Source of the DNA: Anas platyrhynchos
Taxonomy: Eukaryota
DNA: 64,000 nt
Reading direction: 5' to 3'
Assembly: GCF_047663525.1 (NCBI RefSeq)
Contig: NC_092587.1
Location: forward strand, 188,931,457-188,995,456
The notes below the pieces were generated by a model. The model searched no databases, had not been told where the DNA came from, and was given only the letters and a program-made list of their open reading frames with translations. A program made the translations under genes and the position numbers. Below are positions 1 through 64,000 of this stretch, piece after piece (within the stretch, counting starts at the first letter, position 1; each line of letters begins with the position of its first letter).

Positions 1-3000
1 ATTTTATTGTATAACAAATGGAAGTGGGTGTGGGCAGATCTGCGAAATAATGATATATCAATGCAATGTTTTAAATACAGTATTAAAATGCAGAGAAGCA
101 GCAAGTAACTACAAGACAAGCAGATAAGACATCTCAATTTGGAACGAAGCTGTAGAATCAGAATACGTTCTGTTGTACATCTTTGCTAGTTTTGGACTAT
201 TTCCTGGTTTTGGTAACAAGTTCAGTTTATCACTTGAAATTTTTGGCCTGTAATAAAGCTTTCTGAAAATAAGAGTTTTGTGTAAAGCAAAGTTGCAGAA
301 CTCATATTTATAAAATGTAAATATGTAAATATTTCCTTTAGATATTTTATCATATTTTATACCTTTATATGATAAAATATCTAAAGGAAAAACAGCACAA
401 GCTTTTTAATGAACATTGTTGCTTTATTTATATTTATTGGTGCTTTTATTCAAATTGTTGAAACTTTGACTGGAAAAAGATTGCAATTCTCAAGTTTCGT
501 GTGTAAGATCACAAGATAAAGACATTAAAAAAAGTATAGGAATGTAGACAACTTCTGTAATTGTGATTTATGACCAGTTTTTAATATCAAAGATATTATC
601 TCAGCATCCAAATCAGTGCCTGAATTATCAGAATTATCAGCTGTCTTCATGACAAACTCCAATAAATGTCTTAGAAAAAAATGTCTTTTAAAAATCTTCT
701 GAGCCTTTTCTGGTTCAGAAGCTAAGTATTCTTTTTCTTGCTCTGAGATGGAAAAACAACTATTCATTTTTTTTACTTCATTTTTTTTCTGCTTCATTTG
801 CCTTATTTCACATAGTTCAGGGCAGTGGTTATTTTCTGCTTCTCGTGACATATGAGTGAGAAAATTTCTCCTTTTTTGTAACAGTTGCAAGTACTTTTGT
901 CTCTTGCCTAATCTGGTTTTTAACTTTCTCCCCCAAACTTAAGTTTTGAAAAAAATCACTTTCTGACAGTAATTTATCTAATAATTTACTGACAATGACT
1001 TTTTACTGCAGACATGTTTCAGTCTAAGATGTTATCCATTTTCAGTTGACTTTACTGAAACAACTTCAGCTCTTGGGTTGCCTTCTTGCATCGATATTTC
1101 TTTATAAGCTATCTGAGTTTTCCTTTCTGTAATTGTGTAGTAGTATCTGAAAAACTTTTCCAGTCTGGAACAGCCCCAGTGTGCCATATGGAGGTTGTTG
1201 AATAGCAGGATTGCTGGGCGAGTTCTTGGTGTTGAGTGGGGGGAAAAAAAAAATCCCCTTTTTATGGTGGTGTTTTCATCCATGTTTTTGATACATTTAT
1301 GTATTTGCTTTATAATATAGTTATTTGAATTTTACTTTTGATTGTATAAGTGTATATACTCATGTTTGTAAGCTATCACAGGTTTGTTTTCTTAGAGATG
1401 GGATTAACTAGAAAATTTTGGATTTAAAAAGAATCAAATGAGAGAAAGGGACACCTGAAATGTAAGTAAAATGTAGTAGATAAAGTATTGTCTCTTCTGC
1501 ATTATAAATTAAAGAATATGTTTTCTGCCACATCTTATAAATAGCAGGTGTATTTGGAAAGTATGAAGAACAAATTTCCTTGGCTGAGGAAAAAAATGGT
1601 ACAACTCATGTTGAAACTAGTCTTAGAATTTCTTGCAGCAGTATCTGAGATCTGATAGAATGTAATGGTTGTGCATCCTTGAATATTTTCAACACTTACC
1701 AGATTGCACTCATAACTTTGAAGGTGCTATAGGTGACAGTCTTTGAGTGTTAACGTGTACAGTGAGATTTTCATTATAATGTCTAGTAAAACATTACTAT
1801 ATTTTTTCAGTCTCCTCAGTGCTTACAAATTTGAGGAAGTTTTCAGTAGTTTGTGGAGCAGCTAAACCTCTTTTAAGTTAGCTAGTGGCTGTGTCCTCTG
1901 TATTAAATAGTGGTTTATTTCAGGGGATTATTTATTAAAGTTGATTATTAAATGGGTAATTTGTCCCATAAATGTAATGTGGGTAACATTAGTGCCATTA
2001 AACTGTCTTCCAGTGTAGACCTGACTTAAACATCATGTAAAGATTGATGATTGAAGGAAGTAGACTTCAGATTTAGTTTTGAGCCCAGCTGTTGGGGGGT
2101 GGCTTAAAAAACAAAGCAAACTGGGAGGATCAAAGTGACTTAACACCATAAGTCCTGACCAAAATAAACTGCGTGGTTTGGAGAGTAGGAGCTAACAAAG
2201 GAAGGTCTTGTTACCTAGACAAAGGAAGACCTTAAACTGTCTTTCATCATCTTCTTATAAAGATCAGATGTTAAAATAAAGGTGGATTTACAAGAACGTG
2301 TAACTTTTTATTTTAAAACATTTTTTTCTGAATCTGAAGCATAGAGGCATGTGTGCTTGAACAATTCTTCCCATTTCTATCTTCAGTTTTTCAGCCAGTG
2401 CTAATGTATATGTTACATAGTTAATGAGGTTCCGTGATAAACTACTGTCCTATCCACTTCAATCCCATATAAAATGTTCTAGTATATGTTACAAGGTATG
2501 TTAAGACTGGCAATTTTCATATTATGCTGTTAGCCTTTCTGCACATTTTGTAACACAAATTCAAGAGCATTCATTATGTCTGTCTAATATTTAACTAGGA
2601 AGTAATTTAAAAAGTTGTTAGAAATAAAACATTTGAACACTTTTTTAAAGAAGAACTTCATCTTAAAAAGCAGTAAATATTTTTAGCTTACTTCAAGTGC
2701 TTTTGTTGTTTCTGTGGGATTTAAATGCTGAGAGATGCCCTCAGATGCTCAGTGTTGTGTGAGAGATGTAGAAGGGAAGCAAGGGAAGGTCATGCAGAAG
2801 TTGAAAACCTCTCATTTGTTCCCAAAAGAGAAAAGAGAGAACAAAGATGTAGAGCATGGAACTTTTTTCCTACGTGAATACTTAGTAGAGAATTGATCAG
2901 ATTGTAAAAATGCTGGTTTAAATGACTTACTCCTATCCTTTTGCTGTTCATTAGTTCTTAAAGAAATTCCCCTGTTTTAATAACACTTCACAATATTACT

Positions 3001-6000
3001 GAAATAATGGACGTACTTAAAAATGCACTGAATTAACCATGTATCTTTTTTTCCATAAGGGAAATTTTAATTTTTTGCTCAACAGCCAAATACTCATTTT
3101 TGCTATCATTAGGAATGTTTTTCCAACTTGGAGCCTTTACTGGAATAACATGTTTGCATTTATTTCATGCAGAGCACGTTACTGTTTTTACTGATTCTTG
3201 CAGTACATGTTCTTTAATAGTTTAACCTAATGAGTCATCTCCATTAACTCTATTTATGACTTGACTTGCCAAGGAGGAAATTGGTTTTAATCACCTGTTC
3301 TAGCACTGTTGCTTTGTTTTTCACAAAGACCAAGTCCTGTTGACAATTGTTAAACGTGATGAAAATTCTTTTCATTAGATTCTGTATTTAAAAATGGCTT
3401 CTTGTGTTTTTTTTGACATAGCTTCATGTATACTGTATGCTTTGCAGCTACATAGACTTTTATTGTTATCTAGTTTAATGTATTTACATGTATAATTCTG
3501 TGTAATGGAAGGGAGCTTTTTTATTATTACTATTATTTTCAGTTGCCTGGGTGGGAGCTGTTTATAGAAATACCGAGTTGTTCAGGCTCCATGCAATCAC
3601 CCAGTACAGCTCCCATCTCAGAGGAAGGACTAGCTCTGGATTTGGGCCACGTTGCTGAGGAACACACAAAAGTCTTGCATTTTGAAATAAGATCATTATT
3701 TTTCATGTGATAGAATAAAGTGCAATATTTTCTGATATTATACATTCCAGAATCTTGTGCATAGGTCTTAAATGATGGATAAACCTCAGAGGGAAAGGTT
3801 ATAGGGGTTGGATGTGGGAGAAAGCTTTTCTTTCTTTAACTCCTCATTGGCAATATTACTTCCAGTGAGCTGAACATTGGAATCACTGGCTTGAAGTGGC
3901 AAAACATTCTGAGGAATGGGTGAATAGCGTATAGTCAAAAAGTGTTCCACACGCTCTTATTTTTGAGTGCCTATCCAGTGCTGTTAATCACTTAAATAAT
4001 TTGTGTTTAAAATATGCCTTTGCATAAATTATGATTTTCTGTAAGGATTAAGGAAAATTATTCCACAATTGCTTACGCTTCCTGGTGAAGACTTTAGAAA
4101 TCATTTTTGGAAATGAAAGTTTTTCTTAAACTAGAAAGAATTTAATGAAAGAAGAAACTATAAAAGGAAATTATTTATACGAAGGTACAGAAATGTCTTA
4201 CCTGGTTTGTCAGATAAAGTTTGTTAGGGAGATGAATTAAGTTTCCACTTCAGTGAGAACAGATAGCAACATCGATGTGAATTATACTTTGCTGTGCACT
4301 CGGAACTTGGATAACTGTGTATTAGGTTACTGATTATAATATGCAAACCTAAGTTTATGTGGTAAGTGTTCTTTTTTTGATAAGGCATTGTTCTGATGCT
4401 GTGCCTTACTGTTACTTTGGTTACCATTCCTTAGCCCCTAGCTGAAAGGTGAGTGCATACCTCTACCCGAATTTGGAAGTGTTTGGCCACTTCTTAATAT
4501 TTATGTTGATACCTCGCTTTTTGCTATTTTGTAATATTCAACCATACAGACATACATTTTTGACAGTTTGTTACCATGAGTATTGCTTCATTTGGAGAAA
4601 AAAAGTCTAATTTCTTTAGTCTGGCATAATTGAAAGTCGTGTTTCCAGAAAAACAGAAGTAACAGTTTATCAGTTAAGTTTAATATGTATATTATTTTTT
4701 ATAACTACTAGTGGTTTTATTTTCAGTGTGGGAAAGGAATTATATTTGGTACATTCTACTGTATCTCATCATAGGTGTCTTTCCAAAACTGTTAGTTTTG
4801 TGTTCTTATAATCTATTTAAGGCTATACTAATATCTTTTAAAAAACTGAAGCATCATCTTGGCAATTTTCTATATGCTTCTGACTGCTGCTGTCAGTGGT
4901 TATTGGGGTGCAGGAACATTGTACATGATAAACATTAAGTGCTCAAGAAAATCTTGTTTATAATACCTAGGAAAAAAAGAAATTTTATACTATATTGAAT
5001 GCACAATGTGTATGTAATTTGCAAAAGGTATTCAGTATTTTTGTTTGGGTCTAGTTAATGTTTAAAGGAGTTGGAAACAAGTAAATACAAATGTTAATGC
5101 TTGCATCTGAAGTAATTGGAAAGTATGGTGCTCTAGTTGCCATCATTTTTACTAAAAGCCAATTATTCAGATGAATGGGACCCTTTTGAGGTTTGTTTGC
5201 ATTAGTCGTGTAATATGAGAATCATGCAACAGGCTTGGAAAACTTCGTTTTGAGTTAAAGAAAAGGTAAAAGGGTTTATAAAGGATACTATAAAGAATTG
5301 TCATTTGAAAACAGGGTATTACTCATTGTTTTAAAGGCTATTTGTAAAGATTGCTGTACCTCACTACGCATCTGTTGTAGAACTGTCACCCTCGTAACTG
5401 TATGTCACCCATTTTTCTTGTTCTCTTGCAGTTTAAGTTGTTTTCCCAGGTACCTGCTGACTTCAGAGGTTAACTGCTTCCCTATGGATTTCTCTAGTAA
5501 AAAATTAACTCTCCTTTCTCTTGCTGCTCAATTTTAACTCCCTGTAATGGGTGGTTGGGGGTTGGCTTCAGGGGAGGAGCTGAAACAGGCTGCTACTAAA
5601 CAAGACGAGTAGTCGTGGGGAGGAAAAGAAGCCCTATGAAGAAAATTCTGTTCTAAAACTCTGTTCTCATTGTAACGTTCAACAATATCAGCCAGCAGTG
5701 GTTCAGCTACTCTGTCAAAACCACCTGTTGGCATTTCTTTCTCTGGTAGTTCAGGCAAATACCAGAGAGCAGCTGACCAGGCTTACCTGCAGTCCTTCAT
5801 ACTCACATGTTAAAAACCTGTTAGGTCACATTTTGTGTGGGATAGGGCTGTATTTTCTGTTACAGGGATTCCTTCAAATAAAAGCTTTAGTAAATGTAAA
5901 AGTACATGTTTTAACAGTTAGTATGTGAGCATTTAATCACATTCTTGATATGTTCTGTCAGTTACTGTATTTTCTCTAACAGGAAACTTATCTTAAATGT

Positions 6001-6884
6001 GCTAATTCTGTGGTAACTACGTAATAACTTCCCCATGCTGAAAACGTACAAAAATGCTGTGATTTGTGAACATAAAAAAACAGAAGTAATACTTAGTGTA
6101 GGCATGTTGATAGGTAGCAGAGACCATAAGACATGTTCATAGAAACATATTTGTCTGTAGTCTACCACTGAAATATTTTTATATGGTAGTAATAAAACAC
6201 CTAGGTTAAAGCTACAAATGGCAAGTAATAACTTTGTGGGTTTTGTTACAAAGGTCACACGAGAGTAACAACAAAACATGAGTGTCAATTCCACCCTTCT
6301 TGCTTTTTTATTTTACTGCTAACTGAAGACCTTCTGAATTTCAAGCTAAGAAAAAAGTGGTTTATTTTGTGGAGGAAGCTTAGTAGTAGAGTTTTCTAGC
6401 TCTGTACTTTAAAAAAAAAAAAAAAAAAAGATCCTTTAAGTGGTTTTGTACTTGGCCCTGCCTTGTATGGCATCTTTCACTTTAGAGGAAAAAAAAAAAA
6501 AGCACACAAACAAACCAAAAACCCCTGAAACTTGTAGTGGAATCAGTCCTGACTTTGCAATGCAAGAATTGGAAGCCCCCCAAAGTACGTTATGTGCAAT
6601 AATTCAAAATCCAGTGCATTACTCATAGCTAAATAATATTTCTCAGCTTTTTGTGTTTTATCTAAATCTGTTTTCACCCACATTTATGGCCATGCACATG
6701 TATATGCACAATCCAGCTGATATAAACCGGTAGCTATGGTGTCTTTCTGCCATGCTGGTTGAGGGATTGACATTAGGGATGAAATCCCACTTTTTCGTTT
6801 TGCCTCTTGATGTCAGGGCTGAGGTGTAGTAGCAGACTAATATCAGTATATAGCCCTGTTGATTCTGCAGCTGCCTATGTGACT

Positions 6885-6990
6885 GATCCAACAGACATTT
6901 GTGACATATGTGACTGATCCAACAGACTAATGTCCAACAGACATTAAGTGAAATCATCTATGTGACTGATCCTATAGGATCAAGTGAAAT
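6885..6990. repeat. Local tandem triplication of an approximately 30-bp unit (ATGTGACTGATCCAACAGAC..)
   Basis: It reads ..ctatgtgactgatccaacagacatttgtgacatatgtgactgatccaacagactaatgtccaacagacattaagtgaaatcatctatgtgactgatcctatagg.. Confidence 0.7.
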
Positions 6991-8559
6991 CACATGATTT
7001 CACTTCATGTCGGTTGACAGTGGAGTGAAGGATCTGACAAAGTCATTGCATATTCTTTTATAAATTAAATCTAACATAGGTTCTAGTGTCAGAAGTCCTG
7101 ATTAAAGTGTTCAACAACTGCCTTTTGTAGCTGGACCTTGAATTCAACTCATGTCTTTGAGTTACAAGGCCTTACGTTTCTTCATTTTCATCTCCACGTC
7201 AAAGTATAATCCTTCCAAAAATCTTCTTAAGTACATTTCCTAGGTTAATACAAGTTCCCAGAGACAAAGTCACTGACCCAAGATCCTTTTGTCATACATC
7301 TTATGATAATTTCCTATACCAGCATATTTTTGTAAAACTATTGACCCTGTGCTTTCAAATGTTGGATATTGTTGCTTTAGATGTGCAGTTGTAGAGGACC
7401 TTCAAGTTTTGACATCCCAAAACACGTTTCAACTAAAACAAGTTTTGTGAAATTGATTTTTTTTTTTTTAAACAAACAACAATAACAAAAATATGAATGC
7501 AGTTTGACACGATTAATATTCAGTGCAAAAATTCAGTTGGGATAATGGAACTGTTTCCAAAATGTGTCTGAACTTGTAAATCGCAAGTGGAAAAATTTTC
7601 AGAATCAGGTAAATTTATTTTGTATACGCTTGTTCTTAATGTGTGTATATTCATTTGATGATGGAATATACTTTAACATTCTTACAGAAAATTCATTACA
7701 GCCTCTTTTTGGTGCATCATTGTTTTTCACAAGCTGTGAAATTTCTATTTCATCCTTCTGATATAAACAGTAATACCAAACTTCCTTGGAATTATCTGTG
7801 CTGGGTGTGCTTTGTTTTCCCTTAAGTGATAACTTTTGCATATTGTTTCACAGCAGGACATGGTTCATGATAGTAATGTCAGAACTTCTTTGCTGTTGGA
7901 TAATTGAGCAATGATTAAATCTGGATCAATTTCACATGTTAATTGTCTATTTAGTTTAAATGCATGATATGCTGTAAGTTTTTATGCTAGTTTCAAAAAC
8001 ATGGCCAGTGTCTGTACAGAGACAGCAAAAATATACCACAATTGAGTTAAGTCAAAATTTTTTGAACAAAGTTGAATTGGCAGATTGAATTTATATACCG
8101 TAACACATCAGAGCTTGGTTTGCAGTCAACACCATCATTTTTGAGTCATAAAGACAGATTTGACTGTATTATTAAACCACAGCCTCTAGGCAACAGTGTA
8201 GTAAGATGTCTTTATTTATAATTTAAATATACTGCTGATTATTGAAGAACATTGAGTGAATATGGATTGATTTTCAGTTGGTTACATAACTTTAATGAAA
8301 CTTTAGATTGTATCTGATAAGTGAAACTTGTGATATTTAACCTTTAGCATTATGCAAAAAAATGTACTGCATTGTAATATTGAACTTCTACGTTTGATAT
8401 TTATGAAAGTAGGGCAGTATATTTAACTTTATTCCTTGCACAGTTTTGTAATTAACGGGAACTTTAGAAACCTGAGATTTTTTATTTTCATGGAATATAT
8501 GGGAATGTTTTAAGTTCTAAGAATGATAGGTTGATCATGAAAACTATGTTTACTTTCAG

Positions 8560-8617
8560 AGAGAACAGGAAATGAGAATGGGTGATATGGGTCCTCGTGG
8601 AGCAATAAACATGGGAG
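8560..8617 (+). CDS. PSPC1: PSPC1 internal coding exon (REQEMRMGDMGPRGAINMG), 58 nt, ending in phase 1
   Basis: Acceptor tttactttcag|AGAGAACAGG and donor ATGGGAG|gtaggg. The trailing G joins AT of the next exon to give Asp, as in PSPC1 ...INMGDAFSPAP. Confidence 0.85.
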
Positions 8618-9837
8618 GTAGGGATCTGAAGGAAAAGGCTTCTGTAATGTAAAATTTGTTTTTCTTTGGGACTGTACATGTTACTCAAGCACTATTCATT
8701 GGTGACAACTACTGGTAAAATCAAGTAAATAGTATTAGGAAATAAGAAAAAAATCATACATTTTTCTTCTAAACAGTTGTTTTTCTCTGAAAAGTATGTT
8801 TTGAAAATTGATAAGAGAAAGAAAATGATCTTAAAGTTAAGAGAAATCATTAGGCAGGGTAATGCTCTAGAAATTATATGATGCAATACAGTAATGTTCA
8901 GTTGCAAAAGTGCTCAGTGTTCTTCTGGAGGGACTACACGATCAGAAAAGTTGGGACTATAAGTGTAAGCAGTGAAATGATTTACACCTTAAAATAGTCA
9001 GTTTCTGTTGACGTATTTCACAGAAGTTTAGCAAATAAGGTGGTTGGTGTCCTGTTTGCTTACTGCAAGTCTCTATTTGCAAATATTCTCAGTTCATTTT
9101 TGTGGTTTAGAGTACTGTCACTGCTAAAAACTCCTACTGTGAAATCTAAAAAAGTGTTTTCTTCATCATCGGTATTTGTTCCGTATCTGCAGACTGAAAC
9201 AATTTGAAATATTACTTAATCACAATATCTGCTTTTAAACAAGACTGAAATTAAGAATATTTAAAAAATGAAACTATTAACTATCAATATGTATCTTTAG
9301 GAAGCTTCCTGATGTTCATTAAAAAAATAATAAATTAGCATTTTGTGTAATTTAAACTTGGAAGTGAATATAAAGCTCAGTAAATGCTGCGGCATGACTT
9401 TGAGTAATGCAAATTTATAGACTAAAGTACTTCTTCAGTCCCCATTTCAAATACGTTATCCACCACTTGCATTCACTGACTGAGAAACATTCATAGCCAC
9501 AAAATGGGCTGATTCACTTGCAGAAAATGAAGAGGCTAAAATAATTCTAACAGAAATTCTTGTAAAGATCAAATTATCTAGAAATAGTAATCTGAAGCAT
9601 AAATTGCATTTATTTGATAGCTGCATTTTTACGTATTTTTTTTACATATTGTTTCAGCGCATTCTACTTGAAAATTTCAATCTATTAGGAGGCTTTGTAA
9701 TTATTGATATTGTGGAAACTGCTAACACCAGTTTTCCAGATTCTTAGGGTATGCTTTTATTATACAGATTTAAAATATGTATTTATAATAAAATAAGTAT
9801 TTACAGCAGTCAGTTCCCAGCCCCTTACTTTTCTTGT

Positions 9838-9950
9838 CAGGTTTTCATAGAATCACTGAAAGGTTTGGGTTGGAAGAGACCTTACAGATCATCTAATTCC
9901 ATCTCCCCCTGCCATGGGCAGGGACACCTCCCACTAGAAGGAAGTTTTAA
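9838..9950 (-). mobile_element. CR1 LINE 3'-terminal fragment, reverse orientation
   Basis: The sequence ..ggtttgggttggaagagaccttacagatcatctaattccatc..ctgccatgggcagggacacctcccactag is the reverse complement of the conserved CR1 3' end (..gggtccctgcccatggcag..ggaagggacctt..aacc) with a GATTCTATGA-type tail. Confidence 0.7.
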
Positions 9951-12668
9951 TGCTTAACTATGATATCCGTCATTGTTTTGGTTTGTAGCTTTCTTGCTAT
10001 GACTTCAGATTTTAAACTTGTTAGAAATAAATATGTAGGTTCAGAAGGAATTGCCGTAACAACTCGCAGCTATTTTAAAAAGGGAGAAATAACCCGTACT
10101 GAATAGGTAAAGTGTATAGTTTTACAGTAGCTGGATTTTAGGTAAACTCTGCATAGAGACTTTTTTTCCAGACCATTAGCAACCCTGCCACCAAAAAACC
10201 CCAACCACCCAAACTTAAAACAAATGAATAATTACAAAGCAACCTTCGAATAATGAATGTTTAATCTCTGATCTTATCTTCCTTCTTCACGTAATATTTC
10301 TGTTGGACCTGTAACTTAATTTTTAACTGGTCTTTCCATTTGCCACTTAAACCTTTTCATAATGTGGGACGGTGGCAAACTGGAGTATCTTTAGTAATGG
10401 AAAAACCTACATGATAGTGTTATTACAAAGCAAGATACCTCTGAGATGGGTTTAACTAGTGTTGGGTTGATGTGTGCAGGACCACTCAGTTTTACATCAT
10501 CTGCAGCAAACAAGTTCTGAGAGGCTCTGTAAAGCCACAGCATAGCACTTATCTGGATCTGCAGTGCTGGGTGTAGTTAATAAATCTCTCTCTAACCTGC
10601 AAAAAAATGGCTTTTTGGGAACTATTTCTGCATTGCTGAGGGCTATTGACTGTGACTTAATGCCAGCTGTGCCAAACCTTGGCACATCTGAAGATCAAGA
10701 TGCTGTAACAGCCTCTACTGACCTTGTGCAGGACCCTGCTCTCTCCCTGTATTTACACTCCCAGCCTTCCTTCTGACAGAACTTACAGCTTGAAAATGGC
10801 TTAATAGTGCAGTGAGGCTTACTGTTATAACACTATTGTGTACTTGATATCACCCTGGAAGAGGCATGGATATGTTTGTGTGGTACAGAGGGTAAAAACA
10901 CTGTTGCAGTTGAAGGCTAGTGAACATCACCTACATATGTAGCTGGCTGGCTAAGTTTAATTAGCAGGTTGGTAAGCCATAAAAGGTAATTGAGCATTGA
11001 CTGTCTCTAGTTATTTTTCACTACCAGCACTGAGTACTGCCATCATGACAGTCATATTAGGGCACTTCTAGCCTTTGAATATAGACGTTTCTCCTTATGT
11101 TAGCAATTTAGATTCCTTTTCCTTCCATGTGAGGTCCTTGAATGGTCGATGCTGAAAAATAGTTTTATTGGCTATTCAGCTATAATTTCGTCTTGTATTA
11201 CAGCACAATCTTTTACTTGCTAAATGAACTGTTCACATTTGTAGGTAGTTAACGATCTGGGTTGAATATGCCGGTATTTTGACTCCATGTTATAGGGAGA
11301 GGTCTTGATGTATTTAGGACTAAGCTCAGGCAAGTACTGCTTTTTAAAATACTTTTCCATATTGCTTCTAATAAACTTGTGCAGCACTTTCTGATATAAG
11401 TGTATGATAGTCTATGATTTTAGCAGCAGTATCTTGTAGTGATCTCAGTGACTGCTGCGATGGGTGCTCAGTGCTGGTAATACAGCTGCAGTTTTGCATA
11501 AGTGCAGATAATCATGGTACTGTGTTTGTGCTCAGTGACCAGCTTACAATGGTGGACATGTATATACATTACTGAAGAACTTATGAACAGAGTTGAGAGG
11601 CTGATTTTTGAAATAAAATGACAAGTTTTTTTTTAGTCTGGCAAACATGTCTGATTTCTTGATTTTTTTTTTTGTATGCATTATCATGACTTGAAACATA
11701 CACTAGATTCCAAAGGCATGGTTTCTTCTGTTATCAAATTTCAGATGCGCACTTCTGGTTGAAGAGTGTGCATAACCATTGTGGGGACAAAAGAGTGCAT
11801 CACCACCAGTCTTAAAGATTGACATCTCATAGTAGCAGGCATAAATGATTTATATAATCAGACTTTTTCTTACAGCATGAAAAAATGTTTTGAATGCAGT
11901 TTACTTAAGTGTGTTAGTGGGTGCTGGCAGTTCTGCTCAGTTCTGCTCACTGGCTTTCTAGCTCAGTGTTGTGGCCAAATGACCTCTCCAGAAGAGCCAA
12001 AAAGGTTTTTAAGCTTTTCTACTCCCTCTTCCAGTGAATCAGAATTTTCAAAGAATTTTATCTGTAACTTTAAATTCCAACAGAACTTCTTTTATATTTC
12101 TGGTGCTTTTACTATAACATGCATTTAAATGCAAGATTTCTTGATATCATGTTATAAATACTTCATTATAAAGTTGAGTGCCACCATTGGTATCACTTTA
12201 TATGATATTGCAGTGTATTAGTCTAGCATCAACATGTAACATTAATACTGGTGGAACAGTTCTTGTATATTTACTGTTAAAATCTTGAAAGGGACGAGTT
12301 GCCTTACAGCTATTAATTACTGCAAAATCACTTGAGATTTTTTCTAATTTGTGGTGTGTATAGTGCATATATATGTGCTATATGAACAGTTAAATTCCTG
12401 CACAGAAACAGTACAGCTATATTTAGCTGCAAAGTTCAGGTTTCTCAACAACTATAGAAGGCAGATTATGCAATGTGATAACAGGGAGTAATTAATCTGT
12501 TTAAAAGCAGATGATTGAGGTAAATGTACAGTCTCAAAGAATATATATATCTTTTATATTTCAAGTATTGGAAGTCTTGTACATTTGGCTTTTTAAATAT
12601 TGTAAATTGTTTGTTTATTCTTGTAAAATTCAGATAGGACAGCTCTAAGTATAGATTGTTTTGCATAG

Positions 12669-12838
12669 ATGCGTTTAGCCCAGCACCTGCTGGTAACCAA
12701 GGCCCTCCTCCAATGATGGGTATGAATATGAACAACAGAGGAACTTTACCTGGCCCTGCAATGGGTCCTGGTCCTTCCATGGGACCAGAAGGAGCTGCAA
12801 ATATGGGAACACCAATGATGCCAGATAATGGAACAGTG
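12669..12838 (+). CDS. PSPC1: PSPC1 penultimate coding exon (Gly/Pro/Met-rich low-complexity region), 170 nt
   Basis: Acceptor ttgttttgcatag|ATGCGTTTAGCC and donor ACAGTG|gtaacg. It translates as (D)[56 protein letters not shown]. Confidence 0.9.
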
Positions 12839-14917
12839 GTAACGTATCACAAATTTAATTCCTTTGAATAGATGTCATGTCTCATGGCACATATTCGTTA
12901 CCAAAGATATTTTCACACTGAATAAGAGCATGCTAAATGGTTTTGAGTCTGTTAAAAGTAATTGATAAGACTTGTTCATGAACAACACACAGAAAACCAT
13001 TATTTGGTCTTAGAAGGCCATTATGAAAATCCCACTTCCAGAAGGGTGACTTCTTTGATCCATAACCAGACTTTTAGAGTTAGGGTTAGGTTTTATATTA
13101 TTTGTGGTAAAACTTTTCATGTGTAACCTCTCTTGAAAAACTTGCTGATAATTTCTCAAAAGTGATTTCTTTTTAAGAGGAAACCACATACAGGAGTAAT
13201 CTGTAAGCTTCAATGTTTGCTTTTTTTTTGTTTTATGAAACTAAATCATATGTAATTGTTTGATTTTTCCATAATCAGATGAAAAGTTAAATGTTGGAAG
13301 TTATGCATAGTGTGAAGATATCTTTGTGTAAACTACTTGATTTTTTTTTTTTAAGTGACTTCAGTGTTTTTGTACTACTTTTCTAATGGTGTTGAAAAAA
13401 CAAGATTGACTGTAAACACTTAGAAAATAGGGATGTCAACAGCTGCTAGTCATAACTGTCATGTCAACACGGGAAAATAGTCTTGCCCAGTTGCCAAGGG
13501 TACTAGGAACGAATGTAGGGGATACATCTGGAATTTTTTATCAACAGAGGATACGCTATTGGGCTCCAATTAAAGCATTGGCCATTTTTGCTCTGTTCTT
13601 ACAACCAGTCATTTTTCCTAGCTGCAATGTCTTCTGTAGAGAAACAATTATAGCATTTTAAACCTGAAATTTACATACGTTTAAGTATTCTTTTTTAAGC
13701 AGATACTTGAGATGTTCTGGTAGTGGTGTGATGTAAAGGAGTATGAGGTATAAGCAGTGATTCCCTTATAGTTTTATTGGAACACTGAGGCACTTTGTAG
13801 CTGTAAATTTTATCTATGCCTTCTCAATAGTATCAGTCTCTGTGCTATTCTATAAACAAATTTTGACAAAATCCTTTGTTCCTTAAAGGAAAATAAGATT
13901 TTGATTAAGTGCTAAATGCAGAATGAGTCCAGTCTTCACCAATGCAAGAAGACGACCTTATTTCATGTCATAGTGACCAGCTCATTTTATTGTATAACTT
14001 CTCACAAGGATGGGGATGTGTCCGCTCAAAACTGGTGTTACTGACTGGTCACCTCTGGAACATACTTTTGTGATTTTATAGACACTGAAAAGAGGTGTGG
14101 GGGGGGGGGGAAGCATGCTGTTTCGATATCATGATATCGATCTCAAATTGTTTTTCTACAAAAAGTCATTCCAGTTATGGAAATGTAGAGAACGGAATCT
14201 ACTGACACTTCAAAATGTGCTTTTTAAAAACAAAAATTTAACTTGCATTTTCTTCTGCACACCACTAAGGGGATGAATTAATTGCTTCTCTTTTTTTTCA
14301 TTTTGTAGTTTCAAGGTTTTTAATTTGGGGGCAGGCCCCTACAGAAAGGCATGCCCTTGTGTTTTTGTTGCTGCTAGAAAGACACTTCAAAGAGTCTGTG
14401 AGGGCTGTCTACTGAAACACAGTTAATTTCCATTTCTGTTAAGAGAAATGGAGAATACAACTTACCAGAAAGGTGGTTTTCATCTTTTAAAAATTAAGCG
14501 TTTTTATAAACTATATAGGGAAAATTGGAGTAAACTGCTTTTTTTTGTTCTAGTTTTACTGCCATATTTTGAAATATATGTGAACATAATGTTTTAAAAA
14601 TAGCTTTTTTTTCCTCATAGCTTATTGTAGGTAGTTTATTTACTACAGCAGATTTCTCTTTAACTGAATAGAGGAGTCTTGTTGGAAAGACTTGTTTTTG
14701 TCCAAAAGTTAAATGGTAAAATTTAACAGGAGTATGCGATGAGCTATTTTTTTAAGTTCATATCCATCACTAGCAAGCTGTAAGCATTTAAGACACTTAA
14801 AAAATACGTATTTCTAACCAGTGCTGCAGATTTTAAGGTTCTTTGAGGGCAGTAGTAGATCTTTATACAGCTGTTGAATAACTGTTTTTCTTATACAATG
14901 TGAACTTTTAAATAAGC

Positions 14918-14919
14918 AC

Positions 14920-14957
<38 letters not shown>

Positions 14958-14995
14958 ATATATATATGTATGTATATGTATATATAAATATATAA
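14918..14995. repeat. (AT)n / (ATGT)n microsatellite
   Basis: acatatatatatatatatatatatatatgtatgtatgtatatatatatatgtatgtatatgtatatata. Confidence 0.9.
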
Positions 14996-16191
14996 GTTCT
15001 AAATTCTATAGAACTTCATTTATATAGATATACTACTTTTAAATAAAAAAATAAAAATATGCATATATAGTTATGAATTAGGTGACTTCTGGAACTCTTG
15101 AGCTCTACTACTATTACGGAAGTTAGACTTCTGAAGAACTGTCTGATTCAGGCATATAAATAGTGAGACAGTCTTTAATGTGCCTTTTCAACTCTGAATA
15201 CCTGGGCAGTTATGTAGCGCTCTGCTCAGAAGGAATTTCTACTGAAAGTAACTGTCCTCAACAGCTAAAGGATGAGTTATTTAAAGATCTGCTTGTACCA
15301 TACATCGATGCTTTTAATGATTTAATTTATGTTGAGGTAATGTTTTAAATTTCATTGTGTAGGGTTCTGTTTTAGACACACAAATGCTGAATTATTAAGT
15401 ATTCAGATGTATGTTTTCAGTTTTGAGTCTGAATTGTTAATAGTCAAGACCGTTTAAGCACATACACCTTAATGTTGAGTATGGAAATAAGGAACGTGTG
15501 CAACATTAACTGGATTTTCATCTTCTGTTGATGCTTCAGGTTAAATTTCACTTTTAAACTAAGCATAGTCCAATAGTCCAACTATGCATTGTATCAGTAG
15601 TTATACTAGTTTATTTGAATTGGGATTTAAAAGTCTGTTTAAAGATCCCTGAAGTGCCATACAAAAGGCTGACACCAGGTAGTATGGACTGAAATGCATT
15701 TAATCTACACATTTGTGGAAATGTAAGCCTTCAGGTTATTTCACTGTTAAAAGAATAAACCTGCAGTCTCTAGAAATACAAAAGCTCAACTTTTTTTCTA
15801 GTTTGACAATATTTCTGTGTCTAACTCCTTTAACAGAGAAGCATTGTAGTTGGTATGTTAGGACTTGGGTATGAAATCACTGTTTGCTCTTCTGTTACAT
15901 AGAGAATATGTATTGTTCAGATGTGCTTGAAAGGATGAAGTTACATTCAGCACCAGAGTTGGTTTGCATACTTAAATTTCTAATTTTTCATTTACTTTAC
16001 AAAGTTGGAGGGTAGCATTAGCAGTCTTTAATTTCCAGCTCCTTTTTGATAATAACTAATTGAATTGCTCCTTTCTTCCCCTCTATGTGTGATCCTGATT
16101 CTGCTGGACTATCTGCTGACCTTCCTGCCAACATCACTTGTGGGTTTTGTTGTAACTTACATTTGGCACGTTCCAAATGGACTTGTATTAG

Positions 16192-16377
16192 CATAATGAG
16201 AGATTCCCTCAAGGAGGTCCATCACAGATGGGTTCACCTCTGGTTAGTAGAACGGGCTCTGAAACTCCTCAGCCGCCAATGAGTGGTGTAGGTGCCGTGA
16301 GTGGTGGACCTGGTGGCTTTGGTAGAGGAAACCCAGGGGGCAACTTTGAAGGACCTAACAAGCGTCGCAGATACTAA
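16192..16377 (+). CDS. PSPC1: PSPC1 terminal coding exon including the stop codon (TAA at 16375-16377). It encodes the C-terminal NLS ...[12 protein letters not shown].
   Basis: Acceptor ttgtattag|CATAATGAG. The frame is continuous with the previous exon (..NGTV|[61 protein letters not shown]). Confidence 0.9.
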
Positions 16378-16639
16378 AACTTACTTCATTCCTTACTGTT
16401 AAGAAATTCCGGTAAAAATATACGGTTATATGCCTTTATAATTTTAGCTGTTATCTGGAAACGGTTTTATTGTTATTGTAGTCTTTAAAACGGTTTCTTT
16501 TGTAAAACTTTTTTGTATTCAGTCATAGGCTTTGTAGTATAGAGCAGAAATGATGCAGATCAGTATGTAAGGCAATGTGTTTGTGACTAGCAAAATACAA
16601 TGTGTGACTATGCTGTAAAACATGCAGTTATCTGATTAC

Positions 16640-16645
16640 AATAAA
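16640..16645 (+). promoter_or_regulatory. PSPC1: Candidate PSPC1 polyadenylation signal AATAAA, about 265 nt after the stop. More distal sites may also be used.
   Basis: An AATAAA hexamer sits in the AT-rich 3'UTR (..gattacaataaaatat..). Confidence 0.35.
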
Positions 16646-18506
16646 ATATAAACATCACTTGAAAGGATTTTGGGAATGTTATTACTAATACTGGGTGAGA
16701 ATAATTTTATGCTTAATTATAAGTGGCATTTTCATTCTTAGTATGTAGCTTCTACTGTGTGTCAAAAAAATCTATTAATAGTGAACGTATTCAGCTAGAA
16801 GTGCATGTTGCAGTACATACTATGAGAACTTACATTGCAACTGCTTACCTTTGCTTCAACTTTTAGAGCATCAAGTTTTATACAAAGTGTTTTCTTAAGG
16901 ATACTGTGTCCTCTTTTGTTTCAGTCTCCCTCTGCAAACTTAGTCACAGCAGACTTACAGTGTATCTTTCATTCAAATTACTGAAAAAAATAACTTTGGA
17001 GGAAAGAAAAACTAAACAAAAAACATAAAACCTCTGGAAAAGGAATCTGTATGTTTACTTTATTCATGATGGTATGAATGAATTTACCTAAACTATACTT
17101 GTGCAGAAGAAAAATTGTTGTGACATGAGTGTGTTGTACTGATTGTTAAAGTATCCTGGCATCGAAGGGAGGAAACACTTGTGCAAGCTGGTTTAAAGCC
17201 TTCCACTGATGTACGATGCATTATTATATATTTCCCCCACTGGTTGCATTGAAACAAATCTGTTATCATCAATTAAATGTTTAATTCATAGGCAAATAGG
17301 GGTTTTCTAGTTAAAATGGTTGTTTGCTTATAGCAGAGGATTCATATGCATTTAGAAGGACTTCACATAAGTATTCTTGAAAAATGTTTTGCAGAATGAT
17401 AAATTTGGAAAATATCCATTCCCAACACAACACACACTAGTTTTGCAGAATGAGTATTGAGATTGGAACTAATGATAAAGCTGCTAAGAAGCTTCTTATG
17501 TTCAGATTTCAGCAGTCATGGAAGATGATGGAAAAGGCCTATTGGTTCTATTCCTGTAATGGCAAGAAAGTAGGGATATGTTTGGTTACTATGACTTTTT
17601 TTTTTCCTGTGAAAGTGTTTTGTTTTGCATCTGTTCTTATGTTTTCTCAAGTAGAAATAATTAAAATTTATATGCATGAATAGTGCTACTAAATTGCTTC
17701 AGAACTGATTTAAGATAACATTGTGCCCTAATTATATTGGAATGGTATGTATGTAGCTCAAAGCATGGGATGCAAGCAGCAGAGAGCATGTATGTGTTAC
17801 TTTTTAATATAGCAGTGATGGTCTTGGTGAATTTAACTGTGAGTAAATGAGTAAAATTAAAAAAACAAAAAAAAAAACAAAAAAAAAACAAAACATTGCT
17901 AACATTTTGGAAGCATACTGTTTGAGTTGCCAGTATTGTATGGCCAAAGATAATGTGAGATTGTTTTCTTAGAATTCAAGAGTTACCGTGTGAATAAGTC
18001 CTCACTTGTGACATCTCTAATTACTAAACATTTTCTTCTTGACTATCTTTAATACTGCCTTTTTTTGCTCGGAGATGCATGCCACGTTATGCAATAGCGA
18101 GTTAGTTTTAAAGTCTGACATACTGTTCCCTCCTTGATACACGTATCACGTTACAGCACTCATTCTTCCAGAAAAAAACACCTGCAACCGCTTTTCTTGA
18201 GCATACTGGTCCTGGAAATTTAGCATTTGGGAAAATAGCTGCTTTTTCACTAGGTATAAATTAGTATTTAGAGCAATTACTTAAGATTTCTACTTTCATG
18301 TTCTGCATTCAGTTGAAAATGCAGTTTACATTAGTGTGTATTAAGGTGTGTAAATACTATTTTGTCCCATCTTTTCAGGCCTTGTTTTGAACATAGCATT
18401 TCTATGGGGATTGAGAAAGATAGGTGAGGTTATTAATTCCAAACTGTAAAGCTGTGAGGGGAACATGTTTTAAACAATGTAACCTGAACTAGGTTCAGGA
18501 GGCTTG

Positions 18507-18533
18507 TTCCTTTTTTTTTTTTTTTTTTTTTTT
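18507..18533. repeat. T26 homopolymer
   Basis: ttttttttttttttttttttttttt. Confidence 0.8.
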
Positions 18534-21500
18534 AGGAGAAGGCTGTGTCACTTGGCCCTTTTGGCCAACTCCCGTGTATTCAGGTAGATAAGGTAGTATC
18601 TCTGTAGTATCTAAATGTGTTTCAAAAGTTCATTAAGCATATCTAATCTGCGAAAAGTGCTTCATTCTTCCCCAGCCAGCCTCAGACTGTCTTGAGTGCA
18701 TATGTTTGCACTGCATTTTTTTTTTTTTTGGTAACAAACCAAGCTATGTATTTACTTGAAAGTTCCTGTAGACTTTAAGTGTAACACTGGTGATTTTCAC
18801 TCCATACTTAATAGCCACCATCAATATTAAAACTTTTGGTCATAAATGGCTCTGCTGCATGCTGGAATGCATGTTTATCTGCTGTCCTTACTACAGAAAA
18901 TCATCTAGTCTTTACATATCCACGTAACAAGCCTTTAAGTCTTGAAAGAAATATAGAAATGTTGAATTTGGATGCACTTCAAACATTTTATGAATTCCTT
19001 TTGTAGCTAATGACAGGCTGCTAAGTTCTGCTCTGAATTAAATTTTTCTTAGGACTGTCTGGCCATGTTGATTGTATGCAGCTCAATGGTAAAGGCAGTG
19101 CTTTTTCATTTTGCCATATGTCGTAGTAACTGGCTAGCTCTTCAGCAAACAATTTTGTTAAAAAAAGGAATGGTCCTAATTAAATTGTTAAAAATGGTAG
19201 GGAGATATGGCCAACCAGTGTTTTTGCTTGAAGATACAGCCCATATGCTGGAAGTGATTTATTTTTCTTGTTCCTCATCAAGCGTAGTAGTAGTTTATCA
19301 GCTTTTCTGTGCACACATATACTGAAGTTCTGAACTCTTACCATTTTTGCTGAGGCAGTGCAAATGATCTTGCAAAGGATATGAGATTGTAATGGAATTA
19401 CTTCTGGTATTTTCTGAGTTTTTAGATTATTCTTGAAATTTTGATATAAATTGCTTAATTTTTTTTATGAGATACAACTTCAGTACTGGAATATAGTAAA
19501 GCTTAAATATCTGTATTACTATTCCATATAATTAAAAGCAAAGCTGACCTTAAGTTGTTTATTGTCCACGTCTATATTTTATCCAGTTCAATCTAAAGAT
19601 ACACCAGACTGGTGACTCCTATTAGAACAGGGGTTATAACAGATGGCAAAGACACAATATAAACTGAATATTATATGAACTTAATTTTAACCATGCTCAA
19701 CAGGATTTTGTAGTCTGCACTCATTGAGATCCATAGTATATTGTCATAGGTTAAAATTTATACCAAACTCATTGTTCCCTCTTTGGTGTCTTTCCTCAAA
19801 GTTTAAAGAAAAATTACATGTTCTTTTAACAAATGATGACACAAAAATGCATCAACCCCGTGAAGCACTGATTGATAAACAGTTGCAATCTGCCGAGAGA
19901 TAACTTGGCCCAAAAAATGATGAAGTAATTGATCTAAAAGAACATTCTTAAGTAGAAAATAAAACCACAACAACAGCCTTATGTTTTGATGTGAGATGCT
20001 CAGCAAATAAATGGTGTGCTCTGAAGGCATGAAGGTCATTTTACTTAAGCATATTGAGGGAACAAATTTTTTTGGCATATGATTTCCTATAAAGAAAAAA
20101 TGTATATTAGATAAGTCTTTTCTCCAATTAATATACAGCAATGGAGCTATTAAAATAGTAGGGAAGGCCAGGTGGTAACTAATGGGGTCAATTTCCATTG
20201 GGCCATAGGTGTGGATGGACACTCAGTGCCATTCCTAGGTGTGGAGTGGTGCCAATCCATACGTAATCTCACACAGCCTGCATCCAGAGTGTCTTGTTAG
20301 CTCATGCTTCGGGCTAGGACTGGGGGACTTGATAGCATATTTTCCAAATGCTCTTTAACTGTTTCCTTAGGTGCCCTGAATTTATTGATTTGGGCACTGT
20401 GCTGCCATTAACATGCAAAATTATCTTGGGATTTGGTGCTTTCCTTGGGGTGTTAGCTTAGCTCTAACATGAGGAAGTATCAGTCCAACCTGCCTCATCC
20501 TTCAGTAGTGAGGAGGCAGCGAGTGTGGCCTGGGAAAATACAGGGGTCAGACATTGCTATGTTCAGTTGTTGGTTATTTCTTTCATGCTCTTTTGGAAGC
20601 AAACAGAGGACTGCCTCATACCCAAAGTATTTGTTTTCATTAAAATCAATTTGATGAAATGTGAGAATTTAATAACAATAGAATGATTGAGTTGCATTAC
20701 TTAGTCATGTATTATGTTTTTTTTTTTTTTTTCCCATAGGAAAAAAAAGGCAGCTTTTTGCTGCCTTTTGGGATACACCATAAAATATACTTAGGTGGCC
20801 TCTCAGTTTGGCCTTTTGCTGAAGAAATCTGTTGTGTAAATTTGTGTTTTTTCCCCATAGAATGTTTTTAAAATCATAGCTGAAGACATTTTTTCTAAAA
20901 ATTTAAGTTGTAGGATAGAGAACTGAATATCCAATTTTCACAAAACAATACTTTCATCTTAAATACATGTGAAACAAGCCTTGTGTGTGTTCATTTTTCA
21001 TGGGATAGATTTAATAGGTCTTTTCCATCTTGAACTTCCTTAAGCTGTGATTAATTGAAATTTGGAGGTATTCATATTAATTACTTCAGCCTGATGTCTA
21101 AAAGTGGCAGGAGGATGACTTTCTTCAGAAAAGCAGTTAACAGCAACCTTTTTTTCCTCATTGAAGGAAAAAAAAAAAAAATTGTTTGGAGATTACAAAA
21201 AAAAAAAACAACAAAAAACCAGCATACATATTGGTAAAATAATTTAAAAAACTGCTATCATGTAATGATTTTTACGCCCATATTGCATTAACAGGGAAAA
21301 AATAAAGCTTTATAAACCTGAGTAAAAAAAAATCTGAGTAAAATCGTGCTGGTTTGTATGTAGTCCCTTAAATAGGGGACAAAATGCTCGTAATAAGAGG
21401 TATGAGATTGAAAAGGAACTTCACTGTGTTACTGCATCCAGGTGTTGATGATTTCTATCACTTTGTGTTGGTAAACGGTTTGTCTAGAGCTTCTATTGTT

Positions 21501-22620
21501 TGTAGTTCTTCTAGTGTGCTTTTTTATATCTAATTTCTGTAGAGTAAAACATAGTTGTATAATTTGAATTTACATGCTAAATGTATGTGAGACATAAAGT
21601 GCTTGACTTAAGAACAGTGAGAATAAAGATGTTGTCCTTGCCATTGATTTCTCAGTAAAAAAAAAAGATTGCACACAACCTTGAACAGGAGTAAGTGTGA
21701 AGTCTTGTATGTAAGTTGAAAACAGGGAAGGGGGGAATAAAGAAACATAAAAATAGGAGAATTGTGGTTTACTTTTGTATTTTCACTAGATATACAACAG
21801 TAACTTGAAATCTCGTTCTTAATGAAAATCACAAGCTCACGTTAATGGAAAACAAAGAAATACCAGTTACACTAGTGTTCTTGATTTTTTTAAACCTTGA
21901 GTTTAGCATTTTGCAGACTGCCAAGGAAAATCAGAAGAATTGAAATGAATTAATAAATGGATTTTTTTAAATACTCATGAGTTACAGAGATGGTCATTGC
22001 AATTGGCTATGTTCTGTGTTACTCTTGCAAAGTTCTTCTGTAGGACTTGAATTTTGTCTGGTTACAGCAACTGCACACAGTGCACAAGCCTCATGGTTTT
22101 GTAAGTATGAAACAGCTGATTTTAGAATGGTTAGCTTCTGGGAATCCAAACTTACACTTAAGTATTACAATCAGAGAAGCAGCAAACAGAAGGCAGTGTA
22201 AGGAGAAAGAATACTGAGTATTTCCTGGTGTTTATGGAAAAGAATTAGGGTATTCTCCTCAGTTTCTTTAGCCTTAATTTCACTGTAATAATTTCTGTGA
22301 AAGGGAAAGTAGTTTTACTCTTAGTGAACATTTTTGGGAAAAAATGGTTTTCTTTAAATAACCACATACTGTTAAGGTGGAAATAGGAAACATAATCAGT
22401 CTCAAAAGATGCAGAAACCACAAGCATTTATTATAATTCCTTTGCAGATGATTGTTCTTCGTGTTTTTGGCATTTTAATGTGCTTCCTTTTTTTTTTAAG
22501 CTCCAGTACGGATACTGCTGTTCCTCCATTATTTGCTGTAAAAGGATTTATTCTGCAGTGCTGTTGCTAAGCTTAAATATTTGATCTAGTGTAAAATATT
22601 AGGGGGGGCTGGGACGGTTA

Positions 22621-22878
22621 GTGGACGGAGCGGGAGTGCAGGTAGTGTTTTCGTCCATCCCTACGGTGACAGGGAGGGGTACGGAGAGGACCAGGAAAGC
22701 CCACCTGTTAAACACATGGCTCCGGGGCTGGTGCCAACGCAGAGATCTTGGGTTTTTCGACCATGGGGCAGTTTATTCAGCACCTGGTCTGATGGCCGTA
22801 GACGGGTCCCTATCCTTTAGGGGAAAAAGGATCCTTGGCCAGGAGCTGGCGGGGCTCATTGATAGGGCTTTAAACTAG
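22621..22878 (+). pseudogene. CR1 ORF1, C-terminal remnant only (5'-truncated)
   Basis: The 85-aa ORF ends immediately upstream of ORF2 and its C-terminus resembles CR1 ORF1p. The element begins at about 22598, so most of ORF1 is missing. Confidence 0.6.
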
Positions 22879-22919
22879 GTAAGAAGGGGGATGGGGGTGA
22901 AGCAAGGATTGTTGGAGCT

Positions 22920-25733
22920 GTGCCAGGGGGAACTATGGCAAGGCCGGGGAATAAGGTAATGGCCCAGCTGAAGTGCATCTACACCAATGCACGCAGCATG
23001 GGTAACAAACAGGAGGAGCTGGAAGCCATCGTGCAGCAGGCAGGCTACGACTTGGTTGCCATCACGGAAACATGGTGGGACCAATCTCATGACTGGAGTG
23101 CTGCTATGCCTGGCTATAGGCTCTTCAGAAGGGACAGGCAGCACAGAAGGGGTGGCGGTGTGGCTCTCTATATTAGAGAGTCTTTCGATGTTGTGGAACT
23201 CGAGGCTAGGAATGACAAAATCGAGTCCCTTTGGGTTAGGATCGGCAGGGACAACAAGGCTAGTGTCCTGGTCGGGGTCTGCTATAGACCGCCGAACCAG
23301 GATGAGGAGACGGATGAGGAGTTCTACAGGCAGCTGACAGAAGTTGCGAAATCTTCAGCGCTTGTACTCGTGGGGGACTTCAACTTCCCTGACATATCCT
23401 GGAAGCACAACACAGCCCAGAGAAAGCAGTCTAGGAGGTTTCTGGAGAAAGTGGAAGATAGCTTCCTGACGCAGCTGATTAGTGAACCTACCAGGAGTGG
23501 TGCCCTGCTAGACCTTCTCTTCACAAACAGAGAAGGACTGGTGGAGGATGTGATTGTCGGGAGCTGTCTTGGGCAGAGTGACCACGAAATGGTGGAGTTC
23601 ACTATTCTTGGCGAGGCCAGGAAGGGAACCAGTAAAACCACTGTATTGGACTTCCGGAGGGCTGACTTTGGGCTGCTCAGGACACTAGTTGGTGGAATCC
23701 CCTGGGAGGCGGTTCTGAAGGGCAGAGGGGTCCAGGAAGGCTGGGCGCTCTTCAAGAGGCAAATCCTAATGGAGCAGGAGTGGTCTGTTCCCATGTGCCC
23801 AAAGATGAGCCAGCGGGGAAGAAGACCAGCCTGGCTGAACAGAGAACTGTGGCTTGAACTTAGGAGAAAAAAGAGGGTTTATAATCTTTGGAAAAGTGGA
23901 CAGGCCACTAGGGAGGACTATAAGGATGTAGCGAGGCTGTGCAGGGACAAAATTAGGAAGGCCAAAGCTCATCTGGAGCTCAATCTGGCTACTGCTGTTA
24001 AAGATAACAAAAAATGCTTTTATAAATACATCAACACAAAAAGGAGGACAAAGGAGAATCTCCATCCTTTACTGGATGCGGGGGGAAACTTAGTTGCAAG
24101 AGATGAGGAAAAGGCGGAGGTGCTCAATGCCTTCTTTGCCTCAGTCTTTAGTGGCAATACCAGTTGTTCTCTGGATACCCAGTACCCTGAGCTGGTGGAA
24201 GGGGATGGGGAGCAGGATGTGGCCCTCACCATCCACGAAGAACTGGTTGGTGACCTGCTACGGCGCTTGGATGTGCACAAGTCGATGGGGCCGGATGGGA
24301 TCCACCCAAGGGTACTGAGAGAACTGGCAGAGGAGCTGGCCAAACCACTATCCATCATTTATCAGCAGTCCTGGCTATCGGGGGAGGTCCCAGCTGACTG
24401 GCGGCTAGCGAATGTGACGCCCATCTACAAGAAGGGCCGGAGGGCTGACCCGGGGAACTACAGGCCTGTCAGTTTGACCTCAGTACCAGGGAAGCTCATG
24501 GAGCAGATCCTCTTGGGAGTCATCATGTGGCACTTGCAGGGCAAGCAGGCGATCAGGCCCAGTCAGCATGGGTTTATGGAAGGCAGGTCCTGCTTGACGA
24601 ACCTGATCTCCTTCTACGACAAAGTGACGCGCTGGGTGGACGAGGGAAAGGCTGTGGATGTGGTCTACCTTGACTTCAGCAAGGCTTTTGACACCGTCTC
24701 CCACAGCATTCTCCTCAAGAAACTGGCTGCTCTTGGCTTGGACTGGCGCACGCTTCGTTGGGTTAGAAACTGGCTGGATAGCCGGGCCCAAAGAGTTGTG
24801 CTAAATGGAGTCAAGTCCAGTTGGAGGCCAGTCACTAGTGGCGTCCCCCAGGGCTCGGTGCTGGGGCCGGTCCTCTTTAACATCTTCATCAATGATCTGG
24901 ACGAGGGCATTGAGTGCACCCTCAGTAAGTTTGCAGATGACACCAAGTTAGGTGCGTGTGTCGATCTGCTCGAGGGTAGGAAGGCTCTGCAGGAGGATCT
25001 GGATAGGCTGCACCAATGGGCTGAGGTCAACTGCATGAAGTTTAACAAGGCCAAGTGCCGGGTCCTGCACCTGGGGCGCAATAACCCCAAGCAGAACTAC
25101 AGGCTGGGAGAGGAATGGTTGGAGAGCTGCCAGGCAGAGAAGGACCTGGGAGTGATGGTGGACAGTCGGCTGAATATGAGCCAGCAGTGTGCTCAGGTGG
25201 CCAAGAAGGCCAACGGCATCCTGGCTTGTATCAGAAACACTGTGACCAGCAGGGCTAGGGAGGTGATCGTCCCCCTGTACTCGGCTCTGGTGAGGCCGCA
25301 CCTTGAGTACTGTGTTCAGTTTTGGGCCCCTCGCTACAAGAAGGACATCGAGGTGCTTGAGCGGGTCCAGAGAAGGGCGACGAAGCTGGTGAGGGGCCTG
25401 GAGAACAAGTCCTATGAGGAGCGGCTGAAGGAGCTGGGCTTGTTCAGCCTGGAGAAGAGGAGGCTCAGGGGCGACCTTATTGCTCTCTACAGATACCTTA
25501 AAGGAGGCTGTAGAGAGGTGGGGGTTGGCCTGTTCTCCCACGTGCCTGGTGACAGGACGAGGGGGAATGGGCTAAAGTTGCGCCAGGGGAGTTTTAGGTT
25601 AGATGTTAGGAAGAATTTCTTTACCGAAAGGGTTGTGAGGCATTGGAACAGGCTGCCCAGGGAGGTGGTGGAGTCACCATCCCTGGAAGTCTTCAAAAGA
25701 CATTTAGATGTAGAGCTTAGGGATATGGTTTAG
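22920..25733 (+). CDS. CR1 ORF2 protein (apurinic/apyrimidinic-like endonuclease plus reverse transcriptase), intact 937 aa
   Basis: The N-terminal EEP endonuclease region reads ..[40 protein letters not shown]. The RT motifs are ..[17 protein letters not shown].., ..[20 protein letters not shown].. and ..FADDTKLG... The CR1 C-terminus reads ..[30 protein letters not shown]. There are no internal stops or frameshifts. Confidence 0.9.
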
Positions 25734-28700
25734 TGGGGACTGTTAGTGTTAGGTTAGAGGTTGGACTCGATGATCTTGAGGTCTCTTCCAACCTAGAAAT
25801 TCTGTGATTCTGTGAAAATTCCAGAAAAACCCTGTGTACGCCAGTTATTGCAGTACTGCAAAGTGCAGTCTTTGAACTACCAGCTGGAAGTGGTCTTTTA
25901 AGCTGCTTACAAATGTTTTACATATTTTTATGCTGTTGGGAAATCACCAACAAATCTGAAATCTATGTACATTTTAAAAAAACAGTAATTCAATACAATT
26001 GCTGCAGGTAGGAATAGCCATTTGCCCTCCTTGCTGCTTGGTCCTGCTGCTTGCCTGCTTTGTGCCACCCTTGCATCTCTGTGCCCGTGCTTGGTGCAGT
26101 GAGCAGGATAAAGAGAAATCCCAACTATAGGACTGATTCTGCTCATCTCATGTGGGGGGAAAGATCAGCAAGGAGGGGGCAGTAGAACAAGATGCTCCAG
26201 AACTGTGGACACAGGTTAGTTTGTGCTGTACCTGCAGAGAATATAGAAAATATAGTTTTATGTATGTCTTCATTAAGTGAGATTGGATACTTTTCCAGTA
26301 CTTCTAGGAAATATATAGCTTAGAAATAGGTAAGAAATGTATTTAGGTTTTCAGATCTCTTGAGTGGTATCATTCCATTTTACATTCTTAGTGATAGTTG
26401 ACCTAAGAGGGCCACTATTTGAAATAATGAAGAATCAATTTACCACTAAAATGTTGAGCCAGATGCAGTGAGCTTGGCCTGTCTGTTCACTTCCTGCAGT
26501 TTCCAGAAAGCTAGATGCAAGTCGATAAAAAATGAAAAAGTGTTCTTCGTGCTTTCTCCAGGAAAGATGATATGTATGGTTTTGGAGAAGCAAAACTATT
26601 CCAATATATTTTTTCTTTGAAGAAAACGTACTCTGCAATTAGAAAGATGGAAAACACTGTCTTTTAAAAGGCTGACAATCTTCATTCTTTGATAACAATA
26701 GCACTGCATTGTTTCAACTATTCCTGTAAGCATTTTTAAGGGATGAAGGATGAAAGGTAAGCTGCAGCTCCAGTTTCAATCAACTTTGAATAATAAAAAG
26801 TCTTTCCCGGAAAGCACAGGAAGAAAAGTGCAATAATGAAACAGCAGTTCATCTCCTGTTTTGTGCCAATGTAGAATATTTTGCTTCTAGGACTCTCAGC
26901 ATGATACTGGTCTGAAATGATGAACCAGGGCTGTGCCACGTAATGCAAAAGTGTTTTTTGAATTAACCTGTGACAAATGCAATTACTACATTTCCAAAAC
27001 TGAAAATTCAGAGTTCTGAAATAAATTGTGTAAAAACAAGAAGAAGAAAAAAATCAAACCACAACACTTACATATTGAATCACATGTCTATAAGTGAAAA
27101 TTGTCAACTTGGCAGTTGAGATGTCCATGTTTTTAGAGCTATATGTGCCAGTTTCTTGTTGCCATGTTATGCTTTCCATGTAGCTTTTGTAGTACCATTT
27201 AATGCATGTTTCAGCATCATTAATTCTCGCATCTCAGTTGTGTACGGTTTCATCTTGTGTTCACACTGCTGAATGCAAATGTCTGTAGAAGGGGGGTACT
27301 AGAGCATTTGTTTACTGTGATGTAACTATTGTTTAGTAGTTTTTCATTGCTAAGCTTGCTTTATTTTGTGTTCACTATCCATGTTTTGTGCAAAATATGC
27401 TTTTCCTATTGCATATGAGGGAAAAAGGTATCAAGTCATTTAACTGTGTTTATTAAGTGTGTGTGTGTTAGCAGGTTAATTTGTAGTTATTCATAAACTG
27501 AAATCCTGAAGATGCATCTTAATGTTTCTAAAATGACCGCTGGCTCAGTAGAATAAATTCTCTTGGAATACTTTTCTGCATGATTATGTGTAGAGTTTTT
27601 ATGCTTATGGGCCACATCTGTATTTATTTAAAATTAAAAAAAAAAAAAATCAGTGTCCACAGGTCAGCTCTAAAATTACAAGTATGTGTACAAAACAGTA
27701 ATTTAATTCCAAATGACTTGATGTTTGCTCTAAACAGTACTGTAATGCTCCAAGTTGTATTGAATATAAAAAAGGTAATCGGTTTGAGTTACTTCATTTT
27801 TAAAGTGAAACTTAAATTGTATTCAGAGTAAAAGAGTGCACGGAGGGGGGGGGGGGGCGGGAAGGAGGGGGGAAATAATACAAACTTGTGGAGAAATGAT
27901 GCTCTTGTCTGAGTTGCTTTATATGTTACTGGCCTTGTATTTTCTACTATTTAAAGTGAGATCATTGTGCAGAACTATTTGTTATGAAGACTTGTTAACA
28001 AAAAGAATTACCACTTGTCTTGCTTTACACAGTTATTAGTATTAACTCATGTTAGCATCTTTAAAATAGTTAAAGTAGAATTGGTTGGGTTAGGTGCATG
28101 TACTTTACTGCCAATGGTGCCATGCAGTGTGAATATCAGAAATAGGGTAACTCAGGTGATGGTAGATACTGAAGACTGATACTGTGTTTTGCCTTTAAGT
28201 CCAGTTGGATAAATGCTCATCTTAAGCATTAGTCGTACTATCTTTGAAGTGAACTCTTTCATGTATCCTATTCCGGTTAACCGTGAAACTGATTTTCTTA
28301 GGTGTCTGATATTTTGGGGAAATAAACACTGATTTTAAAAACTGCCTGCAACCTCAGTAATCACACTTACTACATTTGTGTCTCTATTTTATTGCTGTAG
28401 TCACAAGTTTTAAAGTGTTAATCTGTAGATTATTCTAGGGGAGGGCAAAGGTTGCTTAATTATTGAGGCCTTAGGTGGGAAAAATTATGTAGAATCTTAA
28501 TATTTACAGTAAAAAAAAAAAGTGATCTTTAAAACTGCAGTGTCAAGGAAGCTGAATGGTGTATCTTTCAAGAAGGTGCAAGAGCTTTCTACTGGAGATT
28601 TTAAATATTTGTGAAGTATTACACCTCTAAATCTTTCACTGGTCTGACATGGAAGACATTGTGGAGCCCAAGCCTTCAATTATATGGTGAAATATTATGG

Positions 28701-31700
28701 TGAATTACTTAACGCAGAATTCTCACCATAATATTTTTCTCCCTTCCACAAAGTTTTAGAAGCGATGTGAGGAAGTAATGTGATGTTACTGACTGTACTG
28801 TTGGGCTGAGTCCTGCGTTTCTGAAGATTGTCATTGGCCTCCTCTGGGTATCATTTAGGACTCTTTTCCTTATTCTGTATTCCAGATTTTCTTTTGCTAT
28901 AAAAGGTTTTAACTTTTCTTAATGATATGATCTGTATAAGACTATTCAGGGGTTGTAATACATAAACTTGATACAAATAGGTTAGAGGAAAGGGAAGATG
29001 TCAAATGCACAGGAAAAACAGTTCTTCCTATCACTTGGCAAGTCATTAATCCCCTGTGCTTTGTTAGTATATAAATATCATGTATATGATATCACGTATA
29101 TGTTTTTAACCTGTTGAGTGTTTAAGAAGAGGATTAATGGTGATTCCTGAAAGGAAAAATGTAATTCTTTTAATTAAATTTAAAATTTTCTCTTGTAAAC
29201 CAATACATAAGTAACAAAATACATTAGAACTTCAGTAGCCTTCCTTGTTTCATAAGTGTGTGGAAAAGTCAAAATAGAAAAGAGCTCTTTGTGAATTTAC
29301 ACATGGGGAAAATGGTAACATGGAAAAGCAGGAAGACGTGTTCTGGCCTCATCTTTCCATTCATTTCATCTAAAATTCTTCTAAAATTTTGGAAGCTATG
29401 ATAGAATTTAAAGCATTATATACGAGTCTTGGTAAGCTTTCTCTAAATTTCCTGAATGCTGTTTCAGACTTCTGCAATAAATGATACTAGTTTATTGTAA
29501 ATATGTAAATAAAATACACACTTTAATGGACAAAATAAGTCTGGAAGCCTGTGTTTCATGAAGATACGGAGGAGGGTAATGTCAATGAGAAGTTTGCTAT
29601 GTTTTCTCATATTTTTATTTTTTGCCTACATTACGTAAAAGGAACAGAAATGGAAATTTATGAATGATGTATAAGGGAAAGCTGAATATATAGGCCAAAA
29701 TCATGCTGGGGAAAAAAAAGTTTAAATATGTATAACTTAATTTGATGCTTCTTCGAGTAGAGAACTAAGCTCCTGTCTAAAAACAAGTGCTGTACAATAT
29801 AGGTCCTGTTGATTACAGATTTCCTCTTTGCCTTGGTTGTGGCAGGACAACAGAAATAGGGCTTTCAGGATTTCTGTTTATGATTAACAATGATGCCACA
29901 TGGATTCGCTTTAAAGTTTTCCTCATCTTCCCTGTGGCTTAGTTTCAGTCACACAGTGGCAGCTACTGTAGTCTGGGAGTTGAGTGTGGTAGCCATGATG
30001 ATTGAAGTACATGAAGTTCTTCATACATGAAGTACTTCAGTCACCATTTACTCATGCCAGCTACGTTTGACTTGGCTTACACCTCTTAAGTCACTGCAAT
30101 GCACTTCCAAACTTTACCTTTTATGAAGTAGAGATGCGATTTTTCCCAGTGAGGTGTAATACAAACCATTACATTTGTACTATCAACAACACAAATCCCT
30201 TTGATAATTCAAGATGTGCCAGAGAAAAAGAATCTGGCTGATTATTGCAGTCTGTTTCTCTGATTATGTGATAAAGGTGTGAAGTCCTGGTTCTACTTTT
30301 GTCGCCACGTGCTGAGTATCATCTTTAAACTATTTGGATATCTACATTTATTCTAGTTTACACACTTCAGTGTAAACTAAAATCACATAAATCTATATAC
30401 TGTCAAGTGTAGTAATCAGATGCTGATCAGATGTAAGAGCTTGAAATCTAAGTTGGCCAAAGTAGGCCTAGCATGGCAATAAAGTTTTGAGAAAGCAGGA
30501 ACAAGGTCGAATGGACTAAGGGAGCTAACTACAAGCTCTTTAGTAGTTGGTCCATAAAAACAGTAGGAGAATCTGTTAACTTTCCAAGGAAATGGATGCA
30601 TCAGATAGTTACACAAGTTTGGGTTTGTGATACGAATTTCCTTGAAGAAATCACTGCTTATGTGGAGTTTCTTTTCAAGACATAGAAAATGATGTTTTTA
30701 GTGTGTTAGATGGACATTTTGTCATTGTATACATCAAAAGTTGGAAACAGGTAACTGAGGTATCTTCTGTGTTCCAGCCTGTGTTCATACATGTTTTCTC
30801 ATTAATGTGTTTGGTATTTAGAAATTTGTCACCTGACATGCTTCTGATAACTTATTTTTAATATGTGAAAATTACAGTATGAGCTTACATTTTGAAAACT
30901 GAGTGAACTCCAATGAGAAACATAAAGTCAGTCTGTCTTTGATTCAAAATATTTTAGTTATTAATATGATGCCAACTGACCTACCCTTGTGTGTAAACTG
31001 ACAACAGAAGGAAGCTCCCCCTATTTCTTTCTTGCGTGCATTTGTTCTGGTCAAACTTGGTTTCATCATTAAAGCTTTCATATTTCATTGTTTCCAAAGT
31101 AAGAAAAGTTTAGCCAACTGGAGAGTCATTCAAGGGCCAGGGGGAGGAGTTAGTTTTAATAATATTTCTAGGACACAACGAGGTGTTCAACAGTTAAATC
31201 TATTACTCAATTGCTGCTAGTATCATCCTCTTTGGTTCTCTTCACAACATATTAGCAGATGCCTCCTTAGCTGTGTCTGAGAGCTGAGGCTTATTGCTTT
31301 TTTGTTTGATATTCACTCAGCTGTTTCATTTTGGGTAGGAACAATATCTTCAGGTAGGAGCCACCTCTGTTACCATCCTACTTTCTGTGTTGTAACAGAA
31401 AGTTGAAAAATCTTAACGTAGTATCAGCATTATGTCCAATTCTACTGTTAACAGACAAAAAAAAAAATCAAGTTTCAGGTTTAATTTGCCAGATAATAAA
31501 TCTTACTTAGCAATAGCAAGTTGATAATCTGCTCTCCGATTTTACATTGTGTAGTTCATCACATATTCGGCCTTAAGTTTTTTTGCAGGTTCTCTGGTGT
31601 TACTGTGCATAACTGCTAGCCCTGCTTTGAGTAGTTACCTGCTTAGACCGGGCAAGTGCAGGCAAGGACTAGTTATACCATGCTGAAACAGATAAGTAAA

Positions 31701-32039
31701 TGTCTTCATAAAAACACATTTTTATGAGATTTGGTAGTTTTATTCCACATTGGTTTGTTTTTCATAAACAGGTAAGTTACTTCAGTGGACCAAGAGATAG
31801 AACATTTGCAGAATACCCTGCAATTTGTTAATGCTGTTTTGTTATCTTTGTCCAGAAATACAGATTATATTTCCTGTGTTCCAATCTAATGTAAGATTCT
31901 AATTGTTTCCTACCAAATATGACTGTATTACACTGGAAGGTAGAAGTAGCTATTCTGTCTTTGTCACAATGAAGCAATCAGAAATCAATATTGTCACTCA
32001 GCAGAATTAAAAGCATAGGAAGGAAATTCCAGGTAAAAT

Positions 32040-32290
32040 ATTTACAAGACCTTTTAATAGGACAGGAGGCCATGGGCACAGCCGGGCACCCAGGAGGCTC
32101 CCTCTGAGCACCAGGCAGCACTGCTGTGCTGGGTGGGTGACGGAGCCCTGGCACAGGCTGCCCAGAGAGGCTGTGGGGTCTCCTCCTCGGGGATCCCCAA
32201 AATCCCCCTGGGCAGCCTGCTCTATGTGTCCCCTGGTGTCACCCCTGCCCAAGCAGGGCCTCCAGAGGGCCCTGCCAGCCTTAGCCATTG
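32040..32290 (+). mobile_element. CR1 3'-end fragment, + orientation
   Basis: It encodes ..HCCAG.VTEPWHRLPREAVGSPP.GSPK.., a diverged CR1 ORF2 C-terminus ([16 protein letters not shown]). It is nearly identical over about 145 nt to the copies at 43.6 kb and 52.0 kb. Confidence 0.75.
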
Positions 32291-35200
32291 ATTTAAATAA
32301 AGCTTTGACTTTCTTAATCTATATAAATTAACATTAAAACCTATTAAATCATTAGCTGCTTGATTGCTTCCTTACTAGGTTTCCTTTTAATAAAGAAGTA
32401 TCTCTTGCTTAGTATTGCTACGATACGTTTTCAAATGGAGTGCTTCAAAGATGAAAGCTCTTTGAGTGAAACGTGAATTGTTTCTCGTTGTAAAGACCAT
32501 ACAACCACAGCCCTTCCCTTGTACCCTGGCACAGTCTTACGGCTTTGGAAGTTGTAGCCCCACAAAGATAACTAATTCTTCTCATTATTTTGGAAGAGGA
32601 AGTTAGGACACGGGCCTAACTTGGCACCTGCTGCAAAAACGACAGGTAAGGAATCTTACAGGAGGGAATGGGGAATGTTGTGTAAAGTTGTGTAATGCAG
32701 CATTGCTATAACATGTCACAGGTGAATGCTCTCTATATCAGCTAGTTTCACAAATCCTTAGTGATATTGTCTTTTTTCTTTTTTCTTTTTTTTTAAATAT
32801 TAAAGAAACTTGGATTTTGCAAAACCCAGGAAGTTTCCCTTGAAACTAGACCCCTCCCCCCATTTTTTTTGAAAATCTAAAATATTCTTAAGGTATTGAG
32901 ATCATCACATCTGAGCTGTATATAAGTTCTTTTTTATAATACAAGGCATTTGCTAATTTTCAGTGGTGTTAAAGTGTAAGTTCTGAGTAAACTGGCTCCT
33001 AGGCTTTGCTTATACACATCCTTAGTTTCTTTAAACAGCGTTTTAAAAAAGATTTGTAAATCAGGCTGAATTAACATGAATAACTATGCATATTTCTAGA
33101 ATCTAGACTTTTCTAAGTGGTTCTCTCATCTCAGCATAATTGTAAACTCACTTTCAGAATGCATAGTACAATAGCATCCTGACTTCTGGCTGTGTTAGAG
33201 TAGTAGAAGAATAGTGATTGTACTCAGACACCTGCTAGTTGAGCTGGTGTAACTGTCTGGTTTACAGCAGAGTTAAGTTGTTCCAAGCTCAGTGTGTAAA
33301 CAGGCTGTAAATTCCTGAGATTGGCTGAATTTGCTTTGAATTTCTAGAACCTGACTTAAAGCAAGTTCATGAAATTTTAGCTGTAATTTCAATGCTGAGT
33401 GATAGAACTGGTCTAGATGCTAGAGTTTTCTTTGAAGTCACATCTATACATCACTTTGTAGGGGAAAGAGATAAGGGTTAAAAGTTATTCCCTTGTTCCT
33501 TTCAACAGCTCTGTATTTAGCTGATTGTGATAAGGTAAGGTATGGTAAAGCGCTCAGGAGCTTTGCATCTGTTTTAAAAGGCACCAGAGTTCTGAGTGGA
33601 GAAAATGACGCTATGGCTTGGGCAAACTCTTTCAAACTACTCAACATGAGCACAGTCATTGGAAGTAGAAATCTGGACATCAGAAGACTTTGCAGCTGCA
33701 TTAATGGTGGTGTGTAGGATGGCTAATTGTGAAAGTAACCTGATGGGCTAGCGCTGCTGCTGCTGCAGATTGCTTGGCCTGACACAGGAAGGTTAGTGAG
33801 CAACACAGGGGATGAGCCAGCAATCCAAAATGTGGGGTGGAGTTGCTGTTTTATATAGGAATATTTTAATGACTGTGTATGACTACAGCCTCACAGTTAA
33901 TTTTTTTTTGTTAAAATACATATAATAGATTACTTTGTGCAGCAGGGGGTCTGTGATGTTAAGAACTTAAGCACTAAGTTCCCTTCTGCTGATCAAATCC
34001 AGAGTTCTTGGAGATCTTAGGGAATCTTTACATTTTACCAAAAACAAACAAAAAACACACACACACAAAAACAAACAAACAAACAAAAAAAACCCTTCCA
34101 CCTTTCCTGTTAAATAAGTAGTCTTATGTCTAGAAACATAATGACTCCCAAATGAAGACTTCTTGTGAAGTTTACTATGTCCTTATTTTGTTTTCAAATT
34201 TGGGCCTTGCTGAAGCTGCACACATGAAATCTTTGTCCTTTTTAAGATATTTTCAGACATTCATAGTTGCCCAAATACTGAAGAAATAATTTGCATGACT
34301 GCAGTTTTATTATCCAGGCAAAACAAAAATAAATCCTTGGATTACAGTATTGTCACTGGTAATGGCTTATTATCTAGTCACCTAGACTGTAGTAGTAACT
34401 AGTAATTCTAGTAATTGCCACCACCTTTTTTTTTTTTTTTTTTTGGAAGTGTGATTCCAGAAAAGAAATATTACTACTTTCACATTCCTTATTCTGTGTA
34501 AGTTGCTAACTTCAGATACCCTATAATTTATAGACTGAAAACTGAGAAATAGATAAAAAATGCTTTAATAGTCAAGGAAAACGAATGACTCGCTGGATCG
34601 GTTCAAGTACTATTTGTCCTTTTCTTTCTAGGAACTTAATCTTCCTGTAGAGCCTTAATTTGGTAATGCTCACTGTTTGCCTTAAATTCTTTCTTACTTC
34701 TATCTTTTTGCAAGGCTGTATGTTCTTAGGGACAGAATTTTGGGAACATACATGTAAGATTGGAAAAAGTTGTATTGGATTCATCTCCTGTAGTCACAGG
34801 CAGCCACACCGTGATGTCCAATTAATTACTGGTTTACTCTTGGTGTTTTTTGATGTAAATGTATGTTTCTGTCCTCATTAGTGGCTACTCATGATAGAGG
34901 TGAGCAAGGCTTGGCCTGACTAGAGTAAAATCTAAGAGAACGGGGAGGATAAGATTACTTGACCATTTAGAAATGTCTAGCTCTACCTTCCATTAGCACT
35001 TCAGCCAACATTGTTATCTGTTACCTTTTGATAGGAAAATCTGAACCAAATGCAGACATGAACACAGCTCTGTGGATCGTCTCGCTCAGGTTCCCTTTGG
35101 TAGCCCCAAGTAAATGACCAGAAGGGATCGTGTGTTGTCCTGAGAAAAGCTCGGAATCGGGAGCTCTTCCTTTTGTGTGATGGATGGTGGCTGTGCTACT

Positions 35201-38200
35201 CAGGACGGTGCCTGCTGGTGCAAAGTGCCACATGCTCCACTGCACGGGAAGTCAGAGTTTGCCTATGCTGCTGTTCTGTGTTGCTAGGTAATTTTTAACG
35301 TAGACGTAAAATAAAGGGGGATGGGTTCTCTTACAATACCACCCAAAATCCTATTAATTTAAAAAACAAACAAAGAAAAACAGCCAGTGTGTGCTCTGAG
35401 AAGGAAGCACAACAGCATGGGTACGTAAGGTAAATGTGGAATATCCTTCAGGGCCACGGGCTGCCACGGCTGTGTCTGCTTGGTAGGAGCAAGGCAAGTC
35501 TGTATTGGGAAGAGGTCATGGAGAGCACCCTGGTAAATGAAGGCATACAGCTTGAGATGGGTTGTACTGAGGAGCTGGTTTTCATTTTTCTTTGATAATG
35601 ACACGATATGTGCATAGTATTGCTTTAGTGTGTGCTTGACACATCTGTTCCCTTCAGGATATGCCTTTTTGCCATGCCGTTGGCTGTTTAGAGCATTTCA
35701 GATACATTTTGCCTGGCACAACACCTACATACTGAACTTTTAATTTAAAGAAATGCTTTATCATTCATCTGAAAGTGATTTGGAGCCTGTTCTTTGAAAA
35801 TAATGATATGTTTTGCTTCAGCATTAGCTGCCGGGGTTCGTCAGGACTAAGAGTAATCACTGTTACCTGTGGAAGTCTCCGACAGCACAGAGGGGTTGGA
35901 GGGGTCTCTGATTGTTGTGAGGATAGCATTCTGAAGAAATAGTGTGGAGGATACCTATTGCATCTAAGAAACAAACCCAAACCACTATAATACGATCACT
36001 TTTTAGTATAAGTTACGGTAAATGGGTTATTTGGTAACACTACCACATGGTCTTGCTGCCTGGTTTTAGGCATGGTCTTCAAAAACAAAGATGTTTTCTG
36101 GGAGTTTTGCTAAAAACTTGTCACTAATGCCAACATTTAAGTTGCCAAGAATCTGTCTCTGTTTCTCTTTAATAAATTTGAGTGGTCAAGAAAGAGAACT
36201 TGTAGGTGCTGGCTGTTACAGGAGCTGGAGGCTGCTAGGCCTCAGGGGGTTTTAGGCTTGCTGTTTGTAGACAGGGAAAAGGGAATAAAGAAAGACTTAT
36301 TAATTAGTGTTATTTTATTCATAATATTAAAATGTAGACTGAAAAAATGACAACTGGTAATTAGTTTCCCTTTAAGATGGGTACATGTTTTTCAGTAGCT
36401 GAATTAGTCTCACCATATGGAGGCCGTGTCACAGGGCACTACCAGCGTTGCCACTAGTACTTAGAGAGACAATTCAGGCCTGGCCTCTGGGTCTGACAGT
36501 CATAGCCAACTTGTAACTGAGTGGTTAAAGGATTTTAGTAGTAGGGCTTGCAAAATTAGAGCTGTAGCTATCGAGGGTTGGCAGGCTGTGCTCCGTGCTG
36601 CCTCAGCATCTGTCTGCCCGGCCGTCATGGAGATGGCAAAGGAGTTTTAAAATGGGACGTGTAGCGAGCTGCACTGTGGGCAGGGGGAAGAGATGGAAAG
36701 GAAATGGGGGAATTGTTGAAGTTACCAGCACTTTTTAGAGGTCTTGGACATAAATTTTACCACCTTTGTGTGTAACCTGAGCTGCAGTTCTACAGCTGCA
36801 TCTGATCAGGTAAACACTACCTCTACTGTAGATGCTTGTGGTGGTGTTGCAATTTGCACATGTTGCTCCGAGTTGCTTTTTGAGGCTGTTATCTAAGTGA
36901 ATCCAGCCTAAAAGATGCAACCTGTGTGTGGGTTTTGGAAGTAATTCTTTCTGTAAGAAGTATTTTTCAATGTGCTGAGGTTTCTGATCATCACTCAGGA
37001 CCTCAAGATGTCAGTAATTCTTCTAGGAAGTCCGTATCTGAGTGAACACAAAGCTCTTCATCCTGTTGTGCTGCTGTAGTCGGGGTTTTCCCAGTCAGTC
37101 TTGCTCTGTACACAGATTTCTGTAGTGCTCCTTAGCTCTGCAGCATGCTTCTGTTTTCCCCTGCCCGAGCAACGGGCTGTACATTAACCCTACCAAACAC
37201 TGCAGGACTTGGGTGTTGTTTGAAATCTGAGGCATTTGTATAGAAGAGACTATTTTAGCTGGGGATAGGGGAGGGTGGAAATGTGTGTGCGTGTGTGAAA
37301 GTTGTTTTGAAGCCCAAACAACAGGGACAGGGAGCTGCTGGGTTTTATACACTGATTTGATACATTATTTTGTGTGTGGATGTTAAAAGAAGCCACACAG
37401 AGTTCAAGATGCATACCATGATTAACATTGTTTTGATCTTAAGCAATTTTTATATTGTATTTAAAATAATTTTAATATGAATTAATAGGAATAAAATTAT
37501 ACTGACTTGCTCTTTGCTCTTGTGACTGCACTTACTGCGAATGCAAGCACACCTATTGCAGAAGTTTTGAAATGAAAAGTCTTAAACTTTTGCATCAATT
37601 TCTACTATTATTAGTATTAATTATGTTTTAATGAGACTTGTATGTAGTTTTGCTCCAAGATCTTAAAGTAGGGCATCTTACTCCAATTTAGTTTTCATAC
37701 ATGGTTTTAATCCTCTTCAATGTCTGCACCACAGCAGGCTGAGGAACGTGGAGGAGACTGCACTTTACTTACCTGACCTCAGCACGACAGTGAGAGTAGT
37801 TCTGTCACATTTAATTAAAGACACTGGGTTGTATGCAGGGATCCAAATTATCTTAATGGCAATAACATGAGAAGGATGAAACCCAGCTTTGGCCTAGCAT
37901 TTGGCTTAGCAGAAAACAGTGTTTTGTTTGAGTATGTATGTTTTAAAACCCTACAAGGAATGGTGACAAAACTCGGGAGCAGAATTGCACTTACTCTACA
38001 TCTGGGTGAAGTATGAAATTTGGGAGCCTGTTTATGCCTTGAGCCAGCTGGTTTTTAACTGCTACATGGTCAAATTCAATTTAAAATTTTAAGGATAGAG
38101 AAATCCGCAGGAACAACCAAGTGGAAAGAATAGGTAGAGGATAAACATTAATGAGACTTTACCACAAAAATCCATTTATTTCCTGATATTATACATAAGG

Positions 38201-38674
38201 GTATTTAAAAAAATGGGTATTTGAAAAGAGAAGCTACTTTTTTTCCAGTTTGTGTCATTGCTGTCTCTTTATTTTTTAGGTTATCATTAAAATGTTAAAA
38301 TGCAGATGAAGACTGGCTTTTGTAGAATCCGGCTACCTTCTGAATACAAAAGGGAATCCTAAACCAAGTTGTAGCACGAGGTATGTATTGGGGTATTTGG
38401 CTTTATTTAGCCATTACTGAAATCAGGAGCCAGCTTTGCTTTCATGCTTGTGATTTTATGTAATTCTGCTTATATGCTTCAATTAATACTTGCTTTCAGA
38501 TAATACGTGACTATTCATTTCATAATTCCTGTCACACATTACCATGTTATTAAACAACTTGAAAGGTACATACACAGCATTCTGCAAACAGCTCAAAATC
38601 TGGGTACTCATAGTGCTTCTCCAAACAAATGCCACAATGCCACATTGCTGCAGTGTCCAGGCTGCTGGATGTTA

Positions 38675-38830
38675 TTCACAGAACCAGCTAGGTTGGAAGA
38701 GACCTCCAAGATCACCAAGTCCAACCTCTGACCTAACACTAACCAGCCCTCCACTAAACCGTATCACTGAGCTCTACATCAAAGCGTCTTTTAAAGGCCT
38801 CGAGGGACAGCATTGCATGCAGAATCCAAT
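38675..38830 (-). mobile_element. CR1 extreme 3'-terminal fragment, reverse orientation
   Basis: The sequence ..ctaggttggaagagacctccaagatcaccaagtccaacctctgacctaacactaacc.. is the reverse complement of the CR1 tail ggttggac..gatcttggaggtctcttccaacctag. The reverse-strand reading gives ..FKRRFDVELSDTV*. Confidence 0.75.
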
Positions 38831-39789
38831 TTGTAGATCAATACAATGTAGTTTCAGATTCTGAACAGTCTTCAGGATTAGCCAGCAGGCTGTATCCATG
38901 TCCTCTGTAAAACCTGGGGTTGAGCTCAGTTCCCAAACATGCAGGTTTGTTGTGTCTACCCTACGTGTTGGTAGTGGGACTATTGTACACCGTGCAGGTT
39001 TTAAAGGGAGGTTGGTTCAGTTCTGGAATTCCAAATTATCAGTAGTTTTTATAGAGTAAAAGTCCTGTTAAGCACTGATGGGATTTACCTGAGATTTTAG
39101 CTGTACTGATCAAGCAAGAGGAATTTGGGTTAGTTCTCATGGGTGTTCTCCATGTTTGGCCTGGTAAATGAGAGCTGTCACTATAGTTATGTTTACAGTA
39201 AAAGAGAACTAATCAAGATATACTAAGCCCTATCAATGGATGGTGTCATTTATTGCTAATCAAAGATCCTCTCACTGATTTCCATCCGTAATTGTGTGCG
39301 AAGTAAGCAGTAAAACTTGAGTTGCTTGGGGAGTATAAACGTGACAGGGACCTTTTGTTATTCTGTTTAAAAAAAAAAAAAGCATGGGAAGGGCAACATG
39401 AGAAAAAGTCTTTCTGCAGTAACAAATCTCAAACTGGACTAGGAATTACACAGTACTGCAAAATTGCCTCGCAGAAATAGTTCAAAATTTCTGCCCAAGA
39501 CAGACATTTCCTATTATATTCCACAGCAGCCCTCTCTTTTTTTTCTGCCTTTTACTCTATCTGCTACATCTATTTAGGTAGCACTGCTTTGTAAAGGATT
39601 TCTCCAAAGAAAAAGTTTCTTCTGTACGTGGTTCAGATGAGGTGTTGGAGCTCTGCTCCCTGGTGTTCCGGTCACCCAGCGAGGAGCCAGAGAGCTGCAT
39701 TGCTGCTGCTGCAGGAGCCCTGTGGTGCTAACCTCACCTCTGCACTGAAATTGGGGCTGGATCTTCACATAATTACAGAATATCCAAGA

Positions 39790-40900
39790 TTGGAAGGGTG
39801 CCAAGGAGATCTTGTGACTGAACACCTCGCTCAAAGCAAGATGCCAGCTAGAGCAGGCTGCCCAGGCCCACGTCCAGGCGCCTTTTGGAGCTCCCCAAGG
39901 AGGAGACCCCACAGCCTCTCTGGGCAGCCTGTGCCAGGGCTCTGTCACCTGCCCAGCACAGCAGTGCTGCCTGGTGCTCACAGAGTCATTTACGTCATTT
40001 ACTAAAAGGTCCTCATCAAGTCCGACCATCAGCCTAAGACTACTCTCACCTCGTGTCCTGTCACTGGGCACCAGCAGGAAGGCTCTTGCTCTGTGGTCTT
40101 TCTGCCCTCTCATCTCGGTTTGTACGTACTGATGGGATTCCTCTCAGCCCTCTCCAGGCCGAGCAGTCCCAGCTCTCTGGATCTCCTCCCTCAACCTGCT
40201 GACAGCTTCCTGATGCAGCACACGATGCTGCTGCTGCCCTTTGCTGTGGAACAGCACATTGCCGGCTCATTCAGCTCCCCCAGGACTCTTTCTGCAGAGC
40301 TGCTTTTCATACTGCTGGCCTCCAGCCTGTCCTGGTGCCTGGGGTGGTTCCTCCCCAGGGGCAGGAGCTGCCTGTTCCCTCTGATAACTCCACAAAATCC
40401 TGTCAGCCCATTTCTCCAGCCTGTGACGGTGCCTCTGGATGGCAGCACAGCCCCCTCACACGCTCCTTCCAGCCCTGCATCTCTCGCACACGTGCTGTTA
40501 GGTGCGTTCTGTCCCAGCATCCAGGTCATTAATGAAGGTTTTGGAAATGATTGGCCTCAGTGCTGACTGCCTGGGGCACACTGCTGGGTGCCAGCCTCCA
40601 ACTGGTCTTTGTGCCACTGATCGCATGCTCCTGGCTCTGTTCAGCCACCTCTCAGCCCACCTCGCTGGTACGGGCCACCCAGCCCGTACCCCTTCAGCTT
40701 GTCATTGAGGCTGCAAGGGCAGAAAAGTGTCAGAAACCTCCTGAAAGTGAGGGTAAGCAACACCCGCTGCTGTCCCCATGCCCACAGAGCAGGTCACCTA
40801 ATCACGGGAGGCTGTGAGGGCAGGTTGATTGAGGATTTGCAAATGGCCCTTCCATAAATCCGTGCTGACTCCTGTCAGCCGCCTTCTTGTCCATGGTGAG
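39790..40900 (-). mobile_element. CR1 fragment (3' half of ORF2 plus 3' end), reverse orientation, degenerate
   Basis: The minus-strand translation contains ..ELGLLGLE.. (the reverse complement is ctctccaggccgagcagtcccagctc), ..SAERVLGELNEPAMCCSTAKGSSSIVCCIRK.. (compare CR1 [32 protein letters not shown]) and ..VTEPWHRLPREAVGSPP.. at 39.84-39.96 kb. Confidence 0.7.
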
Positions 40901-41110
40901 TGGCTTTCTTCAGTGTTCCCTAGCCTGGACATCTTCTGCTTAGCAGATGTTGAAGGTGAGGGGAGATGGGGAAACTCACACACATGTTGTTTTGTGGCTT
41001 TGCCTTGCTTTTACTAAGTTGTTCCCTGTCATTTCTAGGACTTGTAAAAATCATAATATAACGTACACCAGGCTAAAGAAATACGCTATAGGCATTTACT
41101 CATAAAATCT

Positions 41111-41112
<2 letters not shown>

Positions 41113-41141
<29 letters not shown>

Positions 41142-41190
41142 TACAGGTAAAACTGTTTCTGCCATCAGTGAAGAAGAAAAAAAAAAAAAA
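41113..41190. repeat. Long poly(A) tracts (A27 and A16) separated by about 25 nt; a T16 tract follows at 41236-41252
   Basis: These are homopolymer runs. They may be the tail of a degraded retroposed element. Confidence 0.6.
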
Positions 41191-43479
41191 AAGGAAAAAA
41201 ATCCAACCACTTATTTATGCTGTTTAAATCATGTTTTTTTTTTTTTTTTTCTCTTTTTCTTTCTGTCCACCTGACTTCTTGTCTTGACCAAGTGCTGTTG
41301 GGAACTCAGCCTTCTGGCTTTCCCTTAGGTATCAGACCAGCCCTGTGCAAAAGGGCTTTTTGGGAGCCTTGGCGCTTGGCAAGCTTCCTGGGTGCTTCAG
41401 ACTCTGTCTGTCCCCGAGTTGCTCTCCTTCCTTCCTGCGAAGGGAAGAGAGGATGGCCAAGGCTCCCTGGAGATACAAATGTTCCTTTGACTGGCTAAAT
41501 AATGACTTCTTGTCTCAGCGGAGTGATAAAACCCTTCCCTTCTCTTTCTCCCACTATTCAGTGGTGTGAACCTGGCTGGCAGAGCCTAATGGCCTAATTA
41601 AATTGCATTAAAAACTCTGAAAAGATTAGATTAAAATGTGAGTGGCTCTCATTGTGCTTGGGGCATAGTGTGCAACGGCAAACTGAAACATGTTGCAAAA
41701 GACTCTGAGTCAGCCAAATCAGTCACTTAAAAAAGAAATAAGAAAACAAAATTACACCTGTTCAGTTTTATATCAGTTTTCTGATGAGCAGAATTTTGCA
41801 GAGATGAATGTTGGCTTTGTGCTTTTGCCATTGCAAGTCCCTTCTTCAGCTCTCAACTTCGAAACAAATTTCACGCAGTTCTGTTGTGCCGGCAGAGGTA
41901 CTGGGCTCTGATTTAATTCATCGTGAGGTCAAAATGTTCCGTCAGTCTTCCTGCCACTGGGGTTCGTAGGATGGTGGACGGCAGCTCAGATAACCTCTGA
42001 TCATGCGATCTGGGAAAGCGTCCGCATTTCCAAGCTCTTTGTCCAGCTGTACTTGCTGTAACGCATCACCCTGTAGTTTGAGTTTTGCTGCATGTTGATT
42101 ACAAAAGTACTTTTTCAAGAATCAGTTGAATCATTTCAGTGTCTAACTCCTTGGCCTGAGTTATATTTATGTCCTGAAAATGTTCTTCATTGGATCAGGT
42201 TTTGATTAAAGATGCTGGCGGCCACATAGCCTCAAACTGGAGCCGACTGCCTGCTATGCCCTGTGTGCAAAATTCTGCTCTTCAAGTTGGAATTGAAAGG
42301 ACCACTGGAGGTGAGAAACTAATCCTGCTTTCAGTCATTGGAACGCATGATGGTCGGTGTGATTGGGTGATGTTTCCTGTCTGCTAGATTAATGATCGGT
42401 CTCTTTGTGTCTGATTGTTGTCTAATGCGTTCTTTCTCCCTCAGTGTTCTCTGGTTTTGGGCACAAGAACAGCGCTGCTATCCGATACAACAGCAATTAA
42501 AGCTGTGGCAGCGAGCTGAGCAGCAGGGACGGATCGCTCTCACCCAGGCTGTGCTCCTTCTGCTTGCAGGCAGTGGCAGCAGCCCCAGACTGCGTTCATC
42601 TGATTTACCTCTCCCTTTTCCATGTTGGGAAAGAGGCACCAGAAGAAATCTGATGTCTCCTTACGATATTCAAGAAGCATTTTCCTGTACGAGCATGAGG
42701 CAAGTTACAGGTGCTGTGATGGCTTCAAGTTCCAGCAGAGGGGGGATCCAGCGCTCAGGAAAGTCAAGTACTGGGAAATGGTATTGATAAAAGGAGTTGT
42801 GTTTGTATATGCTGTAACAGGGCTCCGAGGAAATGATATATTGAAGTACCACTTCTTGATTAAATGATCAGTTTTAGACTAAAACCTCTTAAAGCTAGAT
42901 GAAACAAATAAGAAAATATGATTAAGCACTAAAATATGACAAAAGAGGGGAAAGTGTGGTTAGTCTTGTATTTGAAGAAAGAAGAGTAGTTGGGGTTGTG
43001 TTTAAGTTACAGTACTGAGTTTGCAATGGTGCAGAGAATTATTAGCTACCTGGAGAAAACTAAGCCAGCAACAGACTAGCTGAAAACTGAGGAAATGCTC
43101 ACCAATAACAAAAATTAAAACTGGAGAAAGATTTCACCATCTATGCAGTTGAGCTTGATGTTATAATGTAAAATGCCTGCTATAATAATGTTGCCTAATG
43201 AAAAATGAAAACCAGTGAAGGAAACAAACAATGAAAAATGCACGTCGATGTCATGAGGTTTTCCCATTGCACTGTAATGTAGCACTGCAGATTTTTTTCC
43301 CCTGGGATTTCTGTTTCTAATAAAACTGTTTCAAATAAACTTCCTGTTATTCATAGATTAATTTTCTGTTTCTTGACCTCAGAAAGGCAGTGACCATGAA
43401 TAGAACAGAGCAGTTGCCAAGAACCTCATGGAATTTAACAGAGGCAAAAACTAAAATCTGATTCTGGGCACAGAGTAAG

Positions 43480-43900
43480 TTCAGGCAGTAGCACAGCCTG
43501 GACATAAGACTGGATGTGGAGCAGCTTTGCAGGAGCTGGGTTTTGAAGAAGGCTGGCTTTTGGGGATCCCCGAGGAGGAGACCCCACAGCCTCTCTGGGC
43601 AGCCTGTGCCAGGGCTCCGTCACCCGCCCAGCACAGCAGTGCTGCCTGGTGCTCAGAGGGAGCCTCCTGGGTGCCCGGCTGTGCCCATGGCCTCCTGTCC
43701 TGGCACTGGGCACCACTGAGCAGAGCCTGGCTCCGGCCTCTGGGCACTCTGCCTTCAGGGATTTAGGGACACGGATGAGATCCCCCTGAGGCTCCTCTTC
43801 TCCAGGCTGAGCAGCCCCAGCTCTCCCAGCCTCTGTTCACAGCAGAGATGCTCCAGTGCCTTCATCACTTCATCATTCTACAGCATCTCCCTTTCACAAA
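43480..43900 (-). mobile_element. CR1 3'-end fragment, reverse orientation
   Basis: The minus-strand reading gives ..[25 protein letters not shown].. then ..HCCAGRVTEPWHRLPREAVGSPPRGSPK... It is near-identical to the copy at 51.7-52.25 kb but inverted. Confidence 0.8.
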
Positions 43901-46473
43901 ATGGATGCAGAAAGCTCAGATGAGCTGTGAGGAAGCCACCTCTGTCACCCACCAGCCTCCAGTACCTGAGAGAGACACCAGGACCACAAGTGCTGCTGTT
44001 GCAGCGGTAAAATATGACAAATCCAAGCCATCAGGACAATTGCCACTGCCATTCATCGTAAGGCCAGCTGCTCAGCCTTGCTGATTGATAGCAGCAAGAA
44101 AAAACACACAAATACTTCAGAAGTATTTCTGCACAGTGTCTACAGAAATGATTTTTATTATAGCTACCTTCTCTTTCTCCTTTGTCCACCAAAACCTTTT
44201 ACTTAGCAGTTGGATAAAAACAATGTAGTAAAGTCAGACAAGTAACAGCTTTAAACATCTTTTCATACACCTTTTACATATCTTAAATAGGGATCTAAAC
44301 TTTATATCCCCAACCAAAAGAGATGGCTGCAAAATCCATCTCTCAATAAGAGCTTCATGAACTCAGGTTTTATTCCCCAGTCCTGCAGAACTCTTCCCTC
44401 CCTCCCAAACACCTCAAGGGAAGGGAGGAAAAAAATAAAAATAAAAAAAAAAATCCCCCCCAACACCACCTTTGACAACTATTTGCTACGCCAACTCTTG
44501 GAGCAGTACTAGACATTTTTAGATTAGACCGTACAACAGGTTCTAAACAGCATCTAAATATTATATGGACATTTGTTCACAAACCCTTTGTCCCCGTCTT
44601 CGCACAGTCCTTGAGCAGCTCCAACGTTTACCACCAAGGTGTGCTGTACAGCATTCACCATGCACGCACCATACTCTGAAGCGTAAATGCAGGGATAGTG
44701 AGGAAATGGTAGCCACGTACATGACAGCGATCACTCCAATGTAAGGAAACACTTCAGAGCATACCCTACCCTTATTAATCTTCCAGGATTATTTCATAAT
44801 ATGCTTAAAAGTTCGTTAATAGTGACGAAGAAGAAATGCAGCTACACAAAATTCCCAAGTGCTGGTAGGGACAAACCTGATTCTCAGCCAGCGCTTTTTG
44901 TGCATCTCAGGCGTCGATATTTAGCAAAATGAGGTATCTCACGTGTATCAGAGGCGGAGGTAACACGTCTGTTCAAAACCCAGACCTGTTAACATCTCAT
45001 CAATACTGTTTGCAAAAAGACTATTTTAAATCCAAACAGAAGCGAGTACGTCGTGCTGCTGTTCTAGTTTCATAGAGCTTAATGTGACATTCCACAAAAT
45101 TGAAATAGTGTGCTTTGTTACGATAATTTGGCATCTCTCATTATGAAAGTTTTAAACTTTCAAGAACCAAAAATTAAAACCTGGCTAACTGAACTTTTTC
45201 ATACAAAGTCACAGTTCTTAAAAGGATACATCTGCACCATTTTAATGGTGAGCACTCGAATACATTAAAGAATTTATCCACAATAGTTTTGTGAGCAGTA
45301 TAGGCACATAGTGGCATGTAAACTACCTGTGGCAACCAGAACAGCAAAGGCACAATCTGTTTTTTTTCTCCGTTTTTCCCCCCTTTACTTTCCAAGATGT
45401 TTAATTTACAAAGAAAAATACTCTGTACCTCATGCAGAAGTGTTACATTTGTATAGTATAGCACAGAACCATCACAGAACTGCTGTCATCTGATAAAATG
45501 AGGCATTTTAAAAAAAAAAAAGATAGCAGCTCTTTGCACTCAGGAACTGAACTTCTGAACTAGAGGGCAATGCGTGTTCTCACCAGGCTGGGAACAGCTG
45601 AAGCCCTCTGTACTTTCTCATGTACAAAAAGCACTGCCCGCACACTGAAGGTAGGTTAATGAGTTTTGTGGTTTGCTGTTTGCAGCTTTTGTTTTCCCAT
45701 ATGCCACTTAACTAAAAACTCCCCAGTTAAGATGCCTGTAAAACTATCAGTTGCTTCTCTAATACAAAATTAGTTTTCAAGCATTGACCTAAGGAGGAAT
45801 CTGACCGCAGCTCTCTGCAAATTGGGCCTATCTGGATGCCCTTCTTCATACCTGCACATGGACTTAAATGTGTGTCCGAAGGGAATCCCTCTCAGCACAC
45901 CTGCTTTCTCATCAGGAAGCAACAGCAGGAAGAGGTTCAAACCAGAACGCAGCCCCTAGTGATTCAAGGTTAAGTCTAATGCAGTAACTTTAAAGTGTAA
46001 CTTCTACCCATGGCTCTAATACATCAGTTCTGCATTTTACATAGAAACATTACAGTTAGAGTAAGTAGAAAACTGTAGTTTACAAATGGAAAAGATCCTT
46101 CTATTAAAAAACATTTTACTTAGTTACCTTAAATAGTTCTCATATGCACCATTCCACATTGTGGAAAAGCTGAAATATGCAGTCTGGACTCCACAAGTTA
46201 AACAGAATTGTGTGTATTGGCACAAATACTTACATCTACATCTGTAAAAGGTAAAAAAAATGCTGACAACCCTGTCCCAACCAGTGTAGCACACGCAGCT
46301 GCTCTCCAACACATCCTTTCCTATATGAATGCCAACAAATGACAGTGAGATGGGAGCTTAGTCCTAAGGGTGTGGTGCCAAAAAGTTCCAAACTGCTTTG
46401 TCAGTCTCTGAACAGAGGAATCAGAAGTATTTCCAAAAGTGTCAGTCCACTCAACACGTCTGCAACTGTGAGG

Positions 46474-46515
46474 TCACTGCAACTGCACTCTGTACGCTCC
46501 TATTAGCAGCTTTAC
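46474..46515 (-). CDS. MPHOSPH8: MPHOSPH8 terminal coding micro-exon (VKLLIGAYRVQLQ*), stop TGA at 46474-46476
   Basis: Acceptor gtttttccag|GTAAAGCTGCTAATAGGAGCGTACAGAGTGCAGTTGCAGTGA. I predicted the peptide from my recollection of the MPP8 C-terminus and then found it in the correct phase 660 nt downstream. Confidence 0.8.
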   Translation of the reverse strand, partial: VKLLIGAYRVQLQ

Positions 46516-47176
46516 CTGGAAAAACAAGCAAAGGATTCGTACACAGATTGTTCACGTGAAGCTGTACTGAACGTCTTCTGCATGAGGAAAGGCACGTATG
46601 AGATTGCTCAGTCATGAGCAGAAGAGGAAAAAAAGGAAAAGTATGAACTAGACATGCACACACACACTTTCATATGAATATCCTTATTCATAATGGATTA
46701 AAAAACTGAAGCGTACAATAAAATATTTAACAATTTAAGTCTTAAATATGAAGATCTAAAAAATTTACTGGTGCATCTTCCATAAAAAGCCCCACTACAC
46801 AGGATCTGTAACTCCTCTTGCAACGTGCAGTGGGATGACTGCCCAAACCACCTGGAAGCACACACAAAGGACACCACAGGCTATTTAACAGCACACTGCG
46901 TATCGGGATAAATACTTCCAAACTCTAAAGGCACACAAAAAACATCTGTATGCAGATGACAACTCCCTGTAGTTGTCATTAAATTCACGGTACAGATGTA
47001 GAAAAATTTTGGCTGTACCATTAGTTTATCCCAGCACACGAGTTCCTGATAAGAACTGGGTTGAGAAGACAGTGGGGAATCCTTGGTTTTACATTTGCAA
47101 CACACAACCAGAAGCACTCAGACTACAGAAGAGTTAACTTGTTGTACAGTACATAGTATTTGAGAGCATTTGGTAC

Positions 47177-47260
47177 CTTGGCAGTAGGAGCTTCTGCCAA
47201 CCGTATAAAAAGCTTGTTAAGGCCTGCAGTAGGGCTGAAGGAATAAATAAAGTGACTATC
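47177..47260 (-). CDS. MPHOSPH8: MPHOSPH8 penultimate coding exon (DSHFIYSFSPTAGLNKLFIRLAEAPTAK)
   Basis: Acceptor ccttttag|GATAGTCAC and donor GCCAAG|gtacca. An unspliced read-through would instead stop at 47123-47125. Confidence 0.75.
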
Positions 47261-47589
47261 CTAAAAGGAAAAAGAAAATCACCAAAATTAGTGGCAGGAT
47301 ACGGTTAAAAGTGCTGTGCGAATTGAAATAACAGAACATGACAATTAAACTAGTGTGTGTGTGTCTGTTTCTTTGTTTTAAAGTTGCACATGCTGCAAAT
47401 AACCTTTGTCATAATTGCAGGGAAAAAAAAACAACAGAGTGCACAGTGATACATTTAACAGGAAAAAAAAGAAATTTAAATTAATTGGTAGAAACACAAG
47501 GGAGTTCATTAAAACAAGGCAAAACATTTATATTTAATAACAGACTTGAGTCAAAAATTGGAGAGGCCAGGGGAATTTGGGAAGTGAAG

Positions 47590-47760
47590 CACCTTCAGAT
47601 TCAGAGTTGTCGCCTCCCTGCTCAAGCCCTCAGTCCTGAGGTCGCAGCGTCACAGGGCAGCTGAGGTTGGCGGCACCTCTGTGTCCACCTGGTCTGAGCC
47701 CTGCTCAAGCAGGGACACCCAGAGCAGGCTGCCCACAACCATGCCCCTGGCTTTTAAGTC
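47590..47760 (+). mobile_element. Short CR1 3'UTR-like fragment
   Basis: The sequence ..ccctgctcaagcagggacacccagagcaggctgcccacaaccatgcccctgg.. resembles the CR1 3' region (..aagcagggtcacctagagcaggttgcccagga..). Confidence 0.45.
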
Positions 47761-48011
47761 ATAACTTTTAAAGGAATCTAATATTACAGGGTTTGCAGTT
47801 CTTTACACACACACCAAAAAGTTCATTTCAAAAATTAAAAAATAAGTAAACAGCAACAACAAAAACAACACACACCAACATCACCAGCCACCACCACCAC
47901 CACGCCTGCATCATAACACTCAAAATCCAAATTAAGGCTCTAAAATTTCCCAGGCTGTTCCACAGACTTTACAGACCAGTTTTACGGTCAGTCAGTTATA
48001 TGATGACTTAC

Positions 48012-48139
48012 CAAAAATACAGGGAGCTGGAATTTGTCGTTTAAAACCACAGCTTGTACACTGCATGGTCCACAGAGCCGAGCAACGACTTCTTTACCAA
48101 AGAAATTTGAATGGAAAACGAAGAGAAGGATTCCAGATC
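48012..48139 (-). CDS. MPHOSPH8: MPHOSPH8 exon ((G)SGILLFVFHSNFFGKEVVARLCGPCSVQAVVLNDKFQLPVFL)
   Basis: Acceptor cccttttag|GATCTGG and donor GTATTTTTG|gtaagtc. Confidence 0.85.
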
Positions 48140-49572
48140 CTAAAAGGGAAGGCAACTCAGTCACATAAGGCTGAAACGAGAGCCATTATTTAGAACAACC
48201 GCATACGCTGAACTTTTGGATACGAACAGTTAGGTACCTCTAACGTTTGTATAAATATTAAACTCCAATGGAGAACTGAAGGAATATGAAAAAAAAGCAA
48301 ATATGCAAAATCTGATCTCCCTAGCACAACCCAAACACAGAACACAACTGAGCGGGTCACAAAGCCAAGGTCTTTTGGCAGCAGGACTAACTTCACGTGG
48401 CTATTACAAAGGAAAACAAAATGAATACAGTAATCCTCAGGTACAGTTCACTTCTGTGTTTTTAGATTTATCTAAAGTGTCAGGGAATTTAATGTAGCTT
48501 GGGTTGTCTTTTTTCTTGGTAGGGACAACTGAGCTTAATTAACTACGGATTTTTAAGAACTGCACTGAAATTCATAAGCAACTGTCTTCAATACCCCCAA
48601 ATGCCTCATTTTAATAGTATATAACATTTCCTAATTCTACAAAGCATATTGCATCAAAAAATGGGATATATTTTAACCAAGCAAATAAAAATTGGATACA
48701 CATAACCACTCACAATCCTAGTTTTAGTAGTATTTCAATCACATCAATGCATTATTTTGGAAAAAAAAAAAAAGAAAAGAACACACAAAATAACAAGATC
48801 AGCATCAGAAGGTATTTCCCTGATACACTCAAAAGGCAAGAAAAAATGACTCAGCTAAAAAGAGCATCAGAGATTGTTCTCTGGATTCCCGACAGAATGA
48901 AGAAGTATTCCTAAGTATCTTGGGAATTTGATCCTCAGCTTGTCAAAGGGGCTCAGAGGCAAAACAGAGTTGGTTGACACTGGCTTCTTTTATTTACAGC
49001 CTTTCTAAGTTGGGTTTGGGTCACAATAGTGTCATGACTGCACACCAAGATACCAGTGTGTTAGGCACTGTATACAAAACAAGGTGATCCACTACTAGAT
49101 TCTCAAAGTACTTCTACGTTAAGATGCCTAAATATTAAAGTACTCTCTTAGATTAATATTTCTAATTATTATTTGTCCTAAGGTAAACCTGTTACATAGG
49201 CAACCTCTTCCTTCAGTTCATGTGTTGCATAAGCTATGTGGTGACCCAAAAAACAACAACCAAAACCACCCACAAAAAAAAAAGCCAAACCAAAAACCCC
49301 CAAACCCAAACCACCAACACATATACACAAAACCCACCCACAATGCATTAAAACATGTTCCTCCTCTCCCTAAAGCAGGGCTTCCTGCTTTCAACTTCCA
49401 CATTCCTTAATCTGAGTATAAAGAACATCCCCAATGTAATGCACTCTATTATAATAGGTGACAAAAACAATTTCACATAGCAGATACTTAAGACATCCTT
49501 AAAAAGCAGCTTCTCAATGCGCTATTTTACTTTTTAAAAAATAGGAAGTAGGAAACACAACAAAATCCCTAC

Positions 49573-49727
49573 CTTCCGGGACATTTTGTGGGGGTTTATA
49601 GTTAAAGTCTGTAGAGAAGTCTGGCCCTTCGCAGAGCCGATGACACGCAATTGGGAAGACTGGCTCCAGTAAAGCAAGACGAGCTTCAAAATAGTCCCTG
49701 ATGGTATCTTCTGCTACTCTTGAGAGC
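49573..49727 (-). CDS. MPHOSPH8: MPHOSPH8 exon ((T)LSRVAEDTIRDYFEARLALLEPVFPIACHRLCEGPDFSTDFNYKPPQNVPE-)
   Basis: Acceptor ctttgctcttccag|GCTCTCAAG and donor CCGGAAG|gtagggatttt. Confidence 0.85.
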
Positions 49728-51699
49728 CTGGAAGAGCAAAGTGAGGCCTGTACATCACGCAGTAAATTACCTTACCAGACACAGACTTGATCAGAGCTGA
49801 CACAAAACAGGATTTCAGATCACCTTTCTGAATTCCCAATTTTCAGGGCTTCATTGCTGACATTTACATGTAGATGAACCCCAGATCCCAATATTGTGGG
49901 AATCGAACATTTTATCAAGAGATCTGTTTGTGAAATCCATCCATCAGGTCTCTGCTGTTTATTTTTGTGGACAAGTCCACTGCAGCAGATACCAAGATCT
50001 CTCACTAGCCACATACTTCTTTTTGTAGGAAGATGTTGCTGGAACATCAGGCACATACCAGCTGGCTGAACAGGAACGGCTTCCCTAGCACGGCTGACCC
50101 ACAGACTGACTGCAAGTACAATGCCAGGTAAATCAGACACTCTACAATTTTATTGGTCATACTGTTAGAGGAGTGCAATTCCCAATTATTCCCAGCTCTA
50201 TTAAAACGCCATGGAAAAAGCAGCAATTCTAGCATTAAATAGCCCCCCCCTCCACCCGGCAATAAATAAAATGGGTACTTGGGAAGGGCAGGGGCTGCTA
50301 AATTAAGCATGCAGGCTGTCCTTCAACAGAGACCCCATTAACCTATGGTATTTGGCACTCTGACAAGCCAGCTATCAAGTAATCCTCTTTGGAAAGCTGT
50401 TTTGACACAAATGAGGTTTAAATGCCTCTGCAAGGCAAAGGTCCCGACTCTCTGCTTTGCAGCTTTCCAAGCCATGACTCAAAGCACAGCTCCCCTCCAC
50501 GCCAGCCTGAGATTATCGCCCACAGAGCCTAAAAACCTGAGGTTTTTCACTGGAAAGAAACCACCAGAACTGCCATACCAAAGCAAGCCCAGAAGCTCAC
50601 CTAGCCCAGTTTCCAGAGCTATATAAATAAGGGAAATTGAACAGCAGTCTTTGAGGTACGCTGCCCTAGTTTCCAGCAATCCCATTTAGAGGCATCCAAA
50701 ACCAAACCACACCTCTCTGCAGATCCGCTTAATCCCTTCTTAATTCCCATGCAATCGTGACCAGAGCATTTTGCAATGAAATCCGTAATTCAGCTTTCCT
50801 GCACAAAAATATTTCTCCGTTTCCCACTTATTAATCATTTAAATGGACAGCCTCTAGAACCTTCCTCATGTTTTTTTTTTCCCCTGACAACTGAAAAAAT
50901 GAAATTTTGAGCTTTCAAACTGCCCTGGGGGGAGCCCCTTCTGCTCTGTCTCTCTGACCATCTCTACTTCTGCCTTTTTTTGCTTCAACTGTTTTTAAAA
51001 AGAGGTGAAGGGAATGGGACACACTATTTAAGACCTTCAGGCAACATGGATTTAGATTTTATTTTCAGCTTCACTAGTACTGTATTATCTTCCTTTTTGA
51101 TTTAAAGGCAGCACTGAGCTGGTATTTTCAGGTAATTATGGTGAGTGCAGAAGCCCTCTCAATTCACAAGAGCTGTTTTACTCTCTGTAATTCACATTAC
51201 TACAGCGAAACCCCACAGACATCACTTTGCATTTACCAGGATTTAATTTCACCTGCCTTTTCACTGGCAAAATTACATGTTCAATATCTTACAAAACAGA
51301 TCACGCAGCATAGCCAAACCTGAAGATGGCAGATTTTAAATATAAAACAGTCTGGAAAGGAATCAAGCAGTGAATGAAAGAAAGATTCAATATACTGAAC
51401 GGCACGTGCCAGATCACATTTGTCTGTGTACTTGCTGTTGCCTTCAAAAAGTTAACTCTTGAGAATTTATCTACTTCACCCGCCCTTGCTCACTTAATTT
51501 TTTTTATGTTTGAAAAATTATTATTAGTTTTTATGCTTTTAACACTTAATTAAGTTAAATGCAGTGATCTACAATACCTCAGACAAACTATGGTGCATTA
51601 AAAATACTGGTGCCACAATACTGCTTCACCCCCTCCAGTATCAAGCCAGATTTGAATATGTTAGTTCAGCAAAAAGTCAGTGTTGGGAAGTTTAGCTGG

Positions 51700-52250
51700 A
51701 GACCAGTGCCCATGGTCCAGTCCTTCTCCTCTCCTCAGCACTGGTGGGGCCACACCTGGAGTGCTGGGTCCAGTTCTGGGCTCCCCAGTACCAGAGGGAC
51801 CTGGAGAGAGCCCAAGGCAGGGCTACCAGGACGATGAAGGCACTGGAGCATCTCTGCTGTGAGCAGAGGCTGGGAGAGCTGGGGCTGCTCAGCCTGGAGA
51901 AGAGGAGCCTCAGGGGGATCTCATCCGTGTCCCTAAATCCCTGACAGGAGGGTGCAGAGAGGCCGGAGCCAGGCTCTGCTCAGTGGTGCCCAGTGCCAGG
52001 ACAGGAGGCCATGGGCACAGCCGGGCACCCAGGAGGCTCCCTCTGAGCACCAGGCAGCACTGCTGTGCTGGGCGGGTGACGGAGCCCTGGCACAGGCTGC
52101 CCAGAGAGGCTGTGGGGTCTCCTCCTTGGGGATCCCCAAAAGCCGCCTGGACGTGGGCCTGGGCAGCCTGCTCTGGGTGTCCCTGCCTGGGTAGGGGGGC
52201 ACCAGGGGCCTCCAGGGGCCCTGCCAACCTCAACCAAACTAACTTCATAA
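51700..52250 (+). mobile_element. CR1 3'-end fragment, + orientation
   Basis: It encodes ..[57 protein letters not shown].. (compare CR1 [52 protein letters not shown]). It continues as ..HCCAGRVTEPWHRLPREAVGSPPWGSPK... Confidence 0.8.
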
Positions 52251-53567
52251 CTGAGTTCCTTTAGACATCACGGGCAAATATCCCCTAGCCTTGGAAATAT
52301 ACCCAGGTTTTATTGGTTTGCAATAAAATGTCTTATACTGACTTTTTACAAAAATAATCCACAAATTTCTCTGCCTTACAGAAGGGTTCTGTAATCTCCA
52401 TTGTGAACACCAGCACAATGATCGTATGGGAGCATTTGCTTATATATTTGCTTAATATTAATTTTTTAGACTTGGTATTCTTAAATGGAGCATTTATAAG
52501 GTTATAAAGGAAAGACTACTACTAGCTTCATAACAGAATAAGAGTATTAGCAGTACTACAGCAAGCAGCAGTGACCATTTAAGAGGCGGTTTCTGTCAAA
52601 ATAGATTTAAGAAGTTAGTTGATGGGAAACGAGACCAGAGATGGAAACAGTTTTCTGTGGACTAAAAAGAGAATGACTACAAGGCACCTGATACATTGGT
52701 CTTCTTGAATTGGACATAAAAACCACAAAGAAAGTCATCATAAAACAACAAAAAGACCTGCACTGAGATAGCACTCCTCTGGCACTACACAGGCACTCAT
52801 GGCAATACTTCACCTGCTGCAGAAGCTGAGACTTTCTCTAAAGGTCACTCAAGTTTGGAGATGGTAGGTTACGAATTTCTGCTCTGATACACTATCAGTT
52901 AGCTAGTGGTTCTTCCAAACTGACATTCGAAGAGCTTGCTCTTTCTCTCCACTTTTATTCTTGTCCCTACTTTGTATCATTCTTAATCCGTTCTGTGTAT
53001 TTCACCACACACACTGCACTGCTCTTTGGCCATTCTGTCGCATGATAGATGTTTGCATTTCCATCATTTACTGGAACATTAGCTGTACCTACCTCTCCAG
53101 CACAGAGTTCTTGAACTCTCCACTCACAACTGACTCTTAAGGCTCAGCAACACCCTCATTATTTCCTATCTGCAGGGACTTTTTGTCTTCTACCGCCCCC
53201 AACAAAAGACCGCTTTTTTATTTTTTTAAATGAATGATTTACTTTCCATGCCCTAATAAGACTTTACATTCAACTGTCCAATACTTAGCTTTTATTTTTT
53301 CTGATTACTTTCTTTCTACTCTGAGGAATCTTTCACTTCTACTAATTCCCTTTTCCTCCTCTCCACCTTTTTACTCAGTGTTTAAGTAACTTCCTGCTAA
53401 TTGTTAGCTCACACAGTTTGCATTTCACATGATTTATCAGTTAGCTTTGTGCCCAAAGCAGATGCTTTCTTTCCAGAACTCTCTCCCTCTTCCCCATGAC
53501 TTCAAATTATGACAGGCCCAGTGTTTCCAGCTTTGACAGAACAAACTTCAAAGTACAGTTTACTCAC

Positions 53568-53722
53568 GTTTCCAAATGACTCTTGAGCTGCTCGTATACC
53601 AGTATGTTATTGCACTGCTTAGCAAAATGAAGTGCGCTGTTCTGATGCTTTGACAAAATATTGCAGTCTGCTCCGCTCTCAATCATAAGCCGCACTATGT
53701 CAGAATTCCCTCTTTTACACGC
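53568..53722 (-). CDS. MPHOSPH8: MPHOSPH8 ankyrin-repeat exon 3 (ACKRGNSDIVRLMIESGADCNILSKHQNSALHFAKQCNNILVYEQLKSHLE-)
   Basis: Acceptor tctttgcacag|GCGTGT and donor GGAAAC|gtgagta. Confidence 0.85.
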
Positions 53723-55647
53723 CTGTGCAAAGAGAAGGGAAGGATGGGCAACAACAAAATCCCATTAGAACACTGTAACACCAAAGAAAGCAGGACTGCA
53801 GAAACAAATTAAAATCCAAATTTAGTTACAATTCAGAAAACAAGTTTAAGCAGGCATCCAGGGAATGCTAGCACAAATCCTGCTAACTCAGGATCATGCC
53901 ACATACATGTAAATACTTCACCTTTACCCAGGCAATACTATGCAGCTGATCCCACAGAATTAGCAACACTCAGGGTTGCCAAATGGATTACTAAAAAGAC
54001 AAAAAGAAGTTCTATGACAAGATTTAAGCTGCTCAAGGACAGTAACTGTAAACTGCCTTCATGCCTGAACAAACAGGCTTCTGCAGAAGCATTCAGGATG
54101 ACTGATCTAACACTTCTAAACGTCCATTACTTCAGATTTCCAGTAAACGAGTGGAATTTCCCCCAAATTATTTAGCCATTTTAGACAGATACTATTTCAA
54201 CTGTGTAAGTGTCCAAGCCTGATCAACATTACCTCCAGTAAGAATTTAATTTCAGGGCATCTCAACTGAAGACTGGACAAAGGTACAGGAAAAGCTAAAT
54301 AAAGCCCTACTTTGAAGGACACAAACTTACTCTTGGCAGCTTGTTTTCAAACATCTCACTCAGAATTAGGGAAAGGCACAAGAGATATAAATTTCTATCC
54401 TCATGAGGCCTTTCAGAAATGAACATCTGAAATTTGTTTAAGGCCTGAACTTTCATATCCACTTTCAATCCATAATCTTCCATAAATAAACAAAACCAAT
54501 ACACCCTTCCCCCCAAAAAAAGAGAAAAAACAAACAAGAACCTTACAACACCACAAAAATCACGTATCACCTCTGAGAAAAATGAACTGCCAAGACTTCC
54601 CTCCCCCTGCTTTCAGAAGTAAGATCCAACTCCTTAGGTTAAGAAAGAGTGACTTGATAAACACATCGGTATGTTTATCCACACGTGGCTAAACTTGTTT
54701 CAGTAAGTTACGGGAAATTAAGACCCAACTCTCCATATCTGCACCGCAAATAAATACAGGGAATAAGTCACTGTAGGATGCCAATTAGGAAGTATGCACA
54801 GCTGTGTATCAAACAAGAAAAATATTACTGAAGAAATATGAAGCTCGAAACTGAGGTTCATGGAGGCAGACAAACTGCAAAGAGATTTTGGACGTAAGTG
54901 ACTGAGGAAACCACAAATGTGTCACCACTTTCTTTACAGAAGATATGAACCCTCTGAGCCTTGCAGAGGTAAGAGAGAAACAATATGACGTTGTCTTGCA
55001 CAGAAAACCTCTTGTAATCTCTTCTGTAAACAGCCTCCATGAAAACAGAACAAGTTTATCAGGAAGAGGAACTTCAGCGGAATTATCCAATACAAACCAG
55101 AAAATATTAAGAGGAGCACAGGCTGTTTTAAGAGTCTTAGAATTTTCCCATTAGAACAACAGTAAATACATAAACAAATGATTTCCTTTGTGGTTGGAGG
55201 AAATAAAGGTGCAGAACAGGTAGTGGGAAGGTGACTGTAAACCAGTTACTTTATTTCTGGCCAGCGATTATAAGACAGAAGTCAACATTTCACAGCAACA
55301 TTCTGTGAAAGATTCTCCTTTGTGGAGTTTTTGGTCTCCCTGCTGACAATCAGATTATCTCAGTTTAAAGACCACGTCTACATTTCTTTGACCCAAACAA
55401 TGAAAGAGATGAGAAGCCACATTTAACACTAAGTTGATGGCATCCGGATCCACTGTTTAGATATAATACCTTAAAAAAATATGGATTAAAACACTGCCTC
55501 ACGTAACTATGAGTAGTATTTGCATTTCAAATGCAGTATATGTCCCCTGACTAAATTAACTCTGCAAATGCACTTTTATGTCTTCTATACTCTGTTAGTT
55601 TCCCAAGTATTACTATTAAACTGCATCAGAACAAATATTGATTTTAC

Positions 55648-55734
55648 CTTCATTAAAGCAGTTTCACCACTGCTCTGCTGCATGTTCACATACGCCCCAG
55701 CTTCCAGAAGAATAGCGACCGTTGTAAGAAAATT
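55648..55734 (-). CDS. MPHOSPH8: MPHOSPH8 ankyrin-repeat exon 2 (NFLTTVAILLEAGAYVNMQQSSGETALMK)
   Basis: Acceptor gtttttaag|AATTTTCTT and donor TTAATGAAG|gtaaaat. It is 87 nt and starts and ends in phase 0. Confidence 0.85.
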
Positions 55735-56190
55735 CTTAAAAACACAAAACAAGTAAATATAAAATATTTAGTTTTCATTTTCAAAATATAAGCATAGTGC
55801 ATGTCACAATTGCAGTTGTTCTCTCCCATTGCTCATAAAACTCATTTAAGACTGGCAAATAAAGAGCCATAGACATTTAATTCTTACTTTTTACATAACT
55901 TGGTATTAGTTATCACTTAAGGGGGAAAAAAAGCCTGCACTGACCATGAAACTGGAATCAAGCTTTCCTTTGGCCTCGTATCTCCTGTACTTGGGAAGCT
56001 CACAAACCAACTTGAACAAAAGAGAGCACCATGAAACATCCTTTAACTTTAATCAATCTGGACTTTGTTTGGGAAGAGCTTAAGGTCTCCCTTTTTTGGG
56101 GATCAGCTAAAGGGGCAGAAAAAACGGATCCCACTTTTGCACGTACATAAAAGAGCCAAGAACTACAAATATGATGGAAAACAAGCCAAC

Positions 56191-56331
56191 CTTTTCAGCT
56201 GCATGTATCAATGCAGTTGTTCCATTTTTCTGTCTGCCATTAACTTTGGCTCCTTTCCTGATCAAGACCCGCAGGAGGTCATCGTGCCCACCAGCGGCAG
56301 CAAGCATCACCAGGGTCATTCCACTCGAGTC
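56191..56331 (-). CDS. MPHOSPH8: MPHOSPH8 ankyrin-repeat exon 1 (DSSGMTLVMLAAAGGHDDLLRVLIRKGAKVNGRQKNGTTALIHAAEK)
   Basis: The translation has a clear ANK-repeat signature. Donor GCTGAAAAG|gttggc. Acceptor ttgttgttgcag|GACTCG, with an alternative upstream acceptor at about 56356 that is less phase-compatible. Confidence 0.8.
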
Positions 56332-57397
56332 CTGCAACAACAATCGTTGCCAAATACTTGAAGATAAATCAAAACCGCAAGACAAAGACTGCAAGTGCAT
56401 CAACAGGTTTCACAGAGATTCTCCTCCCCAGCAGAAGAATTCACACATAGATGACTGCCAGATGCTGACAAACTATCACCTCCCACTTCCCTCGCCCACA
56501 GGCCTCACACTCGGCGCTTCATAAATCTAATGAGCCGAGCAAGAAGGAAAAACAGAACGAGGCCGGATGAAAAGCAGCAAGGTATGTGACGGCGGGGAAG
56601 ACAGCAAGACAGTGGAAAAAAAATCGGGAACCACTGGAGAAAATTCACATTGCCTTAAGCCAGTTGCTACCACAACACAGCTTTTGGATTTTATCTGAGG
56701 AAAAATATGAAGATTCCTGTGGGCAGCCAGTCTCCTCACCACTCCTTGCATTGTCCATCAGACACTACAATCCAAAAACCATGGGCTTGCCTCTAGAGTT
56801 CATTTGGCATCTTTTTTTCTCCAACACTACAAAAGTTTTAGCATAATGTGTAGTCCTCAAAATGCTACATGAGTGCACAAGGTCACTGATTAAAATCCTG
56901 ATGTCTGAGATTTTAATTCTCAAAAACGGAGTTACAGTACTGGTTAACAGGAAAATAGACCCCTGAAGGAAAAAACGGTAAGCACACAGCCGACAAAAAA
57001 AATTATTCATGGGGTGAAGTTGCCCCAGTCTGCTGAACAAAAAAAAAAAATGACCTTTTTTCATGTATAGACATTTTACATGTTTCAGGCACTTAATCTG
57101 CCAGATATCACCATTCCTTATACCACTTAAAATTCTACGTTTATTATTCAGTTTAAATCCAGTAGGCAAATCCTTTGCAAATCCAGCTAGTAGGATGTTT
57201 CTACGAAATTTCACTTTTTCTTTGGATGAAATGGGAACAAATATTGAAACCTTGTATCCTGTGCTCCCTTTTCTCCCACTGTGCTTTTTCCAAGGTGAAA
57301 CACAAAACCGCTACTAGCAGGACGTAGCTTTTCAAACAATCCACATTTGTACTTCCCACCCACCCCCCTCTCAACAGCTCTATGACAGAGCATTTAC

Positions 57398-57486
57398 CTC
57401 TTGATCCAGATTATATTCCTCGCTTGAAGAAAGTGCCATCTTCACTGTCATATAATCCCCGCTTTTGACAGCATCCCTCAGGAGTG
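57398..57486 (-). CDS. MPHOSPH8: MPHOSPH8 exon (LLRDAVKSGDYMTVKMALSSSEEYNLDQE), the region just before the ankyrin repeats
   Basis: Acceptor ctttattttctag|CACTCCTGAGG and donor GATCAAGAG|gtaaatg. Confidence 0.75.
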
Positions 57487-57572
57487 CTAGAAAATAAAGT
57501 TAATGCAGCTATAGAATATTCCACATTGAAATGCCAGATCAGAAACATCCGTTCCTCCCAGCAACTACTCAC

Positions 57573-57698
57573 TGCTGGATATTGGTTCTGTTGAGACATG
57601 ATTCTCATCTTCTCCATCGAGATGCTTCTGGAAGTCTTCTAGTGTCAGCCATTCCAACTGCATGTCCATACCCAAACTCAGGACTTGTTGCTTGCCAT
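57573..57698 (-). CDS. MPHOSPH8: MPHOSPH8 exon ((D)GKQQVLSLGMDMQLEWLTLEDFQKHLDGEDENHVSTEPISS)
   Basis: Acceptor ..ttttttttcttctgtgaaatcaaatacgtgatag|ATGGCAAG and donor CCAGCA|gtgagtag. The phase joins the next exon as ..SS-T-LLRD. Confidence 0.65.
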
Positions 57699-57760
57699 CT
57701 ATCACGTATTTGATTTCACAGAAGAAAAAAAAACATAAGTAACTAGTAACTTATCTGTTT

Positions 57761-57800
57761 CCAGATCATTTTATCTGTTTCCAGATCATTCACTGCTTCA
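57761..57800. repeat. Perfect 20-bp tandem duplication (ttatctgtttccagatcatt x2) in an MPHOSPH8 intron
   Basis: The direct repeat lies 60 nt upstream, in the gene's sense, of the 57698 exon acceptor. Confidence 0.8.
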
Positions 57801-58151
57801 ATGATCAGCAGCACAACATGCTACTTTTCATTCAAACACTCTGGAAGCCAGTGTGAAATGGTTCCAAACAACAGCAGCCATGTTACAAGCAGACACTTGA
57901 AAGAAATCGCTTAGTTGTTCTACAGCATTAGGCTGAAGGGATCAGAGATGGTGAGCGGTGTTACAGCAATAGCAGGAATACACTGGGAACACACTGATAA
58001 GCTGAGAAGTTATCAATGAGTTTTCAAAAGAAAACATTATTATAGCCAGCAGGGAAAACAAGAATTGGAGCACTGAAAGATGCAAGCAGGAATGGAGAGA
58101 ATATTAAATGCAAGTGCTCAGCTTTCTCCTAGATTTGCTTCTACGGCTCAC

Positions 58152-58403
58152 CAGAGTTCTCCTCCATTTGACACACATCCACTACTTCTCGATCACCTTC
58201 TGCAGCAATGTAATTCCATGTTTCTGTTTCATCTCTTATGCTCCTCCTTTCCTTGTACACCTTGCTGTCCTTTGATTTTAATTCTTCTATGAATTTATAT
58301 TCTAGCGAAGATTCTTCTCGTTTGCGGTTATTCTCAGAATAGTCATTTTTTTCTTCTGAAGCTACATTAAACAATTCAAATACACTTTTGATGTCTTTAA
58401 AGC
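58152..58403 (-). CDS. MPHOSPH8: MPHOSPH8 exon (..FKDIKSVFELFNVASEEKNDYSENNRKREESSLEYKFIEELKSKDSKVYKERRSIRDETETWNYIAAEGDREVVDVCQMEENS)
   Basis: Donor AACTCTG|gtgagcc is firmly placed. The acceptor attctag|GCTTTAAAG was chosen because it keeps the phase with the neighbouring exons. The 5' boundary could lie up to about 50 nt further upstream, limited by an in-frame TAG. Confidence 0.6.
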
Positions 58404-59494
58404 CTAGAATATTAAGACAGTTACCAAGAGTGACTACTTGAGCCCCTAAAGACTATCACATAAAGTTTAACTGAGTGACCAGAGTCCATTCAGAAAACTT
58501 TATCATTGCTGGAGCATAGCAGCAAGCTTAAGCATAAGCCAAAATCAGGGAAAGCAAGTTCACCTCCAACTACCCTGGAAGTCTGGGCTCTGGCTGCTTA
58601 CTACATAGTATCACCTTCTTTTTAACAAATTTGGTTTTGAATCACACATAAGTTACTACTTTGAAAATACAGTTCAGTACCTGTGATAAACAAAGGACAC
58701 ATGCTGTATGTGGAACAGTAATTAATAGTCTGTTACCACTTTTCTTGAGCACTGTAAGCATCTATTATCTTTTAAGTGAACAATGTTCCTCTGGCAATAA
58801 CTATTTGAAGTACTAGAGCTCCTCCTATACCTATTCAGAATGACCAAAGGTGGACTACTTTGTTTTCCTCTCAGTTTATCCTTGTCAGAGCAGCAAGGAA
58901 ATTTATCCTGAACAAAATCATCCAGAATGTTACTGAGATCAAGAGTGGTAACATCAACATTCTCTTAAACAGCATAAAACAGAAGCGCAACCTAGACTCT
59001 TTTCTTCATATTTCAAAGAATCCTGTTCTGTTATTTTAAGGCCTGAACAATAATTCAATGTGGCTAAAGCATCAGGTAGGAAGTTTGTCTGAAGTGAACC
59101 TCTACAAGTTACTCTAAAAATAGAGAATGTGTATTTAGAATGATAACAAAACAATTCTGGAAATAGAGAACCATTGGATGAATTGGAAGACTGCTATTAA
59201 CAGCATGATAACGAAGCATAATTGACAGCACTAAATGAAAAAAGGCAAAATCCTGACTTGTATAGAAGGCTCTCATGTTTTTATAGACACTTTCACGCCT
59301 CATATATGAAAGCACATACAGTGTTCTCATGAAGCATACATTAACAAAGCCATAAAAGGCTTTTGCTTCCTAAAATAAGAACAAAAGGTGTTTCTGAAAT
59401 GTGCTACAGAAATATACTGCATCTGCTCTTGTAGTTATCAGAAGAGAATGCCTTGAAGGGTCTTCCCCTTCTCTTTTTAGCAATTAGCACTTAC

Positions 59495-59591
59495 TTTTTA
59501 GGCCTTTCTGTTCTTTTCTGCTTTTTTCTTCTTTTTCAGGCTCCTTTTTCTGAGATTTGTCTTTTATTTCGGTTTTCTTTATTTCTTTCTC
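59495..59591 (-). CDS. MPHOSPH8: MPHOSPH8 exon (EKEIKKTEIKDKSQKKEPEKEEKSRKEQKGLK), 97 nt
   Basis: Acceptor ttcttgatatcag|GAGAAAG and donor CCTAAAAA|gtaagtgc. The phase is consistent with the flanking exons. I cannot exclude unseen exons between 59.6 kb and 62.8 kb. Confidence 0.6.
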
Positions 59592-62500
59592 CTGATATCA
59601 AGAAAAAGATAAAATTAAAGTGGTAGGGAGAAAAAGGGAAATAAATCTGTATATAAAACAGGCTTGTGGACATTCCTAAGAAAATGAATTAAATGGGTGA
59701 GACAGGAGTTACTCTGTGAAGGCTTCTTCAGTAAGAGAAAAGATGTTATTTCTAAATTAAGGAAGTTCAATTCTGACTTTTGCAGCATCCCAGTCATGCA
59801 AGGTGCTTACATATGCCAAAACCAGCATATGTTTAAAATTTTGGTGCTTTACAATTCATCAAAATGAGATAGACAGATATTCACACATGCACATGTATAT
59901 ATATAAAGCAAAGACCAAAAAAAAAAGGACCAGGAAACTTTTTCTATTTAACATTAAGTCTTAAATGTTAGCTGGTAAATCACTTATGAATACAGATCAA
60001 GTAGAAACCAGAAGTCTCTTAATCTTAAAAGTATTATCTCTACTAAAACTGGGACAAAACAACTAAAATCCCTTGGTCCAGAAATAAGGAGACTACAGAT
60101 CAAGGAGGCACAAATATTCAAAGTACTTTAGGGATCATAAAGCACTTATTTGCAGGAAGGAAATTTGAAGTTGTGAATCTCTCATTTGTTTCCAATATTT
60201 AACTTGAATACAATGCAATCATTTCTAAGTATTTAAGACCTTCGTAGCAACATATTCAAAGCAGTTATGACACAACTGACTTTGACCATAACTGAGAAAA
60301 CTTGACATTTGTATACAGAAGGTTTCAGGGTTTCCACTTCACACGTACAGAACAATGTAGCAATAGTCATTTGTGGAAAATGCACAAACAAAAAAAAAAA
60401 ATCCACCAAAATCTATTCTATCCGCACAGAAGATTGAGCTTAGTATCAGATAAATTATGGCAGATGGAGAGATACAACCAACTGCACCAAAAATAAGAAA
60501 CCAACTGCCTCCTCCAAAGGTTGCCTTTCTTCTTCTCCTCCAACCTCTCTTTACATTCAGTCAGCAACCTCCAAACCATAGAGTAGGAGGGAGGTTATTT
60601 TTAGAGGAGGGAGGAGCATTTTATCAGCCCCAACACTAACTGGGTACATGGAATAGCACGGGCTTTCTGAAAAACTGCCACCAGAACAAGTCCACCAAAG
60701 CACTACAGACTGAATTCATCATTAAATGCTACCACTTCTTAGAAAGGTAAAGAATTAAAATAAATTAATTTAGCATATGATAACGTGTTAGCAGAGCTGT
60801 AGCACTGAACCCTCCTTTTCTCCCCCTCATTCCCCACAAAACTCCAGCTTTTAATCACAGACATGATTAACTGGCAGCACAGGCAGCTGTTGTCCCAGGC
60901 AGATGCCCAAAGTAGGAGGGGACAAGTGATTTACCAAAACCATTACCAGGTATTTGCTAAACACAAGGGCTGTTATAATCAGTTATCCTGAATTCTATTC
61001 CAGATTTCTAATACTGATTAGATGCACAATGCACCCTGCATTTATTTTTGGAGGTAAATCAAAAGGAAAGGAGGGTTCAGCATACAAAATGACCTCAAAC
61101 GGAATATCACGCTACAAATTGACACAACAATGTTCTGTAATCAGAGCTGCACAATCACGGACAGGTAGCTGAGAACGATGCGACAATTTTATCTGAAAAG
61201 AATGATCTGATTGGGCCAACAGCTTTGTGAAGCCATAAAAAACCCTAAAGCTATCCACCAAACCCACCCATGTAATGAGTCCGCAGCTGCTCTGGAGAAC
61301 AACTAGCCAGTGACAGCAAACGTTTTTTGAGGTCCCAGAGAGAGAGCAAAAAGCAGCATGTTTTCCATGGTTCCTCAGTACACGAGAGACATACAGACAT
61401 TTTACTGACAGTGCTGGCTGAAAAGCCAAAAGAAAACAAAGGCTTCCACCTGCTAATGATTTCTTCATGTTTGGGATGACAGGATTTTTATGCTTTGGTA
61501 AATAAAACAGGATTCCAAAGATGTATCCAATTACCACTGCCAATGTTGCTCTCTTATGAATGCTGTAGCCTCAAACATACTCGGAGTACTACAGGGCCAT
61601 ACCATTCCAGTTAGTTAACAGTCCAGAGAGGATTATTTAAAGAGCTGTTTGACACAGCTATGCCTCGATGCTATTAACCTTGTTTACAAGAGCTTTCACC
61701 ACTAAGCTCCTGCAAAAATAGTACTTTGTGTAGCTCTACTCTGCGATTACTCCACGTAATATTTCTATTCTCTATCCAAAATCAACTTGATCATGTTTAA
61801 GGTGGCCTACTCCATACATAAAACAGCCTGAAGCAGAGGACCACGGCTGAATCTACAGAAATAAGGCACCTGCCACCATGGAATTGTGGCCTTAGAAGGA
61901 GTGGGATAAAATCTATTAAGTATCAAGGTATTTTAGCTGCAGCCATATCAGAAAGGGGTATCTCTGGGCAGACAATTTTTTAAGAACTGCATATTATATT
62001 AGAATAGCCTCAAGTAGCTGAACAAAAATCCTCCAAAAGTAGCTTTTCCTCAGAAACTTTCTAGAAATAATGCTTTTTTTTCCCCCCACTACACACTTTT
62101 TTTTTTTTTTTTTTTTTTGCTTTTACCACCCTGGTTTCCTGATTGAATTAAATAAAATAAATTAAATATTCTATTAGTATTTGATTAGTTCATTTGTTAT
62201 AATAGGTACAGCATTGGCAGTTACCATGACACCAAGCCGTGCAACTCAGCATCTCCTGTGCGCAGCACAGGAATTCTAACAAGACAAGACAAGCTGCACA
62301 ATTATCTCAGAGACTTGGGTTTCGAAGCAATTTCAGCATTCCGATTCTTCAGAAGGTGCTAATACATGTAAAGCACAACTGAGTGGCTGGCTTTTGAGAC
62401 AGATCAAGTGTTCGTCTTACCTCAAAAATGTGCTTCATTGTGCGGCGTTGGATAGCTGCTACAAGACTGAATGCATTACTATGCAAGAAGAAAAAAGTCA

Positions 62501-62866
62501 GACTGAGGCCCTACTGTTGAAGCTAGGGGAAACAAGAGGCTGAAAATGAAAGCACGTGTCTCTGGAACAGTAAATTTTGTTTTAAGTAGGTACGCACAAC
62601 AAACAGGAGAAATTCGTATTTTCACACCTAAAGACACTCACTCCACTCTCCTACAGTGTTCCCCGTTTTTCCAGTGTTCAGAATCCAGAAATATTTCAGC
62701 CTGGCCTACAGATTGGGCACTGAGATTTTTATTCACCTCATTAACCTTCCAATTCCTATTTTTCTCTTTGCCATCATAAACAGTAGCCTTTTGAAGTACC
62801 TCCACCTCAAATGTGTTTGATTAACCCCTTCCTCCCCCACCACCCTAATGTTGTAACATTGCTTAC

Positions 62867-63718
62867 CTCCCCAGCTGAATCCGTGGACTTGCCTCCTCTT
62901 TCATCAGTGCTCAACTTCAAACCTTTCTGCACTGGTGCAGGAGCAGCTGGCACTTTCTCCAACTCGGCAGCTACAGTTTTTACTTTTTCTTGACCTTTTT
63001 GCCTTTTGTGCACGCTCTTCTTCTCTAAATAGTTATCTTTAGTTTCTACTTTTCTACCTTCATCTTTATAATCTTCAGATTTCAGATTTTTCTTCTTCTT
63101 TCTTTTAATCTTAACCTCAACACTATCATCTTCATTACTTGCTGATCCATCCAGATGCCTCTCAGTAATGAAATCTTTTTCAGCAATTTCTTGTTCCAAT
63201 CTCTCTTTTCCACATTTCACCTTTTGTTTCTCCTCTTTATTTTCAGAATATAAGTCTGAGGTTTCATTATCAGTTCCTTGAGAAAGTGCATCATCTAAAG
63301 TACTTGACTCTAAGTCAAACTGAACATCTTGCTTCTCCTTCCGTGATTTTTTATTTTCTTTAGAATCTTCTTTCGATTTTACTTTTACATCTTTAACTTC
63401 TCCTTTCTTTTTCCTGACTTCTTTACTATCTTCTTTCTTTTGTTTTTTAGGATCCTTTGAATCTTCCCTCGTTTCTGAAGTCCTTTTTTTTGGTTTTGAA
63501 TCTGCTAACACAATATCTGAGGAGTTTTCACATTCTGTTCTAGGTTTTTCTTTGAGTTTCGCAGACTTAGACTTTTTCTTCTTCGGGTCATCTGGACTTC
63601 TATCCTCTCCATCTTTTGACTTTTTCTTTTTCTTCTTTGGTGAAACATCATCTTTTGTTTCACTTTGCCGGTCACTGTCAGATTCTGCTTCAAATACATC
63701 ATCATTTAAAGAGAGTTT
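62867..63718 (-). CDS. MPHOSPH8: MPHOSPH8 large internal exon, 852 nt and 284 codons. It encodes a Lys/Glu/Ser-rich disordered region (KLSLNDDVFEAESDSDRQSETKDD..KKKKKSKDGEDRSPDDPKKKKSKS..DSAGE).
   Basis: Acceptor ctgcattttag|AAACTC and donor GGGGAG|gtaagc. A single open frame spans both ORF-track pieces (62807-63511 and 63505-63705 are the same exon; the track's upstream ORF is out of frame). Confidence 0.75.
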
Positions 63719-64000
63719 CTAAAATGCAGTACAGAAAAGATAAAAAAAAAAATCCTCATTAAACTGTATCACTTTAGCATAAGCCATCCAGAAATGGCAG
63801 TGATGATGCTTTTTGGAAAAGTCAATTGCTGTTTAAACATTACAAATAACATTCCTTTCTGCCAAATTGTAAAATTTGTAAACACAATTCTAGCTCACTT
63901 ACCTAAATCATATTTCTAACTGCCTGAAAGAGAATCAATACATAAACAAGGAAACCAAGGCAACTGGAGATCCAGCAGTCAGACTCCAGAACAGAATTAA

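Follow-up and report, generated by a model that had tools for sequence, protein, structure and literature searches.

To regard every bird CR1 element as a dead fragment is to generalise from the chicken, and this fails for waterfowl. A CR1 LINE copy in the mallard, Anas platyrhynchos, has an ORF2 that is open over its whole length, and it raises the question of what such an open frame signifies: a very recent insertion that supplies reverse transcriptase (RT) and endonuclease (EN), a sequence kept open by the host, or an ordinary young copy. The copy was analysed within a 64,000 bp stretch of genomic DNA, termed the window, which contains no N bases.

Anatomy of the element

The features of the locus are these:

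16192–16377, + strand: last coding exon of PSPC1, TAA stop at 16375–16377, 6.2 kb upstream of the CR1 copy
22598–25815, + strand: 5′-truncated CR1 LINE copy of ∼3.2 kb (3,218 bp), delimited by base composition, stork CR1 homology and the octamer definition
22603–22878, + strand: C-terminal remnant of ORF1, 91 open codons with a stop at 22876–22878; 85 codons if counted from a GTG
22935–25733, + strand: ORF2, 932 codons plus a TAG stop (25731–25733), in a frame open from 22866
22992–23585, + strand: apurinic-type endonuclease (EEP) domain, Pfam PF03372 and PF14529, all motifs present
24429–25085, + strand: reverse-transcriptase domain, Pfam PF00078 (RVT_1), E=5e-35
25734–25798, + strand: 3′UTR with a conserved hairpin, arms GGTTGGA (25759–25765) and TCCAACC (25787–25793)
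25800–25815, + strand: two perfect TTCTGTGA octamers as the sequence is read, equivalent to (ATTCTGTG)2 at 25799–25814
46477–63718, − strand: coding exons of MPHOSPH8, convergent with PSPC1

The element has a GC content of 54% and a CpG o/e of 0.39, versus 34–35% and 0.15–0.19 in the flanks. Its 5′ limit lies between 22598 and 22609, which is the finest placement possible. Homology to stork CR1 starts at about 22603–22609, within the C-terminus of ORF1, and the sequence upstream is an AT-rich unique flank common to other samples. The 3′ end was set by the waterfowl octamer definition (St John and Quinn, 2008; PMC2612034). An Rfam scan of the element returned a single match at chance level (E=0.66).

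As in avian CR1 elements generally, ORF1 is located upstream of ORF2, with its last 91 codons left. The remnant is 61% identical to the C-terminal end of the ORF1 that lies immediately 5′ of ORF2 at a stork CR1 locus, which is a mosaic gene model usable for ORF1 and 3′UTR homology only. Pfam gave no match to the remnant and a weak GDSL lipase match to its stork counterpart. The complete ORF1 and the 5′UTR with internal promoter of an autonomous LINE are absent; the copy cannot transpose autonomously because the 5′UTR and most of ORF1 are missing. An earlier reading of this DNA, made from the sequence without database searches (the sequence-only reading), had likewise described the copy as non-autonomous and its ORF1 as cut down to about 85 C-terminal codons, which is the count from GTG.

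The same reading gave ORF2 as 937 amino acids, open from Met. The open frame stands, and the length does not: the frame runs from 22920 to 25733 (+ strand), and 937 codons are obtained when counting from the GTG at 22920. The first ATG, at 22935, is in good Kozak context (A at −3, G at +4) and yields 932 amino acids, as in the closest annotated proteins of ducks, which have exactly this length. The remaining five frames of the element contain 6–70 stops.

ORF2 displays the organization of the CR1 clade, a single frame with an APE-type endonuclease followed by RT. The endonuclease domain matches Exo_endo_phos in Pfam (E=6e-15) and carries the motifs TNARS (position 17, in 932-aa numbering), ITETW (43), CYRPP (116), GDFNFP (147), PTR (185), LDLLFT (192) and SDHEMV (215). 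Catalytic residues, assigned by motif, are N in TNARS, E in ITET, Y in CYRPP, D/N in GDFNFP, T in PTR, D in LDL and D-H in SDH. The RT has YLDFSKAFD at 578 and FADD at amino acids 666–669 (24930–24941), and a 19-residue motif is found near the C-terminus at 903–921. All catalytic motifs are preserved, as had been proposed.

The 3′ signature of CR1 consists of a hairpin followed by an 8 bp microsatellite, ATTCTRTG / TTCTGTGA (PMC8665684; PMC2612034). The copy ends in this avian manner, with hairpin and then octamer and without poly(A); the terminal tail is ATTCTGTGATTCTGTG(A) at 25799–25815. An 8 bp stem of the hairpin is present in the minimum free energy fold, and the stability of the whole 3′UTR does not exceed that of shuffled sequences (z=+0.74). 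Both arms recur unchanged at the 3′ ends of other CR1 pieces in the window and of a stork CR1. The hairpin is therefore backed by conservation, not by folding energy, and both it and the microsatellite are as intact as first described.

Genomic neighbourhood and transcription

The position between PSPC1 and MPHOSPH8 was also read correctly; it is borne out by the flanking exons. The final three coding exons of PSPC1 span 8542–16377 (+ strand). A protein search with its C-terminal part returned only short fragments named paraspeckle component 1, and no bird locus. MPHOSPH8 is identified by a match to PDB chain 8qfb_B, M-phase phosphoprotein 8 (E=7e-124). The two genes converge, and the CR1 copy lies between them in the orientation of PSPC1. 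Other CR1 pieces within the window are short (50–600 bp) and full of stops.

A Logan contig from a mallard cecum metatranscriptome (run SRR26965765) is 99.25% identical to window positions 21197–22267. This RNA-derived contig stops 330 bp short of the 5′ end of the element and leaves room for read-through transcription of ORF2. GC skew stays positive and AT skew negative through most of the region, as far as ∼40 kb.

Family and abundance in ducks

The ORF2 search gave 1019 matches, the closest being ORF2 proteins of bird CR1 elements. The best are proteins of Anas zonorhyncha and A. platyrhynchos, of 932, 911 and 714 amino acids, which align without gaps at 96–97% identity. Identity falls to 86–87% in Anser and to ∼75% in the stork Mycteria. 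The closest protein clusters at 90% identity have 88 and 49 members, with many distinct ORF2s of 932 and 911 amino acids.

Waterfowl have been reported to carry high numbers of intact CR1s, with expansion of CR1-J and CR1-X in Anas within ∼2 Myr (PMC8665684). Mallard-specific short insertions number 268 and 184 (SI Table 3 of PMC8665684). A ‘full-length, intact’ CR1, as defined by Galbraith et al. (2021; PMC8665684), exceeds 2,700 bp, has EN and RT in one intact open reading frame and retains its 3′ hairpin and microsatellite, and the 3,218 bp copy has all of these properties. It is an ordinary member of a young, abundant duck CR1 family and is already known in kind. The expectation that the species might hold few intact ORF2 copies is contradicted both by the two clusters and by the many reported in Anas (PMC8665684).

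Divergence, age and decay

Compared with the family majority, 31 of 932 residues of ORF2 differ (3.3%), versus 1–1.7% in typical intact members, which places this ORF2 among the most diverged of the intact family members compared. Ten of the 31 differences are private, and up to five of these ten can be explained as CpG transitions. At 15 or more subfamily-diagnostic positions, ORF2 keeps the outgroup state, which most other sampled intact copies have lost. Three private changes, A280E, H444R and V623L, fall at residues that show no variation among the duck and goose sequences sampled and are ∼96–97% conserved in stork CR1s; the private residues also include W283, W532 and Q694. Conservation beyond ducks and geese was scored on matches below 85% identity, where one stork family dominates, so that ‘conserved’ columns mostly mirror that family, and the scoring was set aside as a test of function.

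The divergence of the copy is inferred to be ∼0.5–1%, and ∼0.5% neutral divergence corresponds to a rough age of 1–3 Myr, both values drawn from amino-acid differences only, with some ‘private’ changes possibly belonging to an unsampled source element. In a simulation of an open reading frame of ORF2 length, the probability of remaining free of stops was 0.72 at 0.5% divergence and 0.51 at 1%. An open ORF2 is thus expected by chance in 50–70% of copies at ∼0.5–1% divergence. ORF2 is intact because the copy is young, a few Myr at most, and not because it is special. Selection is unnecessary to explain it.

Presence in other samples

A look-up of contigs from other runs found 19, of which 10, from 10 runs, were retrieved. 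All 10 cross the 5′ junction from the left flank into CR1, and their left flanks are 99.1–99.8% identical to the window. A G/A CpG SNP at 22616, within the element, varies among them. No empty allele was seen among the 10, in a look-up that demanded an identical 60-amino-acid flank open reading frame, is biased to similar haplotypes and could miss empty alleles. Near-identity to an active master, the other mark of a polymorphic or very recent insertion, was not found either. Exact look-ups of the right-flank open reading frames found none on record, and no sequence across the 3′ junction was recovered from another sample; those of the left-flank 53-amino-acid frame and of the ORF1 remnant likewise found none on record. 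A chimeric query of flanking non-coding frames against Logan contigs, with other species sought, gave no matches.

Origin of the copy and alternative explanations

The copy is very probably a fixed or high-frequency, 5′-truncated member of a waterfowl CR1 LINE subfamily recently active in ducks. This explanation draws directly on its anatomy, family membership, host lineage, presence in other individuals and decay pattern. The mode of insertion is proposed from general knowledge of LINEs. In target-primed reverse transcription, the ORF2p endonuclease would have nicked an AT-rich site downstream of PSPC1, and RT would have been primed at the 3′ end of the CR1 RNA, with its octamer and hairpin. 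RT may then have copied ∼3.2 kb and halted inside ORF1, so that the copy would have arrived without the 5′UTR and promoter and without most of ORF1. ORF2 would have remained open since insertion over a short time, at ∼0.5% neutral divergence.

The sequence-only reading favoured a very recent, possibly polymorphic insertion that would be notable for supplying RT and endonuclease if intact copies were few in the genome. The intact ORF2 with all its catalytic motifs, the perfect octamers, a CpG o/e still at 0.39, the low private divergence and the mallard RNA-seq contig within 330 bp upstream are all consistent with it, and youth itself holds, as divergence is far under the 5–10% that had been set as the mark of an old copy. 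‘Very recent’ does not hold: the 10 private changes and the basal subfamily state speak against it, as do the filled site in all 10 junction contigs, which also goes against polymorphism, and the SNP that varies inside the element. With many intact ORF2s of the same family in the genome (PMC8665684), and with 91 ORF1 codons and no 5′UTR or promoter in the copy, this explanation as a whole is highly unlikely. The copy would be an unlikely source of RT or endonuclease activity, judged from its sequence, because it has no 5′UTR or promoter and its open reading frame lies >6 kb into a downstream or 3′UTR-like region. There is perhaps a very slim chance that this copy, with ORF2 alone, lies in sense within read-through or extended 3′UTR RNA of PSPC1 and that ORF2p is translated from such RNA, a source driven by the host gene. 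If so, ORF2p from PSPC1 read-through RNA would provide RT and endonuclease in trans, and a promoter of its own would be unnecessary.

Such transcripts also bear on co-option, whereby ORF2 would serve the host and be kept open by purifying selection, for instance on read-through or extended 3′UTR transcripts of PSPC1. The shared orientation, the location 6.2 kb beyond the PSPC1 stop, the open frame, the upstream region found in a mallard metatranscriptome assembly and the skews that extend to ∼40 kb would all fit. However, private changes strike conserved residues (A280E, H444R, V623L) and are enriched in CpG transitions, as neutral decay predicts, and an open frame at such divergence is expected by chance; co-option is scarcely credible. 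Nor is much credence due to an assembly artefact, in which a consensus-like CR1 was placed or collapsed by the assembler and ORF2 merely looks intact. Young CR1s are known to leave gaps and collapsed regions when duck genomes are assembled (PMC8665684), and the 3′ junction has not been independently recovered; on the other hand, 10 independent runs show the same 5′ junction, the window is free of N bases and the copy, with its 10 private substitutions, is not consensus-like.

The element is of little importance, being one more young CR1 in a lineage, the ducks, already documented as rich in intact CR1s and in recent expansions. It could serve, at best, as a presence/absence marker in the phylogeography of Anas.

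Comparison with known systems

Target-primed reverse transcription and frequent 5′ truncation are common to CR1 and LINE-1. ORF1 is esterase-like in CR1 elements and of the coiled-coil/RRM type in L1. Human LINE-1 ORF2p (PDB 8sxt, 8uw3, 8c8j) has an N-terminal APE-type endonuclease and then an RT with F-A-D-D, as does the copy, and the RT fingers and palm of the copy align to the RT of human L1 ORF2p (PDB 8sxt) with E=7e-23. The two differ in length, with 932 amino acids in CR1 ORF2p versus 1275 in human LINE-1 ORF2p, and in the 3′ end, which is a hairpin plus octamer repeat in CR1 and poly(A) in human LINE-1.

Chicken-type CR1 fragments in the window share the 3′ hairpin and the ORF2 C-terminal motif with the copy, but they are 14–30% diverged or recognizable only at the protein level, whereas the copy retains its whole ORF2.

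Waterfowl CR1 subfamily I, described in Coscoroba (St John and Quinn, 2008; PMC2612034), has the terminal octamer TTCTGTGA in common with the copy. Two perfect repeats, the number in the copy, are the commonest state in that subfamily, and in both the insert ends in ...ATTCTGTGA. Low-GC flanks are also shared (34–35% for the copy, 38% in PMC2612034). The first four bases of the 3′ flank differ, AAAT in the copy versus the preferred TTCT. PMC2612034 covered 3′ fragments only, whereas the copy compared here has the whole ORF2.

The closest known relatives are those of Anas itself. Compared with annotated Anas CR1 ORF2s, that of the copy shares the duck host and is 96–97% identical, but its divergence slightly exceeds that of most intact members, and it is absent from the protein collection in each of the ten alternative Met-start forms looked up exactly. 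The intact CR1-J and CR1-X copies of Anas (Galbraith et al., 2021; PMC8665684) are like the present copy in their length of >2.7 kb, in an open reading frame encoding both EN and RT, and in a 3′ end formed by the hairpin and an 8 bp microsatellite.

An intact ORF2 among many

The 5′-truncated CR1 LINE at window 22598-25815 (+) is one among many copies with an intact ORF2 in a CR1 family of ducks, for which recent activity has already been published. A search with the ORF2 protein returned 1019 matches, the closest being proteins of Anas zonorhyncha and Anas platyrhynchos annotated as 'Reverse transcriptase domain-containing'. The closest Anas proteins, of 932, 911, 875 and 714 amino acids (a spread that reflects the annotators' choice of methionine), align without gaps at 96-97% identity. 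Identity is 86-87% in Anser brachyrhynchus and ~75% in the stork Mycteria americana. Of the clusters built at 90% identity, the two best contain 88 and 49 sequences, with at least 10 distinct complete or near-complete ORF2s among the 30 cluster members listed. A sequence-only reading described the locus accurately save for one length, but its appraisal as a notable, potentially important source of ORF2 is not sustained, given the many intact copies and the non-autonomous state of this one.

Reading frame and domains of ORF2

ORF2 is a single uninterrupted frame at 22920-25733 (+), listed mechanically as 937 codons with a GTG start, and the frame is already open from 22866. The remaining five frames of the copy contain 6-70 stops; an open frame of 2.8 kb is therefore far beyond chance. 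The uninterrupted frame claimed earlier thus stands, but the 937 amino acids ascribed to a methionine start are counted from GTG. The first ATG, at 22935 in the context GGAACTATGG (A at -3, G at +4), gives 932 codons, the exact length of the nearest annotated proteins. The N-terminus reads MARPGNKV... in the window versus MARPEDKV... in these proteins. The window ORF2 is absent from the protein collection in every Met-start form looked up, which only reflects annotation practice.

Pfam matches are to Exo_endo_phos (E=6e-15), Exo_endo_phos_2 (E=4e-10) and RVT_1 (E=5e-35), and the reverse transcriptase aligns with human L1 ORF2p structures (8sxt and others, E=7e-23). By the residue numbering of L1, counterparts of the complete set of catalytic residues are present, the motifs being located by sequence. 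The EEP and RT motifs, including FADD, and the C-terminal motif are preserved, as had been proposed.

Counterparts of L1 catalytic residues, and the C-terminal motif, in ORF2
aa 17-21, N in TNARS, L1 catalytic counterpart
aa 43-47, E in ITETW, L1 catalytic counterpart
aa 116-120, Y in CYRPP, L1 catalytic counterpart
aa 147-152, D and N in GDFNFP, L1 catalytic counterpart
aa 185-187, T in PTR, L1 catalytic counterpart
aa 192-197, D in LDLLFT, L1 catalytic counterpart
aa 215-220, D-H in SDHEMV, L1 catalytic counterpart
aa 578-586, D in YLDFSKAFD, L1 catalytic counterpart
aa 666-669, FADD, L1 catalytic counterpart
aa 903-921, C-terminal motif of 19 residues

ORF1 remnant and 3′ end

What is left of ORF1 reads without a stop from 22603 until a TAG at 22876-22878, with 91 codons, or 85 counted from GTG, in agreement with the truncated ORF1 of ~85 C-terminal codons reported before. 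The remnant is 61% identical to the peptide encoded directly upstream of ORF2 in a stork CR1 (locus L001, 2682-2942). CR1 homology starts at ~22603-22609, within the ORF1 C-terminus, and the copy is therefore not an autonomous element.

At window 22780-22830 the remnant reads ...AVDG-SLSFRGKR... versus ...ATDGVHLSQRGKR... in the stork ORF1 (L001 2870-2920). The stork ORF1 shows a weak GDSL lipase match (E=3e-4, below the cut-off), and the duck remnant is without the His of the DGxH block.

The 3′UTR comprises 65 nt after the ORF2 stop (25731-25733). The arms GGTTGGA (25759-25765) and TCCAACC (25787-25793) pair in the MFE fold and are invariant in the stork CR1 and in other CR1 3′ ends of the window. 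The copy terminates in A(TTCTGTGA)2 at 25799-25815; the hairpin region and terminal microsatellite are intact, as first read.

Genomic surroundings

The insertion lies between PSPC1 and MPHOSPH8, where it had been placed; exons of both genes were found with protein baits. PSPC1 residues 382-523 (+) are at 8542-8616, 12668-12838 and 16192-16374, followed by a TAA stop at 16375-16377, and MPHOSPH8 residues ~70-806 are spread over 63718-46477 on the - strand. The PSPC1 peptide retrieves proteins named paraspeckle component 1, and that of MPHOSPH8 matches PDB 8qfb_B, 'M-phase phosphoprotein 8' (E=7e-124). The two genes are convergent. The CR1 copy shares the orientation of PSPC1, follows its stop codon at a distance of 6.2 kb, and has 54% GC versus 34-35% in the surrounding region.

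GC skew and AT skew flip sign at ~40-44 kb of the window: up to ~40 kb the greater part of the + strand has G>C and T>A, and past ~44 kb the reverse. The flip matches convergent transcription of PSPC1 (+) and MPHOSPH8 (-), and the PSPC1-type skew extends >20 kb beyond the PSPC1 stop codon. GC content peaks at 56% at 40-41 kb, and this peak does not stand out as a promoter CpG island. At this peak is a decayed CR1-like ORF2 remnant, 39574-40818 (-), with 31-37% similarity in the RT and, within a 179-aa ORF, the C-terminal motif '...WHRLPREAVGSPPW...'; Pfam gave no significant match for it. Five short CR1 fragments, in the usual truncated and decayed state, retain the same conserved hairpin arms and show 69-86% nucleotide identity or are detectable at the protein level only.

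Short CR1 3′-end fragments in the window
9845-9893 (-), short CR1 3′-end fragment
32020-32184 (+), short CR1 3′-end fragment
38688-38807 (-), short CR1 3′-end fragment
43576-43874 (-), short CR1 3′-end fragment
51696-52142 (+), short CR1 3′-end fragment

Insertion and transcription

LINE copies usually have a complete 3′ end and a missing 5′ end, and this copy has the same form. By general LINE biology it would be a product of target-primed reverse transcription that came to a halt or was cut short within ORF1. The sequence AAAAT, at 22593-22597 and 25815-25819, flanks the insertion on both sides and may be a target-site duplication of 4-5 bp. Its shortness and AT-richness deprive it of weight as evidence; in flanks so rich in AT, the pair is indistinguishable from chance without an empty site.

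Since the 5′UTR is missing, the copy is transcribable only as a passenger. A 1,068-nt Logan contig (assembled from public run SRR26965765, a captive mallard cecal metatranscriptome; PMC11163284) is 99.25% identical to window 21197-22267 and identical in a flanking ORF; a further Logan contig has 100% identity to the window over 1547 bp. Matches this close place the window in Anas platyrhynchos or a species very near to it. The 21197-22267 stretch is 4.8-5.9 kb beyond the stop of PSPC1 and ends 330 bp short of the CR1; its recovery from such a run suggests a long PSPC1 3′UTR or read-through transcription, although the run is total-RNA metatranscriptomics, in which the contig may derive from either strand and from pre-mRNA or DNA carry-over. 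PSPC1 transcription may run into the CR1 copy. ORF2 follows a stop codon by >6 kb and is unlikely to be translated.

Presence in other samples

A 60-aa flank ORF at 22245-22427 (-), 171 bp left of the insertion, was used for exact look-up in Logan; the look-up demands an identical ORF, such that very different haplotypes would be missed. It gave 19 contigs, and the ten shown come from ten different runs of at least four accession series. All ten pass through ...AAAATATTAGGGGGGGCTGGGAC... from the left flank, where identity to the window is 99.1-99.8%, and enter the CR1, in which they break off after 17-48 bp, as expected of a short-read graph that branches at a repeat. None of these ten reaches the right flank, and none shows an empty allele. 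Position 22616, a CpG site inside the CR1 5′ end, is A in two contigs (L008 and L010) and G in the window and the remaining contigs that reach it; the element therefore differs at one site among individuals. Look-ups of the right flank brought up no 3′ junction in other samples, and searches recovered no orthologous locus in another species.

Divergence and age

In an alignment with 32 close members of the family and 4 anatid sequences at greater distance, 31 of the 932 residues of the window ORF2 depart from the family majority. At 20 of these positions the window residue is found in some members and is mostly the outgroup state too (e.g. M9, C211, V285, K373, Q535, L855), which points to a source somewhat older than that of most other sampled intact copies. 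One further residue matches an outgroup only. Ten changes are private: D6N, G188S, A280E, R283W, G410S, H444R, R532W, V623L, R694Q and R923H. By codon, at most five are explicable as CpG transitions, three are other transitions and two are transversions; A280, H444 and V623 do not vary among the duck and goose sequences compared and are ~96-97% conserved in the stork family. Such a pattern is what methylated DNA shows when it decays neutrally, and is not a sign of purifying selection.

The ten changes, all non-synonymous, amount to ~0.5% of ~2,100 non-synonymous sites. At a rough neutral rate for birds of about 2e-9 per site per year, the insertion would date to the order of 1-3 Myr, an upper bound if the source element already carried some of the private changes. 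A leave-one-out comparison ranks the copy with the most diverged of the intact members, at 3.3% from the majority versus a typical 1-1.7%, though some database proteins may be one locus annotated in two assemblies, which lowers their private counts. Under simulated CpG-weighted substitutions the probability of no stop was 0.84, 0.72, 0.51, 0.23 and 0.03 at 0.25, 0.5, 1, 2 and 5% divergence, values that indels would reduce somewhat; an open ORF2 is thus unremarkable in a copy so young. The very recent insertion of the sequence-only reading is likewise not supported: the copy is non-autonomous, present in every contig crossing its 5′ junction and already decaying neutrally.

Relation to known duck CR1 elements

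Full-length CR1s have been defined by EN, RT, the 3′ hairpin and the microsatellite, and intact CR1s by both domains within one ORF (Galbraith et al., 2021; PMC8665684). In SI Table 3 of that study, A. platyrhynchos has 268 CR1-J and 184 CR1-X short insertions that are absent from A. zonorhyncha, Anser and chicken. Apart from assignment to CR1-J or CR1-X, which takes a consensus library, the window copy fits the known intact-CR1 class in every feature. In waterfowl the octamer is TTCTGTGA, two perfect repeats are the commonest state, and young CR1s are in flanks of ~38% GC (St John & Quinn, 2008; PMC2612034). The 3′ flank of the window copy starts with AAAT, whereas the waterfowl CR1s prefer TTCT; the copy is like them in its octamer, its two perfect repeats and its low-GC flanks.
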